Below, one piece after another: positions 1-64,000 of a DNA stretch of 64,000 nt. The notes beneath the pieces are model-generated. The model saw nothing but the letters and a program-made list of their open reading frames with translations. It had not been told where the DNA came from and made no database searches. Both the position numbers and the translations under genes were made by a program. Numbering within the stretch: the first letter of the stretch is position 1; every line of letters begins with the position of its first letter. The stretch is from Bacteroidia bacterium (lineage in GTDB: Bacteria > Bacteroidota > Bacteroidia > UBA4408): contig DAORJK010000013.1 in assembly GCA_035438985.1 (NCBI GenBank), positions 23,416 through 87,415 on the forward strand. The letters run 5' to 3'.

Positions 1-1
1 T

Positions 2-496
2 AAGCGCACGAAAACATGGTCAAATTCCTGGATTCCTAAATTTAAAGAGGATGCTCTTCGTGAAAAAGCCGATATTCTTGTGTTGGTCACTGATGCTCTT
101 CCCAAAGATATCAAGCGATATGGAATTATCGATGGCGTCTGGATATGCGGGTTCAATGATGTTTCGGAATTATCACTTGTTCTTCGCTATGGATTACTCA
201 AACTCCAGACGATAGCAATTATCCAACATGGTAAAGAGACCAAGATGGAAATGTTATATAAATATCTTACAAGTGAACAATTTAAAGCAGTTTTCGAATC
301 CATATTAAAAGGATTTAAAACACTACAGGATTCACACCAAAGTGAAAAATTAAAAATGATGCGCATGTGGAAAGAGCGTGAAAAAACGCTTGAGCAGGTG
401 CTGGCAAACTCCGTTGACTTTTATGGAGTAATCAAGGGAATAGCGGGAGCAGACATCCTTGAAATCAAAATGCTTGACCCAAACCAGGTAGATTAA
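2..496 (+). CDS. DUF2130-family protein, C-terminal part (5' end outside window)
   Basis: The frame of the 80..496 ORF stays open back to the window edge (KRTKTWSNSWIPKFKEDALREKADILVLVTDALPKDI...). The sequence resembles the conserved C-terminal region of DUF2130 proteins as I recall it (...GKETKMEMLYKYLTS.QF...). No search was run. Confidence 0.65.
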   Translation, partial: KRTKTWSNSWIPKFKEDALREKADILVLVTDALPKDIKRYGIIDGVWICGFNDVSELSLVLRYGLLKLQTIAIIQHGKETKMEMLYKYLTSEQFKAVFESILKGFKTLQDSHQSEKLKMMRMWKEREKTLEQVLANSVDFYGVIKGIAGADILEIKMLDPNQVD

Positions 497-633
497 TTAA
501 ATCATTTACTGACCAATTTTCAAGTGGCTTGTAAAGGCCAATGGAATTCTTGCGTTCAGTAAACTGGTGTGCAAACGATGATGGTTGTTGTTGCCAACTA
601 TCTCAAATCAATTTACTTATCGCAGAATTTCAT

Positions 634-681
634 GAGATGAAGGAGCTCGTGGAGGGGCTCCTTTCATCTCCTTGTTTTCTT
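634..681 (+). terminator. Hairpin with T-rich tail downstream of the DUF2130 gene
   Basis: GAGATGAAGGAGC (634-646) pairs with GCTCCTTTCATCTC (657-670) and is followed by CTTGTTTTCTT. Confidence 0.45.
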
Positions 682-706
682 AATTATTAACCATTAAAAA
701 ATAGAA

Positions 707-904
707 ATGATGAGAACAACAATTACTACAAATAATAATACTACAAATTATAAAAGAAGAGCGGCTATTCAATTTGAAATGCGCAAATTATTTCAAGATG
801 TCTACCCAAATCGGAAGGAATCTGAAAAGGCTTTGCGTGAAGCAATGTCTGCTTTCACATCTGTGAAACGAGATTTATTATTTCGAAGACTCTTTGAAGA
901 ATAG
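707..904 (+). CDS. Small hypothetical protein (65 aa, Thr/Asn-rich N-terminus)
   Basis: ATG-initiated ORF only; no recognisable motif. Confidence 0.3.
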   Translation: MMRTTITTNNNTTNYKRRAAIQFEMRKLFQDVYPNRKESEKALREAMSAFTSVKRDLLFRRLFEE

Positions 905-1144
905 TCAAATAAATTTTGAAAATCATGTAAGATTTTACCCCCCTATTTCGTAAAATATAAGTGGGGTAAATCTTATGCGATTTTTTGAAGATTAGGAATG
1001 TGGAAAACCTGTTTGTAACATTTCCAAAAAGCCTGAAACCCTTGGTAATATTCCACCTTTCGCATACGTATAATACTTAATGTCTCAACGGATTTTAAAT
1101 ACTGAATTGAACTCAACCAGCAATACATTATAAAGATATAAGTC

Positions 1145-2680
1145 GTGAAAATTTCAAGGTCAGATAGGAAGATTGGCAAGTATGGCGGACTTGCTCCGAT
1201 TCATAAACGAATCGAGCAATGCCATATTCGCGAACTTATTCGTTCTGTTCTTGGAGAACGAGTTAAACAAGCCGAATATGGATTTGATGATACAATTTTA
1301 GGTTGGGGATTAAGTGCATTTTGTGGTGGAAAGCATCTTAATTATATAACGAAAATTGCTGATGAGTTGCAAATGCACAGAGGAATTAAAATTCCCAGTC
1401 ACGATACCTTAGGAAGAAGTTTTAAAAAATTGGCAGTGCCTAATAAACGTGTCAGAGTTGTTCAGAACGATGGTTTGAGTTTTACCTACCATAATGACAA
1501 CCCTCTTATGAATAGTCTCTTGTTTCGGATAACTAAAGCTATTGGGGCTCTGCAAGAAAATGTTTCCTATACATTGGACGTTGATCAAACATTTGTAAGT
1601 ACAGAGTGTCGAGGTGCATTTTTCCCCACAAAGGAAGAGGAGGAGAAGTTTGATAATGAAAATGCATTGCGAAAAAATCTACCAATTCTCAATTTAGATA
1701 AATTTCCGGATGTTAACCTTAAGAAAATTCCCAAGGAGAGAAGCGGAAAAATAGGATTTGCTCCTATGGTGGCTCTAATCGGGGCTTTACCGGTCAATAT
1801 AAGTTTAAGAAGTGGGAATGCAATGGCCAATTTTAGAATGCATGATTTTGTAAAAGATACCCTCGCCCTTGCTAAAGAATCCAACATTAAAATTGGAAGA
1901 TTCATAAGTGATGCAGCAGGATACTTATATAATACACTTGAATTTCTTCATAACCAAGAAATAAAGTTTCTTGTACGGTATACTTACAAAAAAACTAACA
2001 AGGAATTCGCAAGGACTTTTAAAGCTTGTAATAACTGGAGAAAAACTCGAATTAAAACAACAACGCAAACAATTGAATGCGAAGTAGGTGATGTACCATA
2101 TAAAATGTGGGATGACCCCCAAATTAAAAGAGCATATCCGTCTCCAACTTATAGAGTTGTCTTTGCAAGAAAACCGACTGAAGAAACTTTAAAAAGGATT
2201 GCACCGAAGGATTATGAAACTAAAGCTTCCGAAAAAGAAATGCAGGATCCATTCAAACGCCGCCAACTTTTGGAACAACCAGGAAACCCCAATGCAGAAT
2301 CATGGACCGAAATTGATGGATATAGATACAGCTTCATTATAACTAATGATTTTGAAAAATCAAGTGAAGACTTGATAATGGAATACAATAAAAGGGGGAA
2401 CGCAGAACGACAATTTTCGCATATGAAAAAAGACTTCGCCTGGAAGTATCCACCCTTTATGAAGATGGATGCCAATACAGTCTTTTTAATTGTTGCTGCA
2501 ATTAGCAATAATATTTTGAGAGGCACCAGAAATTGGTTAAAGAAACAGATACCTGAAATAGATTTGAAGGCCACCCTTGATGAATTCATTAACAAATTCA
2601 TAAGAATAGCTTTTGAGGTAATTGATGAAAATTATTACTTTTTTAATACCAAATATGCATTTGAAAAAATAAAATTCTAA
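1145..2680 (+). CDS. DDE transposase, IS4/IS1380-like
   Basis: 511-aa ORF with a GTG start. The N-terminus (GKYGGLAPIHKRIE..., ...YGFDDTILGWGLSAFCGGKHLN) and the C-terminal ...EYNKRGNAERQFSHMKKDF... look like IS1380/IS4-type DDE transposases. Only antisense junk ORFs overlap it. Element ends were not resolved. Confidence 0.7.
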   Translation: MKISRSDRKIGKYGGLAPIHKRIEQCHIRELIRSVLGERVKQAEYGFDDTILGWGLSAFCGGKHLNYITKIADELQMHRGIKIPSHDTLGRSFKKLAVPNKRVRVVQNDGLSFTYHNDNPLMNSLLFRITKAIGALQENVSYTLDVDQTFVSTECRGAFFPTKEEEEKFDNENALRKNLPILNLDKFPDVNLKKIPKERSGKIGFAPMVALIGALPVNISLRSGNAMANFRMHDFVKDTLALAKESNIKIGRFISDAAGYLYNTLEFLHNQEIKFLVRYTYKKTNKEFARTFKACNNWRKTRIKTTTQTIECEVGDVPYKMWDDPQIKRAYPSPTYRVVFARKPTEETLKRIAPKDYETKASEKEMQDPFKRRQLLEQPGNPNAESWTEIDGYRYSFIITNDFEKSSEDLIMEYNKRGNAERQFSHMKKDFAWKYPPFMKMDANTVFLIVAAISNNILRGTRNWLKKQIPEIDLKATLDEFINKFIRIAFEVIDENYYFFNTKYAFEKIKF

Positions 2681-2814
2681 GCGCTTATGGGAAACTGTTT
2701 GTCGATTTTCGCAAGAAATCGACCAATACCTGCTGGAGTTATCCCAAGCTCATTTTTAGCTCATTTTTCCTTCCGAATCCATTACCATTCAAAACGTTAT
2801 AATTATAAAATGAA

Positions 2815-2850
2815 AAAAGGAACAGATTGCTCTGTTCCTTTTCATTTTCA
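2815..2850. terminator. Hairpin flanked by A/T runs (possible bidirectional terminator)
   Basis: AAAAGGAACAG (2815-2825) pairs with CTGTTCCTTTT (2832-2842), with T-rich sequence on both sides. Confidence 0.4.
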
Positions 2851-3086
2851 TTGTTAATAATTTAGACCTGCGTAATTGAGGCTGAAAGTAAAGCCGGAGC
2901 AATTGGTTACTACAGAAATGCTTCCCTCACCGGAGGAAATTGACAAGGAGCTTATTCGGAAAGAGAAGAAGCGAAAAAGAGGATGAAAACCCTACAGAAT
3001 CTCGCCTATAATGCAGCACAATAGATATTAACAGTCTGGGTTTTGTAACCTTCTTAAGAATCATTTCGTTTTTACGTTTGATATTC

Positions 3087-3094
3087 TATATTTG
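3087..3094 (+). promoter_or_regulatory. Candidate Bacteroidota -7 promoter box (TAnnTTTG) for the 3142-5248 cassette
   Basis: TATATTTG lies about 48 nt upstream of the ATG at 3142. Confidence 0.35.
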
Positions 3095-3141
3095 CAGTGT
3101 AATTTCTCTAATGAGTTTTTATTAATCCCCTATTTCAAAAC

Positions 3142-3450
3142 ATGCTTCATTCGCATAGTGTAGAAAATGAAAAATTCGGTCTCTTTATTCTGTTTTTAAA
3201 TCACCTTTTAAGTGGCGAAAAGAAATATGAGGAAACCATTAATAATGTTTTGATTGAAACGCGTGCCCTGGTTAAAGGAGAGAAGGATGTATACACAGTC
3301 AATCGAGACACATTTCCAATAATTATTTACTTAAGCAAAAGGAATAAAACTTTTTTTGAAAGCCTGCCGAATACAAAATCTTTTGATAAACAAGTTTATA
3401 CAGATTTGTTTTCACTTCTTGACCGACAACGTCCAATTAGCATAATTTAG
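3142..3450 (+). CDS. Hypothetical protein (102 aa), first gene of the cassette
   Basis: ATG ORF whose stop is 3 nt before the next start (3454). No recognisable motif. Confidence 0.5.
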   Translation: MLHSHSVENEKFGLFILFLNHLLSGEKKYEETINNVLIETRALVKGEKDVYTVNRDTFPIIIYLSKRNKTFFESLPNTKSFDKQVYTDLFSLLDRQRPISII

Positions 3451-3453
3451 TGA

Positions 3454-4650
3454 ATGTCTCCGCGCCTTTTAGAACTTCACTTCTCTCAGTTAGCTAAGGC
3501 CTGGAATAAATCTCAGTATAACAACTACTCTGATAATAATAAAAAGCTTTACCACAATAAACTCGGAGATCTTTACCGGCTTTTAAAAACAGAAGACTTT
3601 TCCAGATTTTCCCAACAAGAAATTATGGAACGGTATGATGTTATTAATATGATTTTCAAAAGCCTGGAGTTTTTGGACAGCAGCACATTAAATCTTCTTC
3701 CCTTCGAAATTGTTACCTGTTTAGATTGTGCTTTAAGAGATTGGCTTCAAGGCGATGAAGAGTTGATTATTGTAACCTCTCTTGTTAACGATATTAATAA
3801 TTACAGCTTTGATGAATCTTTAGCAACGAATGAACAGTTATTTAAGTATGTCGAGCTCCAATATGGAGTAAAATTTGCATCCAGATTAATTCAAATAAAT
3901 CTTCCAGCAACATTATCAAGAGATTATTTGGCCAATGTCGTGCTTTATCATGAACTAGGGCATTTTATTGATACAAAGTACCAAATTTCAAGGGCCATTC
4001 ACGATGAAATTTTAGAGAAGCTTTTCGTAAAAAGAAAAATAACCCCTGAAGAAGAAAAAGAGTTAGCTGACTATTTCCCCTTTCTGGAAAATTACTTAGC
4101 CCTAGAGCCTTACTATAATAATCAAGGCGAAATAAAAGTATTGAGATATTATTTAGCTGAATATTTTTGTGACCTTTTCGCATCTCAATACATAAAAACC
4201 TGTTCGAGCCACTATTTACAATACCTGACTCAAGCATATGCTTCGCAACATAGCAACTCTCACCCATCAACAAAAAAAAGAGTAGAGCTTACAGAAAAAT
4301 TTTTATCCGGAGACGACAGCACGTTTACATTAAGCAAAATTAAGGAGGCAGTTAATAAAACAACAGCAGGTAAGAGTTTGTCAGTAAAGTTTGAAGAAAA
4401 GAAATCTAATGATTTCATCAAGCTTGTTCCTATAGATATTGAAAATGATAGCCAATTGCATTATTTATTTGTTCATGGCTGGGATCTCTGGTTGAATAAC
4501 TGGCACCTATTCGAGGAGCAAAACGAAATGAAATTCAAATTGGATCGAGAAAAGGTTTATGACATTGTAAATAGCTTAATAGAAAAATCTATTGGTAACT
4601 ATGTGGTTAAGACTAATTGGGATAAAGCGAAAGCCAATGTTTCTAAATAA
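3454..4650 (+). CDS. HExxH zincin metallopeptidase-like protein (M48-like/ImmA-like features), cytoplasmic
   Basis: Motifs in order are LYHELGHFID (HExxH), then AEYFCDLFASQY (E..D/A third-ligand-like helix), then SHPSTKKRVEL, which resembles the M48 'HPxxxxR' motif. No signal peptide or TM segments were seen. Confidence 0.65.
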   Translation: MSPRLLELHFSQLAKAWNKSQYNNYSDNNKKLYHNKLGDLYRLLKTEDFSRFSQQEIMERYDVINMIFKSLEFLDSSTLNLLPFEIVTCLDCALRDWLQGDEELIIVTSLVNDINNYSFDESLATNEQLFKYVELQYGVKFASRLIQINLPATLSRDYLANVVLYHELGHFIDTKYQISRAIHDEILEKLFVKRKITPEEEKELADYFPFLENYLALEPYYNNQGEIKVLRYYLAEYFCDLFASQYIKTCSSHYLQYLTQAYASQHSNSHPSTKKRVELTEKFLSGDDSTFTLSKIKEAVNKTTAGKSLSVKFEEKKSNDFIKLVPIDIENDSQLHYLFVHGWDLWLNNWHLFEEQNEMKFKLDREKVYDIVNSLIEKSIGNYVVKTNWDKAKANVSK

Positions 4651-5248
4651 GGGAGAAATAGAAAAACTTCTTAAAGAGGGAGAATTGATTATTAAGCCTC
4701 TCTTAGACACTAGTCAGGTCGGTGAAATATCTATAGATTTTAGGCTTGGTTATGATTTTTTGGTTTCTATTCAAGGCCGGGAGCCTTTTATTGATGCGTC
4801 TCTAAATAATGAAGACAGACATCCTATAAGTAGCTTTTTTCAAGAAACAAGAAGAAATATTGGAGAAACATTCTTACTACATCCTAATCAAACAGTTTTA
4901 ACAAGCAGTTTGGAATTTATAAAAATGCCCAGAGATGTTTTTGCTGTTTTAAATATGCGTAGTTCCTATGTTAGACTGGGGATAACAATTGCGACAATTA
5001 TTCAACCAGGTTATTGCGGTTGTATGTCCCTAGAGCTAACCAATACAAATAAAAATGCTGTAAACATGACGGTCGGTGCACCTATCATTCAGGCAAGATT
5101 GTATAGATTGTCTACGAAATCGAACTACTTCAGCAAACCTAGAAAATATATATGCCAAGTAAGGCCACAAATTTCTGCTGTAAATGACGATGGTGATTTA
5201 AAGATACTCCATCGCATTTGGGAGGAAAGCAATAATAAAATTACCTAG
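4637..5248 (+). CDS. dCTP deaminase / dUTPase-fold (Dcd-like) protein
   Basis: The preferred start is the ATG at 4637 (MFLNKGEIEKLLKEGELIIKP...), which overlaps the upstream stop (4648-4650) by 14 nt. Dcd-like motifs are SIDFRLG, NMRSSYVRLGI and QPGYCGCMSLELTN (compare E. coli DPGWSGCIVLEFYN). Confidence 0.75.
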   Translation: MFLNKGEIEKLLKEGELIIKPLLDTSQVGEISIDFRLGYDFLVSIQGREPFIDASLNNEDRHPISSFFQETRRNIGETFLLHPNQTVLTSSLEFIKMPRDVFAVLNMRSSYVRLGITIATIIQPGYCGCMSLELTNTNKNAVNMTVGAPIIQARLYRLSTKSNYFSKPRKYICQVRPQISAVNDDGDLKILHRIWEESNNKIT

Positions 5249-5266
5249 GGTTTGTTAGGTCACCCC

Positions 5267-6142
5267 TCACTTAAAAACAATTCTTGTTCGAGAATAGTTT
5301 TTCTCCCCAGTCGGCATAATTAATACAAAAGCATTGTATGTATTATAGAAATAATGATACTGAAAAGTAGTGACCCCCTCATGTGTTGCAAGACAACATT
5401 GTCCAATAGTATGAAACTTCTTTTTCTTCAAATAATCTTGGACAAACGTCCATTCAATCCCTAATGTTTTTTGCCAAGTTATTTCCCCGAATTCATTTGT
5501 AAAAGAAGTGGATTGAAAATAATTTCTCACCATACACCCCTCCACAATAAAGTGTTCCGGGTCTTTCAATACTAATAGTGCGCATCGTTTCGAAGAGTAC
5601 TCGACATATCGCCTTATAGCTGCATGTGTTGAAGAACCAAATAATTTTGAAAGGTACATAGGAGATTTTATCTCAAGTGGTAATTTCTGCATCTCCTCAT
5701 CAAATCTATCAAGTTGAAATAATGTAGCCGAGGCAAAATAATTTGCTTCTGCTTCGAATTCATCCTTTGTATCCGGGTCAATCGTACTATCATCATCTTC
5801 CATGTACTCAAACGTTTGACGTTGCCAAGGCAAGGCTTCATGACCAACTTCATGAAGTTGAATAAATTTTTTTCGAACATCTGGTTGATTGGGATCGATA
5901 TAAATTACCTTCTCTCTCCTATCCAAAGCTCCACGCCACTTCCGCAGAGCTCGCTTCAAAACCTCAGAAGTTCGAAGTAAATAATTCTTTGGAATTTTTG
6001 TAATATCAGTTTTCGTATCTACAACCAGTTGAGAATATCGAACAATATTTTCAACTGGTGTTGGAAATATGCCCAATGCCTTGCTTTGTTTCAGGAAATC
6101 CAATGATACAAGCTCTATATCTTTTCGGGAACCTTTTTTCAT
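5267..6142 (-). CDS. ImmA/IrrE-family (DUF955, M78) metallopeptidase
   Basis: Contains the HEVGHEALPW HExxH motif followed by EAEANYFASATL. Its start overlaps the upstream XRE stop in an ATGA (6139-6142). Confidence 0.8.
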   Translation of the reverse strand: MKKGSRKDIELVSLDFLKQSKALGIFPTPVENIVRYSQLVVDTKTDITKIPKNYLLRTSEVLKRALRKWRGALDRREKVIYIDPNQPDVRKKFIQLHEVGHEALPWQRQTFEYMEDDDSTIDPDTKDEFEAEANYFASATLFQLDRFDEEMQKLPLEIKSPMYLSKLFGSSTHAAIRRYVEYSSKRCALLVLKDPEHFIVEGCMVRNYFQSTSFTNEFGEITWQKTLGIEWTFVQDYLKKKKFHTIGQCCLATHEGVTTFQYHYFYNTYNAFVLIMPTGEKNYSRTRIVFK

Positions 6143-6525
6143 TTTTTGTTTTCCGAACGAATAAACTTCAAATAACTTATCAATACTTTTTCTTCTTCCG
6201 CTGAGAGATTTTCAGAGGAGAGAGCATATCCTCCCAATGAATGTGGCGCACTACCCTTACCAACAAAATTTTTAGTTCCATTTTCTACCAGAGGAGAATC
6301 AATGATGCCAGCATCTGTCAATAAGTGACTGAAATTTATTCCATAAAGGTTTGCTAATTTATAAAGAACGTTGGCTGAAGGCTTTTTTATTTTATCGTGC
6401 TCAAGCTGACTTAAATAAGCATTCGATATTTCAGTTACTTCCTCCACCTGTCTTAATGTATAGCCTTTGGTTAACCTGGCGTTTTTGAGCTCTTCGCCTA
6501 TTGTTTTTTTGGTTTTTGAAATCAT
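6139..6525 (-). CDS. XRE-family helix-turn-helix transcriptional regulator
   Basis: The N-terminal IGEELKNARLTKGYTLRQVEEVTEISNAYLSQLEHDK... is a typical HTH_3 domain. It is the first gene of the XRE-ImmA pair. Confidence 0.85.
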   Translation of the reverse strand: MISKTKKTIGEELKNARLTKGYTLRQVEEVTEISNAYLSQLEHDKIKKPSANVLYKLANLYGINFSHLLTDAGIIDSPLVENGTKNFVGKGSAPHSLGGYALSSENLSAEEEKVLISYLKFIRSENKK

Positions 6526-6554
6526 TTTTAGGCTGTGTTAATGAGAAATCGCTA

Positions 6555-6562
6555 CAAATATA
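6555..6562 (-). promoter_or_regulatory. Candidate -7 box (TATATTTG on the minus strand) for the XRE-ImmA operon
   Basis: Plus-strand CAAATATA reads TATATTTG on the minus strand, about 30 nt upstream of the XRE ATG (6525). Confidence 0.3.
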
Positions 6563-6591
6563 AAATAAAAATGCTCAAAATCACAAGCTTA

Positions 6592-6618
6592 GCTAAATTT
6601 TTGCTAAATTAATTTAGC
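6592..6618. promoter_or_regulatory. Candidate operator: GCTAAATT half-sites including a perfect 16-bp palindrome
   Basis: GCTAAATTAATTTAGC (6603-6618) is a perfect palindrome. An extra direct half-site GCTAAATT lies at 6592-6599. The site is in the divergent intergenic region between XRE and the Ubl operon. Confidence 0.45.
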
Positions 6619-6625
6619 GGCTCTA

Positions 6626-6633
6626 TAATTTTG
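6626..6633 (+). promoter_or_regulatory. Candidate -7 box (TAATTTTG) for the Ubl-E2-JAB-E1 operon
   Basis: Matches TAnnTTTG. It lies immediately downstream of the palindrome and about 73 nt upstream of the ATG at 6706. Confidence 0.35.
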
Positions 6634-6705
6634 CTTGATATATTTAAAATTGCTTCGTATCTTTGGCAAAAATTAATTATTAAACAATCTAAAAAAAACA
6701 AAAAA

Positions 6706-7203
6706 ATGAAAACAATTCAAATTTATTTACATGGTGAAGAAGCCCGTGAAACAAAGCTTGTAGAAGTTTCTACCGATGCAACTATCGCAGATATTATCAA
6801 TAAGTATCGCGAAGAAACAAACATGCAGGGGGCAAAGTTAGAAGAGATAGATCTCTATTTTGAGGATGAAGAACATCCTAAAGAAAAGGGGCATCACATT
6901 GAGCACGCTGGAATAAAAAAACGACACCATGTTCACTGCCATAGATGTCAAAAGGTAGCAATATCAATTGAATATAATGGTCAGGTTAAGAACATTAGTG
7001 TGCCACCTTCAGCAACCGGTGTTATGATTTTAAAAAAGTCTGCAAAGGAGTTTGGAATCACCGAAAAAGATGCATCTGACTTATTACTTAAATTACCTAA
7101 CGAAGAAGTTCTACAGAAGACAGACCATATTGGGTCATTTGTATCATTTCCACACTGCGAAATAAAACTTTTATTAATTCACAATAAACAGATACAAGGA
7201 TGA
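6706..7203 (+). CDS. bilA: Ubiquitin-like protein, apparently tandem beta-grasp (ISG15-like), ending in a free C-terminal Gly (BilA-like)
   Basis: The ATG at 6706 (MKTIQIYLHG...) is preferred over the TTG at 6631. There are two halves of about 80 aa, each starting with a beta-strand-like K.IQIYL / KVAISIEY. The protein ends ...NKQIQG-stop, and the stop overlaps the next ATG (ATGA at 7200-7203). The symbol is assigned from operon architecture only. Confidence 0.65.
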   Translation: MKTIQIYLHGEEARETKLVEVSTDATIADIINKYREETNMQGAKLEEIDLYFEDEEHPKEKGHHIEHAGIKKRHHVHCHRCQKVAISIEYNGQVKNISVPPSATGVMILKKSAKEFGITEKDASDLLLKLPNEEVLQKTDHIGSFVSFPHCEIKLLLIHNKQIQG

Positions 7204-7676
7204 GACCAGATTTGCAGATTTTTAATAAGCATATTGAAGATGCCGAATTTCAAATCGGGCTGGATAATGGCATGTGGGGGATTTCGGATGATAATCCGGA
7301 GCGCCCCACTTGGCCATATATTACTATATGGGTACAAGCAGCTGCCAAACTGAATGCCCCTAATAAATATCATTTCAGGTTCGACTTAAATGGCTATTCA
7401 GCAATTGCTCCAACAGCCTGTCCTTGGGATGTAAGTGCCAATAAGCGGTTACCAGACAATCTCTGGCCCTGCGGAAAGAACTTTGTATCCTCTGTTTTTA
7501 GACCTAGTTGGAATCCCAATGCGCTTTATGCTCCCTGTGATCGCTTGGCAATGGCAGGGCATGGAGATTGGCAAACAAGACACCCTGAATTGTGGTGGCA
7601 GCCAACATTTAAAATTGATAAATACTTGCACTATCTACACAGGCTTTTAAATTCTTCAGACTATGTTGACTCATAA
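7200..7676 (+). CDS. bilB: E2-like (UBC-fold) ubiquitin-conjugating enzyme homolog (BilB-like)
   Basis: 158 aa, sandwiched between the Ubl and JAB genes with coupled overlaps. WNPNALYAPC resembles the UBC HPN...C active-site context. The assignment rests mainly on position. Confidence 0.6.
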   Translation: MRPDLQIFNKHIEDAEFQIGLDNGMWGISDDNPERPTWPYITIWVQAAAKLNAPNKYHFRFDLNGYSAIAPTACPWDVSANKRLPDNLWPCGKNFVSSVFRPSWNPNALYAPCDRLAMAGHGDWQTRHPELWWQPTFKIDKYLHYLHRLLNSSDYVDS

Positions 7677-8148
7677 ATTAGAAATATCAGAAACACTTTG
7701 GGTTAAATTAGTTGGACAACTGAGAATCCGAGGTAAGGGAAAACGCGAAACAGGAGCCTTTTTACTTGGCCCTTTAGAAAAACCTACCATTACAAAATTC
7801 ATTTGTTATGATGAACTTGACCCTCATGCATTTGACTCTGGGATAATTGTTTTTAGTGGAGACGGATATATCCCATTATGGAAATATTGTCGTGAAAACA
7901 ATCTTCGGGTTTGGGCTGACGTTCATACCCATCCAGGAACTTGGACAGGCCAAAGTAAGGCAGATAAAGAGCACCCCATGATATCTCAAAAAGGTCACAT
8001 AGCCTTCATTGTTCCGAATTTTGCAAAAAACAAAAAGCAGAAATTCACAGGAGTTGGGATATATGAATACTTAGGCGACCATAAATGGAAAATATGGACC
8101 AGTAACTCTAGTATTATTAAGCTAATTGTAGAAAAAAATGAAAGATGA
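7663..8148 (+). CDS. bilC: JAB/JAMM (MPN+) metalloprotease, deubiquitinase-like (BilC-like)
   Basis: Exact JAMM motif: the upstream Glu in KRETGAFLLG, then HTHPGTWTGQSKAD, which is H-x-H-x7-S-x2-D. The start overlaps the E2 gene by 14 nt. Confidence 0.85.
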   Translation: MLTHKLEISETLWVKLVGQLRIRGKGKRETGAFLLGPLEKPTITKFICYDELDPHAFDSGIIVFSGDGYIPLWKYCRENNLRVWADVHTHPGTWTGQSKADKEHPMISQKGHIAFIVPNFAKNKKQKFTGVGIYEYLGDHKWKIWTSNSSIIKLIVEKNER

Positions 8149-9511
8149 AATCACAGAAAATAACTTTAATCGCTTAGCCATTTGCATAATGACAAAACAT
8201 CGTTGTTCTTACGATGAAGCAATGGATAAGTTATGCGAACTAAAGTTAAATATAGTATGTGGAAGTGCGATAGGAAATTCTATTCCCTTACAAGCAGCAC
8301 TATTAACCGCTGTCAATACAGGGAAGCGTGCATTTTTAGGGGGCATATTTATTACAATCCCTGAGGATGTCAACACTTTGATCCCTTGGCCAAATAGCAC
8401 CTACTTAAATGACATAATAGTTGAACTAGGGGGACAAATAGTACAGAAACCTGTAGACGGAGTTTTTTCTCTAAAATTAGGTCTTTCAGCAAGTATTGAA
8501 GAAAACTCTTTAGAGGTTATTTGTAATAGTTGGCAAGGAGGCTTTTCAAACGGTGATAGTGATATTCGTTTGTTAGAAAGTAATAATATTCCTCTGGGAG
8601 GTATTGCTGCAGGAGCGCTGGGGGTTGGAACAGCTTTTCTTAGATTAACCAACATACAAGTTTCTGCAGGAGATGTATCAACAGGAATTTCTCTCTGGCG
8701 ACCGGACTTAGGCTGGCTTGATTATGAAGCAAATGGACCGGAGGTAATATTCCTACCGGAAAAATTTTGGTTACTTGGTTTAGGGCACTTAGGTCAAGCA
8801 TACTTATGGAACATAGCTTTTCTTCCTTATCCAGACTCTTCACAGATATCAATTCTTCTGCAGGACTATGATAAGATGTCGGTGGCCAATTTAAGTGCCG
8901 GACTAATCTGTGAAGAGGAAAATGATAAACAATTCAAGACTCGAATATGCAGCAATTGGCTCGAAGAGAGGGGTTTTAAAACCATTATATCAGAAAGAAA
9001 ATTTGATGAATCAACTAAATGTAATAGTAGTGAGCCATTAATTGCTTTATGTGGGTTTGATTCAGCCGTTTCGAGATTACATCTGGAAGATGCAGGGTTT
9101 GATTTGATTGTAGAAGCAGCTCTTGGTGGAAATTTATCATTGTTTGATAATATTATTTTACACACTTTCCCTAATGCACGTAAATCTCCAAAAGTAATTT
9201 GGGGAAATCTAAATTTTACTGACCAAGAGATTAATTCTGTTGTACTTGAAAAATTCTCGCATCTGAAAGAAAATGAATGTGGGATTATTGCTCAAACTCT
9301 TGCTAGTAAAGCAATTTCTACAGCTTTCGTAGGAGCGTTAGCAGGAGCGCTTGCAATTGCTGAATTATTGAGGGCATTAAACGGAGGCAAGAGATATGAT
9401 TTGATTGTCGCTCAAATGCGATCTTTGCAATATAAGAATGCCTCAATTCATAAAAATGAATCCTATAGTTCTGAAATGGCAAGAAACGGATTTGTTTCTA
9501 GTAAATGTTAA
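8138..9511 (+). CDS. bilD: E1-like ThiF/MoeB-family adenylating enzyme (BilD-like)
   Basis: Rossmann loop LLGLGHLGQAY followed by ILLQDYDKMSVANLSAG (compare the E1 'D.D.V..SNL.RQ' motif). 457 aa with an N-terminal extra domain. The start overlaps the JAB gene by 11 nt. Confidence 0.8.
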   Translation: MKDEITENNFNRLAICIMTKHRCSYDEAMDKLCELKLNIVCGSAIGNSIPLQAALLTAVNTGKRAFLGGIFITIPEDVNTLIPWPNSTYLNDIIVELGGQIVQKPVDGVFSLKLGLSASIEENSLEVICNSWQGGFSNGDSDIRLLESNNIPLGGIAAGALGVGTAFLRLTNIQVSAGDVSTGISLWRPDLGWLDYEANGPEVIFLPEKFWLLGLGHLGQAYLWNIAFLPYPDSSQISILLQDYDKMSVANLSAGLICEEENDKQFKTRICSNWLEERGFKTIISERKFDESTKCNSSEPLIALCGFDSAVSRLHLEDAGFDLIVEAALGGNLSLFDNIILHTFPNARKSPKVIWGNLNFTDQEINSVVLEKFSHLKENECGIIAQTLASKAISTAFVGALAGALAIAELLRALNGGKRYDLIVAQMRSLQYKNASIHKNESYSSEMARNGFVSSKC

Positions 9512-9571
9512 CCATTTTATTTTCCAGAAATTAATTATTTTTCGAAACAGTCTATTTAAAAGTTAAAAAAT

Positions 9572-10315
9572 ATGAAACGTAAAGCTATAGTAATTGGTGC
9601 TCCTGGAGGGGTTAAAAATGAATATTTAGAAGGTGTTCAATACGATTTCAAGAATTACATAAACTTCTTAAAATCACCAACGGGTGGTGCATGGGATTCG
9701 AGTGAAATTATCCCAGTAATGAATCCGAGCTCAATAAAGCTAAAGAACTACTTAAAAAACTTAAAGGTGGATTACACATTGGTGATATTTTCAGGTCATG
9801 GGGCCTATCAAATTGGTGATAGTACATATATTGCAGTGAACAGGACCGATTTAATTTCAGTCAATGAGCTAGTTACAAAATCGCCAAAACAATTGCTTAT
9901 CATAGATGCCTGTAGAAGTTTCATCGATAGTGGTATTTCTGGATTCTTAGAAGAGGAAGCTAAAAAATTTCCCTCAAAACTAAGCAGGATTGAGGGAAAA
10001 AGAATTTTTAAGTATCAGCTAGATAAATGTGAAAATGGACTGGTCGTTTGTTTTTCATCTATAATTGGTCAAAGTTCATACAGTAAAAATGACGGTGGTT
10101 TGTTTTCACTTAGCTTATTAGATACTGCCAAATCATGGGTTTTAACGCCTAGCAGGTTTGGTATATTGCCGATACAAACAGCCTTTACAAGAGCGAAAAA
10201 TTATACAATTCAAAAAACAAGAGGTATACAAGTGCCTGAACTTAAGGCATCCAATATTAAAAAAAGAACTACATGGTTTCCATTTGCCATAAGAAAACCT
10301 ATACAATCAGTTTAA
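9572..10315 (+). CDS. Caspase-like cysteine protease (peptidase C14 fold), stand-alone 247 aa
   Basis: N-terminal strand KAIVIGAPGG. The His-Cys dyad sits in canonical contexts: VIFSGHGAYQ (H76) and LLIIDACRSF (C114). It lies 60 nt downstream of the E1 stop on the same strand, with no obvious terminator between. Confidence 0.8.
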   Translation: MKRKAIVIGAPGGVKNEYLEGVQYDFKNYINFLKSPTGGAWDSSEIIPVMNPSSIKLKNYLKNLKVDYTLVIFSGHGAYQIGDSTYIAVNRTDLISVNELVTKSPKQLLIIDACRSFIDSGISGFLEEEAKKFPSKLSRIEGKRIFKYQLDKCENGLVVCFSSIIGQSSYSKNDGGLFSLSLLDTAKSWVLTPSRFGILPIQTAFTRAKNYTIQKTRGIQVPELKASNIKKRTTWFPFAIRKPIQSV

Positions 10316-10844
10316 CAGTTTGAACATTTCTGCTTCAAAAAAACTCAGCTGGATGTCTTAATATATAATGGTTCAAGAAAAATTCACAACTCGCTAATCT
10401 TGTTTTTGAATTAGAGTAGATTCTGATACTTGAATGATAAAACTCTATTTGCTTAAGGTCAGTTCACTCATTCCGCTACGCGCTTCATTCTTTTCACTCA
10501 CCGCAAGCAACGCACACAAGAGAAACAAAATATAAATTACCACTGTCCGCGTTAATTCAAGTTTCCCTTTTTGATTTGACAGTACGAATTTATATTTCGT
10601 TACACTTGCTTTTCCCCCCTCATAAGGTATTCTTTGTTTGACAAAAAACACAACCGCTTCAAAAGTTGAAAATTCCTTGCACTTACAACCCTTTGTTCGT
10701 AAAGGTTATAGTAAATTTCGAAAAAACAATTTTCCTGTTTTGCCATTCAAGTAAAAAATCTTTTCCCGAAAACCTTGACAAACATCCAAAGAAATTTTGA
10801 TTGGGTTTTTACACGGTTGAGCTTTTTCGGTTTGCCATTTGAAA

Positions 10845-11711
10845 CTATTTTGCTTTCATGATTAACGATTCCAAAAATTCGGAATTAGATTTAATTGAAC
10901 GTTCAACTTTCTTCAATAAATTTTTTCTGTAATCTTTATTCTTATCTAGAGAAGAGTAATCAACCAAGTTTTTACTGTAGAATTTTAAATCTTTTTTGAA
11001 GCTCGCCATGCTTGATTTCTTAGTGACAAATTTCTCAATTGCAAAAGCAACAAGTTCTTGAGTAAATGGAATAGAAACAACTTGATATTCCGCTAACCCT
11101 TGCAGTAAATTAAATTCTTTCCATTTATTTGACTCATCAAGAGCCTGAATTCTATTTCCTGTTTTTTTCAAGTGAATGTCGACAATTCGATAGCTGTTTT
11201 TTTCCTGTGTTTTCTTTCCCTCATTACTTTTCCCCCAAACAGTATAATCAACAGTATGAGCACCCGCGACCTTCCTTAAATCATAAATATCCAATTTTTG
11301 TATTTTTGAGTATTGTTGTTCGGTTGAGGGAAATTTAAGGAGCTCTCCAATCCCTTTTAGGGCAGAGCTTTGCAAGTAGATAGCGTTTAAAATACCATAT
11401 AGCCTTAAATATTTTTCACCCCAACTTTCATTCTTCGACAAGTCTCCCAATTGATACTCGAATGCATTAACGATGGCACTTTCGGTTGTTATGGTTAAAT
11501 CAACGCAGGCCTGAAATCTTTTGGATTCCTCAATATTATTAAAACCCATTCTCTCAGAGTACGCTTTCCAAAAGTTATCTTGGTGAGGAATATTCTGAGA
11601 AACATGATAGATTATGGCCGAAAGTAAATCGGCAATATCACCTTTGTCGTATTTCTCATTTTTACCAACGTTAATCATGCTGCTTTTTTTGAAGACAAAG
11701 CTATATAGCAT
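10845..11711 (-). CDS. Hypothetical protein (288 aa; alternative start M12 at 11678)
   Basis: Long ORF convergent with the caspase gene. No motif recognised. Confidence 0.5.
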   Translation of the reverse strand: MLYSFVFKKSSMINVGKNEKYDKGDIADLLSAIIYHVSQNIPHQDNFWKAYSERMGFNNIEESKRFQACVDLTITTESAIVNAFEYQLGDLSKNESWGEKYLRLYGILNAIYLQSSALKGIGELLKFPSTEQQYSKIQKLDIYDLRKVAGAHTVDYTVWGKSNEGKKTQEKNSYRIVDIHLKKTGNRIQALDESNKWKEFNLLQGLAEYQVVSIPFTQELVAFAIEKFVTKKSSMASFKKDLKFYSKNLVDYSSLDKNKDYRKNLLKKVERSIKSNSEFLESLIMKAK

Positions 11712-11826
11712 TCAACCGTTAATAGGATGATTATCCGACTATTTTTCAACATGATGGGTAATTGACATCAGTCCACCTACTGCTTAGCTAAGAATCTGCC
11801 TGCATAGCAAGAATCAAGACCCTTGT

Positions 11827-11880
11827 TGTCTTTGTCTTCATCAAGAATTTTTCGAACCCCAAAAATCACAGACAAAGACA
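11827..11880 (+). other. Hairpin (11-bp stem) followed by T-run
   Basis: TGTCTTTGTCT (11827-11837) pairs with AGACAAAGACA (11870-11880), followed by CGCTTTTTT. Confidence 0.4.
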
Positions 11881-12031
11881 CGCTTTTTTACAATTAAAGT
11901 ATATTTTTTATCGACTAAAATTGCAGGTGTGGGTAAAATGAAATATATTGCACAAATATTTTACGAGTTGACCAAACGACTTCAATGGGATATAATTCAA
12001 TAAATAGATAACTAAAAATTAAAAAATACAT

Positions 12032-13147
12032 ATGAGAAAATTTCACAAAATTAGTCTTGCCCTGGCTACAGTTTCAGTAATTATTTTCTTTGTTGGATGC
12101 AAGAAAGATGGCATAGAAACATCAAACAATGAATCACAAAACAATAGCAGTTTCGATGATCAAACATGGAGGTCTTACCCCCTTGATACAACTCCGGGAT
12201 TTGCTGCTGATGATGCATCTCGGATTTTGTCATACCCAGCTACCTCGTATGTTTCTGTTCCAAATAACAATGTTTTTCAAGCCTCTCCCGCTAGTTCAGT
12301 TGCCTATGGAGGTGTTACTTATTATGGCGGCCCATTTCAAGCAAGTACTTATTCGGTAAGCGGAAATATAATTACGTTTCAAATGAAACGCACAGATGGG
12401 TTTACTTTCCCTGTTGGCTCTGTTTTGAAAATTAAACTTACTAATGCAGGAGGAACAGTAATGAATACAATTACTTTAACAGCAGCAGCTTCAAGTTATA
12501 ACTTGCATGCTATTGAATCAAACACCTGGAATCTAAGTGGTGGTAGTTCAAGCAATCCCAACAATACCAGTAGTTATGTATTAACTTGGTACAATCCTTC
12601 TAGTGGCTTAACATTTTATACTTTACCTATAAAAATTGTTGCTGTTCCAACAGGTTGGGGTACTAATCTATCAAGTTTTGGTGTCCCCATTTATTCAAAT
12701 GGCTGGGGTGGCTTCTTATCTACCAATAACCTTAAAGATGTTTCCTACAATAACTCTCAGATGTATCAATGTGTACATTATATTCAGAAATACTATCTTG
12801 CTATAAAGTCTAAAAATATTGGCAATGCTAATGCTGGTGACTATTGGAATTCAAACACCTCTCACAGCCTTACTCAAAAAGTATTAAACGGGAATGGTGT
12901 TCCACAACAAGGAGATATTGTTTGCTTTTACAACACTAACTCTGGTTCCTATCATGTGGGAATTGCAGGTGGGGTTAATGTTTCTGGCTTTTTAAGAGTG
13001 TTTCAGGAAAACGTTGGGCAAACCCTTGTTAATGGTAATTATTGCTCTGGATATAAGGACATGGCTTATGCAAATAATGGAAGTGGTTACAACGTTTCAG
13101 CAGCAACACTTGGTAGCAATTGGGTGACACTTGGTTGGGTGAGGTAA
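12032..13147 (+). CDS. Lipoprotein with C-terminal CHAP (cysteine/histidine amidohydrolase-peptidase) domain
   Basis: Lipobox ...IIFFVGC. The C-terminal part has MYQCVHYIQKYY (catalytic Cys context) and GSYHVGIAGG (His context), as in CHAP domains. Confidence 0.65.
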   Translation: MRKFHKISLALATVSVIIFFVGCKKDGIETSNNESQNNSSFDDQTWRSYPLDTTPGFAADDASRILSYPATSYVSVPNNNVFQASPASSVAYGGVTYYGGPFQASTYSVSGNIITFQMKRTDGFTFPVGSVLKIKLTNAGGTVMNTITLTAAASSYNLHAIESNTWNLSGGSSSNPNNTSSYVLTWYNPSSGLTFYTLPIKIVAVPTGWGTNLSSFGVPIYSNGWGGFLSTNNLKDVSYNNSQMYQCVHYIQKYYLAIKSKNIGNANAGDYWNSNTSHSLTQKVLNGNGVPQQGDIVCFYNTNSGSYHVGIAGGVNVSGFLRVFQENVGQTLVNGNYCSGYKDMAYANNGSGYNVSAATLGSNWVTLGWVR

Positions 13148-13215
13148 GATAGTTGCTCTATAGAATGCTTGGCTGAAAATCAGGTACTAGTGATGTAAAA
13201 TTAAAATCAATAGAT

Positions 13216-14025
13216 ATGAATAGAAATAAACTAATTTTCTTGGTTGCAATTTTATCTGCTTGCCAAGGAAGACCAACAAGTTCAGTGACTGAACAAGAAC
13301 CCCAAGCGGATACAGTTAGTACGGCAAAAGCAAAAATTCAGTCTATCTCTAAGCTTAACGAACAGAGCGATAGCATTTCTCTATTCACAGCTCCTAATGG
13401 TAAACAATACAAAGTTATTCAGCTCCCTGCCGAATCTAGTCTTGATACCTCTACTGGCTTTACAGAACTTGCTGCACAGCTTGATTGTGAAACGGATGAC
13501 TACCACGGGAAGGATAGAAAAGCCTCAAAATTATCCATCGTAAATGCCTCAACTGAAGCGTTTAATAGTTTGAACTCTTTTATTGAAACCCTAAAGGATG
13601 ATAACTCAATGATAAATAATTCTCAAATAAGTCGTGACGAGAATAATAAAAGGGTTAAAGATGAAAAAAGAAATATAAAGCTTAGCAACATTTTTATTTA
13701 CGCAATGAAAAGAGAGCCCGATAATGATTACCACATAATTATTGGGGATGAAAATGGACTATATTTTAACATTGAAAACTCTGGCCTTCCAGATGAAAAC
13801 CAAGGAGATTTTAATAGACTTGCAAAAGCAAGAAAGGAAGTTGAGGATTATTTTGGTGAGGCTTGCAATTCAAATTATCAAAAGTTTGACCCACCAATTC
13901 CTGTTGAAATTGAAGGTTCAATTTTTTATGACATAGATCATCGACCGGGGGCTGTTGGGCCAGAGGGGTTCAAGCCTAAAACCTCTTGGGAAATTCACCC
14001 AATTACAAAAATTGTTTTCAAATAA
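13216..14025 (+). CDS. Lipoprotein, unknown function
   Basis: Signal/lipobox MNRNKLIFLVAILSAC. No catalytic motif recognised. Confidence 0.55.
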   Translation: MNRNKLIFLVAILSACQGRPTSSVTEQEPQADTVSTAKAKIQSISKLNEQSDSISLFTAPNGKQYKVIQLPAESSLDTSTGFTELAAQLDCETDDYHGKDRKASKLSIVNASTEAFNSLNSFIETLKDDNSMINNSQISRDENNKRVKDEKRNIKLSNIFIYAMKREPDNDYHIIIGDENGLYFNIENSGLPDENQGDFNRLAKARKEVEDYFGEACNSNYQKFDPPIPVEIEGSIFYDIDHRPGAVGPEGFKPKTSWEIHPITKIVFK

Positions 14026-14079
14026 TAGCAGGATCGGTAAACTGCAAAACAGCCAAGGTTAAGCGTGAATGTCTGCATA

Positions 14080-14153
14080 GCAAGATTGCGTATGGACGGT
14101 CTACTTTGTATGCCGCCCATACGCAATCTTGCGGGGAACACATTTCCCCGTAC
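14080..14153. terminator. Two consecutive hairpins between convergent genes
   Basis: GCAAGATTGCGTATGG (14080-14095) pairs perfectly with CCATACGCAATCTTGC (14117-14132). A second hairpin GGGGAA...TTCCCC follows. The pair sits between 13216..14025(+) and 14180..15838(-). Confidence 0.5.
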
Positions 14154-14179
14154 CCCTTTAAACGTAAAAAATATTAATT

Positions 14180-15838
14180 CTATTTAATTATTATTTTCAT
14201 TGATTCAAAACAATCAGATGTTTTAAATCTAGCGGTATAAAAACCAACTGGCAAATTTTTATCAATGAAAACTTTATGGGTTCTAGATGTCAAAAGATTC
14301 AAATCAACACGAAATACGACAGAACCAATATTGTTATATAAATCCAACACCCCCATTGTAGACTCATTTCCAAAATATGAGATATTAATTTCAAAAACAC
14401 CATCATTTGGATTTGGGAACGCCTTCATTAGTAACTTGTTCGGTTGGTATGTTAGGTTCTCATCATTCGTTTCTTTTTGAACACTAAATTCTTTGAAAAA
14501 AGGTAATTCAATCTGTGTAAGAGTCTGGCGAATTTGATTTATCATCACTGTCTCGTTACTTGCAGAACGATTTGCAGAACATTGTTCTATAGTCCCTGAA
14601 AAGGTAGCCCCAAGCTCAATTTCTAAATAAGATGTTGTGCTATTGGGTCCGTATGTAATGTGATTTCCTGCCTTAAATTCATAATCAGCCCCATCGTGAA
14701 TTGTAATTTTTGATATTACATCAATTCCTTCTTCTGCTTGAAGAATTACCTTATTCTCCGATTGGTAATGGCTCGCAGGGAAATATTCTCCAGATACACC
14801 AGATACACCAGGAAGTTGTAAGTTTTGATAGCAACTTATTTTCCTGCCTCCTAATCCAAGCAAATCTATTGTTAGGTCATTATTAGGGTTTAATTTATTT
14901 CTTACACCCTGGCGAAAATAACTGCTTTTAAAAGGTCCATAAAAATCCATCATACTAAAGCTACATCCAGATAAACCACCTGAAAGGACACCAACAATCT
15001 TATCATTAGAATTAAACATTACCGCCCCTGATGATCCAGATTGGGTAGAACCATAACACCATTGTGGTACAGTATACCATGGTATGTCAACGTAGTTACA
15101 AATTACTTGAGTTGAAAAACTCTGATTCCAAATCCATCCAAAAAGAATATCTATTATTGTAGTGATTGTATAACATCCTGTTGAAAGTGAAGAATAGTTT
15201 TTCAAAATCCTCTGTGTGCCACTGATTTTTTTAATATCCCCTTCTGGATGATGCACTGTTGTATATAAATTCGGTAATGTACCACAATTTGGCGTATTTC
15301 CAATACTAACACCATTTAACAATAAACTTGAATTCCAGCCAGCATAGTTATAGTTAAAATGGGGGGGTAAGGGAGTTACTATTTCACATAAAGCAAAATC
15401 ACCCCATGAATAATCCTCAATTAAATTGAGTTTGGAAATGTGCTTGTATTCATAACCATTAGGAAGTATATTACTTGACTGACTATTAGCTAACCCTTGA
15501 TTGGTAGAATGAGTAGAACTAGAGTTAGCATCAGGACTTTGGTAATTAAAATACAAAGTGAAATCATTACTAAAGTCAACATCCTTTACACAATGATGAG
15601 CAGTAATAAAGTAAAAACCTACATCGCCATCATTTGTGTTTCTGTTTATTAGAGTTCCTGTACACAATCCATCGATACTTAGTTTGAATACGCTATTTAT
15701 CATATTACTGTTAGGAGCAACCTGATATTGGGGATCATTTACATTTTTTTGGCACGCACCCGCGTCCCCAAATTCTTGTGCTAATAAAGACTTTACCAAA
15801 ATCAATTGAAACAACATAAATCGTCTTACTTTTTTCAT
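14180..15838 (-). CDS. Trypsin-like (S1) serine protease with T9SS C-terminal sorting domain
   Basis: Signal peptide present. ITAHHC supplies the catalytic His, and SGSSGAVMF is the GDSGGP-like Ser motif. The C-terminal ...AFPNPNDGVFEI...KIIIK is a T9SS CTD. Confidence 0.8.
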   Translation of the reverse strand: MKKVRRFMLFQLILVKSLLAQEFGDAGACQKNVNDPQYQVAPNSNMINSVFKLSIDGLCTGTLINRNTNDGDVGFYFITAHHCVKDVDFSNDFTLYFNYQSPDANSSSTHSTNQGLANSQSSNILPNGYEYKHISKLNLIEDYSWGDFALCEIVTPLPPHFNYNYAGWNSSLLLNGVSIGNTPNCGTLPNLYTTVHHPEGDIKKISGTQRILKNYSSLSTGCYTITTIIDILFGWIWNQSFSTQVICNYVDIPWYTVPQWCYGSTQSGSSGAVMFNSNDKIVGVLSGGLSGCSFSMMDFYGPFKSSYFRQGVRNKLNPNNDLTIDLLGLGGRKISCYQNLQLPGVSGVSGEYFPASHYQSENKVILQAEEGIDVISKITIHDGADYEFKAGNHITYGPNSTTSYLEIELGATFSGTIEQCSANRSASNETVMINQIRQTLTQIELPFFKEFSVQKETNDENLTYQPNKLLMKAFPNPNDGVFEINISYFGNESTMGVLDLYNNIGSVVFRVDLNLLTSRTHKVFIDKNLPVGFYTARFKTSDCFESMKIIIK

Positions 15839-15849
15839 GGACTTGCCTT

Positions 15850-16449
15850 TTATTTTATAAAATATTTAACCAAATTAAATGTGTCTGTCGAATTAATATA
15901 ACGGATGATTCCTATATCAGGAGCGAATAATAATTTATTGGGTCCATTTTGAAAATAAATAGCGTTTTGATAATGGGAACCACTTACCGTAATTGAATCT
16001 AGGACTACCTCCGACGGAATTATTGTACTCAAGGGATGAATATCTGTCTCTGCGTCCATTTTTGCGCCAATGACACATAAAAAATAATTTTCACAACAAT
16101 TCGCATTGTTAAAATATTCGCCATTTATTTCTTTATTTATGCCATCATTAATATAATTAGTGTTTAATGTAAATTTTCTCTCCGGATAAGTAATACATTT
16201 TACTTGTTTATCCTTTCGAATAACTTCAGAAAAATTTGTTATGAATACGCTATCTGTCTTTGTTGATTTATTGTTTTTATAAACCCACCAATTATCAGAT
16301 TGATACATGCCAAAATAACTATTCATTTTATCTAAAAACCAATAGTCCTTTAATCCTTTTCTTTTTGGACACTGCTTACAAGAACCTAAAATTAAAGCAA
16401 TTAAAACAACGACTATACCGGCAAAATTTTTCATGTGCTTTTTAATCAA
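15850..16449 (-). CDS. Lipoprotein, unknown function (alternative start at 16434)
   Basis: MKNFAGIVVVLIALILGSC lipobox. Tight spacing within the minus-strand operon. Confidence 0.55.
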   Translation of the reverse strand: MIKKHMKNFAGIVVVLIALILGSCKQCPKRKGLKDYWFLDKMNSYFGMYQSDNWWVYKNNKSTKTDSVFITNFSEVIRKDKQVKCITYPERKFTLNTNYINDGINKEINGEYFNNANCCENYFLCVIGAKMDAETDIHPLSTIIPSEVVLDSITVSGSHYQNAIYFQNGPNKLLFAPDIGIIRYINSTDTFNLVKYFIK

Positions 16450-16978
16450 AATTAATCGAATTAAAGAATATCTCCTTATATATTAGGAGCCTTTGCAAAT
16501 CAGTTTCAATACCAGTAATTGAAAAAGTTAGAAATTTATCATCATAAAGAAATATTCTATTAAAGGAGTATTCTCTTTCCAATGTTGAGAGTTCATCATA
16601 TGAAAACCCTATTTCTAAACCCCTATGATTATCAATAAGTATATCACTTATTGATGTGAGGGTCCCATTGGAAATTAACAATAAAATCTTACCGATCGTT
16701 CTTAGGGTGTCATAGTTTGTCTGTGTTAATGCTGTTGTGAAAATCAGACTTGATGAGTCAAAAGAAATGCTATCAATGAAATGAACCTGTAAGCCAAGAG
16801 TAGAATCAACTTTGAAAAAAAAAGATTCTATATTTATAGTGTCAAGAATAAGTGGATTATTTGGGAGTTTAAAATTAAAGTCAGGATTATAATTGTTCAA
16901 TTGCACCCAATTTGTATCAGGCTGAGCAGTCAACTCATAATATCCAATACAAAATAGAAATAGGAATATTTTTTTCAT
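16442..16978 (-). CDS. Secreted hypothetical protein
   Basis: Signal peptide MKKIFLFLFCIGYYELTAQ. Its start overlaps the upstream stop (ATGA at 16975-16978). Confidence 0.55.
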   Translation of the reverse strand: MKKIFLFLFCIGYYELTAQPDTNWVQLNNYNPDFNFKLPNNPLILDTINIESFFFKVDSTLGLQVHFIDSISFDSSSLIFTTALTQTNYDTLRTIGKILLLISNGTLTSISDILIDNHRGLEIGFSYDELSTLEREYSFNRIFLYDDKFLTFSITGIETDLQRLLIYKEIFFNSINFD

Positions 16979-19900
16979 TTTCTGTTTATTTTGCTTTCCA
17001 ATTCGATTATTCTTTTGTTTTGCTGTATTATATACAATGTTAGCTCCTCGACCTTTTGCAATAATTTTGTTTCAATAATTGCTACATCTATACCATTTTT
17101 CTCAACTTCAGATGTGGTTGGGATTCCGGGTAAGTGTTTGTTGTTAGCTATAAATGACTCCAATTCATCAATAGATCTAAGATTGTAATCAGAATCGAAT
17201 ACCACATCTTGCCAATGTGCCGAAGTTCCAAGAGCGATTTTCAATTTTTCCGTGATTATTCCTCCAGTCACATACAAATTATAATCACCTGGGTAGGATG
17301 TCGGATTTCCAATACCAACCTTTCCATTTGAATTTATTGTCATGAGATTGGGGTTTAAAACACCTGGATCGCTATTTATAAAATTGAAAGACGCGTTGCT
17401 TTGCCAACCGTGAATGTAAAAGTTAAATTTTCCAGAAGGATCATTGTCTATTGTAATTCCTCTTCTTGATGGCTTTGCATTATCACTCAGAAGTATTTCA
17501 AAACTATTTATTGAATTGTCACTTAAAAATTGGACATCGCCATTCACTGTCAATTTTTTGGTTGGTAAATTTGTTCCAATACCAATATTACCTGAAAGAT
17601 ATGTATTACCATTATCAATAAGTGGAGTGATAAATAATGCGGGTTGTATAGGATTTCCAAAAATTGTATTTCCATCTGACTTTATTGAAAAAACTTCATT
17701 AGAAGTGTTATTCATATTTAAAAACCCGCTAATTATTTTTGTGCTCATAGCACTTGAAATAAGTAGTGTATTAAAATTGGGGTCAGAAGTAGTTGTTACT
17801 TTTAAGCCTTCTTCTCCTGTTGGTGCTACTACATCGAGGAATGCTCCAGGATTATTAAGGCCTATACCAACCCTACCCACTTGACGAAAAACACCTGATC
17901 CATTGGTTTCCCATAAACCTAAACTGTTGAATGAAGAAGTAGAAACTTTACTTAATTTTCCATCACTATCAGCCTGTATCAAGTTAAATACACTAGAATT
18001 ATTATTCAAACTTGAAATTCGAATATCCCCTTCAACATCTAATTTTGCTTGAGGATTGTTTGTGCCAATACCAACATTGGCATTTAAATATTGAAATGTT
18101 CCCCCATCAATAATTGGTTTAATATAAAAAGCTGGATTGGTTGGGTTTCCAAAATATGTCTCACCATCTCCCTTTATTGAGAATACATCTTGATACCACC
18201 CCCCTGTATTAAGTAATGTACCTTTTAGGATTTTTGTTTCACTCATTCCTACTTGAAGAAGTGTATTATATTCAGGATCTACATCACCAGGAGTTGTGCC
18301 TGTCAACGTCGAAACCAACATTCCATTTTTTGAAGTTCCTCTTATATTGACTGCAATTCCTATATCTCTAGGATAAGGATGTCCTACTTCAAAATTATTT
18401 CCGGTACTAACTACCCCGCCAGCAGCAGGATTAGCACAAATTGCCACATCCCTTCCACAAAAATAATTGATTAAAAGTCCATTAGAGGTTCCTCCATTAT
18501 TATCAGTCCCTTCAACTTCAATTAGTCCATCTCCATTCCAAGGAGCAGAACCAAAAATTAAAGCAGCATTTGTACTTCCTACTGGGTTATCAGGTTTTGA
18601 AGCCATAAATCCATTAAAAGAATAGATTGGATCAGGATTTACTCCATTAAAATTTGGAGCAAAGCATAATGGGATCGGCGCTGGATCAGCTTGACCAAAG
18701 CGTACAAACGATTCTCCAGTTGATGTGGAACTATATAAAATTTTTAAAGTTTGTGCAGCATTAAGTGCAATACCACCCTTAGCAGTTAAAAGTTTTTCAA
18801 ATCTTGTTCCACTCGTATCGAAACGCATTGTTTCAATATTCATTCTTTTAAAAACCAAATCCTTATTATCACTTGTTCCTATGAATTGAGTTGCAGGGTT
18901 GGTTCCTGTATTCCCATTCATTGTCCAATCTTCACGTTCTGGAGCAGTAAGAATAGCCGTTTTTTCAGTAATACAACCAGCAGCGTCAGTTATAACTACT
19001 AAGTAAACTCCAGCCCCTAGGTTATTTGGGTTTTGTACGCTTGCTCCATTATTCCAAGCATACGTGTAAGGTGGAGTTCCGCTTGTTATATTAATATTAA
19101 TACTTCCATTTGTGCATGTATTACATGAAGTATTTTTAGAATTTGGAAAGACAAACGCAGTAGCATTGGCAGAAACTTCTGGTGCTCTAGTTAAAGTAAT
19201 ATTTGTTCTAATTTCTGACCCATTTTCATCTCTAATTAGCACAGCATAATCGCCAGCTTCTGTAATTTCATTTAAATTTTGAGTATTGGGCCCATGTTCC
19301 CATTCAAAAGTGTAAGGTGGCGTTCCTCCTGCAACATTTACATTAATTGATCCTGGTAAGTTACATCCAATATTATAATTGCCAACAACAGTTGGACTTG
19401 AAATACTAACGAGTTGAAAAACTGTCGGTTCTATAAGAGTTACACTTGCTGTTGTAGTGCAATTTGTAGCATCATGAACAGTTAATGAATAAGGACCAGC
19501 AGTAAGGTCAGTTATTCTATCGATTGTAGAACCACCATTACTCCATAGATAAGAATAGGGTGGTACACCTCCCAATACTTCTGCTACAATTATCCCATTA
19601 TTCCCACCATTCTCAGAAATATGATATCCTCCTTCATACTCTGTAGGACTTAATATAACTTGAAATACATCAGGTTGAGTGAGTGTAATCTCTCTAGTTA
19701 CACTTAAACCATTTGAAGATGTAACAACCACTCGATAATACCCTGCTGCTAAATTGCTTCTATTTCTAACCGTTGGCCCATCTAACCAAACATAAGTATA
19801 TGGAGCAGTTCCTCCAGAAATAAATAAATTTATCGAACCATTGTTTGTCCCATTGCAGCTAATGTTATAACCACCTGCATAGAGGGATGGTGTGAGTTGC

Positions 19901-19986
19901 ACATCAAATTCTTCGGCTTTAACTAAAGTAATAGTTGTAAAATAAAGCAGAAGAAAACATCTAAAAATCATGGATAATTTTTTCAT
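16975..19986 (-). CDS. Large secreted adhesin-like protein with SprB-type repeats and a tail-fibre-like, coiled-coil C-terminus
   Basis: Signal peptide present. At least five N-terminal repeats of the type C.G..NGSI...V.GG.PPY.Y.W. These are followed by repeated VGIGT..P...L.V.G motifs. The C-terminal ...NKHLPGIPTTSEVEKNGIDVAIIETKLLQKVEELTLYIIQQNKRIIELESK replaces a T9SS CTD. Confidence 0.7.
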   Translation of the reverse strand: MKKLSMIFRCFLLLYFTTITLVKAEEFDVQLTPSLYAGGYNISCNGTNNGSINLFISGGTAPYTYVWLDGPTVRNRSNLAAGYYRVVVTSSNGLSVTREITLTQPDVFQVILSPTEYEGGYHISENGGNNGIIVAEVLGGVPPYSYLWSNGGSTIDRITDLTAGPYSLTVHDATNCTTTASVTLIEPTVFQLVSISSPTVVGNYNIGCNLPGSINVNVAGGTPPYTFEWEHGPNTQNLNEITEAGDYAVLIRDENGSEIRTNITLTRAPEVSANATAFVFPNSKNTSCNTCTNGSININITSGTPPYTYAWNNGASVQNPNNLGAGVYLVVITDAAGCITEKTAILTAPEREDWTMNGNTGTNPATQFIGTSDNKDLVFKRMNIETMRFDTSGTRFEKLLTAKGGIALNAAQTLKILYSSTSTGESFVRFGQADPAPIPLCFAPNFNGVNPDPIYSFNGFMASKPDNPVGSTNAALIFGSAPWNGDGLIEVEGTDNNGGTSNGLLINYFCGRDVAICANPAAGGVVSTGNNFEVGHPYPRDIGIAVNIRGTSKNGMLVSTLTGTTPGDVDPEYNTLLQVGMSETKILKGTLLNTGGWYQDVFSIKGDGETYFGNPTNPAFYIKPIIDGGTFQYLNANVGIGTNNPQAKLDVEGDIRISSLNNNSSVFNLIQADSDGKLSKVSTSSFNSLGLWETNGSGVFRQVGRVGIGLNNPGAFLDVVAPTGEEGLKVTTTSDPNFNTLLISSAMSTKIISGFLNMNNTSNEVFSIKSDGNTIFGNPIQPALFITPLIDNGNTYLSGNIGIGTNLPTKKLTVNGDVQFLSDNSINSFEILLSDNAKPSRRGITIDNDPSGKFNFYIHGWQSNASFNFINSDPGVLNPNLMTINSNGKVGIGNPTSYPGDYNLYVTGGIITEKLKIALGTSAHWQDVVFDSDYNLRSIDELESFIANNKHLPGIPTTSEVEKNGIDVAIIETKLLQKVEELTLYIIQQNKRIIELESKINRK

Positions 19987-20469
19987 CGAATTGGGATTAT
20001 GGTTTTTACAATATTTACAGTAAATATTAGGACAATGTTGGGTACTTAATTTTTCAATGTCAATAGTCTATTAGGTTGATTTTGTTGTTAATAATTCTTG
20101 AATTGCTAATGAATTGATTCCAGTTATCGTAAAAATGGATGAATTTGCAATTGTTTGAAAGTATTGACTAGATTTAAATTTATAAGCTGAAACAAAAAAC
20201 ACTTGTGAATAGCAATTTTTACGAAAAAATTTGAACATATAGCTTGGTTGTTTATTGGTCAAACATTCCAGCCTTTCATTTTTTCACACAATGAAGTATG
20301 CGAAAATCCAACAGAACTCAAACTAACAAAATAAAATTTGTTAAAACAAGTTAATTTTATTTCATCGACTACAAAGCACTGTATGTCTGTTAAATAGTTT
20401 TTTTTATCGATGGCTTTATAGGTTAGTTCATCAAACAATTTTCAATTCAATTATAAAAAGTAAATAAAA

Positions 20470-21468
20470 CTACCTTACCAAACTTTCTTTCGTTTTCACA
20501 TTTCTGGTTCGTGTCTTGGTTAACTCGTCCTTTTTTTTTGTAATTTCTTCAACTTTAGGTATTGAGGTAACAAAAACATTTTTGATTTCTTTTTCAATCG
20601 TTCTTTCATTTAAAATATAATCCACAGCCTTTTGCGCTTGCCCACTAGCATGAACAATAAATTTCTTGTCTTTCTTTAATTTTTCAAGCCAGTGTTGTAT
20701 GTATGCAATGTTATCCTCAAAGTTTTGATGTGGTATTCCAGTATAAGATTTAAGATATGATGCGCCCATTTCAGCGGTAAGTTCTTCAATAGCATAATCC
20801 CTTGTTTGTGGGCCTTTTTGTTCAAGTAATTCCTTTCTGTTAAGCCTTTCACTGTGTCCGGTTGCGTGAACCAATTCATGGAAAAGTGTTCCGTAATATC
20901 TTTCAATACTAACAAAAGAATCAAGCTTTGGCATATTCACATAGTCTTCTCCTGTGTGGTAAAACGCTCTTTGTTCATTGTGCTGAATGATTGGTTTCTT
21001 CGGCATTTCATTGATAACTTTTTCACACGCTTCAATTGGATTGTTCTGTCTTTCTTCCTTAACTGGTAATTTTTCTTTTGGTATTCCTGTGCATTGATCA
21101 ATATTAAAAACTGTATAGTACTTGAGTAATGGAGTTTTCTTAACCTCTTTTGTTTTTTCATCTTCCTTTTCAAGCCACTTCCAAAAAACCACTAGTTGTG
21201 ACTTTTCTCCTTTCTTTACAGAGCCTCCCAATTCTTTAATTTGATTGAAAGTCAGGAAATAGTTTTGGGAATAATTCAATGAATTTAATAGCCAAACGTT
21301 GATTCCTTTGTAAGGCTTCTTAGAAACTAAATTTCTTGGTAATCCTGAATCTGTCCATGGTTGTTGCCATGGAACAATTTTCTTTTCAAGTTTTTCTATG
21401 ATGTGATTGGTAACTATTTGATATATATCTTTAGTTGTGTTTGGTTGATTTTGTTGAGTATTAGTCAT
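20470..21468 (-). CDS. ardC: ArdC-like antirestriction protein (N-terminal ssDNA-binding DUF1738 plus C-terminal zincin)
   Basis: N-terminal ...VPWQQPW...PYKGINVWLL... and C-terminal HELVHATGH HExxH motif. Confidence 0.75.
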   Translation of the reverse strand: MTNTQQNQPNTTKDIYQIVTNHIIEKLEKKIVPWQQPWTDSGLPRNLVSKKPYKGINVWLLNSLNYSQNYFLTFNQIKELGGSVKKGEKSQLVVFWKWLEKEDEKTKEVKKTPLLKYYTVFNIDQCTGIPKEKLPVKEERQNNPIEACEKVINEMPKKPIIQHNEQRAFYHTGEDYVNMPKLDSFVSIERYYGTLFHELVHATGHSERLNRKELLEQKGPQTRDYAIEELTAEMGASYLKSYTGIPHQNFEDNIAYIQHWLEKLKKDKKFIVHASGQAQKAVDYILNERTIEKEIKNVFVTSIPKVEEITKKKDELTKTRTRNVKTKESLVR

Positions 21469-21479
21469 AATTTTAAATA

Positions 21480-22325
21480 TTAACGATTAATGTTTCGCAC
21501 TCTGTCTTTAGAGTTGCCTCTTAATTCCCTTAATTCCTTTTGCTTGTTGTGTATGATGTTTAGCATTTCAATTCTGTCCTCTGTAAACCCAATTCGGTTG
21601 AATCGAAATTTGTTTCTTCCAAAGATTATTCCTGTTGTTTTTCCTCCTCTGTCGTAGGTTTTCAGACCGCATTCATTTAGTAATTGATAAAAAGTATCTC
21701 TTGAATTCGCTTTCTTGTAGCAAGTTTTGAGCATTCCAATTACTTGCTCCTTTTCTGTATCTCTTCCAGTTCTTAACTTGTAGTTATATTCCCTATCGCT
21801 AGCTTTTCCCCTTTCTCTTTTACCATGCGCAACAATTGATTTTGATAATTCCGGAAAATGTTCAATCTGATAATTCTGAATTTCTTTCTTAAGTTTTCCA
21901 AAATCTGATTTGGACATTCGCATTGCTTTTCCTGCTCTGTATTCGACACCGGAAGCGCAGATATGAATGTGGTAATGTTCTTTGTCGAAGTGTGGAACTG
22001 CAATATACATTCCTTTGGGATTTCTTTTCTGAATGTATTCCCTTGCCATTTCCTGCATCTTGTCTAAGGAAATGTTCTTTGCATCATCTCTGTGCCAAGA
22101 GAGTATCTCATGGGTGAGAATTACAGAATCCTTTCTTTTTCGTAAACGATGTGTTTCATTTTCTTTAAACTGGTTCACCCATTTTTCAATATCATCTCCT
22201 TTTAAATTGTGTGTCAGAACAAAGCTTTTATCCTTTTCATCAAATAGTCGAGCATTGTCATGGAGCATATACTCCAGTAGTTTCTTAAAGCTTGGTCGCT
22301 TAAAGGATTTTACTTTGACAATCAT
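21480..22325 (-). CDS. Relaxase / mobilization nuclease (MobA/VirD2-type)
   Basis: The N-terminal ...FKKLLEYMLHD is a catalytic Tyr region, and PHFDKEHYHIHI is the His triad (H.D...H.H). The ATG at 22325 is preferred over the ORF-track start at 22334. Confidence 0.8.
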   Translation of the reverse strand: MIVKVKSFKRPSFKKLLEYMLHDNARLFDEKDKSFVLTHNLKGDDIEKWVNQFKENETHRLRKRKDSVILTHEILSWHRDDAKNISLDKMQEMAREYIQKRNPKGMYIAVPHFDKEHYHIHICASGVEYRAGKAMRMSKSDFGKLKKEIQNYQIEHFPELSKSIVAHGKRERGKASDREYNYKLRTGRDTEKEQVIGMLKTCYKKANSRDTFYQLLNECGLKTYDRGGKTTGIIFGRNKFRFNRIGFTEDRIEMLNIIHNKQKELRELRGNSKDRVRNINR

Positions 22326-22803
22326 TTTGAGCAAGTGGTGGGTTTCTAAAAACCTGATTTAATTTTTCTTCTAATCGAATAATTATTTTCTCAATGCTCT
22401 CAAACTTCTGATCTCGCTCCCAATGATATTTCTCCCTCGTTTTTACAATGCTCTGAATCTGATTTAAACATTCTGAAAGGATTTGCTCTAAATGCACAAT
22501 TTGTTCTGAATTTGGAACGATATAGCTTTGGTTGAGGTAAGACATTACAGCGGAGCGAATAAAGGCGGTAATTGTCATTTTATGCCTATTCGCTGCATGC
22601 TCAACTTTACTGTATTCACCATTCTCATTTGAGAAGTTGACCGTAAACTCCGGTTTATGATTGCGCTGATTCTGCTTGTATTTCAAAAGGTACTCCTTGC
22701 GGTAAGCAAGTTTTGCTGCCTTTATTTCCGCATCAGTTCCCTTTTCAAGAACTCCCGTTGCTTCTAAATATTCCCACAGTCCGTTATTGTTCCTTTTGCT
22801 CAT
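22300..22803 (-). CDS. MobC-like relaxosome accessory protein
   Basis: EFTVNFSNENGEYSKVEHAANRHKMTITAFIRSAVMSYL is an RHH-like segment, followed by LEQILSECLNQIQSIV (compare the MobC 'NLNQIAR' motif). It overlaps both neighbouring genes. Confidence 0.6.
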   Translation of the reverse strand: MSKRNNNGLWEYLEATGVLEKGTDAEIKAAKLAYRKEYLLKYKQNQRNHKPEFTVNFSNENGEYSKVEHAANRHKMTITAFIRSAVMSYLNQSYIVPNSEQIVHLEQILSECLNQIQSIVKTREKYHWERDQKFESIEKIIIRLEEKLNQVFRNPPLAQNDCQSKIL

Positions 22804-24241
22804 TTGCTTTTTGCTTTAGGGGTAAAACGGGAATGCTTTCAGTTGCTAGTTGGCCGATAATCTCTGGTGCTTCGATGTTGCTGTAGTCTTTAAATTTCGA
22901 TTGTCGGTAGTAAGGTTTAAGTCTCGCCAATATGGGTTGATGATGTCCACAAATTAGAATTGCTTGAGTATCTTTCATGGTTCTGATTTCATCATTTGTC
23001 ATGAGTGGTCGAACTACAGTTCTTTCCTTTTCATCTTTGTATTCATACCTTCCTAATGTTTGTTCCAATTCCTTTGCTGTTTCTAAGGATGTTCCGGTGA
23101 AATACATTTTTGCAAAACAGTTGGATTTAATTGCATCTGCATTGTTTTTTCCATAGTGATTTACCAGTTGATTAAAATCTTGTACCAAGAGCATGATTCC
23201 TGAGCGGTGCTTTCTGACATTGGCAACTGCTAATGATAGCGTTGGAAGGTAGAGTGATGATGCTTCATCAATTAGCAAGAAAATATCCTTCTCACTCTCT
23301 GAGGGAAAGCGTGAAAGAAGGAAAGCAAAGAATTGTTCGAAGAAAAGTGAGGTTAATACAGAGTAATATTTTTGGTCTGCTACCGAATTTTGTATGAACA
23401 ATGCTGTTGGTTTGTTTCTAAACTCAATTAGGTCAAGATTGTCTGTTGATGTAACTTTTGCAATAGATTCATCATTGAAAAGTTGAAGCGCAGCTTTGCA
23501 AGTGGCAATGACTCCACTTACAACTTTGTCATCATAAGCGATAAAGGATTTGTATTCTGCAAACAGAATTTCATCTGCATGTTCTGAAAACAAGGCATCT
23601 ACTGATTCTGGATTCCCTCCTAATCTGTTTAAGAGTTGCCTTACATTGTAAAGATTCTGAAATTCTGGTGCTTGCTTTTTTAGGATAGTGATAAGCATGG
23701 CAAGCAATGATGTTGCCTGAGAATTCCAAAATGGATCTTTGCTTTTTCCTCCTAATGCATTTTCAATTAAGAGAGAAGCAACCTTCTGAATATCCGATGA
23801 GCTTTGCGCTCTGACAAGTGGATTGTAACCCGAAGAATTATTCGGATTAGAAAAGTTCAGTACTTTGATTTCATGGCCTTTCTGCTTTAAATATCCTGCA
23901 CTTTTTGAAAAAAGCTCACCCGAAGGATCGTGAATGACAAAACTTCCCTTCATTGTGTATAGTGATGGAAAGAGCACCACGCTTGATTTTCCAGTACCAG
24001 TTCCTCCAATTATGAGTGAATTCTGATACGAATTTTTAACTGATAAATTTCTTCTTCCTGTGAGACAGAAGCCATATTCTCTGCTTGATAGCAGAGTTCT
24101 AGCACTTACAAATTCCGCATTGTAGCTATCCTTCTTTTTAGGAATAGCAGTCCAAGCGAATTGTATAAACTCGAAGATTCCTTTGAAAATACTTTCTAGA
24201 AGTTTTATGAAGAGTATGAGGAGTTGTTCTATGATTTTCAT
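22784..24241 (-). CDS. Type IV secretion coupling protein (TraG/VirD4-like)
   Basis: Walker A IIGGTGTGKSS, Walker B FLLIDEAS, and an N-terminal hydrophobic segment. Confidence 0.85.
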   Translation of the reverse strand: MKIIEQLLILFIKLLESIFKGIFEFIQFAWTAIPKKKDSYNAEFVSARTLLSSREYGFCLTGRRNLSVKNSYQNSLIIGGTGTGKSSVVLFPSLYTMKGSFVIHDPSGELFSKSAGYLKQKGHEIKVLNFSNPNNSSGYNPLVRAQSSSDIQKVASLLIENALGGKSKDPFWNSQATSLLAMLITILKKQAPEFQNLYNVRQLLNRLGGNPESVDALFSEHADEILFAEYKSFIAYDDKVVSGVIATCKAALQLFNDESIAKVTSTDNLDLIEFRNKPTALFIQNSVADQKYYSVLTSLFFEQFFAFLLSRFPSESEKDIFLLIDEASSLYLPTLSLAVANVRKHRSGIMLLVQDFNQLVNHYGKNNADAIKSNCFAKMYFTGTSLETAKELEQTLGRYEYKDEKERTVVRPLMTNDEIRTMKDTQAILICGHHQPILARLKPYYRQSKFKDYSNIEAPEIIGQLATESIPVLPLKQKANEQKEQ

Positions 24242-24402
24242 TTTGTTTAGGGATTAGTGTTTGTTAATGAATGATTGAAGAAATACATTGATTTGTTGTA
24301 AGATGAGTTCTGCCAGTCGGCAGCAACCCCACAACACAAGCAAGATTAGCTTCCCTATAAATTTCAGAAAAGTCCAAATTGAATTGCCCATGCTTTCCAG
24401 TA

Positions 24403-25116
24403 TTAAAAATTAAGATTTGCAGATATTGTCACTTTCGCTCCTTTGCTCTCAAGTAGTTTCTTGTAGAATTCCGAAATGATTAGAAAACGCGCATCGCTTT
24501 TAAGGTCCTTGGGTTGGTATATGAAATAAATTTCAACACCACTTAGCGGACTTATTAAAAGCTCCTTTTCAAATCTTTTCTGTAATGAATATGGTTGATT
24601 TTTCACTAGTTCAAAATCTTCTTTTCGATAGAATGAAAACTCTGGAGTATTTTCCATCAAATCGCTATACACCACTAAAATTTTTCTATCTGACTTGCTT
24701 TGACTTAGTTGATTTAGTTCTCTTACTATTGGTAAATAGATCGAAGAATTTTCCTTCTCAACTGAATCACTTGGAATTTCAGACAACTTCGATTCAATTG
24801 CAATTTTGAACTTCTTGATTTCACCTTGTCTTTCCATTTCATTTGAAAGCCATTTATTTTGCGGTTCAATCTTTACTTGGCTTCTTTGGTTATAGCTTAC
24901 ATCGCTCAAGTTCTGAAACTTGAAGATGGCTCCATTTAAAGGGTTTTCAGTTAACCCGAAGAGATTAAATATCTCTTCGGGTTTGGGTTGCTCTATTATG
25001 GAATCGGTAACATCTCTTGCTATGACAAGCTCTGTTGTTGTGTTTCTTTCAGAAACACACCCAACGAGCAAAATAATTAGCAAAAGAATTCCTGTCGTTT
25101 TTAGTATTGTGTTCAT
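24403..25116 (-). CDS. Lipoprotein, unknown function
   Basis: The start at 25116 (MNTILKTTGILLLIILLVGC lipobox) is preferred. It lies 5 nt after the upstream stop. Confidence 0.5.
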   Translation of the reverse strand: MNTILKTTGILLLIILLVGCVSERNTTTELVIARDVTDSIIEQPKPEEIFNLFGLTENPLNGAIFKFQNLSDVSYNQRSQVKIEPQNKWLSNEMERQGEIKKFKIAIESKLSEIPSDSVEKENSSIYLPIVRELNQLSQSKSDRKILVVYSDLMENTPEFSFYRKEDFELVKNQPYSLQKRFEKELLISPLSGVEIYFIYQPKDLKSDARFLIISEFYKKLLESKGAKVTISANLNF

Positions 25117-25120
25117 GTTT

Positions 25121-26188
25121 TTAGTAGTTAAAGTTTGTAAATGAAATATCTTTAATGTCGGGTTGAGGAAGGACATCCGAAAAACAATCAGGAATGATTC
25201 CATCTTTTCTGTAAGTCCGATTGGTTGCTTTATATAGCTCAATTGTTTCGAAATACATTTTGCGAAGTCTGTCCATGAGTGAATTGTAGTAGGACTTCAT
25301 TCGATAGCAATCCTTTTGATTTTCCTGTCTCTCTTCATCAATTTTCTGTCTTTCAATATGAATTTGCTTTACTTCCTTTTCCAAGTTTTCAATCTCCTTT
25401 AAAATCTTGCTTCTGTTTGTTTGCTCTTTCAACTCTGCCCATGTTGGAAGCATGAAGAAGGAAACTAGTGAAGACACTACAAAAAAGAACAGATTGAACA
25501 AAGTGAAGATTAAGGGACTTAAGTGCACGTCATGATTAGCTAAATAATCAGTTCGCAAAATTGCCATCACCCAAAATACTAATGAAGCTAATGCAAGTGA
25601 GCCCCAAATGAGTAATCTTCTTTGTAAAGTTGTTTTAGCAATCTTGTAGAGAAAAGGTACAAGGTGAGAGAAAATAAAAACGCTAAAAGAAACTATTACT
25701 GAAAGGAAGAGTGAGAAAAGAAAGCTCTCTCCTGTAACTTGAAACGATTTACTGTTGTAAATTATTTCGCCAAGATTGATTATGAAGGTAATGAGTAATG
25801 TAAACCATATTCTTTTAATTACACTTCCTTCCTCCTTCTTATCATTCGCATATTTTAGGTTCTTTATCTGTCCTAATTTTTCCTGAGTTAGTATTGCAAG
25901 GTTGTTGTCCTTTTCCTTTAGTGAAATCTCTTCTATTTGCGCTTCCTCAAAATATGAGTGTGGTTGCACATAGTGATAGATTTCGGAAGCCTCCATTTCA
26001 TAGCCAGTTCTTAATTCTCCTGTGAAATGTTCCAATATCTCTTTTGTTGCGAGTGGTCGATTTTCCTGCGCATGATGCATGGCATTTTTGACAGCCAATT
26101 CTTTGATTTGCTTGTCCTTTTTTTGGATTTGATTTTCTAGGGTCTGGTCAACAGAATTCCCAGAAGCAATTATTTTTGCCTTTTTCAT
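25121..26188 (-). CDS. Membrane protein with about four TM helices flanked by coiled-coil-like segments
   Basis: Central hydrophobic stretches (WFTLLITFIINL, FLFSLFLSVIVSFSVFIF, LIWGSLALASLVFWVMAIL, LIFTLFNLFFFVVSSLVSFFML) are flanked by K/E/Q-rich heptad-like regions. Confidence 0.55.
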   Translation of the reverse strand: MKKAKIIASGNSVDQTLENQIQKKDKQIKELAVKNAMHHAQENRPLATKEILEHFTGELRTGYEMEASEIYHYVQPHSYFEEAQIEEISLKEKDNNLAILTQEKLGQIKNLKYANDKKEEGSVIKRIWFTLLITFIINLGEIIYNSKSFQVTGESFLFSLFLSVIVSFSVFIFSHLVPFLYKIAKTTLQRRLLIWGSLALASLVFWVMAILRTDYLANHDVHLSPLIFTLFNLFFFVVSSLVSFFMLPTWAELKEQTNRSKILKEIENLEKEVKQIHIERQKIDEERQENQKDCYRMKSYYNSLMDRLRKMYFETIELYKATNRTYRKDGIIPDCFSDVLPQPDIKDISFTNFNY

Positions 26189-26232
26189 AGTATTAAATTT
26201 TTAAGATTTGTAATGATTTTTATTAAAAAACG

Positions 26233-26264
26233 GAGTGCACTTGGAGTGCACATCTAGAGTGCAC
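26233..26264 (+). repeat. Three direct copies of GAGTGCAC
   Basis: Copies at 26233-26240, 26244-26251 and 26257-26264, spaced 11 and 13 bp apart. They lie between the start of the 25121..26188 gene and the tRNA-Leu fragment. Confidence 0.8.
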
Positions 26265-26320
26265 AATTGTTGCATTTTGTGCAAAAATGTACGGTAGGCG
26301 ACCTTGACTTTATTGGTATT

Positions 26321-26391
26321 CCAGCGGTGTAGTAAGGACTTAAAATCCTGTGGCCATTGCGGCCGTATCGGTTCGATTCCGATCCCGGGTA
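26321..26391 (+). pseudogene. Truncated tRNA-Leu(TAA): anticodon arm, long variable arm, T-arm and 3' acceptor present; 5' acceptor strand missing
   Basis: Anticodon stem AAGGA / loop CTTAAAA / stem TCCTG. Variable arm GGCC-ATTGC-GGCC. T-arm ATCGG-TTCGATT-CCGAT. The 3' acceptor is CCCGGGT plus A. No complementary 5' strand (needs RCCCGGG) exists upstream. Confidence 0.55.
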
Positions 26392-26395
26392 CAAA

Positions 26396-26441
26396 ATTCA
26401 GAGCGAAAATGAGAGCGAGAGCGAGCATTTTTGTTCTGAAT
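26396..26441 (+). other. Imperfect long hairpin with loop AATGAGAGCGAGAGC, followed by T-run (terminator-like)
   Basis: ATTCAGA (26396-26402) pairs with TCTGAAT (26435-26441), with inner AAAATG/CATTTT pairing. Followed by TTTTTCCTCATTCT. Confidence 0.45.
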
Positions 26442-26554
26442 TTTTCCTCATTCTCATTTTGTTTCTCACTCTTTTTTTTCAATTAATTCCTTGTACCCTC
26501 GAAGCTGCGCTTCGTTCGGAACTAATCAGAAAAGCTTTGCTTGGGTAACCCCAT

Positions 26555-26709
26555 ACTGGCGCGCGCTTGTAGCGCGTGACCAATGCACTTGCTATTAAAT
26601 ACACATATCTTAATTTTGTACGGATGTCAGAAAAATATAAGTTCAAGGGTCGGGTAAGCATAAATTTTGTAACACCGATAGAAGTCACGCGCTACAAGCG
26701 CGCGCCAGT
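26555..26709. repeat. Perfect 26-bp GC-rich inverted repeat separated by a 103-bp AT-rich spacer
   Basis: ACTGGCGCGCGCTTGTAGCGCGTGAC (26555-26580) is the exact reverse complement of 26684-26709. Imperfect pairing extends outward (TAACCCCAT / CTCAGGGGTA-like). Confidence 0.9.
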
Positions 26710-26757
26710 GAGGGGTAAAAATCTACAGAGGTAAAATCTGCCCGATTTCATGACTCA

Positions 26758-28596
26758 CTATTCGTCCTTCTCTTTCCCATACACATATTTACACATTTTT
26801 GTAGCGTGTGCTTTAAGTATATTTGCCATACCTTCATACTGTCCGAATAATCCCTTTTCCTCTTTAAAAATTACAGGAGAGCTATAATATGTTCGTGTAC
26901 CACAGTAAAATTGTCCTATGTTTTTTGCTTCTTTATCTGATTCCTCTGCTTTTCCGGGATTGGGCCCCATCATCGTCATTACCACAGCATTTACTCCATA
27001 ATCATCTTTTGTTGATTTAATTTTTCGTGTACAAATATATACTACTACCACAGCATCCACATCCAAGCCTTTAGCCAGATCATAACCCAAACTGGAAGTT
27101 AATTTTCGATTTGCCGAAAAAATTCCCTGGTCGAAATTGGAAAGGGTCGATTCATCTGCAGCTTCATTACAAACAAAGAAAGAGCGGTATCCTTTTCCGG
27201 CTGGCGAAATTTTTAATGTAGAAGCAGTGGCTACGGCAACATCCCAAACGTTGGAGCTTGCAGCCCCTCTTTTGGTAATTGTTGTTTTTTCCTTTTTCGC
27301 CGATTCCTGATTAAAGTTATAATAGAAGTCTGATTTTTCAGGTGTATCTAAAAACTCATCCGGAGTAAGTAAATCGACTCCGTTTTCTTTGAAGGATGCT
27401 TTCAGTGCGGCAATGCTTTCGCCATAAAAACCATTAATTTGTGTTTGTCCTATGATGTCGGAGGTTCGCCAAACAGAAGTTGTAACACTGCCTGTGTAAG
27501 TTCCACCCTGTACTTTTCCTTTACCGGGATCATACAGGTAATAGCTGATGAGCGCTACTTTTTTGGGTTTAGATTTTAGCAAATCCATATTTGCACTATA
27601 ACCGCCTCCATTGCTGTTTCTTCCTTCCCTTGGAAAATCATATTTTACCTTTATTTTATCGGGATTTTGAGTTTCTTCGGCAAAGGGAGTTACTTTATTA
27701 GTTAGACCGGTTTCCTTTAGATCGGCTCCATTTTTTATAAAAAGTCGAACAATTTCTTCATTACCAAACCCACCTGCAATGGCAAGTGTAAGTGGTGAAG
27801 AGGGTTTACCTCCTGCAAATCCTTTGTTTTTTTCGTTGATGTTTAGACCTTGACTTAAAAGCAGCGCCAACATTTCATCAGGAGTGCCCAATCTGTCCTC
27901 AGGCATATCTTCGGCATACCACTCCGGCATTTTTATGCCATATGATTCCATGCTTGTTTTGGCAGCAGCAAACACCTGTCTGCGTGCACCAATTGATTTG
28001 GCATAAAGAGCAAACGTATGCATCAAACCATTACCATCGTAAACGGCTAAATCGGCTTTAGCTCCCTTCTCAAAAAGCAACTTCGCACAGGGTACGCAAT
28101 TCGTATTCATTACCACACTGTGCAAAGGATATATTTCTGTTGGTTTTGCGGCTTTAAGTGCAGTTTCCCAAGCTTTAATTAGGTCTTTATTGCCATCTTT
28201 GCCCTTTGCCTTTTCCTTTTCTATTAATAATTTAAACGTTTCTCCCGGATTGGTTCTTCCCGGTTTGTTAGGGTTAGCACCGGCCGCAAGAAGTAATTTT
28301 ATAACATCCGTTGAATAAAACGTAGCTGCTTGAACCAGGGCCGGATATTCACCAAGATTAGGATCAGCTCCTTTATCCAGTAATAGTTTAGTGATGTCGG
28401 GCCATAAATAAGCCGAAGCAATTGGAGGATTCCCTGCTTCTAAAGCATTTACATCAGCACCGGCAGTAATTGCCGCCGTAGCTTTAGCAAAATCTCCACC
28501 TTTGCAGGCAGCAAAAAGATCTTCATTTGCACCTGCATAGCATTCCATACTTGCAAAGAACACAAGTAGTAGTAGTAAAGAGTATGTGTTTTTCAT
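26758..28596 (-). CDS. Secreted ankyrin-repeat protein
   Basis: Signal peptide present. Repeated ...AGADVNA / KGADPNL / AGANPNK / KGAKADL / NGADLKE ankyrin signatures. The C-terminal half has unknown function. Confidence 0.75.
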   Translation of the reverse strand: MKNTYSLLLLLVFFASMECYAGANEDLFAACKGGDFAKATAAITAGADVNALEAGNPPIASAYLWPDITKLLLDKGADPNLGEYPALVQAATFYSTDVIKLLLAAGANPNKPGRTNPGETFKLLIEKEKAKGKDGNKDLIKAWETALKAAKPTEIYPLHSVVMNTNCVPCAKLLFEKGAKADLAVYDGNGLMHTFALYAKSIGARRQVFAAAKTSMESYGIKMPEWYAEDMPEDRLGTPDEMLALLLSQGLNINEKNKGFAGGKPSSPLTLAIAGGFGNEEIVRLFIKNGADLKETGLTNKVTPFAEETQNPDKIKVKYDFPREGRNSNGGGYSANMDLLKSKPKKVALISYYLYDPGKGKVQGGTYTGSVTTSVWRTSDIIGQTQINGFYGESIAALKASFKENGVDLLTPDEFLDTPEKSDFYYNFNQESAKKEKTTITKRGAASSNVWDVAVATASTLKISPAGKGYRSFFVCNEAADESTLSNFDQGIFSANRKLTSSLGYDLAKGLDVDAVVVVYICTRKIKSTKDDYGVNAVVMTMMGPNPGKAEESDKEAKNIGQFYCGTRTYYSSPVIFKEEKGLFGQYEGMANILKAHATKMCKYVYGKEKDE

Positions 28597-28838
28597 TTTA
28601 AGAAATTTTTAGATTTAACACAATAGTATATAATTGTAGAATCAACAAGAACGAATTGAATGTCTGTTTTTTAAATATCTTACTCATGTTCTTTTTAATT
28701 CGCTAAATCCCTTATCTCAGGATGAGCTAAATCTTAAATTAAAGTTTATAACCATTGTTACCCCTTTTCGTAAATCTTTATAAGTATTAACGTTTTATTT
28801 TCTGCTTTACCGAAATTTAGCTACAATTGCTTAAATGT

Positions 28839-30002
28839 ATGAATACTATGGTTCAGCCCGGTTTTAATTCATGGACTTCAATTTTTTTGCTTGCTGCAGT
28901 GCAGGGTGTTTTTGTTTCGTTAGTATTGCTCATTGGGAAAAAGGAAAACCGATTTGCTAACAGTATGCTTGCACTATTAGTATTGTTATTCTCAATTACT
29001 CTTTTTGAATATGTTCTTTACTGGACAAATTATCTCACACATTTTCCACATTTTATGTCGTTAAGTGAGGGTTTTCCGTTTTTGTTTGGGGTTATTTTGT
29101 TTTTTTATTTTAGAACTGTTTTTGAAAAACGTAAAATCGAAAAACAAGATTTTATACATCTCCTACCCTTTCTATTGTTTCTCGTTTATATGTTGCCGCG
29201 CTATTTATCGTTTAGCGAGGTTAAGTTGCTCTGGATACAGGGTAAAAAGGCCTCCCCTTCCCTGTTCCATTATCCACGTTGGCTAGCCAATTTACCCGGT
29301 TTACACTGGGTAAAAACGTTTGCGATGTCGGGTTACTTACTTGTTACTTATTATCGTTATCGGGCATTCAGCAAATTGAATCCCGAAGTTCAAGTTTGGT
29401 TTAACTGGATAAGCGGGCTTTTCGCTGGTTTTATTTTGAGCTATGCCTCCTATTTTGTGTTGATTAATTTTTCGTTTTTTAATAGCGCATGGGATTACAT
29501 GATTTCGTTCAGCATGTTATTTATGATTTATTTTATTGCTTGGTTTGGGTATTTACAGCCCAAAGTTTTTCAAGGATTTTCGTTAAAGGAGGCCATTGTA
29601 GAACCTGAGAAATACAAAAACTCACCTCTTAACGACTCGTTGGGTAATGAATTATTGATGATTTTGGAAACCTCAATGAGCAGTAAAAAAATATTTCTTG
29701 ACCCTGAAATTCGGCTCGAAAAACTTGCCACCCTCTTGGGAATAAAAAAACATCTTTTATCTCAATTAATTAACGAGAAGAAAGGAATGAGTTTTTTCGA
29801 ATACATTAACAGTTTAAGGATTGAAGAAGCGAAGCTTTTGCTAAAACAAAAGAGTAAAAAAGAATTAACAGTTAGTGAGGTTGCTTATATGGTAGGTTTT
29901 AATAATAAGGTATCGTTTAATTCGACCTTTAAAAAAATAACCGGTAAAACGCCAACTGAATATCGAAACCAACTTGAAAATTCCAACGCAACAATCGCTT
30001 AA
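28839..30002 (+). CDS. Membrane-anchored AraC-family transcriptional regulator
   Basis: Multiple N-terminal TM segments. The C-terminal part is an AraC HTH (...LSQLINEKKGMSFFEYINSLRIEEAK...VSEVAYMVGFNNKVSFNSTFKKITGKTPTEYR). Confidence 0.8.
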   Translation: MNTMVQPGFNSWTSIFLLAAVQGVFVSLVLLIGKKENRFANSMLALLVLLFSITLFEYVLYWTNYLTHFPHFMSLSEGFPFLFGVILFFYFRTVFEKRKIEKQDFIHLLPFLLFLVYMLPRYLSFSEVKLLWIQGKKASPSLFHYPRWLANLPGLHWVKTFAMSGYLLVTYYRYRAFSKLNPEVQVWFNWISGLFAGFILSYASYFVLINFSFFNSAWDYMISFSMLFMIYFIAWFGYLQPKVFQGFSLKEAIVEPEKYKNSPLNDSLGNELLMILETSMSSKKIFLDPEIRLEKLATLLGIKKHLLSQLINEKKGMSFFEYINSLRIEEAKLLLKQKSKKELTVSEVAYMVGFNNKVSFNSTFKKITGKTPTEYRNQLENSNATIA

Positions 30003-30123
30003 TTGGATGAATCTGATGAATGAGCGGTGGTGCTTTTAAGCGTATTTGGTAAATCTTTATAGCGATTTACCTTTATTGGAGCAGGTGTAGTTTAATTTGG
30101 TTAAAATTTAGAACCAAAAAACT

Positions 30124-31896
30124 ATGAAAAAATCAATTTTACTTTTTTCTATTCTGTGCGGTGTTGCTATTAATTTACCTGCACAAATTTTTACACGTGT
30201 GACAACCAGCACCAACCCTATTGTTAGTGATCCGGTTCAAACTTTCTACAATGGTGCCAGCTGGATTGATTATGATAATGATGGTTTGCTTGATTTGTTT
30301 GTGAGTCGCGCTGCGTTGTACCGCAATACCGGTAATGGCACTTTTGTAAAAGTAACAACCAGTGGAATAGGCTTAACTACAGGAATTGGAAATACCTGGT
30401 CGGATATAGATAATGATGGGGATATTGATTGCTTACAATCGGGTGGGAATGCCGGTGGTACAAAGTTGTACGTAAATAACGGCAATTCAACGTTTTTTCA
30501 AAACACCCAAGGTCCATTTGCCAATGCCACTAGTTTGAGGGGTTGGGGATCGGCTTTTGGAGATTTTAACAACGATGGTTTGGTAGATTTGTTTATCGCT
30601 TCTCCCTTTGGTTTTGCGGGAATAACTGATTCGTGTAAGTTTTTGGTTAATACAGGAAACGGTACTTTTTTACGACTCGACACTACGGCCATTACCGATA
30701 CCGTTGATGCATTTACCGTTCCCAGTTGGAGCGATTTTGACAACGATGGAGACCTTGATTTATTTGTTGGTGCGGGAAGAGTAAATGGTTCGCTTTCAAA
30801 AGACTATTTATTTACCAATACACAAAGTTCAGGAGGAGGAGCACCCTTGTTTTACAGAAATACTACAAGTCCATTGGGAACCGATTTACACGACGGGCAA
30901 ATTTGGAACTGGATTGATTTTGATAACGATGGAGATTTGGATGCTTACCTCACCAACTATAAAGGCACATCGGCAACCGGATATCCTAACGAAATGTATA
31001 GAAATGATGGGGCAAGCTTTGTAAAATTAACTGCCACTGATGTGGGTGCTATAGTTACTGATGCAGGAATGTCGCTATCGAGTAATTGGGGTGATTTTGA
31101 CAATGATGGTGATTTAGATTGCATCGTAACAAATGAAGGACAACAAAAAAACTGTTATTATCAGAACAATATTCGTCAAGGCAGTAGCGTGTTTACCAAG
31201 ATTTTAACTGAGCCTTTTACTTTGAGCAATGGGGATCATTGGTCGGCTTGTAATGGCGATTATGACAACGATGGTGATTTAGATGTGTTTATTTCAGCAA
31301 GTAGCGACAAGGGTTTGTTTTTAAACACTACCACTCAGCATGATTTTATAAACATTAAACTAGTCGGTGGCGCTTCTAACAAATCGGCTATAGGTGCCAA
31401 GGTGCGAATTAAAGCAAATGGTTTTTGGCAAATGCGAGAAATTTCGTCTCAAAATACGTTTAATGGAATGAATATGCTGAATGCACATTTTGGTTTTGGT
31501 CCTACAGGAATTGTTGCATTAACCTGCGATTCTGTAGTTATAACTTGGCCCTCGGGAGCTATTGATATCTGCACTAATATTGCTGCCAATGCTTTTTATG
31601 TTGCCACCGAAGGACTTTGTTTATCAACTAACAGTGTTATGAAAAATGATGAACTATATTCGGTTAAAATTTATCCCAATCCTGCAGGAAATCGTTTAAC
31701 GATTCAACCATTAGTACAAACTCAAAAAATTTCAGGTTGGAAAATTGTGGATAAATCCGGAATTATACTTCAAAGCAAAAACCAAGTATTGCAAGGAGAG
31801 TTTACCATTGATGTATCGAAGCTTTCAGCAGGCAGTTATTTTATTCAATTGTATGCTGGGGAAAAAGATACAGTCGTTCCATTTATCAAACAGTAA
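30124..31896 (+). CDS. FG-GAP/VCBS repeat protein with ASPIC/UnbV domain (CRTAC1-like) and T9SS CTD
   Basis: Repeated D.DNDGDLD motifs. The segment IKLVGGASNKSAIGAKVRI...SQNTFNGMN...HFGFG looks like UnbV_ASPIC. The C-terminal VKIYPNPAGNRLTIQ... is a T9SS CTD. Confidence 0.8.
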   Translation: MKKSILLFSILCGVAINLPAQIFTRVTTSTNPIVSDPVQTFYNGASWIDYDNDGLLDLFVSRAALYRNTGNGTFVKVTTSGIGLTTGIGNTWSDIDNDGDIDCLQSGGNAGGTKLYVNNGNSTFFQNTQGPFANATSLRGWGSAFGDFNNDGLVDLFIASPFGFAGITDSCKFLVNTGNGTFLRLDTTAITDTVDAFTVPSWSDFDNDGDLDLFVGAGRVNGSLSKDYLFTNTQSSGGGAPLFYRNTTSPLGTDLHDGQIWNWIDFDNDGDLDAYLTNYKGTSATGYPNEMYRNDGASFVKLTATDVGAIVTDAGMSLSSNWGDFDNDGDLDCIVTNEGQQKNCYYQNNIRQGSSVFTKILTEPFTLSNGDHWSACNGDYDNDGDLDVFISASSDKGLFLNTTTQHDFINIKLVGGASNKSAIGAKVRIKANGFWQMREISSQNTFNGMNMLNAHFGFGPTGIVALTCDSVVITWPSGAIDICTNIAANAFYVATEGLCLSTNSVMKNDELYSVKIYPNPAGNRLTIQPLVQTQKISGWKIVDKSGIILQSKNQVLQGEFTIDVSKLSAGSYFIQLYAGEKDTVVPFIKQ

Positions 31897-31968
31897 CTTA
31901 AATTATTTTATTTACTCAAGTACTAATGGGGAGGATCGATGTTTTGTTTTGAAAATTATAAAAGACAA

Positions 31969-32730
31969 TTAGCCTTTGATTTCTCTTAATCGTTCTAATA
32001 CCTCTATTCTTTTTCGTCTCGAAATTTCGAATTCTTTGTTGCTTGAAATACTTAACAAGTAGGGTTCTGTTTTGCTATAGGAAACTATACGTGCACTATT
32101 AACAATGGCGCTTTTGTTGACACGAATAAACTGTTTAATTCCTTCCAACATGGATTCAAATTCTTTTAAGTTTTTGGACGAGATGAATTTTTCGCCTCCT
32201 TGTGTTTCGATGTGTGTATAGTTTCCGTCTGCTTCAAAAAAAAGTATTTCATTCAGTTTTACAAACCTTACAGAGTTTGCGGTGTGTAAGGGAATTTTTT
32301 TCTCTTTGTTTTCGTCCGTTAAATTGGCCAAGAGATTCACTATAAGTGGGGCCGATGAGTGTTTTTCTCGAATTCGCTGTTCTGCTTTGGAAACCGCTGC
32401 TTTTAAGTCGGTAACCTCCACCGGTTTCAATAAGTAATCCAAAGCATTGAATTTAATAGCCTCAATGGCAAAATGGTCGAAGCTGGTAACGAATACAACC
32501 TCAAACTCAATTTTATCAAACTTGCGAAGTAAGGTAAATCCATTTCCTGAAGGCATGTGTATATCCAGAAAAACAAGTTGTGGTTTTTTTTCTTGAATTA
32601 ACAAGAATGCTTTATCGGCATCGTCAGATTCTCCACAGATGGTAATCTCTGGGCAAAATTTAAGCAACAATTGCTTCAATACATTTCTGCTCGATACTTC
32701 GTCGTCTATAATAAGTGCATTAATAGTCAT
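31969..32730 (-). CDS. LytTR-family response regulator
   Basis: Receiver domain (IIDDE..., LVFLDIHMP) plus a C-terminal LytTR domain (...ILFFEADGNYTHI...). Confidence 0.85.
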   Translation of the reverse strand: MTINALIIDDEVSSRNVLKQLLLKFCPEITICGESDDADKAFLLIQEKKPQLVFLDIHMPSGNGFTLLRKFDKIEFEVVFVTSFDHFAIEAIKFNALDYLLKPVEVTDLKAAVSKAEQRIREKHSSAPLIVNLLANLTDENKEKKIPLHTANSVRFVKLNEILFFEADGNYTHIETQGGEKFISSKNLKEFESMLEGIKQFIRVNKSAIVNSARIVSYSKTEPYLLSISSNKEFEISRRKRIEVLERLREIKG

Positions 32731-32731
32731 G

Positions 32732-35683
32732 TTAAGTTACAAGTGGGATAGTAATTTTTACAAGAGTTCCTGTTTTGTTTTTGGAAGTTTCTTTTAAATC
32801 AATGATTTGAAATCTTGCTTTGTTTTTTTGTTTGGAGTCGAGTAAGGCAAGCCTTTCTTGTACCAATTGAATTCCAAGAGATTTATGGTTTTTATCTGTA
32901 CGCAATGCTTGGGCCTGGTTATAACCAATACCATTGTCTTCTATTTCGACTTCAAGCGATGTTTCGTGCAAAAAAAATCGAAGTTCAATTTTTCCATTCA
33001 CCTTGTCTTTAATCGGCATGATTCCGTGCCAAATAGAATTTTCAATAAATGGTTGGATCAACATTACCGGTATCTCAACTTCGGAATAATCTTCTTCCGC
33101 GTCTTTAAATTTCACTTCAAAATTGAAACTGTTTTTGAACCTGATTTTTTCCATTTCAACATATAGTTCCAGGGTTTCAATTTCAGTTTTCAACAACAGT
33201 AAACTTTGTTTAGAATTGCTCAGTACCAAGCGCACCAACTTTGCAAATTTTGCCAGATAATCGTAGGCCAATTGTGTTTCATTATTCAATATGAAACTTT
33301 GAATTGAATTAATTGCATTAAAAATAAAATGAGGATTCATTTGTGCTTGCAATGCTGCCATTCTCGATTCAATTAACATTGCGTTTAATTCTGATTTTAA
33401 TTCTTCTTGTCTTCTAATTCTAGAAATTCGCCAGATAATAAATAAATAAACAATAGCTGCCATTAGGGCAATCATCAGCACAATAAACCACACACTCGTC
33501 CAAAAAGGTCGCTTAATTTTAAACTTAAAGTAGGCTGCGCTTTTTGAGTATACCTCATTGTTGTTGATCCCTCTTACTTCAAGTGTATAATCACCCGGTT
33601 CTAAATTTTGAAAATCAAGTATTTCATTTTCTGAATAATAAACACTGTCGGAAAAGCCTTTTAAGGTATACCTATAACGGGGCGAAAATTGTTTTTTATA
33701 ACTAGGACATTCAACAAAAAAGCGCAAGGTGTTTTGTTTGTACTCTAAAATGGAATTGTTTTCAATTGGTCTATTTTTAGTATTCTCAATCACTTTACTG
33801 ATATATATTTCAGGAGGTATTGTGTTAAAATATTTTTTATTCAAGTCAATAATGCAAAGCCCTTCCCGCGTGGCTACAAAAAGTTGATTTTCATTTCTAG
33901 CCAGGGAGGAGATTTCGTTGGTTGGCAAACCATTGCTGATGTTAAGTGTTTTAATTACAGATGGATGCTTGCTATTAAAAAAAGAAATCCCCTTATTGGT
34001 AGCAACCCAAATGGTATCGTGTGTGTCGATCAGCGCATAGTTGCAGATATCGGATGCAAGTCCATTTGTTTTGTTTAACATGGTCCAGTTTCCTTGTTCT
34101 GCTATAAAAATGCCTTTGTTTTTTGTGCACACAAATAAATGCTTGTTATCTCCTGTTATATGGTTTATTCGTTCTTTGGCAAGCACCGAATTTTTTACTA
34201 GTTCAAACTTGTTTCCATTTCTTACAAAAAGGCCATTAAGTGTACCAACGTATTGCTGAGAATCGGCAGCAAGGAATAAAGTGGTGGCCCGCTCCGCTAA
34301 AGGGATTTTGAAAATCGTTTTTTCGTTTTCAATTTCATAAAACATCCCTTGTGCGACAAAGGCTATACGACCTTTACTTCCTTGACCTACTGCTCCTGCA
34401 AAATAGAATTGATTTTGTCCCCCTTTTAAATACGTGAATTTTTGAGTGATGGTATCAAAAGATGCCAGCAATGAGCCACTTACCATTAATTGTCCTTTCA
34501 CTGGGAAAAAATTCATTTTGGTTTGCAGGTTGGCTTCTTTAAAAAAGGGTAATTCTTTAATTTGAGAAGCTTTGTCAATTGAGAAAATAAAATTACTCGA
34601 TGTTGCAACGTATATTTTTTTTCCAAAAGCGGTTATGCCGGCAATGCTTGAAGAAAGTTCGGCTTGATTAGGAAAAATAAAATAATTCAGAAAAGGGCAA
34701 TAAAAAATTCCTTTCTCAAAAGTACTGGCCCATATTCCGTTTTCGTTATCAAATAGCAGATGGCTAATTGAAAAGTCCTTTAAAAAAACTTGTGGTTTAC
34801 GAGCTAAAATTCCATTCTCAAAAAAATAAACACCGCCTCTTGCCAGTCCTACCCATATGTTACCCTCGTGGTCTTCCTGAATGGAGATAATGGTTTTAGG
34901 AAAACTATGTTCCAAAATTGAACCCTCTGTATATTCAAACAACTTGCTTTTGTAGGAGAATAGCAAACGGTTATCTTTTGTACGGAGTGAAAAAAATTTA
35001 GGATTATAGGGGGTTGGTACTGAAACAAAATTGTGAATAGCCGGACGATTGTAAGGCTTTATTTGAAAATAAAACCGCTTATCCTGTTCAAGATTTTTTA
35101 GTTTTTGAGGGCTAAAAAAATTAATGGATTCAATTGTTTTACCATTGTTTAACTCATAAATAATTGCGTTGGCAGAATCATTCTGTGAGCTTACATTACT
35201 TAGTGAGGCGTAATTATCGTTTTTTTTTAAAACACATGGAAAATTAGAAGTGCCAATCCACAAGGTTTGCTCCTTGTCAAACTGAATCGACGTTACAATG
35301 GTGCTTCTTTTTTTTAATCTATCGCGCAAAAGCAATGCGCCTTTCGGTATAATAAACTTTCCCTTTTCGAAATAGCAAATTGTTCCATTGAAGCAATTCA
35401 TCCAAATTCTTCCTTGGCTGTCTTCAAGCAGGTCAAAAACAGTATTATCGGGAAGGCCGTCGGATGTGGTATAGCACTTAAACGAGCGACCATTAAATCT
35501 ACACACTCCTGCATCCGTACTAAACCAAATAAACCCTTGCTTATCTTGTATAATTCGGTAAACTTCACTACTGGGCAGGCCTTCATTAATTCCTAAATTA
35601 CGAAAATTAGGTTCGCCTAGTTGTGAAGCAAACGCAACTACTAACTGAAAAAAAATACCGACTAGTGCAAATGCCTTTTTCAT
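32732..35683 (-). CDS. Sensor histidine kinase with periplasmic two-component-regulator propeller/Y_Y_Y domains (LytS-type kinase core)
   Basis: Signal peptide and propeller-like repeats (...GLPSSEVYRIIQDKQGFIWFST...) are followed by a TM segment (WFIVLMIALMAAIVYLFII). The core has QMNPHFIFNAINSI (His_kinase PF06580-type) and an HATPase C-terminus. Confidence 0.85.
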   Translation of the reverse strand: MKKAFALVGIFFQLVVAFASQLGEPNFRNLGINEGLPSSEVYRIIQDKQGFIWFSTDAGVCRFNGRSFKCYTTSDGLPDNTVFDLLEDSQGRIWMNCFNGTICYFEKGKFIIPKGALLLRDRLKKRSTIVTSIQFDKEQTLWIGTSNFPCVLKKNDNYASLSNVSSQNDSANAIIYELNNGKTIESINFFSPQKLKNLEQDKRFYFQIKPYNRPAIHNFVSVPTPYNPKFFSLRTKDNRLLFSYKSKLFEYTEGSILEHSFPKTIISIQEDHEGNIWVGLARGGVYFFENGILARKPQVFLKDFSISHLLFDNENGIWASTFEKGIFYCPFLNYFIFPNQAELSSSIAGITAFGKKIYVATSSNFIFSIDKASQIKELPFFKEANLQTKMNFFPVKGQLMVSGSLLASFDTITQKFTYLKGGQNQFYFAGAVGQGSKGRIAFVAQGMFYEIENEKTIFKIPLAERATTLFLAADSQQYVGTLNGLFVRNGNKFELVKNSVLAKERINHITGDNKHLFVCTKNKGIFIAEQGNWTMLNKTNGLASDICNYALIDTHDTIWVATNKGISFFNSKHPSVIKTLNISNGLPTNEISSLARNENQLFVATREGLCIIDLNKKYFNTIPPEIYISKVIENTKNRPIENNSILEYKQNTLRFFVECPSYKKQFSPRYRYTLKGFSDSVYYSENEILDFQNLEPGDYTLEVRGINNNEVYSKSAAYFKFKIKRPFWTSVWFIVLMIALMAAIVYLFIIWRISRIRRQEELKSELNAMLIESRMAALQAQMNPHFIFNAINSIQSFILNNETQLAYDYLAKFAKLVRLVLSNSKQSLLLLKTEIETLELYVEMEKIRFKNSFNFEVKFKDAEEDYSEVEIPVMLIQPFIENSIWHGIMPIKDKVNGKIELRFFLHETSLEVEIEDNGIGYNQAQALRTDKNHKSLGIQLVQERLALLDSKQKNKARFQIIDLKETSKNKTGTLVKITIPLVT

Positions 35684-35815
35684 TCCTCAACAAAATTACT
35701 TTTTCAATTGAATGAAAAGCGGAATTATATCAATTGTACTAAAAACCTATTGAACGGTAAATTACTTAGCGGAGTTGAAACTAATTTTGTAACCAATTTA
35801 TTAAAACATGGTACG

Positions 35816-37513
35816 ATGAGAAAACCAAAAAAAATATCCCCACTAAGAAACCTTTTCTTATTATTCCTTTTGTTGGCAATGCAAACACATTCATTTTCTC
35901 AGGCTGCACTCAACTGGGCATTTATTCCAACGAGTACTTCCTTGTTTCAAAATCAAATTACAATAACAGCTACTGACCAATCGGGAAACATCATTGAGGT
36001 TGGAAAATTAACCGGACATGCAGACATGGATCCAGGAACCGGACCCAACGACACTTCCTATACGCGTTTCTTTTACAATCATTACCTATCAAAAACTTCT
36101 GTGAGTGGACAATTATTGTGGATTTATTACTTTGAAGATAATTCACAATTAAGCACCTTTGAGTTCAAGGGATTAAAAATTACTCCTACTGATGAAATAA
36201 TAGTTGCAGGAAATTTTACCGGGAAAGTTGACTTTGATTTAAGATCACCGGGAGTCGACACTTTGAGAAGTCACCATACTTCATTTCCTGATTATTTTTT
36301 AGCAAAATACGATGCTTCAGGGAATCACCAGTGGGCTATAAATGGGGGAAATACAACTTCAGGAATAAGTGCCCAAGCACTCTGCTTATTACCAAATTCA
36401 ACCATCTTGCTTTCTTTAAATCCATCCGGAATTACAGATGTTGATCCGGGAGGATTGGTTCATACGACAATAGGCAACAGTGCTAATCTTGTTGCTTATT
36501 CTCAAACCGGAAGTTATTTGTGGAACAATGCTATTCCTTCAAATTTTACCTATGCGGTTTCTTTCAATAGTATGGATGCCGATGCAATGGGAAACAGTTA
36601 TTTGCTAAGTGTTGGTTCGTATGAATTAACTGTTGCGAAGTTTAATGCAAATGGCACTTTTTTATGGGAAAAAACGATTGGAAATTTTTCGACTGGTGCA
36701 CGTGTGAATCCTCAATCTATTTTAGTAGATAAAATTTCAGGAGGTTTTTATTTGGCTGGAACTTTTGAAGGTAACGTTGATTTTGACCCGAATGCCGGAG
36801 TTTTAAACTACACCTGTTTATCTGCTTTGAATCCGGATGCTTTTGTTGCCAGCTACGATACAAGTATGACTCCTATGTGGTTGAATCATTATGTTGGCAA
36901 AGTAAATTTTGGTAATTATGGTTTGGCCTTTGATGGCAATGAACTTGTTTGTGTGGGAAATTATACCGCTTCGGTAAACTTTGGTAATGGTTTTAACTTT
37001 ACTACAGCCTCAACTTATTCTCCATTTTATTTGCGATTAAATTCTTCGGGAACTGCACTCGATGCTTTTACACTAAATGGAATTGGTCAGTTTACCGGCA
37101 TCAGTAAAACAATCAATCACACTTTTGTGATAACAGGAAATATATTAGCTTGGGTAGATATGGATCCTTCGTTGACGATATCTAATTTGCATGCAGGAAC
37201 CGCTAATTTTTTTACCGCCGTTTACCATATTACATCTCCAACTTCACTTCCAAAACTGAATAACAAGCCCCAACCAGCGTATGCTGCCTTTCCCAATCCA
37301 TTTGGGCAGGAGTTAAACCTAGAGTTTCTTACACAAATAAATGATGCAGAGTTGAAAATCTACGACATTTGCGGGAAGGAAATGGCTACGAATAAACTAG
37401 AAAATTTTACTGATCGCTTTACTATCAACACTTCAAGTTGGCCGGAAGGTGTTTATTTTGTATGCTTTAAAACTCCGGCTACAACATCCAATTTTAAATT
37501 AGTTAAACAATAA
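35816..37513 (+). CDS. Secreted repeat protein with T9SS CTD
   Basis: The start at 35816 (MRKPKKISPLRNLFLLFLLLAMQTHSFSQA) is preferred. The C-terminal ...AFPNPFGQELNLEF...FKLVKQ is a T9SS CTD. Confidence 0.65.
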   Translation: MRKPKKISPLRNLFLLFLLLAMQTHSFSQAALNWAFIPTSTSLFQNQITITATDQSGNIIEVGKLTGHADMDPGTGPNDTSYTRFFYNHYLSKTSVSGQLLWIYYFEDNSQLSTFEFKGLKITPTDEIIVAGNFTGKVDFDLRSPGVDTLRSHHTSFPDYFLAKYDASGNHQWAINGGNTTSGISAQALCLLPNSTILLSLNPSGITDVDPGGLVHTTIGNSANLVAYSQTGSYLWNNAIPSNFTYAVSFNSMDADAMGNSYLLSVGSYELTVAKFNANGTFLWEKTIGNFSTGARVNPQSILVDKISGGFYLAGTFEGNVDFDPNAGVLNYTCLSALNPDAFVASYDTSMTPMWLNHYVGKVNFGNYGLAFDGNELVCVGNYTASVNFGNGFNFTTASTYSPFYLRLNSSGTALDAFTLNGIGQFTGISKTINHTFVITGNILAWVDMDPSLTISNLHAGTANFFTAVYHITSPTSLPKLNNKPQPAYAAFPNPFGQELNLEFLTQINDAELKIYDICGKEMATNKLENFTDRFTINTSSWPEGVYFVCFKTPATTSNFKLVKQ

Positions 37514-37518
37514 AATTC

Positions 37519-40386
37519 ATGAGCAACTTTTCAAAAATTTTAATTAACACTTTGTTGTTTTTTTCGACATCAATTTCAATGCATGCGCAAGTTTTCGACA
37601 AACGAATAACTTGGAATACTGGTCCCGCCACCTTTTATTTTAGCGATATAAAAGCTTGTGCAACACGCAGTAATGGGCATACTTTAATTTCTATACATCG
37701 CTATAATTATGGTCAGGGAGCCGGAATGCTAGCTGAAATAACCAATAACGGAGATACTGTGTGGACCAATCAGTTTAACAGAAGTGGAACTTCCTACGGT
37801 GAAGATTACATTACGTTTATAAAGGAACTTCCCAATCATACCATTTTTATGGCCGGAGGTACGCACAATTCTTCCGGATTTTTTCATGCTGCATTTTTTC
37901 TAGCCGATTCATTAGGGCAAATAATTCATTACAAAAAAGTACATTATGGATCCAATCTCGATATTGTAATTAATGATATCGACGTAGCATCGGATGGTAC
38001 AATTTTTTTTGCCGGACATTACAATGATTTATATAGCGGAGGTGTTACTGGCTATTCATGGACTGTTCCATTGTACGGAAGGTTAAATTCCGATTTAAGT
38101 ATAAATTGGTGCAGAACATACGGTAGTACCAGTCATACATTTAACAATACTAATTCTGGAAAAGTTGCCAGTATAAAAGTTACGCCAGATAATAACCTTG
38201 TAATAGCCGGTACAGATGCGGTTGATCCAAACGATGGATATTTAGGCACTTTTCAATTGGCAAAAGTTACTACAAACGGTGCGCTTATGTGGTCGGTGCA
38301 ACGTTCGCTTACCACTCACTCGTATCCAACTGCGTTAAAAGTGCTAAGCAATGGTGACATATATGCATTCTCGGAAGTGTACTATTTGTCGCCCTTTGGC
38401 GATTATGATATTAGCCTTGAAAAATTTGATCAGTATGGAAATTATCTATGGGGAAAATCGTATGGTACAACACTATCCGATAATATGAGCAGAGTAGTTT
38501 ACAATTCTGCCAAACAGCAATTTGCACTCGTTGGAACCCACACAATTTCGGCAACTGAAGACCGAGCTTGGCTTTGTATTTTAGACACTGCTGGTCAGGT
38601 AATTCACAACAAGTTATTTGGGGCGCCTTCGAGCCATTACAATAACTTTAATGATATTTGTGTGTATAAAAATTTATACCTTATTACCGGTAATGCCTTT
38701 ACTTATGAAGGCATGTTAGTTCAAACCGATTGGGATGGGAATACAGGTTGTGCACCTTCAACATTTAGTTTACAAACAGCAGTTTTTCCTTCCGTTTTTA
38801 CAGCAGGATTATCTTTTCACAATACACTACCACTTCAAATAACACCTTACACCGCTGTAAAAGTTAATTATCCGCTTACCTCAACAACCAATTGCTTTGC
38901 TTGTTCAGATGTTAGTATAAATCAAACTATTTCGGCTTGTGGCAGTTACTATATTGGAGGTGGCTTGCAAACAAATTCGGGGACATATTTCGATACCTTA
39001 TTAACAAGCGGTGGTTGCGATAGCATTGTAATTACTCAATTAAGTATTTCTCAAACACCTACTCCGGCAAATGCCGGTATTGATCAAACAGTTTGTGCAA
39101 CAGCAGCTGCCCTTTCAGCAAATGTTCCAGTTGTTGGCACCGGAAATTGGTCCGTAGTTTCGGGTACAGGAAGTATTTTAAATACCGCAGCAGCCGCTAC
39201 CGGAATTAATGGCTTAACGGCCGGAAGTACTACCACCTTGCGTTGGACTATCTCCAGTGGTGCTTGCCCCCCTTCAACCGACGAAGTAACCTTACAAATT
39301 GGTAGTCCAAGTACAACCTCAATTAACACATCTGCCTGTGTAAGTTATACCTTAAATTCACAAACCTATACAAGCTCTGGTAGCTATTCTCAAACTTTTA
39401 CCAATACATCTGGATGTGATAGCATTATTAATTTAAACTTAACAATTTACCAACCCAACACTTCTCAAACTACTACAAGTATTTGCAGCACTAATTTGCC
39501 GTATGTGTGGAATGGGTTAAGTATACTTTCTGCAGGGAGCTACAGTGATACACTTGTGAATTCGAATGGTTGTGACAGCATAGCACAGTTAAATTTGCAA
39601 GTAAAAAACGCCACTTATTCATCAACTTCCGTTAGTGTATGTAATACTGATTTGCCGTTTAATTGGAATGGTAATAGCTATACAACTGCGGGTTCATACA
39701 CAGCCAACTTTATTAACTCGGTAGGTTGCGACAGTATTGCAACACTTGTTCTTACTCTTAAAAACGCAACAAGTTCAACCACTACTGCAAATGTGTGCAG
39801 TGCCGATTTGCCTTATTTGTGGGGTGGAAATTCATATACCGGCAGCGGAACATACACGTTAAATTACACCAATGCTGCGGGTTGCGACAGTACTGCAAAT
39901 TTGAATTTAAGTGTAAACACTATTGACTTAAGTGTAACAAATACAGATCCCGTGCTTACCTCCAACCAAAGCGGAGCAAGCTATCAATGGATCAATTGCA
40001 GTACAAATTTACCTATTGCTAACCAAACCAATGCATCATTTACTGCTTTGACTAATGGTACTTATGCGGTGGTTGTTTATTATTCCGGTTGCCACGACAC
40101 CAGTGCGTGCGAAACAGTAATCAATACAGCAATTTCGACAGTAACAGCTGAACAGGAACTTATCTTTTATCCCAATCCTGTTGAGCATGAGTTAAATATT
40201 ATGATTGGCTCTGAAATGAAACAAGCAAGATTTTCAATAAGCAATAAATTTGGACAGGTATTACTTGCAGGAAGCCTGTCGAATACAAATAACGTACTTT
40301 ACTTAGATGAACTTTCAAATGGAATTTATACACTAACAGTATACACCATTTCTAATCAGAAAACGTATAAACTGGTAAAAAAATAA
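37519..40386 (+). CDS. Large secreted repeat protein with T9SS CTD
   Basis: Signal peptide present. Five repeats of about 50 aa end in G.CDS(I/T)..L.L.(I/V). The C-terminal FYPNPVEHELNI...YKLVKK is a T9SS CTD. Confidence 0.65.
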   Translation: MSNFSKILINTLLFFSTSISMHAQVFDKRITWNTGPATFYFSDIKACATRSNGHTLISIHRYNYGQGAGMLAEITNNGDTVWTNQFNRSGTSYGEDYITFIKELPNHTIFMAGGTHNSSGFFHAAFFLADSLGQIIHYKKVHYGSNLDIVINDIDVASDGTIFFAGHYNDLYSGGVTGYSWTVPLYGRLNSDLSINWCRTYGSTSHTFNNTNSGKVASIKVTPDNNLVIAGTDAVDPNDGYLGTFQLAKVTTNGALMWSVQRSLTTHSYPTALKVLSNGDIYAFSEVYYLSPFGDYDISLEKFDQYGNYLWGKSYGTTLSDNMSRVVYNSAKQQFALVGTHTISATEDRAWLCILDTAGQVIHNKLFGAPSSHYNNFNDICVYKNLYLITGNAFTYEGMLVQTDWDGNTGCAPSTFSLQTAVFPSVFTAGLSFHNTLPLQITPYTAVKVNYPLTSTTNCFACSDVSINQTISACGSYYIGGGLQTNSGTYFDTLLTSGGCDSIVITQLSISQTPTPANAGIDQTVCATAAALSANVPVVGTGNWSVVSGTGSILNTAAAATGINGLTAGSTTTLRWTISSGACPPSTDEVTLQIGSPSTTSINTSACVSYTLNSQTYTSSGSYSQTFTNTSGCDSIINLNLTIYQPNTSQTTTSICSTNLPYVWNGLSILSAGSYSDTLVNSNGCDSIAQLNLQVKNATYSSTSVSVCNTDLPFNWNGNSYTTAGSYTANFINSVGCDSIATLVLTLKNATSSTTTANVCSADLPYLWGGNSYTGSGTYTLNYTNAAGCDSTANLNLSVNTIDLSVTNTDPVLTSNQSGASYQWINCSTNLPIANQTNASFTALTNGTYAVVVYYSGCHDTSACETVINTAISTVTAEQELIFYPNPVEHELNIMIGSEMKQARFSISNKFGQVLLAGSLSNTNNVLYLDELSNGIYTLTVYTISNQKTYKLVKK

Positions 40387-40542
40387 AGCTCCGCATTTTA
40401 GCAAATCATCTAGTTATGTGTATGCATGCTTGCATTTGAAGTGAACGATTGGTAGTAGAAAGTTGGGGAGTGCAAGAAAGTTCAACCTTGTATTTTAAAT
40501 CTCGTTGTCTAATTTCTATCCATTATTGTTTAAAACAAGTTT

Positions 40543-42126
40543 ATGAAACCATTTATTACATTATTGACCATTTTAATTTCAACTTATGTTGCAAATGCAC
40601 AGCCCGGTGCAATCGACAGTAGTTTCGGCACCAACGGAATAGTGCGAACCTTTGTGAATAGTTCGAATGCCAAACTCACAGCCATGGCGATTCAAACCGA
40701 CGATAAAATTCTCGTTGCCGGACATGATCGCTATGATACAACAAATTTTAATAAAGCCTTTGTGGTGATGCGGTATACCGCTGATGGGTTACTTGATTCG
40801 AGCTTTGCATCAAATGGAAAAATGGTATACAATTTTGGAAACGGTAACGCAATCGCTTATGCAATAAAAGTACAGGCCGATGGAAAAATTTTGGTTGCCG
40901 GAAGAAGCTCTGCTCCGGGCATTGTTGGGATGGCCAGTATTCGTTTAAATATGGATGGTTCTCTTGACACAACTTATGGTAGCAATGGTGCAGTTATTAC
41001 CGCTGTTGGAACAGCTAATGATTTTGCACTAGGAATTTATTTGCATTCAGATGGACGAATTGTTCTAGGAGGGGCAAGTTATCTTTCAAGTTTTTCACGC
41101 ATGGCTTTGGTGCGTTATCATTCAGATGGAAGTATTGATACTACGTTTGCTTCCAACGGTACATTAATTGCCTCTGTTACCGGAGAAAATATTTATTGTC
41201 ATCGAATTGAAATTGATTCGTCATCGAATTATATCGTTTCGGGCAATTTATCTAACATTACCAGTACTAGCGCCTTTTTAAAAAGATACACTTCCAATGG
41301 AATCCTGGATGTTTCTTTCGGATTACTTGGCACTTGGTATCCGAGTGTAGGAAATAGTTTTACAGAAAGTACAACTGGTTTAATAAAGCAAGCGGATGGA
41401 AAATTGATAGTGGGTCTAACAACAGACGCAAATTCTTCGAGAAAGTTTGGTGTTGTTAGATACCTTCCGTCAAGCTGGTTAGTAGATTCAACGTTCGGAA
41501 TTTATACCGGTAATTCTTATATAACAACCGGAATCAATAAATACGTGGCTACTGCAATTGCTCAACAGCCCAATGGAAAAATTGTAATTTCGGGTAACTA
41601 CCAAATTGGGAGTGAATACAAATTTACTACCCTGCGCTATTTGGCTAATGGTATATTAGACAGTGCGTTTGGAACAAACGGCTTTGTTGTAACCTCTATT
41701 ACACCAACCAACAACAACAGTACTTCGGCAGAAATAGGAGTGCAAAGTAGCGGTAAAATAATTGTTGCCGGTAACAATACTGAAAACAATATTCAACGTT
41801 TTACTCTTGTTAGATATCATGATACACTGAGCATTAACACCTTAATTCCAAGAGTTAAGGAAAATCAAATTTCGCTTACTGTTTTCCCTAATCCGGCAAG
41901 TGATTTGTTGCAGGTAATGTGTTATGCTAAAAATAACACCCCTTTTGAAGAACCTATGATTCCAAAGGTATATACTATACAGGGTGTTGAGTTAAACGGA
42001 ATAAAATTCAACAAAAGCATTCTGAAAAATAAGGTGCTAAGCTTTGAACTATCTATAAAAGACTTAGTGCAAGGTTTATACTTTATCAAAATTGGAAGTG
42101 CTACAGCTCGTTTTATAAAAGAATAA
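40543..42126 (+). CDS. Delta-60-repeat protein with T9SS CTD
   Basis: Repeated G.(L/I)D.(S/T)F(G/A).NG motifs (GAIDSSFGTNG, GLLDSSFASNG, GSLDTTYGSNG, GSIDTTFASNG and others). The C-terminal VFPNPASDLLQV... is a T9SS CTD. Confidence 0.7.
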   Translation: MKPFITLLTILISTYVANAQPGAIDSSFGTNGIVRTFVNSSNAKLTAMAIQTDDKILVAGHDRYDTTNFNKAFVVMRYTADGLLDSSFASNGKMVYNFGNGNAIAYAIKVQADGKILVAGRSSAPGIVGMASIRLNMDGSLDTTYGSNGAVITAVGTANDFALGIYLHSDGRIVLGGASYLSSFSRMALVRYHSDGSIDTTFASNGTLIASVTGENIYCHRIEIDSSSNYIVSGNLSNITSTSAFLKRYTSNGILDVSFGLLGTWYPSVGNSFTESTTGLIKQADGKLIVGLTTDANSSRKFGVVRYLPSSWLVDSTFGIYTGNSYITTGINKYVATAIAQQPNGKIVISGNYQIGSEYKFTTLRYLANGILDSAFGTNGFVVTSITPTNNNSTSAEIGVQSSGKIIVAGNNTENNIQRFTLVRYHDTLSINTLIPRVKENQISLTVFPNPASDLLQVMCYAKNNTPFEEPMIPKVYTIQGVELNGIKFNKSILKNKVLSFELSIKDLVQGLYFIKIGSATARFIKE

Positions 42127-42181
42127 AACGGTAATTACTTGCTATCATTTATTGTATTGAAACACCAGTATTTAGTTAGTT

Positions 42182-45100
42182 TCAATATGCCAATACTGAA
42201 CCTAACCATTTTTCAACCTCTTCCAGCTTCATTTTTTTTCGTTGAGCATAATCGGTAATTTGGTCTTTTTCGAGCTTTCCTACTGAAAAATAATGTGCTT
42301 CAGGGTGTGCAAAGTACATTCCACTCACAGCTGCTGTTGGATACATAGCCATGCTTTCTGTTAAGGTTATTCCGGTATTTTTTTCAACTTCCAAAAGTTC
42401 CCACAACGTAATTTTTTCGGTATGATCGGGTTGTGCCGGATAGCCGGGAGCCGGACGAATTCCTTGGTATTTTTCCTTAACAATTTCTTCCTTCGACAGC
42501 TTTTCATCGCTTGCATATCCCCAAATTTCGGTGCGCACTTTTTTGTGCATTAGTTCGGCTAATGCTTCTGCTAGTCTGTCGGCTAATGCTTTAAGCATTA
42601 TGGAAGAATAATCATCGTGTTCTTTTTCAAATTTTTCTATCCATTTTTCTATACCAAAACCTGTACTAACAGCAAATGCACCGATATAATCAAGTTCTCC
42701 TTTTGATTCGTTTTTTGAGTTAATAAAGTCGGAAAGTGCAACATTTTTAAACGTGTCGGCCTTTTGACTTTGCTGTCTCAGTGTATGAAAAGTGGCAATT
42801 TTTTCTTTGCTTGTTTGGTCGTAAACTTCAATGTCGTCGCCAACAGAAAGGGCCGGAAAAAGTCCAACTACCGCTTTTGCTGTGAGCCATTTTTCAGCAA
42901 CGATTTGTTTCAACATTGCTTGTGCATCGTCAAACAGTTTTTGTGCTTCAATTCCACGTACCGGATCTTTTAGCAATTTCGGGTAAGAACCTTTCATTTC
43001 CCAACTGATAAAAAACGGAGTCCAATCTATAAATTCAATTAATTCTTTCACATCAATGTCTTCAAACACTTTAACACCTAAAAAATTAGGCTTGCTAGTT
43101 ATTTGCTTGCTAAGCGTGAATTTGTTTTTCTGCGCTTCAGCTAAACTAAGGAATTTAGCTTGTGCCCTATCTGCTTTGTGATAATCGCGGGTGCGTTCGT
43201 TTTCTGAACGAATTTGTTCAATAAAACCATCTCTCAATTCTTTCGACAACAAGCTGCTTACAACCGGCACACTTCTGGAAGCGTCGTTAACATGCACAAC
43301 CGGATAGTTGTAATGAGGTTCAATTTTCACCGCAGTATGCACCTTACTAGTTGTTGCTCCTCCAATTAACAAAGGAATGGTAAATCCTTCGCGTTTCATT
43401 TCTTTAGCCACATGCACCATCTCATCCAGCGAAGGAGTTATTAATCCACTTAATCCAATAATATCAACCTGTTCTTCTTTAGCTTTCGCAAGAATCTTAT
43501 CCGCCGATACCATTACTCCCAAATCAACAATATCATAGCCATTGCATGCCATAACTACACCAACAATGTTTTTTCCAATATCGTGTACGTCGCCTTTGAC
43601 TGTAGCTAACAAAATTTTTCCATTTTTTGCTCCAACCACTTTGTCCTTTTCGAGAAAGGGCTGAAGATAGGCAACTGCTTTTTTCATCACCCTTGCGCTT
43701 TTTACTACTTGGGGTAAAAACATTTTACCGGCACCAAATAAATCACCTACGATGTTCATTCCTGCCATCAAGGGTCCTTCAATTATGTGCAAGGGTTTTT
43801 CAAAAGTGCTTCGCGCCTCTTCCATATCAATTTCAATGTAATCGGTTATCCCTTTTACCAAGGCATGCGCAATTCGTTTTTCGAGTGAATCATTGCGCCA
43901 TTCTTCGTCTTTGGTTTCCTTTTCCTTTCCATCGCCCTTCACCAATTCGGCATGTGCAATAAGACGCTCAGTTGCATCATCGCGGCGATCGAGCAACACA
44001 TCTTCAACCAACTCCAACAAGGTTTTATCAATTTCATCGTATACAATTAATTGCCCCGGATTTACAATTCCCATGTCCATACCATGGTTAACAGCATGGT
44101 ACAAAAAGGCTGCATGAATAGCTTCACGAACATGATCATTTCCTCTAAACGAAAAAGAAACGTTGCTAACTCCACCCGACACCTTTGCATATGGCAGGTT
44201 TTGTTTTATCCATTTTGTAGCATTAAAAAAATCGAGGGCATTTTTACGGTGTTCTTCCATACCGGTAGCTACCGGAAAAATGTTAGGATCGAAAATAATG
44301 TCTTGTGGCGCAAATTGAACCTGCTCAACTAGTAGGGTATAAGCTCGTTTGCATATATCTATTCTTCGTTGCAAGCTGTCGGCTTGTCCCTGTTCATCAA
44401 ACGCCATTACGATAACTGCTGCACCGTATTTTTTTACCAATTTGGCTTGACGAATAAATTCCTCTTCACCGCCTTTTAACGAAATTGAATTTACAATTGA
44501 TTTTCCTTGCGTGCATTTTAGACCCGATTCAATCACCTCAAATTTGGATGAGTCTATCATCACCGGAACCTTGCAAATATCGGGTTCAGAAGCAACCAGG
44601 TTGAGGAATTTAGACATGGCAAAATCGGCATCCAACATACCTTCGTCCATGTTAATATCAATAGCCTGAGCTCCGCCTTCCACCTGATCGCGTGCAACAC
44701 TCAGTGCTGCGTCGTATTGATTGTCTTTAATTAATCGTAAAAACTTTTTTGAGCCAGTTACATTGGTACGCTCTCCAACGTTTAAAAAATTAGAGTCCGG
44801 CCTATAAGTAAGTGCCTCTAATCCGCTTAATCGCAAGTGCTTTTCAATGGTGGGAATCTTTCGTGGTGCTACTTTTTTAGCATGTTGCGCAATGTGTTTG
44901 ATGTGGTCGGGTGTAGTGCCGCAACAGCCACCAACTATGTTTATAAAACCACTTTGTAAAAAATCGTCAATTTGTACACACATTTGATGAGGAGTTTCAT
45001 CGTACTCTCCAAACTGGTTAGGCAGTCCGGCATTGGGATAAGCGCTAACAAAGAAAGGTGCCTTTTCCGACAACTCTTCCAAATAAGGCCGCATATCTTT

Positions 45101-45871
45101 TGCTCCCAATGCGCAATTCAATCCTATGCTCAGCAGATTAACATGCGAAACTGAGTTTAAAAACGCTTCAACTGTTTGACCTGAAAGAGTGCGCCCGCTC
45201 GCATCGGTAATGGTACCGGAAATCATAATTGGTAGTTCTCGTTTTTGTTCTTCAAACACCGTTTGTACTGCAAAAAGTGCAGCCTTCGCATTGAGTGTAT
45301 CAAAAATGGTTTCAATTAAAAGTAGATCAACACCTCCATCCATTAAACCCCGCACCTGTTCAGCATATGCATCTACTACCTCATCCCAGGTAACTGCACG
45401 AAAGCCGGGATCGTTAACATCGGGAGATAAGCTTAGTGTTCGGTTTGTTGGACCTACAGCTCCTGCAACAAATTTTGGAGTGCTGCTATTAAATTCAGTA
45501 ATGGCTGATTTTGCAATTTTTGCCGCCTCTACATTTAATTCATACGAAAGCGATTCCATCTGGTAGTCGGCAAGAGAAATGCGTTGTGCATTAAAGGTAT
45601 TGGTTTCAATAATATCGGCACCGGCAGTTAAATATTCAAGGTGTATAGCCTTAATAATGTCGGGGCGGGTAAGCGAAAGCAAATCATTGTTGCCTTTTAA
45701 ATCGCTTTTCCAATCGGCGAAACGATTCCCTCTGTAATCATTCTCCTCAAGTTTATAGCGTTGAATCATGGTGCCCATTGCACCATCAATAACCAAAATT
45801 TGTTTCTCTAATACTTTGTTAATGTCCATAACTTGTTCTGTTGCTTCCTTCTGTTTTGTTTCTAATTTCAT
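42182..45871 (-). CDS. metH: Cobalamin-dependent methionine synthase
   Basis: About 1230 aa with Hcy-binding, pterin-binding, B12-binding ([11 protein letters not shown], the DxHxxG motif) and AdoMet-activation domains in the canonical order. The ATG at 45871 follows the TTG at 45874. Confidence 0.95.
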
Positions 45872-45885
45872 CAATGTTGTTGCTC

Positions 45886-45922
45886 AAAAAAAAATCTCCT
45901 CGACCTAAGCCGAAGAGATTTT
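45886..45922 (-). terminator. Intrinsic terminator forming the riboswitch expression platform upstream of metH
   Basis: The minus strand reads AAATCTCTTCGGCTTAGGTCGAGGAGATTTTTTTTT. The stem is followed by a 9-U run about 12 nt before the metH start. Confidence 0.6.
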
Positions 45923-45949
45923 ATAAATAGTTACATATAAAAAATCTGA

Positions 45950-46066
45950 TTCGCCTTATCTGTTTTTCGGAAAAATCCGAAAATGGAATTAGCACCTTCT
46001 CTGCAATAAGAGCGGTTGCTAAGGTTTCACAGGGCCATTCCCTCCACCTTTCTTGATAAGCGAAAG
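45950..46066 (-). promoter_or_regulatory. SAM-I (S-box) riboswitch
   Basis: The minus strand reads CTTATCAAGAAAGGTGGAGGGAATGGCCCTGTGAAACCTTAGCAACC...AGAAGGTGCTAATTCCA...CAGATAAGG. This matches the S-box consensus (UUAUCAAGAG.GG.GGAGGGA.UGGCCC..UGAA.CC..GCAACC...GGUGCUAAUUCC...AGAUAAG), with P1 formed by CTTATC/GATAAG. Confidence 0.8.
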
Positions 46067-46481
46067 TTCAATTAATTCAATTTGAACTTTCTTCCCGATT
46101 ATCGGGCTAATACTAAAGAACGTGCCGCGAAAGTAGAAAATATTTTAAACATATTTTCATTGCTTGGTTATTCTTTTTGAGCATGTATCCTGTTTTGTAA
46201 TTTTTAACGGGATGAAACATTTAAATTTAAGTACACAGCTTTATACAAATAATACATTGAGTCGTTTATGAGTTGTCATTCGTTTTCGAATAAATAACAA
46301 ACCTAAAACAGCTCGAGAGCATGAATAATAAAAAGCTTTCACAAAACTGATTTCGCGAAATTTCTTAGTTTGATGCTAATTAACTCTAACTTCTAAAATC
46401 GCTTTTAGTTGAGGTGTGGTGCAGAGATATGCAAATTATTTTTTTAGATTTACGGCTATTCACCTTCTTTCGGATTTTGAG

Positions 46482-47039
46482 ATGAAAAATTTTTATGTGC
46501 TGTTGTTGTTCCTTGCCCCCTATTTATTGTTGGCGCAAACATCAAAATCGAAAAAATTTAACCAGCTTTATAGCAAGCCAATCGAGCGTAAATACTATGT
46601 GAAAGAGCGTTACTACAAAGGTAATTTGTATGTTGAAGGAGAAGCGATTCAAAAGGTATTTAGTAAGAAAAAAAGAGTTGAGTTAAAACGGGGCCCTTGG
46701 AAATGGTATCATCGAAACGGACAATTAAAAGATTCTGTTTTTTATACCGATGCCGGATTGCCTACCGGTGTTGAAACTTTATACAACAGCGATGGTACCA
46801 TTCATCAAACCATTGATTATGGCACCAGCACCAATTTTATTATTCGTGAAAGAAACTGGCTTACCACCATTGCTAAGGATTATACACGAACCTATTATTA
46901 TAAAGCACCCAATATTCCTAAAAAAACACAAGTGTATAAAAACAGGAAAAAAGATGGAGTGTGGAAAACCTATGATACCAACGGGAAGGTGATTTCAGAA
47001 AAAAGCTATTCAAAAGGCAAGTTAATTACAAACCCTTAA
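46482..47039 (+). CDS. Secreted MORN-repeat (YwqK-like) protein
   Basis: The start at 46482 (MKNFYVLLLFLAPYLLLAQ) is preferred. Contains G.W..Y..NG-type repeats. Confidence 0.55.
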   Translation: MKNFYVLLLFLAPYLLLAQTSKSKKFNQLYSKPIERKYYVKERYYKGNLYVEGEAIQKVFSKKKRVELKRGPWKWYHRNGQLKDSVFYTDAGLPTGVETLYNSDGTIHQTIDYGTSTNFIIRERNWLTTIAKDYTRTYYYKAPNIPKKTQVYKNRKKDGVWKTYDTNGKVISEKSYSKGKLITNP

Positions 47040-47049
47040 GAAGATTCCA

Positions 47050-47709
47050 ATGATTGAAAAAAGTACCCTTGACTTTTTGTCGAAATTAAAACAAAACAAT
47101 AACCGTGATTGGTTTTTAGAACACAAAGCCGAGTATGAAAATGCCAAATCAAATTTTGTTGAATTTGTGCAGCAATTAATACAAGAGGTAGCAAAGTTCG
47201 ACAGCAGCGTGAAAGGGCTGGATGCAAAAAAATGTGTGTTTAGAATTAACCGAGATATTCGCTTTTCGACAGATAAATCTCCATACAAAAGCAATATGGG
47301 AGCGAGTTTTTCGGCTGGTGGAAAAAACTCTACCAATCCCGGATATTACATACACATTGAAGGTAACAAATCGTTTTTAGCAGCCGGAAAATGGATGCCG
47401 GATCCTACGATGCTCAGTGCAATACGCCAAGAAATTGACTACAACACCAAGGAGTTTAAGAAAATAATAACTGCTAAAGAATTCGTTTCATTTTTTGGAG
47501 AATTGTCGAAGGACGACAAATTAAAAACTGCTCCAAAAGGTTATCCTAAAGACCATCCCGAACTTGAACTGCTAAAACTTAAGAGTTTTATAGCGGTACA
47601 TTCATTTAACCAGAAAGAGGTAATGAGTAAATCATTTCTTGGCGACTGCGTGAAAGGATGCAAATTAGTATATCCATTAACTAAGTTTTTAAGCCGAGCC
47701 ATTTCTTAA
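47050..47709 (+). CDS. DUF2461 (TIGR02453) family protein
   Basis: ...FLSKLKQNNNRDWFLEHKAEYE... and ...RINRDIRFSTDKSPYK... are characteristic of this family as I recall it. Confidence 0.7.
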   Translation: MIEKSTLDFLSKLKQNNNRDWFLEHKAEYENAKSNFVEFVQQLIQEVAKFDSSVKGLDAKKCVFRINRDIRFSTDKSPYKSNMGASFSAGGKNSTNPGYYIHIEGNKSFLAAGKWMPDPTMLSAIRQEIDYNTKEFKKIITAKEFVSFFGELSKDDKLKTAPKGYPKDHPELELLKLKSFIAVHSFNQKEVMSKSFLGDCVKGCKLVYPLTKFLSRAIS

Positions 47710-47719
47710 TTTTAACAAA

Positions 47720-50700
47720 ATGAAGCAACTTATTATCCTGCTTGCCATTGTTGCCGGAACTTTAAATGTAACAGCACAAAAATCAACTTTGAGTACAACT
47801 CAAAATAATTACACCTTCGATTCGGTGCTGTATGAAAATTTAAAGTATCGTTTGGTGGGTCCCTTCCGTGGAGGCCGATCGGCTGCCGTTTGTGGTGATT
47901 TAAAACGAAAAAATGTATTCTATTTTGGCTCAACCGGTGGAGGGGTGTGGAAAACGCAAGATGGAGGAAGCAACTGGAAAAATATAAGTGACCCGTTTTT
48001 TGGTGGAAGTATTGGTAGCATTGCTCTTGCTCCTAGCGATGCCAGCATTATTTACGTTGGAACAGGTGAAAACACGATGCGCGGAAACGTTAGTGAAGGC
48101 ATGGGAATGTGGAAAAGTGAAGATGCTGGGAGAAGTTGGAAAAATTGTGGTTTAAAAGATTCGCGACACATCACAAGAATCGTTATTCATCCAAAAAATC
48201 CTGACATCGTTTGGGTTGCTTGCACCGGCCATTTGTTTGGTCCTTCAGTTGAAAGAGGGGTGTATAAAACCATCGATGGTGGACGTAACTGGAAAAGAGT
48301 TTTATTTAGTAACGAAAATGCAGGGGCCATTGATTTGGTTGCTGAACCCGGCAATCCGCAAGTATTGTATGCCAGCACGTGGTATGTTCGACGCACCCCA
48401 TATAGCCTTGAGAGTGGTGGACCCGGAAGTGCACTTTGGAAAAGTACCGACGGGGGTGAATCGTGGAAAAATATTTCAGGCAACAAAGGTTTACCAAAAG
48501 ACACGATTGGTATTATTGGAATTACTGTTTCTGCTTCAAATCCCGATCGTTTGTATGCCATTATTGAATCGCGTACCGGTGGTGTTTTTACCTCTGATAA
48601 TGCCGGAGCCACTTGGACAAAAACAAGCGACAAAAGTGATGTTCGCCAGCGTTCATGGTACTTTAGCAAACTATTTTGCGATCCTAAAAACGAGCAAACC
48701 CTTTACATTTGCAATGTTGGCTTTCATCGTTCTCGCGACGGAGGAAAAACATTTACAGAACTACCAACACCACATGGCGACCATCATGATTTATGGATAG
48801 ATCCTGAAGATGGGCAACGCATGATTATTGCTGACGATGGAGGAGCTCAGATTAGTTTTGATGCGGGTTCTAATTGGAGTACATACCACAATCAACCCAC
48901 TGCACAGTTTTATAGAGTTAGCACCGACAATCATTTTCCCTACCGAATATTGGGCGCTCAACAAGACAATTCAACTGTACGAATTATGAGTAGAACCTAC
49001 GATGGAGCAATCACCGAAAATGATTGGAGCTATACAGCCGGTTTTGAATCAGGATATGTGGTTGCTGATCCTCTAAATCCGGATATTGTATATGGAGGAA
49101 ATTACGGGGGTTATCTTTCGCGCATGGATCATCAAACCGGCGAAAATAGAACCATCAGTGTTTGGCCGGAAAGCCCAATTGGAAGTGGCGCCGATGTGCT
49201 AAAGTACCGCTTTCAGTGGAATTTCCCGATTTTCTTTTCTCCGCATTATCCGAAACGAATTTATGCTTGTGGAAATGTGTTGTTTAAATCGGATAATGAG
49301 GGTGCAAGCTGGGAAGCCATTAGTCCCGATCTTACCACTAACGATAAAAGCAAGCAGGTTGCAAGTGGCGGTATTATTACAAAAGACAACACCAGTGTAG
49401 AATATTACTGCACCCTTTTTGCAGCCGCTGAATCTCCACTTGAAAAGGATTTGCTATGGGTAGGAAGTGACGATGGCCTGCTGCATGTTTCGAAAGACGG
49501 AGGCAAAAATTGGGAAAATGTCACACCTAAAGGAATTCCTGCTTGGATGATGTGGAATTGCATTGAAGTTGACCCGTTTAAAAAAGGAAGTGCCTATATT
49601 ACCGGAACGCGTTACAAACTGGATGATTTTACTCCCTATTTGTATAAAACAGAAGATTATGGTAAAAGCTGGAAAAAAATAACTAACGGTATTCCTGCAA
49701 CTCATTTTACACGCGTGTTACGCGCCGACAAAATCCGCAAAGGATTGTTGTATTGCGGCACCGAATATGGCATGTATCTTTCGTTTGACGATGGTACCAC
49801 CTGGAAACCCTTTCAACAAAATTTACCCTTGGTGCCAATTACTGATTTGACACTGAAAAACAACGATTTGGTGGTTGCTACACAAGGGCGTTCATTTTGG
49901 GTGCTCGATAATTTAAGTGCCTTGCAACAAATGAATGCCGAAATTGTTAAGAAAAATATATTTGCCTTTCATCCCGGAGAGGTGTATCGTTGTGAAGGTT
50001 ACCAAAACAAAAACAGTAACAATGCCGGCAAAAACCCCGAAAACGGCTTAGTGCTGGATTATTATTTAAAAGATGTTTCAGACACCTCTTTAGTAAAAAT
50101 TGTATTGTACGATAAAAACAAATCACACATTCGCAGCTTTAGCACCAAAGCTGATAAAGACGAGAAGATAGAGGTTAAAAAAGGAATGAATCGTTTTGTT
50201 TGGAATTTGTATTACCCTCCTGCAGAAAAAATAGAAGATCAAATTTTATGGTCGGGGCCAATTGGTGGACCCAAAGCTGCACCTGGAAGTTACACGGCTG
50301 TAGTTAAAACCCGCTTTGATTCAACCGCAATTAATTTCACCATTGTCGCAGATCCGAATTATAAGATTTCCCAAAGTGACTATGAAGAGCAATTTAATTT
50401 CTTAATTAAAACCCGCGACAAGTTTTCAGAAATACAAAAATCGCTGAAGCAAATTCGTGAAATGCGTCAACAATTGACTGCTCTAAGTGGACGATTGCCA
50501 AAGGACTCAACCGTTAAATCTTTATCGGTATCAATCGACAGCATACAAAAACGCATTACCCATATAGAAGAAGCTTTGTATCAAACCAAAGCGAAAAGCG
50601 GACAGGATATATTAAATTATCCGATACGACTCAATGACAAGCTATCGGCTCTATACGATGCTGCCAATAGCGGATACATGGCTCCCAGCAAACAAGTTAA

Positions 50701-50833
50701 GGATGTGTATGAAGTACTTTCGGGCAAAATTGACGAGCAACTAGCGAAATTCAAAGCGATTAAAGACGTTGAAATAAAAAAACTGAATGCCGGCTTGAAG
50801 CAGTTCGATATTCCGGTTGTTTATGTAAAATAA
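47720..50833 (+). CDS. Secreted BNR/Asp-box repeat protein (sortilin/VPS10-like)
   Basis: Signal peptide plus more than 10 S/T-x-D-x-G-x-x-W Asp-boxes (TQDGGSNW, SEDAGRSW, TIDGGRNW, STDGGESW and others). Confidence 0.75.
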   Translation: MKQLIILLAIVAGTLNVTAQKSTLSTTQNNYTFDSVLYENLKYRLVGPFRGGRSAAVCGDLKRKNVFYFGSTGGGVWKTQDGGSNWKNISDPFFGGSIGSIALAPSDASIIYVGTGENTMRGNVSEGMGMWKSEDAGRSWKNCGLKDSRHITRIVIHPKNPDIVWVACTGHLFGPSVERGVYKTIDGGRNWKRVLFSNENAGAIDLVAEPGNPQVLYASTWYVRRTPYSLESGGPGSALWKSTDGGESWKNISGNKGLPKDTIGIIGITVSASNPDRLYAIIESRTGGVFTSDNAGATWTKTSDKSDVRQRSWYFSKLFCDPKNEQTLYICNVGFHRSRDGGKTFTELPTPHGDHHDLWIDPEDGQRMIIADDGGAQISFDAGSNWSTYHNQPTAQFYRVSTDNHFPYRILGAQQDNSTVRIMSRTYDGAITENDWSYTAGFESGYVVADPLNPDIVYGGNYGGYLSRMDHQTGENRTISVWPESPIGSGADVLKYRFQWNFPIFFSPHYPKRIYACGNVLFKSDNEGASWEAISPDLTTNDKSKQVASGGIITKDNTSVEYYCTLFAAAESPLEKDLLWVGSDDGLLHVSKDGGKNWENVTPKGIPAWMMWNCIEVDPFKKGSAYITGTRYKLDDFTPYLYKTEDYGKSWKKITNGIPATHFTRVLRADKIRKGLLYCGTEYGMYLSFDDGTTWKPFQQNLPLVPITDLTLKNNDLVVATQGRSFWVLDNLSALQQMNAEIVKKNIFAFHPGEVYRCEGYQNKNSNNAGKNPENGLVLDYYLKDVSDTSLVKIVLYDKNKSHIRSFSTKADKDEKIEVKKGMNRFVWNLYYPPAEKIEDQILWSGPIGGPKAAPGSYTAVVKTRFDSTAINFTIVADPNYKISQSDYEEQFNFLIKTRDKFSEIQKSLKQIREMRQQLTALSGRLPKDSTVKSLSVSIDSIQKRITHIEEALYQTKAKSGQDILNYPIRLNDKLSALYDAANSGYMAPSKQVKDVYEVLSGKIDEQLAKFKAIKDVEIKKLNAGLKQFDIPVVYVK

Positions 50834-50843
50834 AATAGAAGCC

Positions 50844-52745
50844 ATGAGTTATTCTTATCAACTAAAAACGAAGCAGGAGTACGAAGCTGCTTATAAAAAG
50901 AGTGTCGATCAACCGGAAGAATTTTGGTCAACAGTTGCATCAAATTTTCACTGGAAAAAAAAATGGAACAAGGTACTCGACTGGAATTTTAAAGACCCAA
51001 AAATAACCTGGTTTGAAGGGGCAAAACTCAACATCACAGAAAATTGCCTTGATCGTCATTTGGCTGAAAATGGCAACACCACGGCTCTGCTTTGGGAAAG
51101 CAATAATCCAAATGAGCCTGCTCGAAAAATCAGCTACAACGAGTTGCATCATTTGGTTTGCAAGTTTGGCAACGTCCTTAAAAATAATGGAGTAAAAAAA
51201 GGCGACCGTGTGTGTATTTACATGGGAATGATTCCTGAATTGGCCATTGCTGTTTTGGCTTGTGCACGAATTGGTGCTGTTCACTCTGTTGTGTTTGGTG
51301 GCTTTTCGGCTCAGTCAATTTCCGATCGATTACAAGATGCTAAAGCCGAATATATCGTTACCTGCGATGGCGCATTTCGTGGTGCAAAAGCAATTCCTCT
51401 TAAAGCAATAATTGATGATGCCTTGGTAAATTGTGAGTTTGTAAAACGAGTGATTGTGTGCGAACGAACCGATACTCCGGTGAGTATGATAAAGGGGCGC
51501 GATGTGTGGTGGAACGATGAAATGGAACATGCAAGCCCTGAATGCCCTGCCGAAGAAATGGATGCAGAAGATATGTTGTTTATACTTTATACTTCAGGTT
51601 CTACCGGCAAACCCAAAGGAGTAGTGCACACTTGTGCTGGATACATGGTTTGGGCGAACTATACTTTTGTTAATGTATTTCAGTACCAGCCCGGACAGGT
51701 GCATTTTTGTACTGCTGATATTGGCTGGATTACCGGACACAGTTATATTATTTACGGACCACTAAGTGCAGGAGCTACTAGCTTATTATTTGAAGGAGTA
51801 CCAACTTATCCGGATGCTGGCAGGTTTTGGGAAATTGTAGATAAGTTTAAGGTAAACATACTCTACACAGCCCCAACAGCAATTCGAAGTTTAATGGCTT
51901 ACGGGCTTGACTCCTTAACCGGGAAAAGCTTAGAAAGTTTAAAGGTGTTAGGTACTGTAGGAGAGCCCATAAACGAAGAAGCTTGGCATTGGTATCATGA
52001 GCAGATAGGAAAAAAGAATTGCCCTATTGTTGATACTTGGTGGCAAACTGAAACTGGCGGAATTTTAATTTCAAATATTGCCGGTGTAACTCCGCACAAG
52101 CCTGCCCATGCAACTTTGCCGCTTCCCGGAGTTCAACCCTGTTTGTTGGATGAAAAAGGAAATGAACTTGTAGGAAACAACGTGAGCGGTAATTTATGCT
52201 TAAAATTTCCTTGGCCAGGAATGCTTCGCACTACTTATGGTGACCACGAACGCTGCAGGGTAAACTATTTCGCAACCTATGAAAATTTATACTTCACCGG
52301 AGATGGTTGTTTGCGCGATGAAAACGGAAATTATCGTATTACCGGTCGTGTTGACGATGTGCTTAATGTAAGCGGACACCGCATTGGTACCGCCGAGGTA
52401 GAGAATGCCATTAACATGCATTCCGGTGTTGTAGAAAGTGCTGTTGTTGGTTATCCTCATGATATAAAGGGACAGGGAATTTATGCATATGTAATTTATA
52501 ATGGGCATCACGGAGATTTGAATTTAGCGAAACAAGACATTTCGCTCACTGTTTCGAAAATAATTGGAGCAATAGCAAAACCTGATAAAATTCAGTTTGT
52601 TAGCGGCTTGCCAAAAACACGAAGTGGAAAAATTATGCGCCGAATTTTACGCAAAATAGCAGAAGGCGAAACTTCCAATTTAGGCGATACCAGTACTTTG
52701 TTAGACCCGGCTGTGGTGGATGAAATAAAGTCGGGGAAGGTGTGA
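50844..52745 (+). CDS. acs: Acetyl-CoA synthetase (acetate--CoA ligase)
   Basis: 633 aa with the AMP-binding motif YTSGSTGKPKGV. The overall Acs-like sequence includes ...WWQTETGG... and ...LPKTRSGKIMRR... Confidence 0.95.
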   Translation: MSYSYQLKTKQEYEAAYKKSVDQPEEFWSTVASNFHWKKKWNKVLDWNFKDPKITWFEGAKLNITENCLDRHLAENGNTTALLWESNNPNEPARKISYNELHHLVCKFGNVLKNNGVKKGDRVCIYMGMIPELAIAVLACARIGAVHSVVFGGFSAQSISDRLQDAKAEYIVTCDGAFRGAKAIPLKAIIDDALVNCEFVKRVIVCERTDTPVSMIKGRDVWWNDEMEHASPECPAEEMDAEDMLFILYTSGSTGKPKGVVHTCAGYMVWANYTFVNVFQYQPGQVHFCTADIGWITGHSYIIYGPLSAGATSLLFEGVPTYPDAGRFWEIVDKFKVNILYTAPTAIRSLMAYGLDSLTGKSLESLKVLGTVGEPINEEAWHWYHEQIGKKNCPIVDTWWQTETGGILISNIAGVTPHKPAHATLPLPGVQPCLLDEKGNELVGNNVSGNLCLKFPWPGMLRTTYGDHERCRVNYFATYENLYFTGDGCLRDENGNYRITGRVDDVLNVSGHRIGTAEVENAINMHSGVVESAVVGYPHDIKGQGIYAYVIYNGHHGDLNLAKQDISLTVSKIIGAIAKPDKIQFVSGLPKTRSGKIMRRILRKIAEGETSNLGDTSTLLDPAVVDEIKSGKV

Positions 52746-52749
52746 GGTA

Positions 52750-54312
52750 TTATTCAAACCCAACTCTCATCAGCTTAAACAATCGTCCTCTATCGGAATA
52801 AATTAGTAATTCATTGGGCAGGGTTTGTAGGTATATTTTAGGTCGGGGATACATCGGTTTATCGGAGGGAGTTAATAATGAACGACGTTTCATGTTGCCT
52901 TGGGCATCCAATGTTACCAATACACAGGTTGATTTTCGAACACCTCCAAAAATTCTATATTCTCTTGGGTTAGCTATAGTTAAGTTTCGTGAATTGTCGT
53001 TAAAAATGATGTTTGCAGTACTTCCCGAAATTGCAAGCGAATAACTGCTGTATGGGCCTTTATCGTTCACCGTAACTTGTGTTTTTGGAACCATTTTTAC
53101 CCAGTTTATTTTACCGGCAGTATCAATGGAAGCAACTATTAAATCATTAAAATTATAGTAATAATCGGTTGAGGTATACCTTCCATTATAACTCACATAG
53201 GTTTGTACATATCGCTGTTCGGCAACCATAAAGGCTCCGCCATCGCTTCGTTCGAGCAAGTGATTAATTTTAAACTGCCTTAACTCCTCTCCTCTTTTTG
53301 CTTTACTAACCGACATTACATTTTGTAAAAATCCCTTTTCTAAATCCTTGAATCCTTTTGATTTTACTTCTCGTGTTTTACCATCAATACACAAGTAAAA
53401 TGTTCCGGCCAAATCGTCTGAATAACGGCCTTTATTTGAAAAAAATCCGGCAGCAACCAAATCCTGCTTTGAGTTAATTTTAAAACTCATATCCGAAATT
53501 GTTTTACCATCCAATTGTATATCAAATTCTTTTACAACACTATTGTTGGGCTCCATCAAAAGTATTTTATAAAGATAACTGGGTCTATCTTTAAACCAAT
53601 TGCTTTTTTCGCCCACAGTTTCGGTTAGCATGTAAAAGTTGCCACTTTTATCAAGCACATAATCGTGTACTGTAAAATTTCCACTTACAAAAGGTAATTC
53701 AATGGTTGAATTCTGGTATAACTCGTTAAGGTCTTGATCAATTATTTTATACGAAAATCGAGTGTTCGTTCCCTTCTTGTTGAATTGGTTTTTAAAAACC
53801 AGAATTTTACTGCTATCGGTTGAGAGTAAAAAAATAAAATCAAGCTTCTCACCCTTGTTTTCGGCAAGCACCTCATCTAATTGCTTGCGATCGTTATCGG
53901 GTTCTCCATCCGGCTTTACATGTTGCACATAAGCTGTCGTTAGGTTGTTTTCTTTGTTGTAAAACGAGGTAAACAACAGTAATTTCCCGTTAAGGCAAAT
54001 CAAGTCTTCAAAGTGAACGTGCCTATTCTCACCTATTTCAGGCATTTTCAGTTCTTTCGAATAAATGAGCGACAAGGTTTCTGCATCATACTTTTCGATA
54101 AATTGGTCAGTAGGGCAAAAGGGACAAAAAGGATTATAGGTGTCTTTCACAAAATAAATTGACCGAGCATCTCTTCCAACAAACCTTGAAGGATATAGCT
54201 TTTTATCTGCCTCCGTTTCGGGCCCCCATTGAACTTTTGCCGTTTGAGCAGAAAGGGATTTTACTTGAACAGCAAACAGTATACAGAAAAAGATGTTTTG
54301 TAGCAGCTTCAA
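52750..54312 (-). CDS. Secreted hypothetical protein
   Basis: Signal peptide MKLLQNIFFCILFAVQVKSLSAQ. No motif recognised. Confidence 0.55.
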   Translation of the reverse strand: MKLLQNIFFCILFAVQVKSLSAQTAKVQWGPETEADKKLYPSRFVGRDARSIYFVKDTYNPFCPFCPTDQFIEKYDAETLSLIYSKELKMPEIGENRHVHFEDLICLNGKLLLFTSFYNKENNLTTAYVQHVKPDGEPDNDRKQLDEVLAENKGEKLDFIFLLSTDSSKILVFKNQFNKKGTNTRFSYKIIDQDLNELYQNSTIELPFVSGNFTVHDYVLDKSGNFYMLTETVGEKSNWFKDRPSYLYKILLMEPNNSVVKEFDIQLDGKTISDMSFKINSKQDLVAAGFFSNKGRYSDDLAGTFYLCIDGKTREVKSKGFKDLEKGFLQNVMSVSKAKRGEELRQFKINHLLERSDGGAFMVAEQRYVQTYVSYNGRYTSTDYYYNFNDLIVASIDTAGKINWVKMVPKTQVTVNDKGPYSSYSLAISGSTANIIFNDNSRNLTIANPREYRIFGGVRKSTCVLVTLDAQGNMKRRSLLTPSDKPMYPRPKIYLQTLPNELLIYSDRGRLFKLMRVGFE

Positions 54313-54332
54313 TACAGCAAAGCCTCTAGAGG

Positions 54333-55043
54333 CTATTTTAAATTGTGATATACATTTTGTACATCATCATCGGCCTCAATTTTTTCAACCAAGGTCATAA
54401 TTTCTTCACTTTGTGCTTCTGTTAATTCAGTTTGATTTTGTGGTACACGCATGTTTTCAGAACTAATTACATTCACCTTTTTTTCTTCCAACGCTTTGTG
54501 CATCATTCCAAAATCATGAAAAGCTGTTTCCACAATTATTTCATTTTCGTCGTTTAGGTAAACATCCTGAGCTCCAAAATCGATGAGTTCCAGCTCCAGC
54601 TCTTCTACATTTAAACCTTCTGATTTAATTTTAAAAACCCCTTTGCGCTCAAATAAAAAATCAAGCGATCCTGTTTTGCCGAGTGTTCCGTTGCCTCTAT
54701 TAAAATACATGCGAATATTGGCAACCGTACGTGTTGGATTGTCGGTAGCACATTCAACCAAGATGGCAATTCCATATGGACCATAACCTTCGTATACTAC
54801 TTCTTCAAAATCTTTTTCCTCTTTTGATGAGGCTCTTTTTATGGCTGCCTCAATCCGATCTTTGGGCATATTAATTCCCTTCGCATTTTGCATCGCCATG
54901 CGCAAACGTGGATTCATGTTTGGGTCGGGCCCTCCTTGCTTCACAGCAATTGCAATTTCTTTTCCTGCACGAGTAAAACCTTTTGCCATTTTATCGTAAC
55001 GGGCAAACATCTTATATTTTCGTTTTTCAAATACTCTTCCCAT
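54333..55043 (-). CDS. YebC/PmpR-family transcriptional regulator
   Basis: MGRVFEKRKYKMFARYDKMAKGFTR...GGPDPNMNPRLRMAMQNAKGINMPKDRIEAAIKRA is typical of the family. The internal ATG at 55043 is preferred. Confidence 0.9.
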   Translation of the reverse strand: MGRVFEKRKYKMFARYDKMAKGFTRAGKEIAIAVKQGGPDPNMNPRLRMAMQNAKGINMPKDRIEAAIKRASSKEEKDFEEVVYEGYGPYGIAILVECATDNPTRTVANIRMYFNRGNGTLGKTGSLDFLFERKGVFKIKSEGLNVEELELELIDFGAQDVYLNDENEIIVETAFHDFGMMHKALEEKKVNVISSENMRVPQNQTELTEAQSEEIMTLVEKIEADDDVQNVYHNLK

Positions 55044-55214
55044 AAGGCTTGATATGTAAATATTTTTCAAAACTAAAAAATTCTACGCAGCATTTCAATT
55101 CTTATTCGGCAGTAGATGTGTAATTACGATGCTCATTTTGCTATTTTTACCGCTGTTGTACATGGTTTTATTCACAACATCTCGATGAATTTGGCGTTAG
55201 ATGTTGTTTGCCCA

Positions 55215-58200
55215 ATGGTTGATTTGAAGAAACTTTTTTTACTGTTTATGATTCTGTTTGCTTTCGCTGAAGCGGATGCCCAGAAATTGTTTTCTCCGAA
55301 ACGAACAAAAATAATTTTTCTACAATCCGATACACTTCAACTCGACACCCTGAGCATAGTTGCCGGAAGTGTAGTATTAACAGATAGTTCGGGAGTGCTT
55401 ATACCAACAACATCTTACAAAGTATTAGCAAACAGCGGTCGGCTCGTGTTTTTACCGGAACTGTTGAAAGATAGTCTCCTTACTTCAAAAACCATCCTAG
55501 CTAGCTACAGTGTATTTCCCTTTTTGTTTGGCAAAGCTAGGTACCATAAAAATAGTACCTGGCTAAAACCCGATGAATCCGGTAAAGTAAATCCCTTTGT
55601 GTATACAGATATTGAAAAGAAAAACAACGACTTTTTTGCGAGTGAAGGCTTATCAAAAAATGGCAGTATTTCGCGTGGTATTGCCTTTGGAAACAATCAG
55701 GATGTGGTGTTGAATTCGAATTTGAATTTACAGCTCAGCGGAAAAATTACCGATAAAATTAGCATCTTGGCTGCCATTGCTGACGACAATATTCCCATAC
55801 AACCGGAAGGTAACACGCAACAATTACAAGAATTTGATCGTGTATACATTCAATTTAATGACGATAAATCAAAATTAATAGCGGGCGATTTTCAATTGTT
55901 GCGGCCTAATTCCTACTTTATGAATTATTTTAAAAAGTCGCAGGGTGCCAGCTTTACTAGCAGTTTTGGCTTGGGTGCTACTCCCGAAAAACAAAAAAAC
56001 AACACACTCGCCGTAGCATTAAGTGCTGCTGTTTCGAAAGGTAAGTTTTCGCGGAACGTGATTATTGGAACAGAGGGAAATCAAGGACCTTATCGCTTGC
56101 GCGGTGCCGAAAATGAAAGCTACATAGTAATACTTTCGGGTTCTGAAAAAATTTACCTCGATGGGCAATTGCTTGAGCGCGGACAAGAAAATGACTATGT
56201 GATTGACTACAACACTGCCGAAGTTAGTTTTACTCCCAAGCGAATTATCACGAAAGACAAACGCATTACTGCCGAGTTTCAATACAGCGACCGCAACTAT
56301 GCACGTTCATTATACGATGTGGGTGCTGACTACAAAAACAACAAGCTGAACGTGCGTATCCACTATTTTTCGGAACAAGACAACAAAAAGAAACCGCTGT
56401 TGCAGGAGCTAAAAACAAGCGATAAGCTCGTTCTTGATAGCATCGGCGACAATTTGGAGGAAGCTCTTATAGCAGGAGTTGACACGAGTGGGTACTTACC
56501 AAATACCATACTCTATAAAGCAATTGACACCTTGGGCTATAGCAATGTATTTGTATATTCAAACGATTCATCAAAGGCCATTTACCGATTAAATTTTAGC
56601 AATGTTGGAAGTGGTAAGGGAAACTATGTACCTGCCGCAACCAGCGCAAATGGTAAGGTATATCAATGGGTTGCTCCTGTGAACGGACAAGCTCAGGGAA
56701 GCTATGAGCCGGTTGTTTTGCTTATTACTCCCAAACAAAAACAAATGTTGGTTGTTGCTGCCGATTATGCCATTGCCCACAATTTTAATTCAAGTATTGA
56801 ATTGGCCTATACCAATTTTGATAAAAACACCTTCTCATCAAAAAACAAAACCGACGACGAAGGATATGCTTTGCGGTTTTTGTTGACAAAACGAACCCCT
56901 CTATCTGCAAAAGAAAACGACACCTTGCATTTAATTACAGGGACAAATTTAGAAGTTGTGAGTAAATACTTTTCGCCCATTGAACGCTTTCGAAGTATTG
57001 AGTTTGATCGCGACTGGAATCGCGCAGCAATAAGCGGTACAAATTTGCAAAACATCGTTGGTGCTAAATTGGGTGTTGAAAAAAAATCGCTCGGAACAGC
57101 AGTTTATCAGCTTAATAGTTTCGTTGAGCAATCGGTTTATCGTGGCTTTCAGCATAGTCTTACCAGCGACATTTCGAAAAGAGGTTTTCAATTGGTTGCC
57201 CGCTCGAGTTTGCTTACCAACAAAACAGAAATCAACAACGGGCAATTTTTGAAATACAAAGCAGTTCTCTCAAAAGAAATTCCATGGGTAAAAATAGGTG
57301 CCGGTATTGAGCAGGAAGAAAATAAAACAAGTTTGCTAAACACCGATTCACTACTAGCGATTAGCTTTCGTTTTCTCGAATGGCAAGCATTTGTACAAAG
57401 CGCCGATACCGCAAAAAATTCGTTTCGAATTAGCTACCTCAATCGAAGCGATTGGTTACCCGATACGAATGGGCTCCTAACAAAGGCTTCGGTTGGACAA
57501 AGTGTTGCCGCCAATTTGCTTTTGTCTAAAAATGCAAACAGTGTTTTGCAAATTAGCGGAACATATCGCAAACTTACTATTGTTGATAGTTTACTGTTGG
57601 CTCAACAACCCGATAACTCATTGGTAGCAAGAATTGAATATACTGCACGCTTTTTAAAAGGAGCCATTACAACTTCTACTTTTTATGAAGTTGGTTCGGG
57701 ATTGGAAGTAAAAAAAGAGTTTTCGTATATCAAAGTGCAGCCGGGGCAAGGTTTGTACGAATGGATTGATGCCGACAATGATAGCATTGAAGACTTAGAT
57801 GAGTTTTTTGTTGCGGTATTTGCAGATAAAAAACAATACATAAAGGTATTTACACCTACCAGTGATTTTGTAAAAACTTACAACAATCAGTTCAGTGAAA
57901 TACTGCAATTATCGCCTGCTAACGTTTGGAGTGGGAAAAAAGGTTTTCGAAAATTTCTAGCTCTTTTGAGCAATCAAACTGCCTATAGAATTGACCGTAA
58001 AACCAGCAATACCGATGTAGAAAAGTTTTTGAATCCATTTTTAAATCAAAGTAAAGATGTTGAGATAGTAACATTGAATTCGTCTTTTAGAAACACCTTC
58101 TTTGTGAATCGCTTTAACTCGCGTTTTGGATTCGATTATTCCTATCAGCAAACCAAAAATAAATCGCTACTAGTAAGTGGATCCGAGCAACGTTCAAATC

Positions 58201-58736
58201 TATTTCACAGTTTCAAAATTCGTTGGAACATCACACGAAAGTGGCTGCTTAGCAACGATGCTAGTGTCGGTGTAAAATCGTCCTTTTCTGAGTTTTTCAA
58301 TTCTCGCAATTACACCATCAATTACCTCAGTACTGAACCAAAATTAAGCTTTCAACCTTCAACCAATTTCAGGGCAACTGTAAATTACGAATACTCTGAA
58401 AAAACAAGTAAAACCATAAGTTTAAATGAAGACAGTTTGCGGGCAATTGGTCAAAAATTGGGTGCCGAAATCAAATACACAAAAGCCGAACAAGGCAGCC
58501 TGCTTGCCAAGTTTAATTTTATATTGTTTAGTTACCCGGGTGATGCAAATTCGCAACTTGCTTACGAAATGTTAGAAGGGTTACAACCAGGAAAAAACTA
58601 TACCTGGAATGTTAGCTATCAGCGCAACCTTGCCAATAACATACAGTTGAATTTAAGTTATGACGGGCGCAAATCAAATGCTGCAAACGGAAGAATTGTG
58701 CACATTGGCAATGTAATGGTGAGGGCATTTTTTTAG
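55215..58736 (+). CDS. Large predicted outer-membrane/secreted protein, unknown function
   Basis: The start at 55215 (MVDLKKLFLLFMILFAFAEADAQ) is preferred. The sequence is beta-rich and ends in an aromatic residue (...MVRAFF), as is typical of OM beta-barrels. Confidence 0.55.
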   Translation: MVDLKKLFLLFMILFAFAEADAQKLFSPKRTKIIFLQSDTLQLDTLSIVAGSVVLTDSSGVLIPTTSYKVLANSGRLVFLPELLKDSLLTSKTILASYSVFPFLFGKARYHKNSTWLKPDESGKVNPFVYTDIEKKNNDFFASEGLSKNGSISRGIAFGNNQDVVLNSNLNLQLSGKITDKISILAAIADDNIPIQPEGNTQQLQEFDRVYIQFNDDKSKLIAGDFQLLRPNSYFMNYFKKSQGASFTSSFGLGATPEKQKNNTLAVALSAAVSKGKFSRNVIIGTEGNQGPYRLRGAENESYIVILSGSEKIYLDGQLLERGQENDYVIDYNTAEVSFTPKRIITKDKRITAEFQYSDRNYARSLYDVGADYKNNKLNVRIHYFSEQDNKKKPLLQELKTSDKLVLDSIGDNLEEALIAGVDTSGYLPNTILYKAIDTLGYSNVFVYSNDSSKAIYRLNFSNVGSGKGNYVPAATSANGKVYQWVAPVNGQAQGSYEPVVLLITPKQKQMLVVAADYAIAHNFNSSIELAYTNFDKNTFSSKNKTDDEGYALRFLLTKRTPLSAKENDTLHLITGTNLEVVSKYFSPIERFRSIEFDRDWNRAAISGTNLQNIVGAKLGVEKKSLGTAVYQLNSFVEQSVYRGFQHSLTSDISKRGFQLVARSSLLTNKTEINNGQFLKYKAVLSKEIPWVKIGAGIEQEENKTSLLNTDSLLAISFRFLEWQAFVQSADTAKNSFRISYLNRSDWLPDTNGLLTKASVGQSVAANLLLSKNANSVLQISGTYRKLTIVDSLLLAQQPDNSLVARIEYTARFLKGAITTSTFYEVGSGLEVKKEFSYIKVQPGQGLYEWIDADNDSIEDLDEFFVAVFADKKQYIKVFTPTSDFVKTYNNQFSEILQLSPANVWSGKKGFRKFLALLSNQTAYRIDRKTSNTDVEKFLNPFLNQSKDVEIVTLNSSFRNTFFVNRFNSRFGFDYSYQQTKNKSLLVSGSEQRSNLFHSFKIRWNITRKWLLSNDASVGVKSSFSEFFNSRNYTINYLSTEPKLSFQPSTNFRATVNYEYSEKTSKTISLNEDSLRAIGQKLGAEIKYTKAEQGSLLAKFNFILFSYPGDANSQLAYEMLEGLQPGKNYTWNVSYQRNLANNIQLNLSYDGRKSNAANGRIVHIGNVMVRAFF

Positions 58737-58859
58737 AAATAGCGATTGTTTTAAGAGGGATGCAACTAAAATATCTCACCCTATTTTGAGAATATCTTCT
58801 AGCTAACTAACTTTCATACAAAAACTGTATTTTTACACCTCATTTTTTAAACCCTTACA

Positions 58860-59372
58860 ATGATTATAGAAAATAAAAAAGTGGTGAGTGTAAATTATCA
58901 CTTAACGGTGAATGAAAACAACATGGAAGTGTTAGTTGAAAAAACGGATGCCGAACATCCATTTGTTTTTTTATTCGGTGCAGGTGGATTGCTGGAAGCA
59001 TTTGAAAATAACCTAAAAGGAAAACAAGTAGGCGATAGTTTTGATTTTAAAATTGAAGCCGAAAATGGATATGGATTGGTAGATGAAGATAGTATTGTTA
59101 CAATTCCAATTGAAGCATTTAAAGCGGAAGATGGGAGTATTGATGAAGAAATGGTAAAAGTTGGAAATACACTTCCAATGACCGACAACGAAGGAAACCG
59201 TTTGCAGGGTGTTGTGGAAGAAATTACCGCTGCACATGTACGAATGGATTTCAATCATCCGCTTGCTGGACAGGATTTACGCTTTAAAGGAATTGTACTC
59301 GACATTCGTGATGCCAGCGCTGAAGAGCTTGCACATGGACATGTACACGGCCCACATGGACATCATCATTAA
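58860..59372 (+). CDS. slyD: FKBP-type peptidyl-prolyl isomerase, SlyD-like
   Basis: FKBP core with an IF-domain insert, the ...FNHPLAGQDLRF... motif and the His-rich tail HGHVHGPHGHHH. Confidence 0.8.
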   Translation: MIIENKKVVSVNYHLTVNENNMEVLVEKTDAEHPFVFLFGAGGLLEAFENNLKGKQVGDSFDFKIEAENGYGLVDEDSIVTIPIEAFKAEDGSIDEEMVKVGNTLPMTDNEGNRLQGVVEEITAAHVRMDFNHPLAGQDLRFKGIVLDIRDASAEELAHGHVHGPHGHHH

Positions 59373-59458
59373 GAAATGTTAATTTACAGATAACAATTGG
59401 GGTTAACACAATAACCCAATTGAAACGAAGTTGTTGTCTCGGATTATTAAAAAATAAA

Positions 59459-61387
59459 ATGGAAATAAAAGCAGGCCCTCTTCTTGAAACTATTGAGTTT
59501 CCGGCAGACTTAAAAAAACTCGACGAAAGTCAGTTGAAACAAGTTTGCGACGAATTGCGTCAGTTTATCATTGATGTAGTATCGATAAAGGGCGGGCACT
59601 TTGGCGCAAGCCTTGGAGTTGTGGAGTTATCTGTGGCTTTGCACTATGTATTCAATACACCCTACGATCAATTGGTTTGGGATGTTGGGCATCAAGCATA
59701 CGGGCATAAAATATTAACCGGCCGCCGCAAACAATTTCACACAAACCGCATATACAAAGGCATAAGCGGATTTCCAAAAAGAAGCGAAAGCGAATACGAT
59801 ACCTTTGGTGTTGGACACTCTTCTACTTCCATTTCGGCTGCTTTAGGAATGGCTGTTGCTTCGCATTTTAAAGGAGAAAAAGACCGACAACACATTGCTG
59901 TAATTGGTGATGGTGCTATGACTGCAGGACTGGCATTTGAGGGGCTTAACCATGCCGGTGTTGAAAAGTCAAATTTACTGGTAGTGCTCAACGATAACTG
60001 TATGAGCATTGATCCAAATGTTGGAGCTTTGAAAGAATACCTTACCGATATTACTACTTCTCATACCTACAATAAGGCTAAGGATGAGATTTGGAAATTA
60101 CTTGGAAAAATAAGCAAGTTTGGCCCGAATGCACAAGAAATTGCCTCCAAGGTAGAAAACGGAATAAAGGCGACTTTACTGCGCCAAAGCAATTTGTTTG
60201 AAGCGCTTAAATTCCGCTATTTTGGCCCCGTTGATGGACACGATGTTGAAAGGTTAGCAAAGGTTTTAGCCGATTTAAAAGACATTCCGGGTCCAAAAAT
60301 ATTGCACATACTTACCGTAAAAGGAAAAGGATATAAGTTTAGTGAAGAGGGTAATCAAACCACTTGGCATGCGCCCGGACTGTTTAACAAAGACACCGGC
60401 GAAATTGTTAAGGTAATGCCCACTTCTCCACAAGCACCTAAATACCAAGATGTATTTGGACATACCATTGTTGAGCTTGCCGAAAAAAACGAAAAAATAA
60501 TGGGAATTACACCCGCTATGCCCAGTGGTTGTTCGCTCAACATAATGATGAAGGCAATGCCAAACAGGGCTTTTGATGTAGGTATTGCAGAGCAGCATGC
60601 GGTAACTTTTTCAGCAGGACTTGCCACACAAGGATTGTTGCCTTTTTGCAATATTTATTCAAGCTTTATGCAACGCGCCTACGATCAGGTAATACACGAT
60701 GTTGCACTGCAAAATTTGAATGTTGTTTTTTGTTTGGATCGGGGTGGATTTGCGGGTGCCGATGGTGCAACTCATCACGGCGCATATGATTTGGCTTATT
60801 TTCGATGCATACCAAACATGGTTGTGGCAGCACCCATGAACGAGGAAGAGCTTCGCAACATGATGTATACCGCCCAACTCGAAAACAAAGGACCTTTCAG
60901 CATTCGCTATCCTCGTGGAAATGGCGTAATGCCCGAATGGAAAACTCCATTTCGTGAATTACAAATTGGGAAAGGTCGTCGCTTAGTAAATGGAGAAGAC
61001 ATTGCAATTTTAACTATTGGACATCCCGGAAATTTCGCCACCAAAGCTTGTTCTGAATTATTGAAAGATGGCATTAGCGCAGCTCATTACGACATGCGTT
61101 TTGCCAAACCAATTGACGAATTGTTGCTCCACGAAGTATTTACCAAATTTAATCGAGTAATTACTGTTGAAGATGGATGTATAATTGGAGGAATGGGAAG
61201 TGCGGTAGTTGAGTTTATGGCCGAAAATGGGTACCATGCGCAAGTTTGCCGTTTGGGAATTCCCGACAAATACATTCACCATGGTGAGCAAAAAGAGTTG
61301 TGGGCCGAGTGTGGTTTTGATGTGGCTGGAATTGTAAGCTCAGCAAAGGAAATTATTGCTGCAAAGCGCGCCAGCATGGCGGGATAG
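59459..61387 (+). CDS. dxs: 1-deoxy-D-xylulose-5-phosphate synthase
   Basis: GGHFGASLGVVEL, VWDVGHQAY.HKILTGR and the GDGAMTAG TPP-binding motifs. The ATG at 59459 is preferred. Confidence 0.95.
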   Translation: MEIKAGPLLETIEFPADLKKLDESQLKQVCDELRQFIIDVVSIKGGHFGASLGVVELSVALHYVFNTPYDQLVWDVGHQAYGHKILTGRRKQFHTNRIYKGISGFPKRSESEYDTFGVGHSSTSISAALGMAVASHFKGEKDRQHIAVIGDGAMTAGLAFEGLNHAGVEKSNLLVVLNDNCMSIDPNVGALKEYLTDITTSHTYNKAKDEIWKLLGKISKFGPNAQEIASKVENGIKATLLRQSNLFEALKFRYFGPVDGHDVERLAKVLADLKDIPGPKILHILTVKGKGYKFSEEGNQTTWHAPGLFNKDTGEIVKVMPTSPQAPKYQDVFGHTIVELAEKNEKIMGITPAMPSGCSLNIMMKAMPNRAFDVGIAEQHAVTFSAGLATQGLLPFCNIYSSFMQRAYDQVIHDVALQNLNVVFCLDRGGFAGADGATHHGAYDLAYFRCIPNMVVAAPMNEEELRNMMYTAQLENKGPFSIRYPRGNGVMPEWKTPFRELQIGKGRRLVNGEDIAILTIGHPGNFATKACSELLKDGISAAHYDMRFAKPIDELLLHEVFTKFNRVITVEDGCIIGGMGSAVVEFMAENGYHAQVCRLGIPDKYIHHGEQKELWAECGFDVAGIVSSAKEIIAAKRASMAG

Positions 61388-61644
61388 GACGAAAGAAAAA
61401 CTTGGGCTTGGCGGTGTGTTTTATACTCTGCTCCAAAAGGAAAACCCTCCCGGCACCCCAATGTCCACCACCATGAAAGGACACCTTCTTCCGAAAGGGT
61501 TTTTATTTTACGAATTCATTTGAGTGAATTCGGCATGACTATTCTTATCAACAAATATAATTTGATGCAGGGTTTTTAATTTGTGACCTAGCGCACATTT
61601 TTAAGGTTTTTGCTATTTTTCACCCAACATTAATATAATTTGTA

Positions 61645-62112
61645 ATGAAACAGCTACAAAATTGGTTAGCCGAGTATGGAGAAAGTCATCAAAACAGCAG
61701 CAACAAAAAAATTCATTGGATTTGTGTTCCGCTCATATTTTTTAGTATCGTAGGCTTGCTGTTTGGCATCAAGCTGCCTTTTCAACTTAATTCATCACAA
61801 CCGATAACAGTCGCACACCTAGCGCTATTGCTTGTTTTTGTGTATTATTTTTTGCTATCGTGGCGATTATCAATTGGTATGTTTGTATTTGGATGCCTGT
61901 GCTTATTAGGATGCCGCTTACTTACAGCCTGGGGAGTTGTTGAATTGTGGAAGATTTGTTTAGTTGTTTTTTCACTTGCTTGGATTGGTCAGTTTTACGG
62001 TCATAAGATAGAAGGAAAAAAGCCCTCCTTTTTAAAAGATATACAGTTTTTATTGATTGGGCCTGCCTGGTTGATGAGCTTTGTGTATCAAAAGCTTCAG
62101 ATAAGTTACTAA
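61645..62112 (+). CDS. DUF962 / Mpo1-like membrane protein
   Basis: N-terminal ...YGESHQNSSNKKIHWICVPLIFF... and ...GQFYGHKIEGKKPSFLKD... with about four TM segments. Confidence 0.65.
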   Translation: MKQLQNWLAEYGESHQNSSNKKIHWICVPLIFFSIVGLLFGIKLPFQLNSSQPITVAHLALLLVFVYYFLLSWRLSIGMFVFGCLCLLGCRLLTAWGVVELWKICLVVFSLAWIGQFYGHKIEGKKPSFLKDIQFLLIGPAWLMSFVYQKLQISY

Positions 62113-62171
62113 GTCCACAGATAGCACTTTTTTGCTTGGTCTATTTTTATAATTTTGCAGCGCTTTAAAAA

Positions 62172-62245
62172 GGCTCCGTAGTTCAATTGGATAGAATGAC
62201 AGGTTTCGGCCCTGTTGGTTGGGGGTTCGAATCCCTCCGGGGTCA
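62172..62245 (+). tRNA. tRNA-Arg (anticodon TCG), 74 nt, CCA not encoded
   Basis: Manual cloverleaf. Acceptor GGCTCCG/CGGGGTC (two G-U pairs). D-arm GTTC-AATTGGATA-GAAT. Anticodon arm ACAGG-TTTCGGC-CCTGT. Variable region TGGTT. T-arm GGGGG-TTCGAAT-CCCTC. Discriminator A. Confidence 0.85.
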
Positions 62246-62261
62246 CGAATGAATAAAAAAG

Positions 62262-62289
62262 CCAACCCGAAAGGGTTGGTTTTCTTTTA
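62262..62289 (+). terminator. Intrinsic terminator after tRNA-Arg
   Basis: CCAACCC-GAAA-GGGTTGG followed by TTTTCTTTT. Confidence 0.75.
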
Positions 62290-62392
62290 TTCAGGAAACG
62301 TGCAAAGTGAGCTTTGCTAAGGTTCGTGAATGAAAGAAAACAAAGCGCAGCTTTGACTTTTGTATTTTGACTGAGTGTGAGGAGGTGATCAC

Positions 62393-62415
62393 GGGAGTAA
62401 TCCCTCCGAGGTCAC
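62393..62415 (+). repeat. Degenerate direct copy of the tRNA-Arg 3' end
   Basis: GGGAGTAATCCCTCCGAGGTCAC compared with the tRNA's GGGGTTCGAATCCCTCCGGGGTCAC. The stretch ATCCCTCCG(A/G)GGTCAC is shared. Confidence 0.5.
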
Positions 62416-62422
62416 TTAAAAA

Positions 62423-62468
62423 AGAGCGGGAATGAGAGCGAGAGCAACTATTCCCGCTCTTTTTTTTC
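62423..62468 (+). terminator. Intrinsic terminator with loop AATGAGAGCGAGAGC
   Basis: AGAGCGGGAAT (62423-62433) pairs perfectly with ATTCCCGCTCT (62450-62460), followed by TTTTTTT. Confidence 0.7.
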
Positions 62469-62628
62469 ATTCTAAATCTGTTTGTCATTGAATCTTTCGG
62501 TAGTGAAAGAATAACAATCACCTGCTCTCCTCCTTTTATTTAAAATCCGCAACTATTCTTAATCTATACTCTATGATAATTCAGTAAAAATAATTCCTAT
62601 TTTTACTGAAACTCAAACTAAAAAAACA

Positions 62629-63207
62629 ATGAAAACAAAACTAAATTTACTTATTACAGCGCTAACTATAGCCAGTTTATGCCTGTTTAACTCCTGTTCA
62701 AAAGAAGCAGAGGTGGGTCCGGCAGGAGCAACAGGGGCAACAGGAGCAACAGGGGCAAGCGGTAATGCCAATGTTAAAAATTACAACATCACCATTAACA
62801 ATAACGATTGGGATAAAGCTACTGGATTGGGATATCTTTGGTTATATACTTACGATTTTCCAGCCTTAACAAAGTCCATTATGGATAGCGGTATGATAAT
62901 CGTATATTTAAAAGCCAGTAATGGCACTGAGTATAGCATCGATCCATTGCCTTTAGATAACTACGAATTAATGGATGCTTTGGGGGGAGTGTCAACATTT
63001 ACTGCCGTTTCATCATATCCTACATTTGATACCTCTACTGGAAAAGGGAAATTGCTGTTTTTATTACAGTCCTCTACTGTTATTACTTCCCAAAATCCAA
63101 TTACTTACAGAGTTGTTTTAGCCACCTCGCATATGCGCTTGGCTAACCCCAACTTGAATTGGAATAAGTATACAGAAGTGAAAGAAGCTTTTAACTTAAA
63201 AGACTAA
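62629..63207 (+). CDS. Lipoprotein with a short collagen-like G-x-y tract
   Basis: Lipobox LFNSC, followed by GPAGATGATGATGASG. Confidence 0.6.
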   Translation: MKTKLNLLITALTIASLCLFNSCSKEAEVGPAGATGATGATGASGNANVKNYNITINNNDWDKATGLGYLWLYTYDFPALTKSIMDSGMIIVYLKASNGTEYSIDPLPLDNYELMDALGGVSTFTAVSSYPTFDTSTGKGKLLFLLQSSTVITSQNPITYRVVLATSHMRLANPNLNWNKYTEVKEAFNLKD

Positions 63208-63616
63208 TAAAATTAGTCTTTTATTCTGAAGTTTCATTCTAATTGCCCAAGCATTTCAACTGTAAATTAATTTCCGGCTGAATTGCCTTTGGTGCACCCA
63301 GTAACAAAAATTAAATCCTTTTTTCTCCCAAACTGGCGGGCGCTTGTAGCCACAAATTTGCAAGTGTTCTAATTTACTTGTGGTTTGTATTACGAGAAAG
63401 ATTTTTTCCGGTTTTTGTATGGGTTCTTCCTTTCGATTCTTCAATAAGATGTTCGATAAATTGAAATAGGGTGAAGCTTCTTTTTTATCTCAAAGTGTTC
63501 CTAAATTACTTGTGTGTACAAATTCGCCCTTCTTAAGAAACCAGCAAACAACGCAAAAATTCTTGCTGACTAATTTAAGTTTCTAACTTAGCAAGTAATT
63601 TACTTGTTTAAACTTC

Positions 63617-64000
63617 ATGCCGGTTAGCAAAACTATCTCACCTAAAACCCAACTCATTGCCATGGTGCACGTACCTAGTGGCAATGCTCTTTTAAATAGT
63701 TTATACAACTCAGCCTTTTCGGTTGAAACGTATACTTCTTTTGAATTAACTGAGCTTGATGAAATACGTAAACACTTACTTCAACTTTCAAATGAGTTGC
63801 TAATTAGCACAGCAAACCCACTACTCGAAAATTGTCGTACCGCATCCTTTGTGCTGAAAAAAGAAGCAGTTTCTGTTTTGTTAGATAGAATTACACAACT
63901 GAAATTCGTTGATAGTCTCATTCAACGAGCACTTCATGAAGTAGCGATGTATTATCGAAATGGAATTAAAATTATTGCTCTCGAAAATGTTGGAGCTCCC
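63617..64000 (+). CDS. BtpA/SgcQ-like protein, N-terminal part (3' end outside window)
   Basis: ATG at 63617, open to the window edge (MPVSKTISPKTQLIAMVHVPSG...IKIIALENVGAP). The ...ENxG.P segment resembles BtpA family proteins. The family call is weak. Confidence 0.4.
   Translation, partial: MPVSKTISPKTQLIAMVHVPSGNALLNSLYNSAFSVETYTSFELTELDEIRKHLLQLSNELLISTANPLLENCRTASFVLKKEAVSVLLDRITQLKFVDSLIQRALHEVAMYYRNGIKIIALENVGAP

Follow-up and report, generated by a model that had tools for sequence, protein, structure and literature searches.

A mobile three-gene cassette coupling an M48-like zincin to a Dcd-fold deaminase-like enzyme recurrently adjoins ubiquitin-like conjugation operons

Within a 64-kb stretch of a Bacteroidia genome (the whole of the DNA analysed here, hereafter the window), a gene resembling that of a housekeeping dCTP deaminase closes a tightly packed row of three, behind a predicted zinc metallopeptidase and a small protein. 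The locus raises the question of whether such a trio serves nucleotide metabolism, stabilises the mobile DNA that carries it or acts as a conflict module, and, if the last, with which partners. The features concerned are as follows:

3087 to 3094, plus strand: possible Bacteroidota -7 promoter box TATATTTG, 48 nt upstream of gene A; weak evidence
3142 to 3450, plus strand: gene A, 102 aa, a small, fast-evolving protein of no known family
3454 to 4650, plus strand: gene B, 398 aa, a cytoplasmic, divergent M48-like zinc metallopeptidase
4637 to 5248, plus strand: gene C, 203 aa, a Dcd-fold dCTP-deaminase-like enzyme, overlapping gene B by 14 nt

The packing described in the initial annotation, with a gap of 3 nt between A and B and an overlap of 14 nt between B and C, is borne out by the ORF coordinates. 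The length of 204 aa first given for gene C had counted the stop codon, as the third ORF comprises 203 aa plus stop. The box at 3087 is indeed present as TATATTTG, but its pattern, TAnnTTTG, occurs 80 times in the 64-kb window against 93.5 expected by chance; as the pattern is not enriched, the box alone is no evidence of a promoter and was dropped as such. The trio itself is a conserved unit and no chance arrangement, with the same A-B-C order at approximately 74 of the 79 loci from independent genomes. The genes are thus real, and together they make up a mobile cassette that is conserved.

That gene C encodes a protein of the Dcd/dUTPase fold in which Gln replaces a canonical Asp was proposed from the outset, and profile scores agree: 98 bits against a threshold of 27 for Pfam DCD (PF22769; E-value 7.7e-28) and 118.2 bits against a cut-off of 92.8 for NCBIfam TIGR02274, with Pfam domains of the Dcd family only. 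Aligned to E. coli Dcd, C keeps the RSSxxRLG and LE(L/F)xN motifs and carries IQPG in place of IDPG; its residues R108, S109, R113 and E133 correspond to E. coli R110, S111, R115 and E138 and are 99–100% conserved (S109 and R113 in 100%, E133 in 99%, of 76 family members), and a Tyr/Lys-Tyr lid motif at the C-terminus is conserved in the family. Q123, at the place of the conserved Asp (E. coli D128), is a family hallmark, Gln being found here in 93% of members. Fold comparison, made on the homologous domain of the natural B-C fusion P0121 (AF2 model of 632 residues; pLDDT 92, pTM 0.91) and not on the window protein, matched 4xjc, 1xs1 and 2qxx with E-values of 1e-12 to 1e-11 and TM scores of 0.82–0.88. 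From the TIGR02274 score, the catalytic residues and this fold match, C is likely to be an active enzyme. It shares with housekeeping Dcd (TIGR02274) and DCD-DUT enzymes their fold, an HMM score above cut-off and the catalytic Ser, Arg and Glu together with the lid motif, and differs from them in its low identity (~27–29%), its Gln for the conserved Asp, a shortened loop (a 3-residue deletion where C aligns to E. coli residues 121–126), an extra conserved C-terminal helix, its constant coupling or fusion to a zincin, and its rare, mobile occurrence.

For gene B, the motifs HELGH (residues 166–170), EYFCDLFA (236–243) and SHPSTKKR (269–276) noted earlier are all present, and the residues that define them as HExxH, ExxxD and HPxxxxR (H166, E167, H170, E236, D240, H270 and R276) are invariant across 40 homologues. 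Half of those homologues (20/40) match Pfam Peptidase_M48 (PF01435; best E-value 7.9e-5), and one, P0150, exceeds its gathering score (27.5 against 20.3 bits); window B itself does not match PF01435 at E <= 1. The invariant motifs and the M48 affinity of the homologues uphold the first description of B as an M48-like zincin, and a highest Kyte-Doolittle 19-residue mean of 1.17 makes a transmembrane segment unlikely. Searched by Foldseek against PDB and BFVD, the AF2 model of B (pLDDT 93, pTM 0.91) returned nothing below E 0.01, and a profile search of PDB sequences with B gave no match; the weak PDB fold matches (E 1–5, TM ~0.2) were 3c37, BepA (6sar, 6ait) and M56 BlaR1 (8ext). B resembles the M48 peptidases (HtpX, Ste24, BepA) and M56 BlaR1 in having HExxH, ExxxD some 70 residues on and then HPxxxxR, in the borderline Pfam M48 matches of its family and in the M48 and M56 structures among its weak fold matches. 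In contrast to these families, it is soluble and without membrane segments, possesses large private helical regions at both N- and C-termini, and matches no solved structure significantly in sequence or fold. A set of 1.84 billion proteins contains only 371 representatives of B at 50% identity. The invariant zincin motifs and M48 affinity make B a likely active protease.

The early suggestion of a partnership between protease and deaminase is strongly backed by natural B-C fusions in at least 23 distinct clusters or proteins, and across loci the two genes overlap or nearly touch; we envisage that B and C act as one physical complex. Three loci (L071, L074 and L076) hold A-B without C, each pair abutting BubE, and the deaminase is therefore not always the output. 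Gene A, found upstream of B in 64 loci, has no match in Pfam, NCBIfam, PADLOC or PHROG, and pairs of A sequences average 25% identity, where those of B average 40% and those of C 54%; homology to the corresponding gene of Proteobacteria is weak (hhalign E 1.7e-4), and no HTH was detected in A by Pfam search. Its role may be to regulate the complex or to confer specificity, most likely by inhibiting B, by serving as its substrate or by acting as a sensor. A zincin with a small partner would make a plausible cleavage-based switch in the manner of CapP/CapH and ImmA/IrrE, and a genuine CapP/CapH pair adjoins the trio. Unlike those switches, however, B is not an M78 peptidase, A is without a detectable HTH, and the output of the trio would be an enzyme rather than transcription.

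Our preferred reading, to which we give an even chance, is that the cassette is a conflict module in which a protease gates the deamination of dCTP, and that it frequently acts alongside ubiquitin-like (Ubl) pathways. As a mobile three-gene conflict or stress module, it would be triggered by phage or DNA damage; proteolysis by B would switch the complex; and C would then turn dCTP into dUTP, starving replication of dCTP and flooding the nucleotide pool with dUTP, a proposal that takes in the activities of both enzymes, the trigger, the cleaved protein, the direction of gating and the antiviral outcome. Deamination of dCTP is a proven anti-phage strategy (bioRxiv 10.1101/2021.04.26.441389).

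The surroundings of the trio had been described as a defence or mobile island with an ImmA-XRE pair next to the cassette. That pair is actually CapP/CapH, divergent from an adjoining BilABCD operon (PADLOC), and the genes form part of a larger block:

2975 to 10315, no strand assigned: 7.3-kb composite block of trio, capP/capH, bilABCD and caspase-like gene, inherited or moved as one unit
5267 to 6142, minus strand: capP-like M78 metallopeptidase (PADLOC capP 1.6e-20; Pfam Peptidase_M78 4e-11)
6139 to 6525, minus strand: capH-like XRE-family repressor (PADLOC capH 9e-10; Pfam HTH_19 8e-13)
6603 to 6618, no strand assigned: 16-bp perfect palindrome GCTAAATTAATTTAGC, candidate CapH operator in the capH-bilA intergenic region
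6631 to 7203, plus strand: bilA, ubiquitin-like protein (PADLOC BilA 2.5e-38)
7200 to 7676, plus strand: bilB, E2-like (PADLOC BilB 1.9e-51)
7663 to 8148, plus strand: bilC, JAB peptidase (PADLOC BilC 3.3e-57)
8138 to 9511, plus strand: bilD, E1-like (PADLOC BilD 1.5e-132)
9572 to 10315, plus strand: caspase-like (Peptidase_C14) gene (Pfam 5.4e-11), last gene of the conserved block

Only 18 nt separate gene C from the convergent capP-like gene, with no terminator-like site between the two. On the minus strand at 5267–6525 and divergent from bilA, capP/capH has the known layout of this regulator pair, in which an XRE HTH protein and an M78 peptidase lie upstream of, and divergent from, the operon that they regulate (bioRxiv 10.1101/2023.09.26.559546). 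The neighbouring operon (6631–9511) shows the complete bilA-bilB-bilC-bilD order of Ubl, E2, JAB and E1 by PADLOC; because the BilA match begins at residue 26, the true start of bilA is probably near 6706. The palindrome GCTAAATTAATTTAGC is unique in the window even at 3 mismatches, so that a search at that stringency found no second copy upstream of gene A. The idea that the trio promoter shares an operator with the capH-bilA region was considered and rejected, the two having no common word longer than 8 nt and no second palindrome; this want of a candidate CapH operator upstream of the trio is a point against our reading.

The composite block is 93% identical in nucleotide sequence to positions 4839–12178 of a metagenome contig (L086), where the caspase-like gene is 97.6% identical and the flanks are unrelated on both sides; a reverse survey of Bil operons in metagenomes returned L086 as the one close relative. 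Homology blocks stop exactly at the edges of composite cassettes, and no convincing flanking repeats were found around the 7.3-kb block.

Such a junction recurs well beyond the window. A Ubl operon of Bil or Bub type is present at 23 of 79 trio loci, and where both flanks extend for 6 kb or more the trio directly abuts one at 19 of 49 loci (~40%). The operons so joined include Bil, type I Bub and type II Bub, usually with CapH/CapP, and the association, in several operon types and orientations, turns up in 12 or more clades of the B tree. The gap between trio and operon has a median of 133 nt, is below 350 nt in 18 of 23 cases and lies between -44 and 30 nt in nine. Beyond A, B and C, the neighbour families found in at least seven loci are Bub/Bil parts, CapH/CapP and integrase. 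At one locus (L055) the gene immediately before A, in the same orientation, encodes an E1, and at another (L041) capH stands before A with no capP. By comparison, stand-alone copies of the trio have mostly ordinary genes as immediate neighbours, with few PADLOC matches among 138; enrichment of these loci in generic defence islands is accordingly weak and was set aside as an explanation. The key context is not the generic defence island first proposed; it is a specific, repeated junction with Ubl conjugation operons.

Since the module travels with the Ubl operon as one cassette, it probably acts in the same response as the operon to which it is joined. A closer tie, in which the Bil and Bub pathways have in the A-B(-C) cassette a functional partner and not a mere neighbour, is a possibility that we hold tentatively. 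It could take one of two forms: a protease-gated dCTP deaminase may be controlled by the attachment of Ubl to A, B or C or by its release from them, or B may be a Ubl-directed metalloprotease. A precedent exists in CBASS, where E1/E2/JAB genes are attached to, and regulate, a separate effector module (summarised in bioRxiv 10.1101/2024.11.21.623953); in type II CBASS the Cap2/Cap3 Ubl machinery is likewise accessory to a signalling-effector core. The trio locus differs in having no CD-NTase, and the Ubl operons linked to it are complete Bil or Bub operons that encode a Ubl themselves; a regulatory tie between them and the trio is putative.

The same junction invites a rival account, in which the trio is not autonomous at all and forms an accessory arm of the Ubl (Bil/Bub) pathway, either with Ubl on A, B or C switching the complex or with B as a protease directed at Ubl, for processing, deconjugation or degradation, and the deaminase as one interchangeable output. 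Direct abutment at 19 of the 49 well-flanked loci, with nine near-zero gaps, the variety of operon types and orientations, the co-inheritance of composite blocks, the A-B pairs without C against BubE, and the E1 and capH genes immediately before A all speak for it. Yet at approximately 60% of trio loci the surrounding 10 kb contain no Ubl operon, none of the three proteins was seen fused to a domain of the Ubl pathway, and the published summary of Bil defence (bioRxiv 10.1101/2023.09.04.556158) presents a system of Ubl, E1, E2 and deubiquitinase only, without such a cassette. We consider this account possible, although on balance doubtful. Several of these observations also tell against our preferred reading of a conflict module working alongside Ubl pathways, namely the ~60% of loci without a Ubl operon, the few PADLOC matches nearby and the A-B loci without C; in addition, phage protection by Bub operons has so far not been shown by their discoverers (bioRxiv 10.1101/2024.11.21.623953; PMC13373217).

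The distribution of the trio bears on a second rival. The cassette occurs in approximately 80 species genomes, mostly of Bacteroidota with some Proteobacteria, and in a prophage-like IMG/VR contig; 55 trios are complete, and tblastn confirmed 102 stretches in searches of the genomes of 185,579 species. Integrases lie at 11 trio loci, and the window copy sits within an element carrying IS, ArdC, relaxase and T4CP genes. The presence of copies on integrative elements, in a prophage and on a mobilisable element, a small and fast-evolving first gene and the tight packing of all three would suit an addiction or toxin-antitoxin-like cassette, in which C poisons the cell by unbalancing the nucleotide pool, A and B counteract C, and the stabilisation of mobile elements takes the place of any dedicated antiviral role. 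Many copies, however, stand in apparently chromosomal contexts without mobility genes, and the repeated, specific junction with Ubl operons is left unexplained, so that we regard an addiction cassette as unlikely.

A third possibility is that the trio is a specialised unit of nucleotide metabolism, a regulated alternative dcd and no conflict system. Gene C does score above the NCBIfam equivalog cut-off for dCTP deaminase, and proteins of its family are labelled 'dCTP deaminase' in public records. Furthermore, in a Hymenobacteraceae clade (L007, L018 and L066) a common gene of ~793 aa lies directly upstream of the trio and is probably the large subunit of ribonucleotide reductase (RNR), because the neighbours scanned included two ~795-aa genes from that position and gave two Pfam RNR matches. 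Adjacency to RNR could point to nucleotide metabolism, and this clade is a further observation against the conflict reading. The three loci nevertheless share neighbour families and are closest to one another in the clustering of B, and therefore count as one event. Against a housekeeping role stand the sporadic distribution (~100 of 185,579 species genomes), the rarity of B, the mobile and prophage contexts and the canonical two-domain DCD that L082 carries besides the trio; moreover, we know of no obligatory protease partner for housekeeping Dcd. Within the 64-kb window there is no second Dcd-like ORF. An alternative dcd is, in our judgement, improbable. Least probable of all is that C is catalytically altered, acting on a different or modified nucleotide or as a nucleotide-binding sensor for B rather than as a pool-depleting deaminase: the Gln substitution, the loop deletion and the existence of A-B without C are consistent with this, but the family keeps the deaminase Ser, Arg and Glu as well as the lid motif, and active Dcd enzymes give a good structural superposition with the domain of fusion P0121.

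Returning to the preferred reading of a protease-gated deaminating module, its proposed output would match that of the defensive dCTP deaminase of Tal et al. and of AvcD/DcdV, deamination of dC nucleotides to starve phage replication, and the sporadic, mobile distribution is common to all. The known systems are single 576-aa proteins with a kinase-like and a zinc-dependent cytidine-deaminase domain, and a defensive dCTP deaminase is defined by an N-terminal kinase-like domain and a C-terminal zinc-dependent cytidine deaminase in one protein of more than 350 aa (bioRxiv 10.1101/2021.04.26.441389). Gene C, with Dcd-family Pfam domains only and no PADLOC match, falls outside that definition: the enzyme of the trio has the unrelated Dcd/dUTPase fold and comes with a protease and a small protein, whereas AvcD is also under the control of an RNA antitoxin. 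To our knowledge, every bacterial dC-deaminating defence characterised so far relies on the zinc cytidine-deaminase fold. No PADLOC model matches A, B or C at E <= 1, and the literature searched offered no description of the trio, nor of a link between Dcd or M48 proteins and Bil, Bub or CapHP, in keeping with the original impression that this architecture is not a described system.

If our reading is true, the cassette would be the first such defence built on the Dcd/dUTPase fold and the first with a dedicated metalloprotease as its gate, giving a new architecture to the established strategy of attacking the nucleotide pool. For the genomes of Bacteroidota, the plain label 'dCTP deaminase' may mislead metabolic reconstructions. 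Should the functional partnership also hold, Bub operons, which are without a known phenotype or target, would gain their first candidate effector and a testable output: a trio that joins and moves with Bil, Bub I and Bub II is a concrete candidate partner, with dCTP/dUTP pools as the read-out.

The three-gene cassette at 3142-5248 (the trio) is best interpreted as a protease-gated dCTP deaminase module, both activities being putative, in which B and C would form a complex and A would serve as a variable regulator.

Genes of the trio
3142-3450, + strand, gene A, ORF of 102 aa (small protein)
3454-4650, + strand, gene B, ORF of 398 aa (M48-like zincin)
4637-5248, + strand, gene C, ORF of 203 aa plus stop (Dcd fold, dCTP-deaminase-like)

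The ORFs lie as the initial annotation described them, with a 3-nt gap between A and B and a 14-nt overlap between B and C, save that C had been given as 204 aa. The TATATTTG box it placed 5' of A is present (3087-3094), but TAnnTTTG is not enriched in the AT-rich window (80 observed vs 93.5 expected), and the box can therefore be taken only as a plausible promoter. Upstream, a strong hairpin (2815-2842) ends an IS unit; downstream, no terminator was found in the 18 nt between C and the convergent capP.

The zincin motifs claimed for B (HELGH, EYFCDLFA and SHPSTKKR) are all found, and HExxH, ExxxD and HPxxxxR are invariant across 40 homologues, half of which touched Pfam Peptidase_M48, with one passing the threshold; B of the window itself had no match in Pfam, NCBIfam or PADLOC. 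Its AF2 model is confident (pLDDT 93, pTM 0.91) and gave no significant match against PDB and BFVD. B belongs to a small family, with 371 representatives in a set of 1.84 billion proteins. As had been stated for B, no membrane segment is likely in any of the three proteins. C matches Pfam DCD (7.7e-28), exceeds the NCBIfam cut-off for dCTP deaminase (118 bits; cut-off 92.8) and carries the reported Dcd/dUTPase-type motifs SIDFRLG, RSSYVRLG and PGYCGCMSLELTN. Pairwise alignment with E. coli Dcd bears out the replacement of Asp by Gln (IQPG for IDPG), shared by 93% of 76 family members, and reveals that C lacks 3 residues in the loop corresponding to E. coli residues 121-126; across the same 76 members the equivalents of R110, S111, R115 and E138, together with a C-terminal Y...RKY motif, are 99-100% conserved. 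The C domain of a natural B-C fusion superposes on Dcd and DCD-DUT structures with TM 0.82-0.88. A, which had no match in the family collections searched, evolves fastest (mean pairwise identity 25%; B 40%, C 54%). In proteobacterial loci a separate 110-aa gene with weak homology to A occupies the upstream position.

The trio recurs: a scan of 185,579 genomes, one per species, yielded 102 confirmed stretches; from these, 79 loci were retained, with C following B in about 74 and A preceding B in 64; a full trio also lies on a prophage-like IMG/VR contig. Natural B-C fusions form at least 23 distinct protein clusters (linker 25-35 residues), and the AF2 model of one, with pTM 0.91 over 632 residues, implies a fixed B-C arrangement. 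Three loci (L071, L074 and L076) hold an A-B pair without C adjoining BubE; there (about 9650-14400) the pair meets BubE, part of a type I Bub-like operon, tail-to-tail, and past the Ubl gene come a gene for an ECF-type sigma factor and a small unknown one.

The main rival explanation is that the trio is an integral arm of ubiquitin-like (Bil/Bub) pathways. The neighbouring "ImmA-XRE pair" of the initial annotation is real, but is CapP/CapH, and the BilABCD operon next to it (PADLOC E-values 1e-38 to 1e-132) had been missed. When neighbour genes of all 79 loci were clustered, the families recurring in at least 7 loci, apart from A, B and C, were BubE (15 loci), JAB-E1 (13), tyrosine integrase (11), CapH (11), CapP (10), ThiF-type E1 (9), Multi_ubiq (8) and E2 (7), compared with about 5 for type I RM. 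A Ubl operon lies within 10 kb of the trio in 23/79 loci, and in 19 of the 49 loci flanked on each side by 6 kb or more of sequence. The closest Ubl or regulator gene stands a median of 133 nt away, and nine junctions are 30 nt or shorter. The operons joined are Bil, type I Bub, type II Bub and other E1-containing types, in several orientations, and the association is dispersed across the B tree, occurring in at least 12 of its clades. Stand-alone trios have mostly ordinary neighbours and few defence hits. Homology blocks stop at the composite cassette edges: window 2975-10315 against L086, a close metagenome relative (93% identity); L017 against L054 over [A...BubE] (87%); and L032, L034 and L037 over [BubE...C] (67-69%). 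Under the preferred reading, a protease-gated deaminase module, the trio would form part of the mobile gene pool for conflict or stress, and it is often combined with CapH/CapP-controlled Ubl operons.

The capH-bilA intergenic region contains a perfect 16-bp palindrome, GCTAAATTAATTTAGC (6603-6618), unique in the window and likely a CapH operator, with no copy upstream of the trio there. A caspase-like (Peptidase_C14) gene (9572-10315, +) directly follows bilD within the 7.3-kb block common to L086, and was not seen adjoining other trio loci; just outside the block, a 288-aa ORF (10845-11711, -) had no Pfam or PHROG match. At L055 (7064-9306), directly upstream of the trio, a DUF1508/YegP-like gene occupies the Ubl-gene position before an E1; YegP-like genes after capK-capS have been noted independently (PMC13373217). 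At L041 (9224-9568), a CapH-like HTH gene lies immediately before A-B-C in a locus without a CapP gene, and one may ask whether B takes the place of CapP there.

Features in the left part of the window
80-496, DUF2130 fragment
1145-2680, DDE transposase
20470-21468, ArdC-like antirestriction protein
21480-22334, relaxase
22784-24241, type IV coupling protein

This part of the window (1-26200) looks like a mobilisable element. In a Hymenobacteraceae clade (L007, L018 and L066), a gene of about 793 aa immediately upstream of A on the same strand probably encodes a ribonucleotide reductase large subunit. The rarity and mobility of the trio make a housekeeping metabolic role unlikely, as does a canonical two-domain DCD (PF06559 + PF22569) about 2 kb upstream of it in a Burkholderiales MAG (L082, 6694-8019), whose genome thus has two Dcd-fold genes.

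The architecture had not been recognised as a described system, and indeed no PADLOC model matched the trio, and no description of it, nor of any Dcd or M48 cassette linked to Bil, Bub or CapHP, turned up in the literature searched; the defensive dCTP deaminase already known (bioRxiv 10.1101/2021.04.26.441389) differs in fold and architecture. As the function of Bub operons is still to be demonstrated (PMC13373217), the linkage of the trio to them is worth testing.

Follow-up and report, generated by a model that had tools for sequence, protein, structure and literature searches.

The question raised by this locus is whether a pair of genes for an XRE-family DNA-binding protein and an ImmA/IrrE-type (M78) metallopeptidase controls the divergently oriented operon for a ubiquitin-like (Ubl) conjugation system and, if so, through which sites in the DNA. 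The locus lies in a 64-kb stretch of DNA, here referred to as the window, and its host is an activated-sludge Bacteroidota organism. In our analysis, the two genes are likely to act as a stress switch of the CapH/CapP type that controls bilABCD, the anti-phage operon next to them. The features on which this reading is based are listed in Table 1.

The gene pair and the neighbouring bil operon

The XRE gene and the M78 gene overlap in ATGA, which reads TCAT at 6139-6142 on the plus strand. Both are encoded on the minus strand and bilA on the plus strand, with a spacer of 180 bp (6526-6705) in between; the overlap, the divergence and the spacer length are therefore as described in the initial annotation. 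A second copy of the XRE/M78 pair was not found in the 64-kb window. The identities of these genes and their arrangement are direct observations.

Table 1. Features of the window, with predicted regulatory elements
Feature	Position	Strand	Evidence or remark
DDE transposase	1145-2680		
Three-gene dCTP-deaminase operon	3142-5248		Convergent with the pair; 102-aa protein, 398-aa HELGH protein, dCTP deaminase
CapP-like ImmA/IrrE (M78) zinc metallopeptidase, 291 aa	5267-6142	-	Pfam, PADLOC, PDB profile, Foldseek
CapH-like XRE repressor (predicted), 128 aa	6139-6525	-	Pfam, PADLOC, PDB profile, AF2
Shared regulatory region, 180 bp, XRE gene to bilA	6526-6705		
XRE/peptidase promoter -7 box (probable), CAAATATA; TATATTTG on the minus strand	6555-6562	-	~30 nt before the XRE ATG
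Predicted operator O3, AAGCTTGTGATTTTGAGCAT on the minus strand	6571-6590	-	10.6 bits; XRE -7 box 8 nt downstream
Third GCTAAATT half-site, flanked by O3 and O2	6592-6599	+	GC at 6592-6593 invariant in spacer alignment A2
Predicted operator O2, palindrome core 6603-6618, two GCTAAAT half-sites	6601-6620		12.6 bits
Initially proposed candidate -7 box, TAATTTTG	6626-6633	+	Overlaps O1; not conserved
Predicted operator O1, TTGCTTGATATATTTAAAAT	6631-6650	+	23.0 bits; bil -7 box 7 nt downstream
bil promoter -7 box (Bacteroidota type, probable), TATCTTTG	6658-6665	+	41 nt before the bilA ATG
bilA, ubiquitin-like protein, 165 aa	6706-7203	+	PADLOC BilA 1.5e-38, full-length profile
bilB, E2-like (DUF7665)	7200-7676	+	PADLOC BilB 1.9e-51; Pfam DUF7665 7e-42
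bilC, JAB deubiquitinase-like	7663-8148	+	PADLOC BilC 3.3e-57
bilD, E1-like	8138-9511	+	PADLOC BilD 1.5e-132
Caspase-like (Peptidase_C14) gene	9572-10315	+	Pfam C14 5e-11; 60 nt after bilD
T4SS coupling protein	22784-24241		

The XRE ORF matched Pfam HTH_19 (8e-13) and HTH_3 (1.4e-10), and its product matched the PADLOC capH profile (9e-10). Among PDB entries, the XRE profile matched ImmR (7t8i), the HTH of ICEBs1 ImmR being the top sequence match, the N-terminal domain of CapH (7t5u; 1e-6 / 4.7e-9) and DdrO; SinR was aligned over its full length. In the AF2 model, a five-helix HTH (residues 9-71) is joined by a disordered linker (72-96) to two C-terminal helices (97-103 and 109-127) with a pLDDT of 67-80, and the XRE family keeps the C-terminal motif L-T/S-x-EEE-x2-L-x-YLKFLR. 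Moreover, the recognition helix ISNAYLSQLE is near-invariant across the family, as expected if all members bind one motif. By our own count of residues in the PDB profile alignment, only K48 has an equivalent, aligning with R44 of E. coli CapH; S32 and R40, through which CapH of E. coli contacts DNA, are not conserved in the XRE protein.

The M78 ORF carries LHEVGHEALPW, with HEVGH at residues 97-101, as well as the glutamates of EFEAEAN; H97, E98, H101, E130 and E132 are invariant among 25 members of the peptidase family. Matches were obtained to Pfam Peptidase_M78 (4e-11) and PADLOC capP (1.6e-20). The best PDB sequence match of the family profile, far above all others, was Thauera CapP (7t5t; 6.4e-9), and the similarity to this solved structure does not extend beyond the peptidase and the linker (E 6e-9). 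In a Foldseek search, the AF2 model (pLDDT 82, pTM 0.77) matched PprI-ssDNA (8sln), IrrE (3dte/3dti) and CapP (7t5t) with E values of 3e-8 to 1e-6 over ~289 columns, and the full-length matches had TM scores of 0.53-0.66; this similarity in fold, too, is directly observed. The C-terminal beta-rich domain of the model matched GAF/PAS folds. According to the model, the M78 protein is built of three domains, i.e. a peptidase, a helical linker and a C-terminal GAF/PAS-like domain. No cysteine is present between HEVGH and EFEAEAN, where the loop is acidic (DDD) and predicted by AF2 with low confidence; the cysteine-switch loop over the active site is found in 134 of 408 CapPs (~33%) and hence is not strictly defining (Lau et al. 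2022, 10.1101/2022.04.27.489752). NCBIfam yielded no specific model for the peptidase, the Bil proteins or the caspase.

The bilABCD genes (6706-9511) overlap or abut, encode a Ubl protein, an E2, a JAB deubiquitinase and an E1 in this order, and have near full-length PADLOC matches. The initial annotation had treated the Ubl genes and the caspase-like gene as one operon. As a conserved unit, this operon was not upheld, and the caspase was likewise rejected as an integral Bil component, because the caspase gene is absent from all five related Bil loci (L002, L016, L076, L081 and L084). Homologues of the caspase sit in other islands without Bil, beside NACHT, pPIWI or housekeeping genes. As judged from these loci, the caspase gene is a local add-on. 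Upstream of it, no TAnnTTTG box, the -7 element of the Bacteroidota type, was found on the plus strand in 9200-9575, and transcripts from the bil promoter may run on into the gene.

The locus is contained in two runs designated 'RNA-Seq', in both of which the coverage of the contig is flat and DNA-like. In the one true metatranscriptome, it is represented by only two contigs of ~210 nt, which lie inside bilC and bilD.

Related loci and a conserved motif in the shared promoter region

The XRE gene lies directly upstream of the peptidase gene in 77 of 80 related loci. Relatives of the pair are 45-60% identical, and most are found beside Multi_ubiq/DUF6791-ThiF/DUF6527 or E2/E1/JAB operons. Among the 75 loci with upstream data, the window included, the divergent partner is a ubiquitin-like conjugation operon in 63 (30 Bub-like, 23 6E-like, 4 Bil, 3 type II CBASS-like and 3 6a). 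The divergent Bil layout of the window is also present in the five Bil loci named above. One MAG holds both L024 and L074. Almost all members of the regulator clade stand beside ubiquitin-like conjugation systems, which makes the clade a handy genomic flag for them.

In the spacer of the window, the initial annotation had pointed to a perfect 16-bp palindrome, GCTAAATTAATTTAGC, at 6603-6618 and to a third GCTAAATT half-site. Both are present. The window contains three perfect 16-bp palindromes, as compared to 1.8 expected from dinucleotide shuffles, and such a palindrome arises in 2.6% of the shuffled versions of the 180-bp spacer; by itself, the palindrome is only modest evidence, and the real support is comparative. 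This census and the shuffles replaced an exact-pattern chance test, which was uninformative because it tested one word rather than palindromes generally.

No perfect palindrome is common to the 77 related spacers, and the shared element emerged only by k-mer enrichment. Specifically, of the 76 upstream regions from related loci, 40 contain TTGCTTGAT(A) (0.9 expected), 36 contain ATCTAAAT (2.4 expected) and 34 contain the box sequence TATCTTTG (0.8 expected). The aligned sites form an inverted repeat of 16 bp, GCTwrAT-N2-ATywAGm, which is the geometry of O2 and the common element of the related loci. We trained a weight matrix solely on the XRE-upstream regions of other loci, leaving the window out. 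Its top score across all 64 kb was O1, and 23 bits were reached in 0 of 200 window shuffles and 0 of 5000 spacer shuffles. Nine positions in the 64 kb score at least 10.5 bits, four of them within the spacer, and at least three separate sites of at least 10.5 bits occurred in only 3 of 5000 spacer shuffles. With the same matrix, no other strong operator match was found elsewhere in the 64-kb window.

O2 and O3 are weak matches to the matrix. The distances from O2 to O1 and from O2 to O3 are exactly 30 bp each, and the same three-site 30-bp layout was found in L084, L056 and L063. Moreover, the six Bil-linked spacers share invariant blocks, among them TGCTTG of O1 (6632-6637) and GCTTG of O3. 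O2 has positional equivalents in L084 (TTGTTAAATTTATTTAGCAC) and in L081; in the latter, which is the closest relative, it is degenerate. On these comparisons, the palindrome flagged initially is the middle and weakest-conserved of three predicted repressor sites, and the best site of the family is the one at 6631-6650. O3 is a probable autoregulatory site. Altogether, k-mer enrichment and the weight matrix place a conserved predicted repressor-binding site in the shared promoter region, and one Bacteroidota clade keeps a common predicted operator sequence across all these cargo types.

The comparison also bears on the promoters. The TAnnTTTG box at 6626-6633 that the initial annotation described as facing the Ubl gene is present; however, L081, L084, L002 and L016 have no TAnnTTTG at this position, and they keep one at the position of 6658-6665. 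The latter is the most likely -7 box for bilA; neither this box nor the minus-strand box of the XRE gene (6555-6562) had been pointed out in the initial annotation. Of 80 strong sites, 59 have a box at a distance of 3-8 nt, and the offsets of O1 and O3 agree with those at other loci; the conserved operator motif and its fixed offset from the box are matters of direct observation. In total, the 64-kb window contains 80 TAnnTTTG boxes. A scan for sigma-70 promoters and terminators was discarded, as the counts equalled the shuffle expectation and the promoter model was of the wrong type for this phylum.

The proposed switch and alternative explanations

A CapH/CapP-like pair sharing its promoter region with the Ubl operon, as surmised in the first reading of the locus, is a description on which the PADLOC and PDB matches, the fold, the divergent layout and the operator motif agree. 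Binding, repression, cleavage and the signal we infer from homologues. In the proposed mechanism, a dimer or higher oligomer of the CapH-like XRE protein would bind the three 16-bp inverted repeats O1, O2 and O3, and its occupancy would hold bilABCD as well as the XRE/M78 pair at a low level. O1 and O3 lie 7 nt and 8 nt, respectively, upstream of their boxes and, therefore, occupancy would cover the spacer and the -33 region of both promoters; the 30-bp spacing would bring O1-O3 to about the same side of the DNA helix, as would suit cooperative binding. The M78 peptidase would be inactive until a damage or infection signal is received, which in the characterised relatives CapP and PprI is single-stranded DNA. 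Once activated, the peptidase would cut the XRE repressor within its putative C-terminal two-helix oligomerisation domain or close to it. The cut XRE protein would lose DNA binding, and bilABCD would be induced; read-through might induce the caspase-like gene as well.

The motif overlaps the expected -33 element, and part of its conservation could reflect the promoter rather than an operator. Taken further, the conserved 16-20-bp motif might mainly be promoter architecture or the site of another factor, with the XRE protein binding elsewhere or only to the palindrome. A -7 box invariably follows the motif after 3-8 nt, which puts the motif in the place expected for a -33 element, and the TTG-containing arms of the motif resemble the Bacteroidota -33 element, TTTG. 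However, the motif shows the dyad symmetry of an inverted repeat, at times a perfect one (TGCTTGATATATCAAGCA in L009 and L010), and there are central copies without an adjoining -7 box, i.e. O2 as well as the 19-21-bp and 30-bp neighbours in other loci. Moreover, the motif accompanies the XRE/peptidase pair in front of five unrelated types of cargo operon, and it is essentially unique in the 64 kb despite the number of TAnnTTTG boxes. We regard it as quite unlikely that the motif is mainly something other than the operator of the XRE protein.

Alternatively, the pair could serve, also or instead, the three-gene dCTP-deaminase operon, which abuts the peptidase gene in the window and is found directly beyond this gene in 10 of the 80 loci of the genome scan as well as in L081. 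In L005, L007, L011 and L012, this operon is co-directional with the peptidase gene and begins 133-168 nt after its stop codon, so that it could be co-transcribed and hence co-induced. In the window, by contrast, the operon and the pair are convergent, and the operon has TAnnTTTG boxes of its own at 3073 and 3087; moreover, no operator-like site was found upstream of the operon in the window or in the other loci (10 loci). Such a role is very unlikely.

An immunity module of the ImmR/ImmA type, belonging to a mobile element, would target excision or transfer genes and have bilABCD as a mere neighbour; we consider it highly improbable that the pair is such a module. The rank of ICEBs1 ImmR as the best PDB match of the XRE profile is in line with such a module, as are the DDE transposase and the T4SS coupling protein in the window and the recombinase or resolvase genes near the pair in L081 and L084. 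However, the promoter region is shared with no integrase, excisionase or transfer gene, and it is bilA that faces the operators. The mobility genes nearest to the pair are the transposase (1145-2680) and the coupling protein (22784-24241), and no other strong operator match lies near mobility genes in the window. Also, the 63 of 75 related loci diverge from a Ubl-conjugation operon and not from mobility genes, and the peptidase profile matches CapP far above all else in the PDB.

Xre/COG2856 pairs have been proposed as toxin-antitoxin modules, and a weak NCBIfam match to a repressor/antitoxin family and the title 'CapP toxin' of the PDB entry for CapP would fit a self-contained toxin-antitoxin-like or abortive module without a regulatory link to its neighbours, but this is hardly credible for a pair whose predicted operators sit on the cargo promoter in a fixed geometry, whose orientation is consistently divergent towards Ubl operons, and whose CapH/CapP counterparts exert transcriptional control in reporter data.

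We therefore favour a CapH/CapP-type switch acting on bilABCD. A wider reading is that one tight CapH/CapP clade with a single operator fronts at least five types of Ubl operon, that genomes with several cassettes hold one cross-talking damage-inducible regulon, and that the caspase has been captured as a co-transcribed effector of Bil; this combination is conceivable but doubtful.

Comparison with known systems

CapH/CapP pairs beside Bil, Bub, 6a and CBASS operons have already been published (Lau 2022; Chambers 2023; Ye 2024), and the pair in the window is an ordinary, clear example of this known kind of switch. Its value for annotation lies in the operator consensus and the three-site 30-bp promoter layout for a large Bacteroidota clade, and in the correction of the likely promoter. 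If induction occurs as in E. coli, mitomycin C or a similar agent would provide an experimental on-switch for such systems in Bacteroidota.

Among more distant systems, ImmR/ImmA of ICEBs1 control excision and transfer genes, none of which share the promoter region in the window. SinR of Bacillus subtilis aligns with the XRE profile over the full length, including the C-terminal helical hook. DdrO/IrrE (PprI) of Deinococcus provide the best structural matches of the M78 model (8sln and 3dte), and the logic is alike in that an XRE repressor is cleaved after damage; however, DdrO controls a chromosomal DNA-repair regulon via a different palindromic motif, and the sequences have very little in common, with a profile E of 0.32 and ~11% identity when the structures are aligned.

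The closest functional precedent is the CapH/CapP pair of the type III CBASS of E. coli MS115-1 (Lau 2022; EMBO J 41:e111540). With E. coli and Thauera proteins, CapH was found to repress, and CapP to cleave CapH given ssDNA or DNA damage; in E. coli, CapP is dispensable for protection against phage (Lau et al. 2022). The order of the genes is shared, i.e. the HTH gene is followed by the M78 gene, divergent from and upstream of the defence operon, and both systems have a conserved site in the shared promoter region. CapH combines an N-terminal HTH with a small C-terminal two-helix domain for oligomerisation, on which DNA binding depends and in which the cleavage site lies. According to the models, the XRE protein has such an HTH and two C-terminal helices that may correspond to this domain, and the M78 protein resembles CapP in its metallopeptidase, linker and GAF-like domains. 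By contrast, the window is from Bacteroidota, has a TAnnTTTG-type promoter, has Bil rather than CBASS as cargo and is without the cysteine-switch loop. The operators also differ: three are predicted in the window, 30 bp apart and directly upstream of the -7 boxes, whereas E. coli has one 22-bp site upstream of the -35 element.

With regard to cargo, 25 of 162 Bil operons were reported to have capH-capP upstream in divergent orientation (Chambers et al. 2023, PMC10557695). These BilABCD (CEHH/6C) operons have the same bilA-bilB-bilC-bilD order as the window, with capH-capP upstream on the opposite strand; they are mostly from Rhizobiaceae, whereas the window is from an activated-sludge member of Bacteroidota and differs further in the caspase-like gene after bilD and the dCTP-deaminase operon beyond capP. 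Finally, 168 of 544 Bub operons have CapH/CapP beside them (Ye et al. 2024, PMC11601596). Bub/6e and 6a operons are published cargo of CapH and CapP (Ye 2024; Lau 2022) and are the same as the cargo of most relatives of the pair, whereas in the window the cargo is Bil.

The gene pair and the adjoining Bil operon

As described in the initial annotation, an XRE-type gene and an M78 peptidase gene overlap in ATGA (TCAT on the + strand, 6139-6142) and diverge from a ubiquitin-like (Ubl) operon, and the 180-bp spacer contains both the 16-bp palindrome and the third half-site. The divergent operon is a complete Bil system according to PADLOC.

Features of the locus and of its surroundings (window coordinates)
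Feature	Position	Strand	Details
DDE transposase	1145-2680	+
Three-gene dCTP-deaminase operon	3142-5248	+
M78 peptidase gene	5267-6142	-	291 aa; LHEVGHEALPW; Pfam Peptidase_M78; PADLOC capP 1.6e-20
XRE-type gene	6139-6525	-	128 aa; Pfam HTH_19/HTH_3; PADLOC capH 9e-10
Spacer, XRE gene to + strand operon	6526-6705		180 bp; 23% G+C
Predicted XRE -7 box	6555-6562		CAAATATA (TATATTTG on - strand)
Predicted operator O3	6571-6590	-	10.6 bits; 9th-ranked position in window
Extra half-site	6592-6599		GCTAAATT
Predicted operator O2	6601-6620		12.6 bits; 5th-ranked position in window
Perfect palindrome in O2	6603-6618		GCTAAATTAATTTAGC
Initially proposed -7 box	6626-6633		TAATTTTG
Predicted operator O1	6631-6650		TTGCTTGATATATTTAAAAT; 23.0 bits; best in window by far (next best 14.8)
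Predicted bil -7 box	6658-6665		TATCTTTG
BilA	6706-7203	+	PADLOC E 1.5e-38
BilB	7200-7676	+	PADLOC E 1.9e-51
BilC	7663-8148	+	PADLOC E 3.3e-57
BilD	8138-9511	+	PADLOC E 1.5e-132
Caspase-like gene	9572-10315	+	Pfam Peptidase_C14; ~247 aa; downstream of bilD
T4SS coupling protein (TraG/VirD4-like)	22784-24241	-

The peptidase family comprises 729 matches, mostly from Bacteroidota, with full-length conservation and, for most of the 120 matches listed, roughly 49-66% identity. In PDB, the best sequence for the family profile was Thauera CapP (7t5t, E 6.4e-9), with IrrE only marginal (E 0.32). An AlphaFold2 model based on 25 members of the family (pLDDT 82, pTM 0.77) matched full-length PprI bound to ssDNA (8sln), IrrE (3dte, 3dti) and CapP (7t5t) with E 3e-8 to 1e-6 and TM 0.53-0.66, and its beta-rich C-terminal domain matched GAF/PAS folds. 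The HExxH histidines, the catalytic Glu and the EFEAEAN glutamates are all invariant in the family. The peptidase lacks the cysteine-switch loop, which is present in only a third of CapPs (Lau et al. 2022).

The XRE profile matched ICEBs1 ImmR (7t8i), the N-terminal domain of CapH (7t5u) and DdrO in PDB, and its alignment to SinR spans the full length. In the XRE model, a disordered linker (72-96) joins a five-helix HTH to two C-terminal helices; this predicted architecture is that described for CapH, in which the C-terminal domain is responsible for oligomerisation and contains the site of the CapP cut (Lau et al. 2022). Across the XRE family, there is little or no variation in the recognition-helix region ISNAYLSQLE or in K48-P49-S50, which would fit a common DNA target.

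With T9SS sorting domains, SprB and MetH, the window represents Bacteroidota chromosomal DNA, and near-identical copies of the locus are found in many metagenomes from activated sludge and wastewater. A sludge metatranscriptome (run X21) yielded only two short contigs from the locus, in bilC (7701-7910) and bilD (8733-8946), and none from the XRE and peptidase genes; this low-level RNA means only that some transcription of the operon takes place in situ. Public RNA data yielded no transcription start sites at the locus.

The defence genes are flanked by genes for a transposase and a T4SS coupling protein, and a degenerate integrative or mobilisable island may span the first ~26 kb of the window.

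Relatives of the pair and their cargo

Scanning a single genome for each species gave 80 loci. In 77, the XRE gene directly precedes the peptidase gene; the other three end at contig edges. We clustered neighbouring ORFs and annotated representatives. Of the 75 loci with upstream data (74 scan loci and the window), 63 (84%) have a Ubl-conjugation operon as the divergent partner (the cargo). By type, it is Bub-like (Multi_ubiq + DUF6791-ThiF + DUF6527) in 30 loci, 6E-like (Multi_ubiq + small E2 + JAB-ThiF) in 23, BilABCD in four, type II CBASS-like in three, 6a (MBL + E2/E1/JAB fusion) in three, and other or unclassified in 12, at least two of which (L013, L046) have JAB or effector cluster genes of CBASS-like loci. 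Exact protein look-up supplied three closer relatives: L081 (peptidase 86% identical) matches the window in its BilABCD, XRE, peptidase, dCTP deaminase and 398-aa genes, but lacks the caspase-like gene; L084 (60%) has only BilABCD; and L082 (63%) has a Multi_ubiq/ThiF/HNH/DUF2188 operon.

The initial annotation had treated the divergent genes as a Ubl/caspase operon. The caspase-like gene does adjoin bilD, but it is absent from every other Bil locus examined; thus, the unit is a local juxtaposition that is not conserved, and the caspase-like gene is an add-on. Its homologues (n=27) lie in other islands, beside a NACHT protein or pPIWI/UvrD/nuclease genes, or amid housekeeping genes. Housekeeping promoters of Bacteroidota have the -7 box TAnnTTTG. 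None is present on the + strand in the 370 nt upstream of the caspase-like gene in the window, and therefore its transcription by read-through from the bil promoter is plausible. In L033, a CBASS-like locus, a 31%-identical caspase relative (6872-7447) directly follows the CapP-like peptidase gene. Stand-alone caspase-like Peptidase_C14 genes also recur in defence islands (L086, L088, L090) with NACHT, pPIWI_RE/UvrD/nuclease and TIR/HigB neighbours.

Small DUF2188 genes (~70-95 aa) are repeatedly inserted beside the CapH-like gene (L004, L028, L034, L044, L054, L068, L078, L082), either at the end of the Ubl operon or between it and the XRE gene; Lau et al. likewise noted an association with DUF2188. 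The Chitinophagaceae MAG JBDTUH01 has two cassettes (L024, L074) with different Ubl cargo and the same operator motif, and cross-regulation between them is possible. Clade members also occur in MAGs assigned to other phyla (L076 and L063, Opitutae/Oleiharenicola; L066, Acidobacteriota) and, by label, elsewhere outside Bacteroidota (L020/L021, Bacillota; L036, Erythrobacter), reflecting either horizontal transfer or binning error; in L076, the Bil operon is present and TAnnTTTG boxes are absent.

Immediately past the peptidase gene in the window, in 10 scan loci (L005, L007, L011, L012, L042, L048, L049, L062, L065, L067) and in L081 lies a three-gene operon whose genes encode proteins of 102 aa and 398 aa (the latter with a YHELGH motif) and a dCTP deaminase (passing the TIGR02274 cut-off); it is found in both orientations and with varied Ubl cargo operons. 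PADLOC gave no match for this operon; possibly, it is a so far unrecognised defence module that acts by nucleotide depletion and hitch-hikes with the CapH/CapP cassette.

Predicted operators and promoters in the spacer

On its own, the palindrome is barely above chance: the 64-kb window (37% G+C) contains three perfect 16-bp palindromes versus 1.8 expected from dinucleotide shuffles, and 2.6% of spacer shuffles contain one. Therefore, the case rests on comparison with relatives. The other two perfect palindromes, CAACTTCATGAAGTTG (5845-5860, across the HEVGH codons of the peptidase gene) and TGGTTTTTAAAAACCA (53786-53801), are consistent in number with chance.

For 76 loci, k-mer counts in the 200 nt preceding the XRE start were compared with Markov shuffles. 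The words TGCTTGAT, TATCTTTG and ATCTAAAT were found in 40, 34 and 36 regions (0.9, 0.8 and 2.4 expected, respectively). Aligned occurrences read TTGCTTGATATATTTAG(A/C)(A/T)T, and the family motif is a 16-bp inverted repeat, GCT(T/A)(G/A)AT-N2-AT(T/C)(T/A)AG(C/A), which is perfect in some loci (e.g. TGCTTGATATATCAAGCA in L009 and L010). The palindrome in the window, GCTAAAT-TA-ATTTAGC, has this geometry with two 'A-type' half-sites.

We then scanned the whole window with a 20-nt weight matrix from the other loci only, so that the window scores are not circular. The 23 bits of O1 were reached in 0/200 window shuffles and 0/5000 spacer shuffles, and only 3/5000 spacer shuffles had at least three distinct sites scoring 10.5 bits or more. 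The centres of O1, O2 and O3 (about 6640, 6610 and 6580) are spaced by exactly 30 bp, a layout shared by L084, L056 and L063; over all loci, inter-site distances peak at 19-21, 30-32, 35, 49-53 and 60-61 bp. The top match of the whole locus falls in the XRE-upstream region in 73/77 loci, a partly circular figure because the matrix was trained on these regions. A T-rich sequence immediately preceding the bilA start codon (6686-6705; 14.8 bits on the - strand, TTTTTTGTTTTTTTTAGATT) is probably a low-complexity artefact, though AATCTAAA belongs to the enriched word set.

Of the strong sites that point to the cargo operon, 59/80 have a CAAAnnTA box 3-8 nt beyond the site, and of the sites that point to the XRE gene, 26/50 are followed by TAnnTTTG after 2-8 nt. 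In the window, O1 lies 7 nt from the predicted bil -7 box, and O3 lies 8 nt from the predicted XRE -7 box. When the spacers of six Bil-linked loci (window, L081, L084, L002, L016, L076) were aligned, TGCTTG of O1, GCTTG of O3, GC of the 6592 half-site and the XRE -7 box were invariant, and the bil -7 box was conserved in all five Bacteroidota members. The -7 box proposed initially is present, but has no counterpart in the other aligned spacers. From the offsets and the alignment, it follows that the predicted operators overlie the spacer and -33 region of both divergent promoters. Thus, the palindrome proposed as the repressor site retains that role as a predicted operator of family geometry, but as the central third site, with O1 scoring best.

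The pair as a probable switch for bilABCD

Altogether, protein identities, gene arrangement, fold, and the conserved operator motif and its geometry make it likely that the pair is a CapH/CapP-type switch for bilABCD. PADLOC capH/capP matches, fold and conserved predicted operator support the core of the initial annotation. For binding, repression, cleavage and signal, we infer that the XRE protein would occupy O1-O3 and shut both divergent promoters; a damage or infection cue (ssDNA in characterised homologues) would activate the peptidase, which would cleave the C-terminal part of the repressor, and bilABCD would be induced.

That the conserved motif is a promoter and not an operator is improbable, since it has dyad symmetry, its central copies lack -7 boxes, and it travels with the pair across five cargo types. 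Somewhat less probable still is control of the dCTP-deaminase operon by the pair: this operon adjoins the peptidase gene repeatedly (10 scan loci, L081 and the window), in four loci co-directionally, but no operator lies upstream of it in any locus, and its window copy is convergent with the pair and has its own -7 boxes. It is very unlikely that the pair is the ImmR/ImmA module of a mobile element, given that no mobility gene shares the spacer and that the transposase and T4SS coupling protein genes are distant. A free-standing toxin-antitoxin-like pair is hardly credible.

The CapH/CapP-type switch has precedents. Lau et al. 2022 (10.1101/2022.04.27.489752) defined CapH/CapP, demonstrated repression, cleavage stimulated by ssDNA and induction by DNA damage, and also noted the association with 6a and 6e ubiquitin-like operons. 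CapH/CapP was reported upstream of and divergent from 25/162 BilABCD operons (Chambers et al. 2023, PMC10557695), and CapH+CapP with 168/544 Bub operons (Ye et al. 2024, PMC11601596), with which a companion paper agrees. Thus, this kind of system was already known; new are the predicted operator consensus and three-site layout for the Bacteroidota CapH/CapP clade, the corrected, predicted -7 box of the bil promoter, the near-exclusive attachment of the clade to Ubl-conjugation cargo, and the add-on status of the caspase-like gene.

Follow-up and report, generated by a model that had tools for sequence, protein, structure and literature searches.

Type I Bil (BilABCD, bacterial ISG15-like) is the one family of ubiquitin-like (Ubl) conjugation operons for which anti-phage activity and a phage target have been demonstrated (Hor et al., bioRxiv 10.1101/2023.09.04.556158). 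Its exemplar comes from Collimonas sp. OK412 (Millman et al. 2022; Hor et al. 2023/2024, bioRxiv 10.1101/2023.09.04.556158), where a C113A mutation in the E2 abolishes defence and where the central tail fibre is the target, a result from this single proteobacterial system as expressed in E. coli (Hor et al., bioRxiv 10.1101/2023.09.04.556158). The type II (CEHH/6C) operons, represented by Ensifer aridi TW10 (PMC10557695; PDB 8TYX, 8TYZ, 8TZ0), mostly encode a Ubl of one beta-grasp domain whose residues beyond the glycine are trimmed by BilC, and divergent capH/capP genes accompany 15% of them (Chambers et al., PMC10557695). CapH and CapP are also found with CBASS and other defence operons, where an XRE helix-turn-helix (HTH) protein and an M78 peptidase with an HExxH motif are encoded by two overlapping genes transcribed away from the defence operon (Lau et al., bioRxiv 10.1101/2022.04.27.489752).

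The window, by which we mean the whole 64,000-nt stretch of Bacteroidota DNA that was analysed, very probably encodes, at 5267–9511, an entire type I BilABCD system for defence against phage, accompanied by two regulators of the CapH/CapP type (Table 1). As in Collimonas, the order is Ubl-E2-JAB-E1, BilA has two domains in about 165 aa and ends on a glycine (G165, against G163 in Collimonas), and the E2 cysteine is C113 in both systems. The E1 cysteine, C381, is close in position to C385 of Collimonas, and the JAMM aspartate D101 corresponds to D115. Unlike the Collimonas system, this one has a Bacteroidota host and a divergently attached CapH/CapP-like pair, and it is known from sequence alone. 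Type II operons share its gene order, folds and JAMM alignment, but identity to the window proteins is only 12–14% in structural alignments, and the glycine that type II BilC must expose by trimming is already terminal in the window BilA.

Table 1. Features of the locus and its surroundings (positions in the window)
Feature	Position	Strand	Description
IS transposase	1145–2680		
capP-like	5267–6142	-	291 aa, M78 (IrrE/ImmA-type) zinc metallopeptidase; Pfam Peptidase_M78 4e-11, PADLOC capP 1.6e-20
capH-like	6139–6525	-	128 aa, XRE-family HTH repressor; HTH_19 8e-13, HTH_3 1.4e-10, PADLOC capH 9e-10
Candidate divergent promoter/operator region	6526–6705	.	180 nt, shared by the capH and bilA sides
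bilA	6706–7203	+	165 aa, ubiquitin-like protein; PADLOC BilA 1.5e-38
bilB	7200–7676	+	158 aa, E2-like; PADLOC BilB 1.9e-51, Pfam DUF7665/BilB-like 6.9e-42
bilC	7663–8148	+	161 aa, JAB/JAMM metallopeptidase, deubiquitinase-like; PADLOC BilC 3.3e-57
bilD	8138–9511	+	457 aa, E1-like activating enzyme; PADLOC BilD 1.5e-132
Caspase-like Peptidase_C14	9572–10315	+	247 aa; His76 in SGHG, Cys114 in DAC; Pfam 5.4e-11
ArdC	20470–21468		
Relaxase	21480–22334		
T4 coupling protein	22784–24241		

Operon layout and family assignment

A sequence-only reading of this DNA had described four coupled, same-strand genes at 6706–9511 forming a Ubl-E2-JAB-E1 module of Bil type. The coupling is confirmed, with an ATGA overlap at 7200–7203, a 14-nt overlap at 7663–7676 and an 11-nt overlap at 8138–8148, and the family assignment holds as well: defence-system HMMs identify the products as BilA, BilB, BilC and BilD, the PADLOC models covering essentially the whole of each protein and the whole of each model at E = 1.5e-38 to 1.5e-132. 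Near-identical and related proteins are annotated with the newer Pfam families BilA_UBL_2 and BilD_N and with BilB-like; the local Pfam copy had no BilD model and gave weak matches only for BilA and BilC, and none of the four Bil proteins is covered by NCBIfam. Beyond what chance would give, about 75 loci in other genomes (Bacteroidota, Verrucomicrobiota, Actinomycetota and Proteobacteria) preserve the order bilA-B-C-D. The closest relative among genomes shares only 67% identity in BilD. The GC fraction of the operon (0.36, against 0.34–0.37 nearby) reveals no composition anomaly.

Comparison of the sequences and predicted structures shows that all four proteins belong to Bil families and that every predicted catalytic residue is present, and the sequence evidence supports reading 6706–9511 as an intact Bil ubiquitin-like conjugation operon of an already described anti-phage family. 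The call is correct, and the operon is an ordinary addition to the known Bil system, lying beside the regulator pair that usually accompanies Bil and that is predicted to respond to DNA damage. It leaves existing knowledge unchanged: all four genes are already picked up by current defence-finder HMMs and by recent Pfam families. As a well-preserved Bacteroidota example of type I Bil that has a CapH/CapP-type switch and lies near conjugative-transfer genes, the operon could be a useful candidate for studying, in a host that is not proteobacterial, how Bil works and which targets it selects.

Catalytic residues and predicted folds

The product of the first gene had been put at about 166 aa with two halves of beta-grasp size. 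The two domains are borne out by profile matches, and the length comes to 165 aa from the ATG at 6706; a mechanically called reading frame from the TTG at 6631 has 190 aa, but it is the 165-aa protein that agrees with its homologues and with the BilA model, PADLOC BilA aligning residues 1–165 with model positions 1–162 of 162. A family profile aligns with tandem poly- and di-ubiquitin over residues 4–121, and Pfam gives weak matches to Rad60-SLD (residues 4–56) and TUG-UBL1 (residues 88–126); a single-sequence search of the PDB with BilA returned nothing meaningful. These profile matches point to two tandem beta-grasp domains in BilA. The protein ends in ...IQG with an exposed Gly165. This glycine is invariant in the alignment (100%) and is the last residue in 55 of 60 homologues.

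In BilB, a WNPN-x5-C context had been likened to the HPN...C active site of UBC enzymes. The motif is present as WNPNALYAPC and the cysteine, Cys113, stands as the predicted catalytic residue, but WNPN is not conserved in the family: among 73 homologues N105 occurs in 29, P106 in 12 and N107 in 14. The conserved context is instead W104, A108-L-Y110-x-P112-C113-D114-R115 and H121, in which Cys113 aligns with the cysteine of YxPCDR and H121 is invariant. Neither a single-sequence PDB search with BilB nor a search of the PDB with the BilB family profile found anything meaningful, and because the profile found no match a fold prediction was needed. The AF2 model (pLDDT 95.7) agrees with a UBC/UEV fold: in Foldseek, where its TM-scores are moderate (about 0.5), the top match is 8tz0_C, the solved type II BilB E2, followed by UEV1a, Mms2 and Ube2N.

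A separate observation concerns the relatives and not the window itself. Among related operons that were sampled, about half encode a BilB lacking the catalytic cysteine, and some BilB proteins have no cysteine at all; a compensating nucleophile was sought in the Cys-less proteins and none was found. We regard these Cys-less relatives as the most interesting by-product of the analysis.

The exact JAMM motif reported for the third gene is present as E29...H88-T-H90-PGTWTGQ-S98-KA-D101, and E29, H88, H90, S98 and D101 are each 100% conserved in 75 homologues. BilC gives a weak Pfam match to Prok-JAB and a weak sequence match to the solved BilC chain 8tyx_B that spans the HxH...S..D motif. A type II assignment was considered and rejected: BilB reads C113-DRLAMAG-H121 and lacks the CEHH Glu/His pair, BilA has two domains and a terminal glycine, and sequence searches missed the solved type II chains, 8TYZ and 8TZ0 for BilA, BilB and BilD, with the weak BilC match as the sole exception. 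A two-domain Ubl that ends on glycine, in an operon without the CEHH motif, places the system in type I BilABCD.

The ThiF/E1 adenylation signature attributed to the fourth gene is likewise present, with GLGHLG at residues 214–219 and QDYDKMSVANLS. BilD is predicted to contain an N-terminal inactive adenylation domain followed by an active one (GLGHLG 214–219, D243, K267, R269, D308, R313) and a catalytic Cys381; GLGHLG, D308, R313 and C381 are 100% conserved in homologues. Cys381 is the sole invariant cysteine and sits, in the AF2 model, in a helical region after the adenylation domain. That model (pLDDT 94.5) agrees with the expected E1 fold, matching the solved type II BilD E1 chains 8tyz_A and 8tz0_A over its full length in Foldseek (E about 1e-19, TMq 0.64–0.68), including the inactive and active adenylation domains. 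A single-sequence PDB search with BilD gave nothing meaningful, and its histidine acid phosphatase matches (E about 2e-3) were discarded as spurious.

The BilD matches bear directly on whether the operon could be a sulfur-carrier or cofactor module, with a MoeB/ThiF-type E1 and a MoaD/ThiS-type protein, or belong to another Ubl system such as type II Bil, Bub/6E or type II CBASS Cap2/Cap3. ThiF and MccB do occur among the distant Foldseek matches of BilD, and an E1 adenylation fold with a Gly-terminated beta-grasp protein is common to all these systems. After the type II Bil chains, however, the next structural matches are UBA7, UBA6 and UBA1, well ahead of ThiF and MccB, and neither ThiF nor MoeB is among the best; BilD aligns with two-domain E1s over its full length, and ThiF covers only about a third of it (TMq 0.35). 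The operon also has its own E2 and JAMM peptidase, and the PADLOC models for type I align along their whole length. No moa, moe or thi genes, which would have counted against the sequence-only reading, lie within about 10 kb on either side, and the neighbouring ORFs include no CD-NTase or DUF6527 gene. Bub (6E/DUF6527) and type II CBASS Cap2/Cap3 were set aside on the same absence and on the separate genes for E1, E2 and JAB. The sulfur-carrier and other-Ubl readings are effectively refuted, leaving the type I Bil assignment.

UBA7 (8oif_A), the best non-bacterial structural match of BilD, belongs to the eukaryotic ISG15 pathway (UBA7/UBE1L, UBE2L6, ISG15, USP18), which resembles Bil in its di-ubiquitin-like modifier, dedicated E1 and E2, deconjugase and antiviral role. 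Bil differs in having no E3, a JAMM and not a USP deconjugase, and a much smaller E1 without a UFD. The likeness is one of analogy and deep homology, not orthology.

The divergent regulator pair and a proposed mechanism

Upstream of bilA, and transcribed divergently from it, the capH-like and capP-like genes overlap by 4 nt. As in the CapH/CapP pairs of Lau et al., an XRE HTH gene is next to an M78 peptidase gene and both are read away from the defence operon, and the HExxH motif of the CapP-like protein reads HEVGH (residues 97–101). The window pair differs from those of Lau et al. in the divergent C-terminal half of its CapP-like protein and in an unrelated, putative operator sequence. The arrangement recurs among relatives. 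In 59 related loci the first divergent ORF upstream of bilA was examined: 23 of these ORFs encode an HTH_3 protein, and by BLAST 21 of the 59 cluster with the CapH-like protein of the window. Homologues of capP adjoin Bil in L001, L004, L018, L019, L033, L041, L065 and L081, and several loci, among them L001, L004, L005/L007, L018, L019, L033 and L041, keep the divergent HTH/M78 pair even though the genes farther out on either side differ.

The intergenic region, in which conservation between the window, L001 and L004 is 89%, contains a perfect 16-nt palindrome, GCTAAATTAATTTAGC, at 6603–6618, and TTGCTAA/TTGCTTG repeats 30 nt apart at 6593–6616 and 6623–6646; similar TGCT repeats with 30-nt spacing occur in L004 and L018. 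A TAnnTTTG element, TATCTTTG, lies at about 6657–6664, roughly 40 nt 5' of the bilA ATG. Judged purely by pattern, the palindrome and repeats are candidate CapH operators and the TAnnTTTG element a candidate Bacteroidota-type promoter. A generic sigma-70 promoter and terminator scan did not rise above shuffled background and is uninformative for Bacteroidota.

By homology to the Collimonas and Ensifer aridi systems, BilD would adenylate the exposed C-terminal Gly165 of the two-domain BilA, which would then form a thioester on Cys381 of BilD and be passed on to Cys113 of the E2-like BilB. From there BilA may be joined to lysine residues on a structural protein of the phage, yielding defective, poorly infectious virions, and the JAMM peptidase BilC would reverse or edit the conjugates and is presumably needed for function. 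Under the CapH/CapP model of Lau et al., CapH would bind the repeats between capH and bilA, within the 180-nt region, and so repress the divergent bil promoter; once CapP is activated by ssDNA or DNA damage it would cleave CapH, and bil expression would rise.

Neighbourhood, the caspase-like gene and mobile context

The unusual gene context previously ascribed to the operon was overstated: the upstream HTH and M78 genes are of the known CapH/CapP type, and the downstream caspase-like gene has no conserved link to Bil. That gene starts 60 nt after the bilD stop codon on the same strand and, as no terminator-like site lies between, could be co-transcribed with bilD. A five-gene variant, in which the caspase-like protease would work with Bil as an effector, a second deconjugase or a protease acting on BilA-tagged targets, would also fit the end of a 96.8%-identical block shared with L001, which falls exactly at the caspase stop codon, and the presence of another cysteine protease gene (Peptidase_C70/C39_2) 54 nt after bilD in L005/L007. 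We nevertheless consider it very unlikely. The caspase-like gene adjoins bilD only in the 97%-identical contigs L001–L003, which led us to reject it as a conserved fifth Bil gene; it is absent from L004 and from about 75 other loci surveyed downstream of bilD, where the genes are heterogeneous. Its homologues at 39–74% identity have no Bil nearby in any of five other contexts examined, and the characterised Bil system requires only four genes. The caspase-like gene probably stands outside the Bil system.

The shared block is 7.3 kb long (2975–10315), has differing flanks and comprises hyp102, hyp398, a dCTP deaminase gene, capP, capH, bilABCD and the caspase-like gene; a search for terminal repeats bounding it found only chance-level matches in AT-rich DNA. 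That 2975–10315 forms one composite, co-regulated defence cassette, with the caspase read through from bilD and acting on or with BilA conjugates and the dCTP-deaminase pair as a functionally linked second arm, seems to us quite improbable. Most likely, the caspase-like gene and the dCTP-deaminase cluster are independent neighbours of the four-gene Bil operon and its regulators.

The operon had also been placed in a mobile island, which is plausible given the nearby genes for an IS transposase, ArdC, a relaxase and a T4 coupling protein. The operon lies within a variable, defence-rich stretch near conjugative-transfer genes; related Bil loci adjoin integrases, relaxases or T4SS genes. This mobile context, together with control by a CapH/CapP-like pair that is DNA-damage-responsive in the model system and a literature that leaves non-defence roles open for the related Bub and type II systems, would also suit an operon serving mainly in a DNA-damage or stress response, or in competition between mobile elements, by modifying host or element proteins upon CapP activation. 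Such a primary role is improbable, however, for a member of type I Bil, the family whose anti-phage activity and phage target have been demonstrated, and in relatives Bil is flanked by genes typical of defence (RM, TIR, SIR2, HEPN/Abi). The anti-phage reading is the one we prefer.

The dCTP-deaminase pair is found next to Bil again in L004, and also in L045, a distant locus.

Operon assignment, folds and active sites

The ubiquitin-like conjugation operon on the plus strand of the window is a further member of a known system and is already recognised directly by standard defence annotation: the PADLOC search proposed by the sequence-only reading matched the BilA, BilB, BilC and BilD models end to end. 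The mechanical ORF list contains the genes as four successive plus-strand ORFs, the first from 6631/6706, and the coupling described earlier is borne out, with the ATGA junction at 7200-7203 visible in the sequence and the 14-nt and 11-nt overlaps following from the ORF coordinates. The motifs quoted in that reading are all present in the window proteins, and its length of about 166 aa for the first gene was near; we prefer a start at ATG 6706, giving 165 aa with the C-terminus ...NKQIQG, because homologue lengths and the BilA model agree with this length. In the local Pfam copy bilA gave weak Rad60-SLD/TUG-UBL1 matches only, and the newer Pfam families BilA_UBL_2, BilB-like and BilD_N appear in precomputed annotations of 97%- and 67%-identical relatives. 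The GC content of the operon (0.36) is the same as that of its surroundings. The BilD family is large, with at least 1,456 homologues in the protein collection.

Features of the operon and its neighbourhood
Feature	Position	Strand or orientation	Description and matches
IS-type DDE transposase	1145-2680		upstream of operon
hyp102, hyp398, dCTP deaminase cluster	3142-5248	+, convergent with capP	dCTP deaminase: TIGR02274 118 bits (above cutoff), Pfam DCD 1e-27
capP-like	5267-6142	divergent from bilA	M78 peptidase, 291 aa, HEVGH; PADLOC capP 1.6e-20
capH-like	6139-6525	divergent from bilA	XRE HTH, 128 aa; PADLOC capH 9e-10
perfect palindrome	6603-6618		capH-bilA intergenic region
bilA	6706-7203	+	PADLOC-DB BilA 1.5e-38
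bilB	7200-7676	+	PADLOC-DB BilB 1.9e-51; local Pfam DUF7665 6.9e-42
bilC	7663-8148	+	PADLOC-DB BilC 3.3e-57; weak local Pfam Prok-JAB match
bilD	8138-9511	+	PADLOC-DB BilD 1.5e-132
caspase-like	9572-10315	+	stand-alone Peptidase_C14, 247 aa, His76/Cys114
ArdC-like anti-restriction/zincin	20470-21468	-
MobA/VirD2-type relaxase	21480-22334	-
type IV coupling protein	22784-24241	-

Type I Bil operons, such as that of Collimonas sp. OK412, encode a two-domain, Gly-terminated Ubl (Hor et al., bioRxiv 10.1101/2023.09.04.556158), whereas type II operons (CEHH/6C), such as that of Ensifer aridi, usually encode a single-domain Ubl with a tail beyond the Gly (Chambers et al., PMC10557695). Judged by its sequence features the window operon is of type I, since type I features are present and the CEHH spacing is absent.

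Profiles, structural models and alignments establish the family membership, folds and intact active sites of the window Bil proteins. The BilB model (pLDDT 95.7) best matched 8tz0_C, the E2 chain of a solved bacterial E1-E2-Ubl complex, followed by UEV1a, Mms2 and Ube2N, with moderate TM-scores (about 0.5) and probabilities of 0.99-1.00. The BilD model (pLDDT 94.5) matched the solved type II E1 chains 8tyz_A and 8tz0_A over its full length (E about 1e-19, TMq 0.64-0.68), with UBA7, UBA6 and UBA1 next; ThiF and MccB cover only its adenylation core. In the BilA family profile, residues 4-121 align with two successive ubiquitin units of poly-/di-ubiquitin (E = 2e-7 to 5e-4). The objections that the sequence-only reading had set against its own proposal therefore fall away, because the beta-grasp (BilA profile) and UBC (BilB model) folds were found and the BilD model groups with canonical E1s, not with MoeB/ThiF.

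Genes bilA to bilD were taken from 80 genome loci retrieved by BilD profile and aligned. Conservation reaches 100% at the C-terminal Gly of BilA, where 55 of 60 proteins stop, and BilC E29, H88, H90, S98 and D101 and BilD GLGHLG (214-219), D308, R313 and Cys381 are invariant. The likeness of a BilB WNPN context to the HPN motif did not hold up: WNPN is not conserved, and W104, ALYxPC(113)DR and H121 are conserved instead. In Collimonas, the Ubl substitution G163L and the substitutions E1 C385A, E2 C113A and DUB D115A each abolish defence (Hor et al., bioRxiv 10.1101/2023.09.04.556158), and the window residues G165, C381, C113 and D101 lie at motifs matching G163, C385, C113 and D115.

By homology, we infer that BilD would adenylate BilA at Gly165, that a BilA thioester would then form on BilD Cys381, and that BilA would be handed on to BilB Cys113 and ligated to a phage structural protein, impairing virion assembly and infectivity; in the model system the conjugation target is the central tail fibre (Hor et al., bioRxiv 10.1101/2023.09.04.556158). 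On the same homology, BilC would edit or deconjugate BilA conjugates, and CapH would repress the bil operon until DNA damage leads CapP to lift repression.

Variation in BilB and BilA among related loci

Among related loci, surveyed through the bilB gene just upstream of each BilD match, the catalytic-Cys column of BilB (C113 of the window, ALYxP-C-DR) holds Cys in only 37 of 73. Entire clades have Trp, Tyr, Leu, Phe or Val in its place; the loci with a residue other than Cys in this column are L034, L037, L039, L040, L043, L045-L047, L049-L051, L055-L057, L060, L061, L063-L066, L069-L072, L074, L077, L079-L084 and L086. Eleven of the non-Cys-column proteins contain no cysteine at all, and a search of Cys-less BilB for a compensating conserved nucleophile found none. 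Operons with a non-Cys column nevertheless keep Cys381 of BilD, the terminal Gly of BilA and the JAMM residues of BilC without exception. This pattern suggests that many Bil-like operons have UEV-like, thioester-incapable E2 partners, and the Cys-less BilB observation merits separate study.

In BilA, the near-invariant residues His77 (54/60), Cys81 (59/60), His141 (49/60) and Cys151 (60/60), encoded at 6934-6948 and 7126-7158, lie around the linker and second Ubl domain (HVHCHRC ... HIGS ... PHC). They may form a His2Cys2 metal site, of which we found no mention in the Bil literature examined.

CapH/CapP-type regulators

The HTH and M78 genes upstream of bilA, which overlap each other, are a CapH/CapP arrangement. 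In CBASS, ssDNA-stimulated CapP cleaves the repressor CapH (Lau et al., bioRxiv 10.1101/2022.04.27.489752), and 15% of type II Bil operons are reported to carry CapH/CapP genes upstream in divergent orientation (Chambers et al., PMC10557695). The pair accompanies Bil, being kept beside the operon in L001 (a 97%-identical contig), L004 (67% BilD identity), L005/L007, L018, L019, L033, L041 and others, and the gene beyond capP varies (dCTP deaminase in the window and L004, HEPN_AbiV in L005). The first divergent ORF upstream of bilA (n = 59) encodes an HTH_3 protein in 23 cases and an HTH-M78 fusion in 7, and 21 of the 59 cluster with the window CapH by BLAST. Across the window, L001 and L004, the 180 nt between capH and bilA show 89% conservation. 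Candidate operator/promoter elements within this stretch are the palindrome GCTAAATTAATTTAGC, TTGCTAA/TTGCTTG repeats at 30-nt spacing with counterparts in L004 and L018, and a conserved TAnnTTTG element some 40 nt 5' of the bilA ATG.

Some Bil loci carry the fused HTH-M78 regulator (363-461 aa), which is upstream of and co-directional with bilA in two Bacteroidota contigs (L087 344-1435, L088 123-1214) and divergent, among upstream ORFs, in the genome-scan loci L060, L062, L069, L071, L072, L074 and L080, from Candidatus Poriferisodalis, Acidimicrobiia/Acidimicrobiales and Neoroseomonas. Many Chitinophagaceae and Verrucomicrobiota Bil loci are without CapH (L009-L012, L015, L016, L023, L027, L030, L034, L037, L040, L042, L043); the conserved divergent ORFs that take its place are 195-223 aa long, lack Pfam matches, fall into several BLAST clusters and may be alternative regulators or partners.

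The caspase-like gene and the genomic neighbourhood

The caspase-like gene starts 60 nt downstream of bilD on the same strand with no terminator-like site between them, an arrangement that would fit functional coupling to Bil. However, only the 97%-identical contigs have it after bilD. It is absent from L004, an unrelated cysteine protease takes its place in L005/L007, and the remaining loci have mixed genes downstream of bilD (RM subunits, kinases, TIR, SIR2 and others). Its homologues (39-74% identity) occur in five other, mostly defence-island-like contexts, beside NACHT/PIN proteins, pPIWI and UvrD, toxin-antitoxin genes and ParA-like genes, and Bil is in none of them. We therefore leave coupling a small residual probability and treat the gene as an independent neighbour. 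Upstream of its ATG, the 20 nt at 9520-9539 (TTTTCCAGAAATTAATTATT) are 85% identical to 6662-6681 (TTTGGCAAAAATTAATTATT), upstream of the bilA ATG, a likeness that is probably chance in AT-rich DNA and could be a shared regulatory element.

A 7.3-kb block (2975-10315, hyp102 through caspase) is 96.8% identical to positions 2838-10178 of the metagenome contig L001 and stops exactly at the caspase stop codon. Its flanks are unrelated on both sides, the left being the IS-type DDE transposase in the window versus an HTH gene in L001, and no terminal repeats bounding the block were found. Beyond the caspase gene lie unannotated, CHAP-domain, SprB-repeat and T9SS-sorted proteins. Both the T9SS sorting domains and the closest relatives assign the window to Bacteroidota. 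About 11 kb from the Bil operon, the ArdC, relaxase and coupling-protein genes make up a mobilisation module, which together with the transposase makes the proposed mobile island a plausible reading.

Hyp398 had no Pfam, PADLOC or NCBIfam match, and its pair with the dCTP deaminase was not recognised by PADLOC. The two genes also adjoin Bil in L004, at 85-89% identity, and in L045, a distant locus where they are 37-53% identical and oppositely oriented. They may constitute an as yet uncharacterised defence pair acting by nucleotide depletion.
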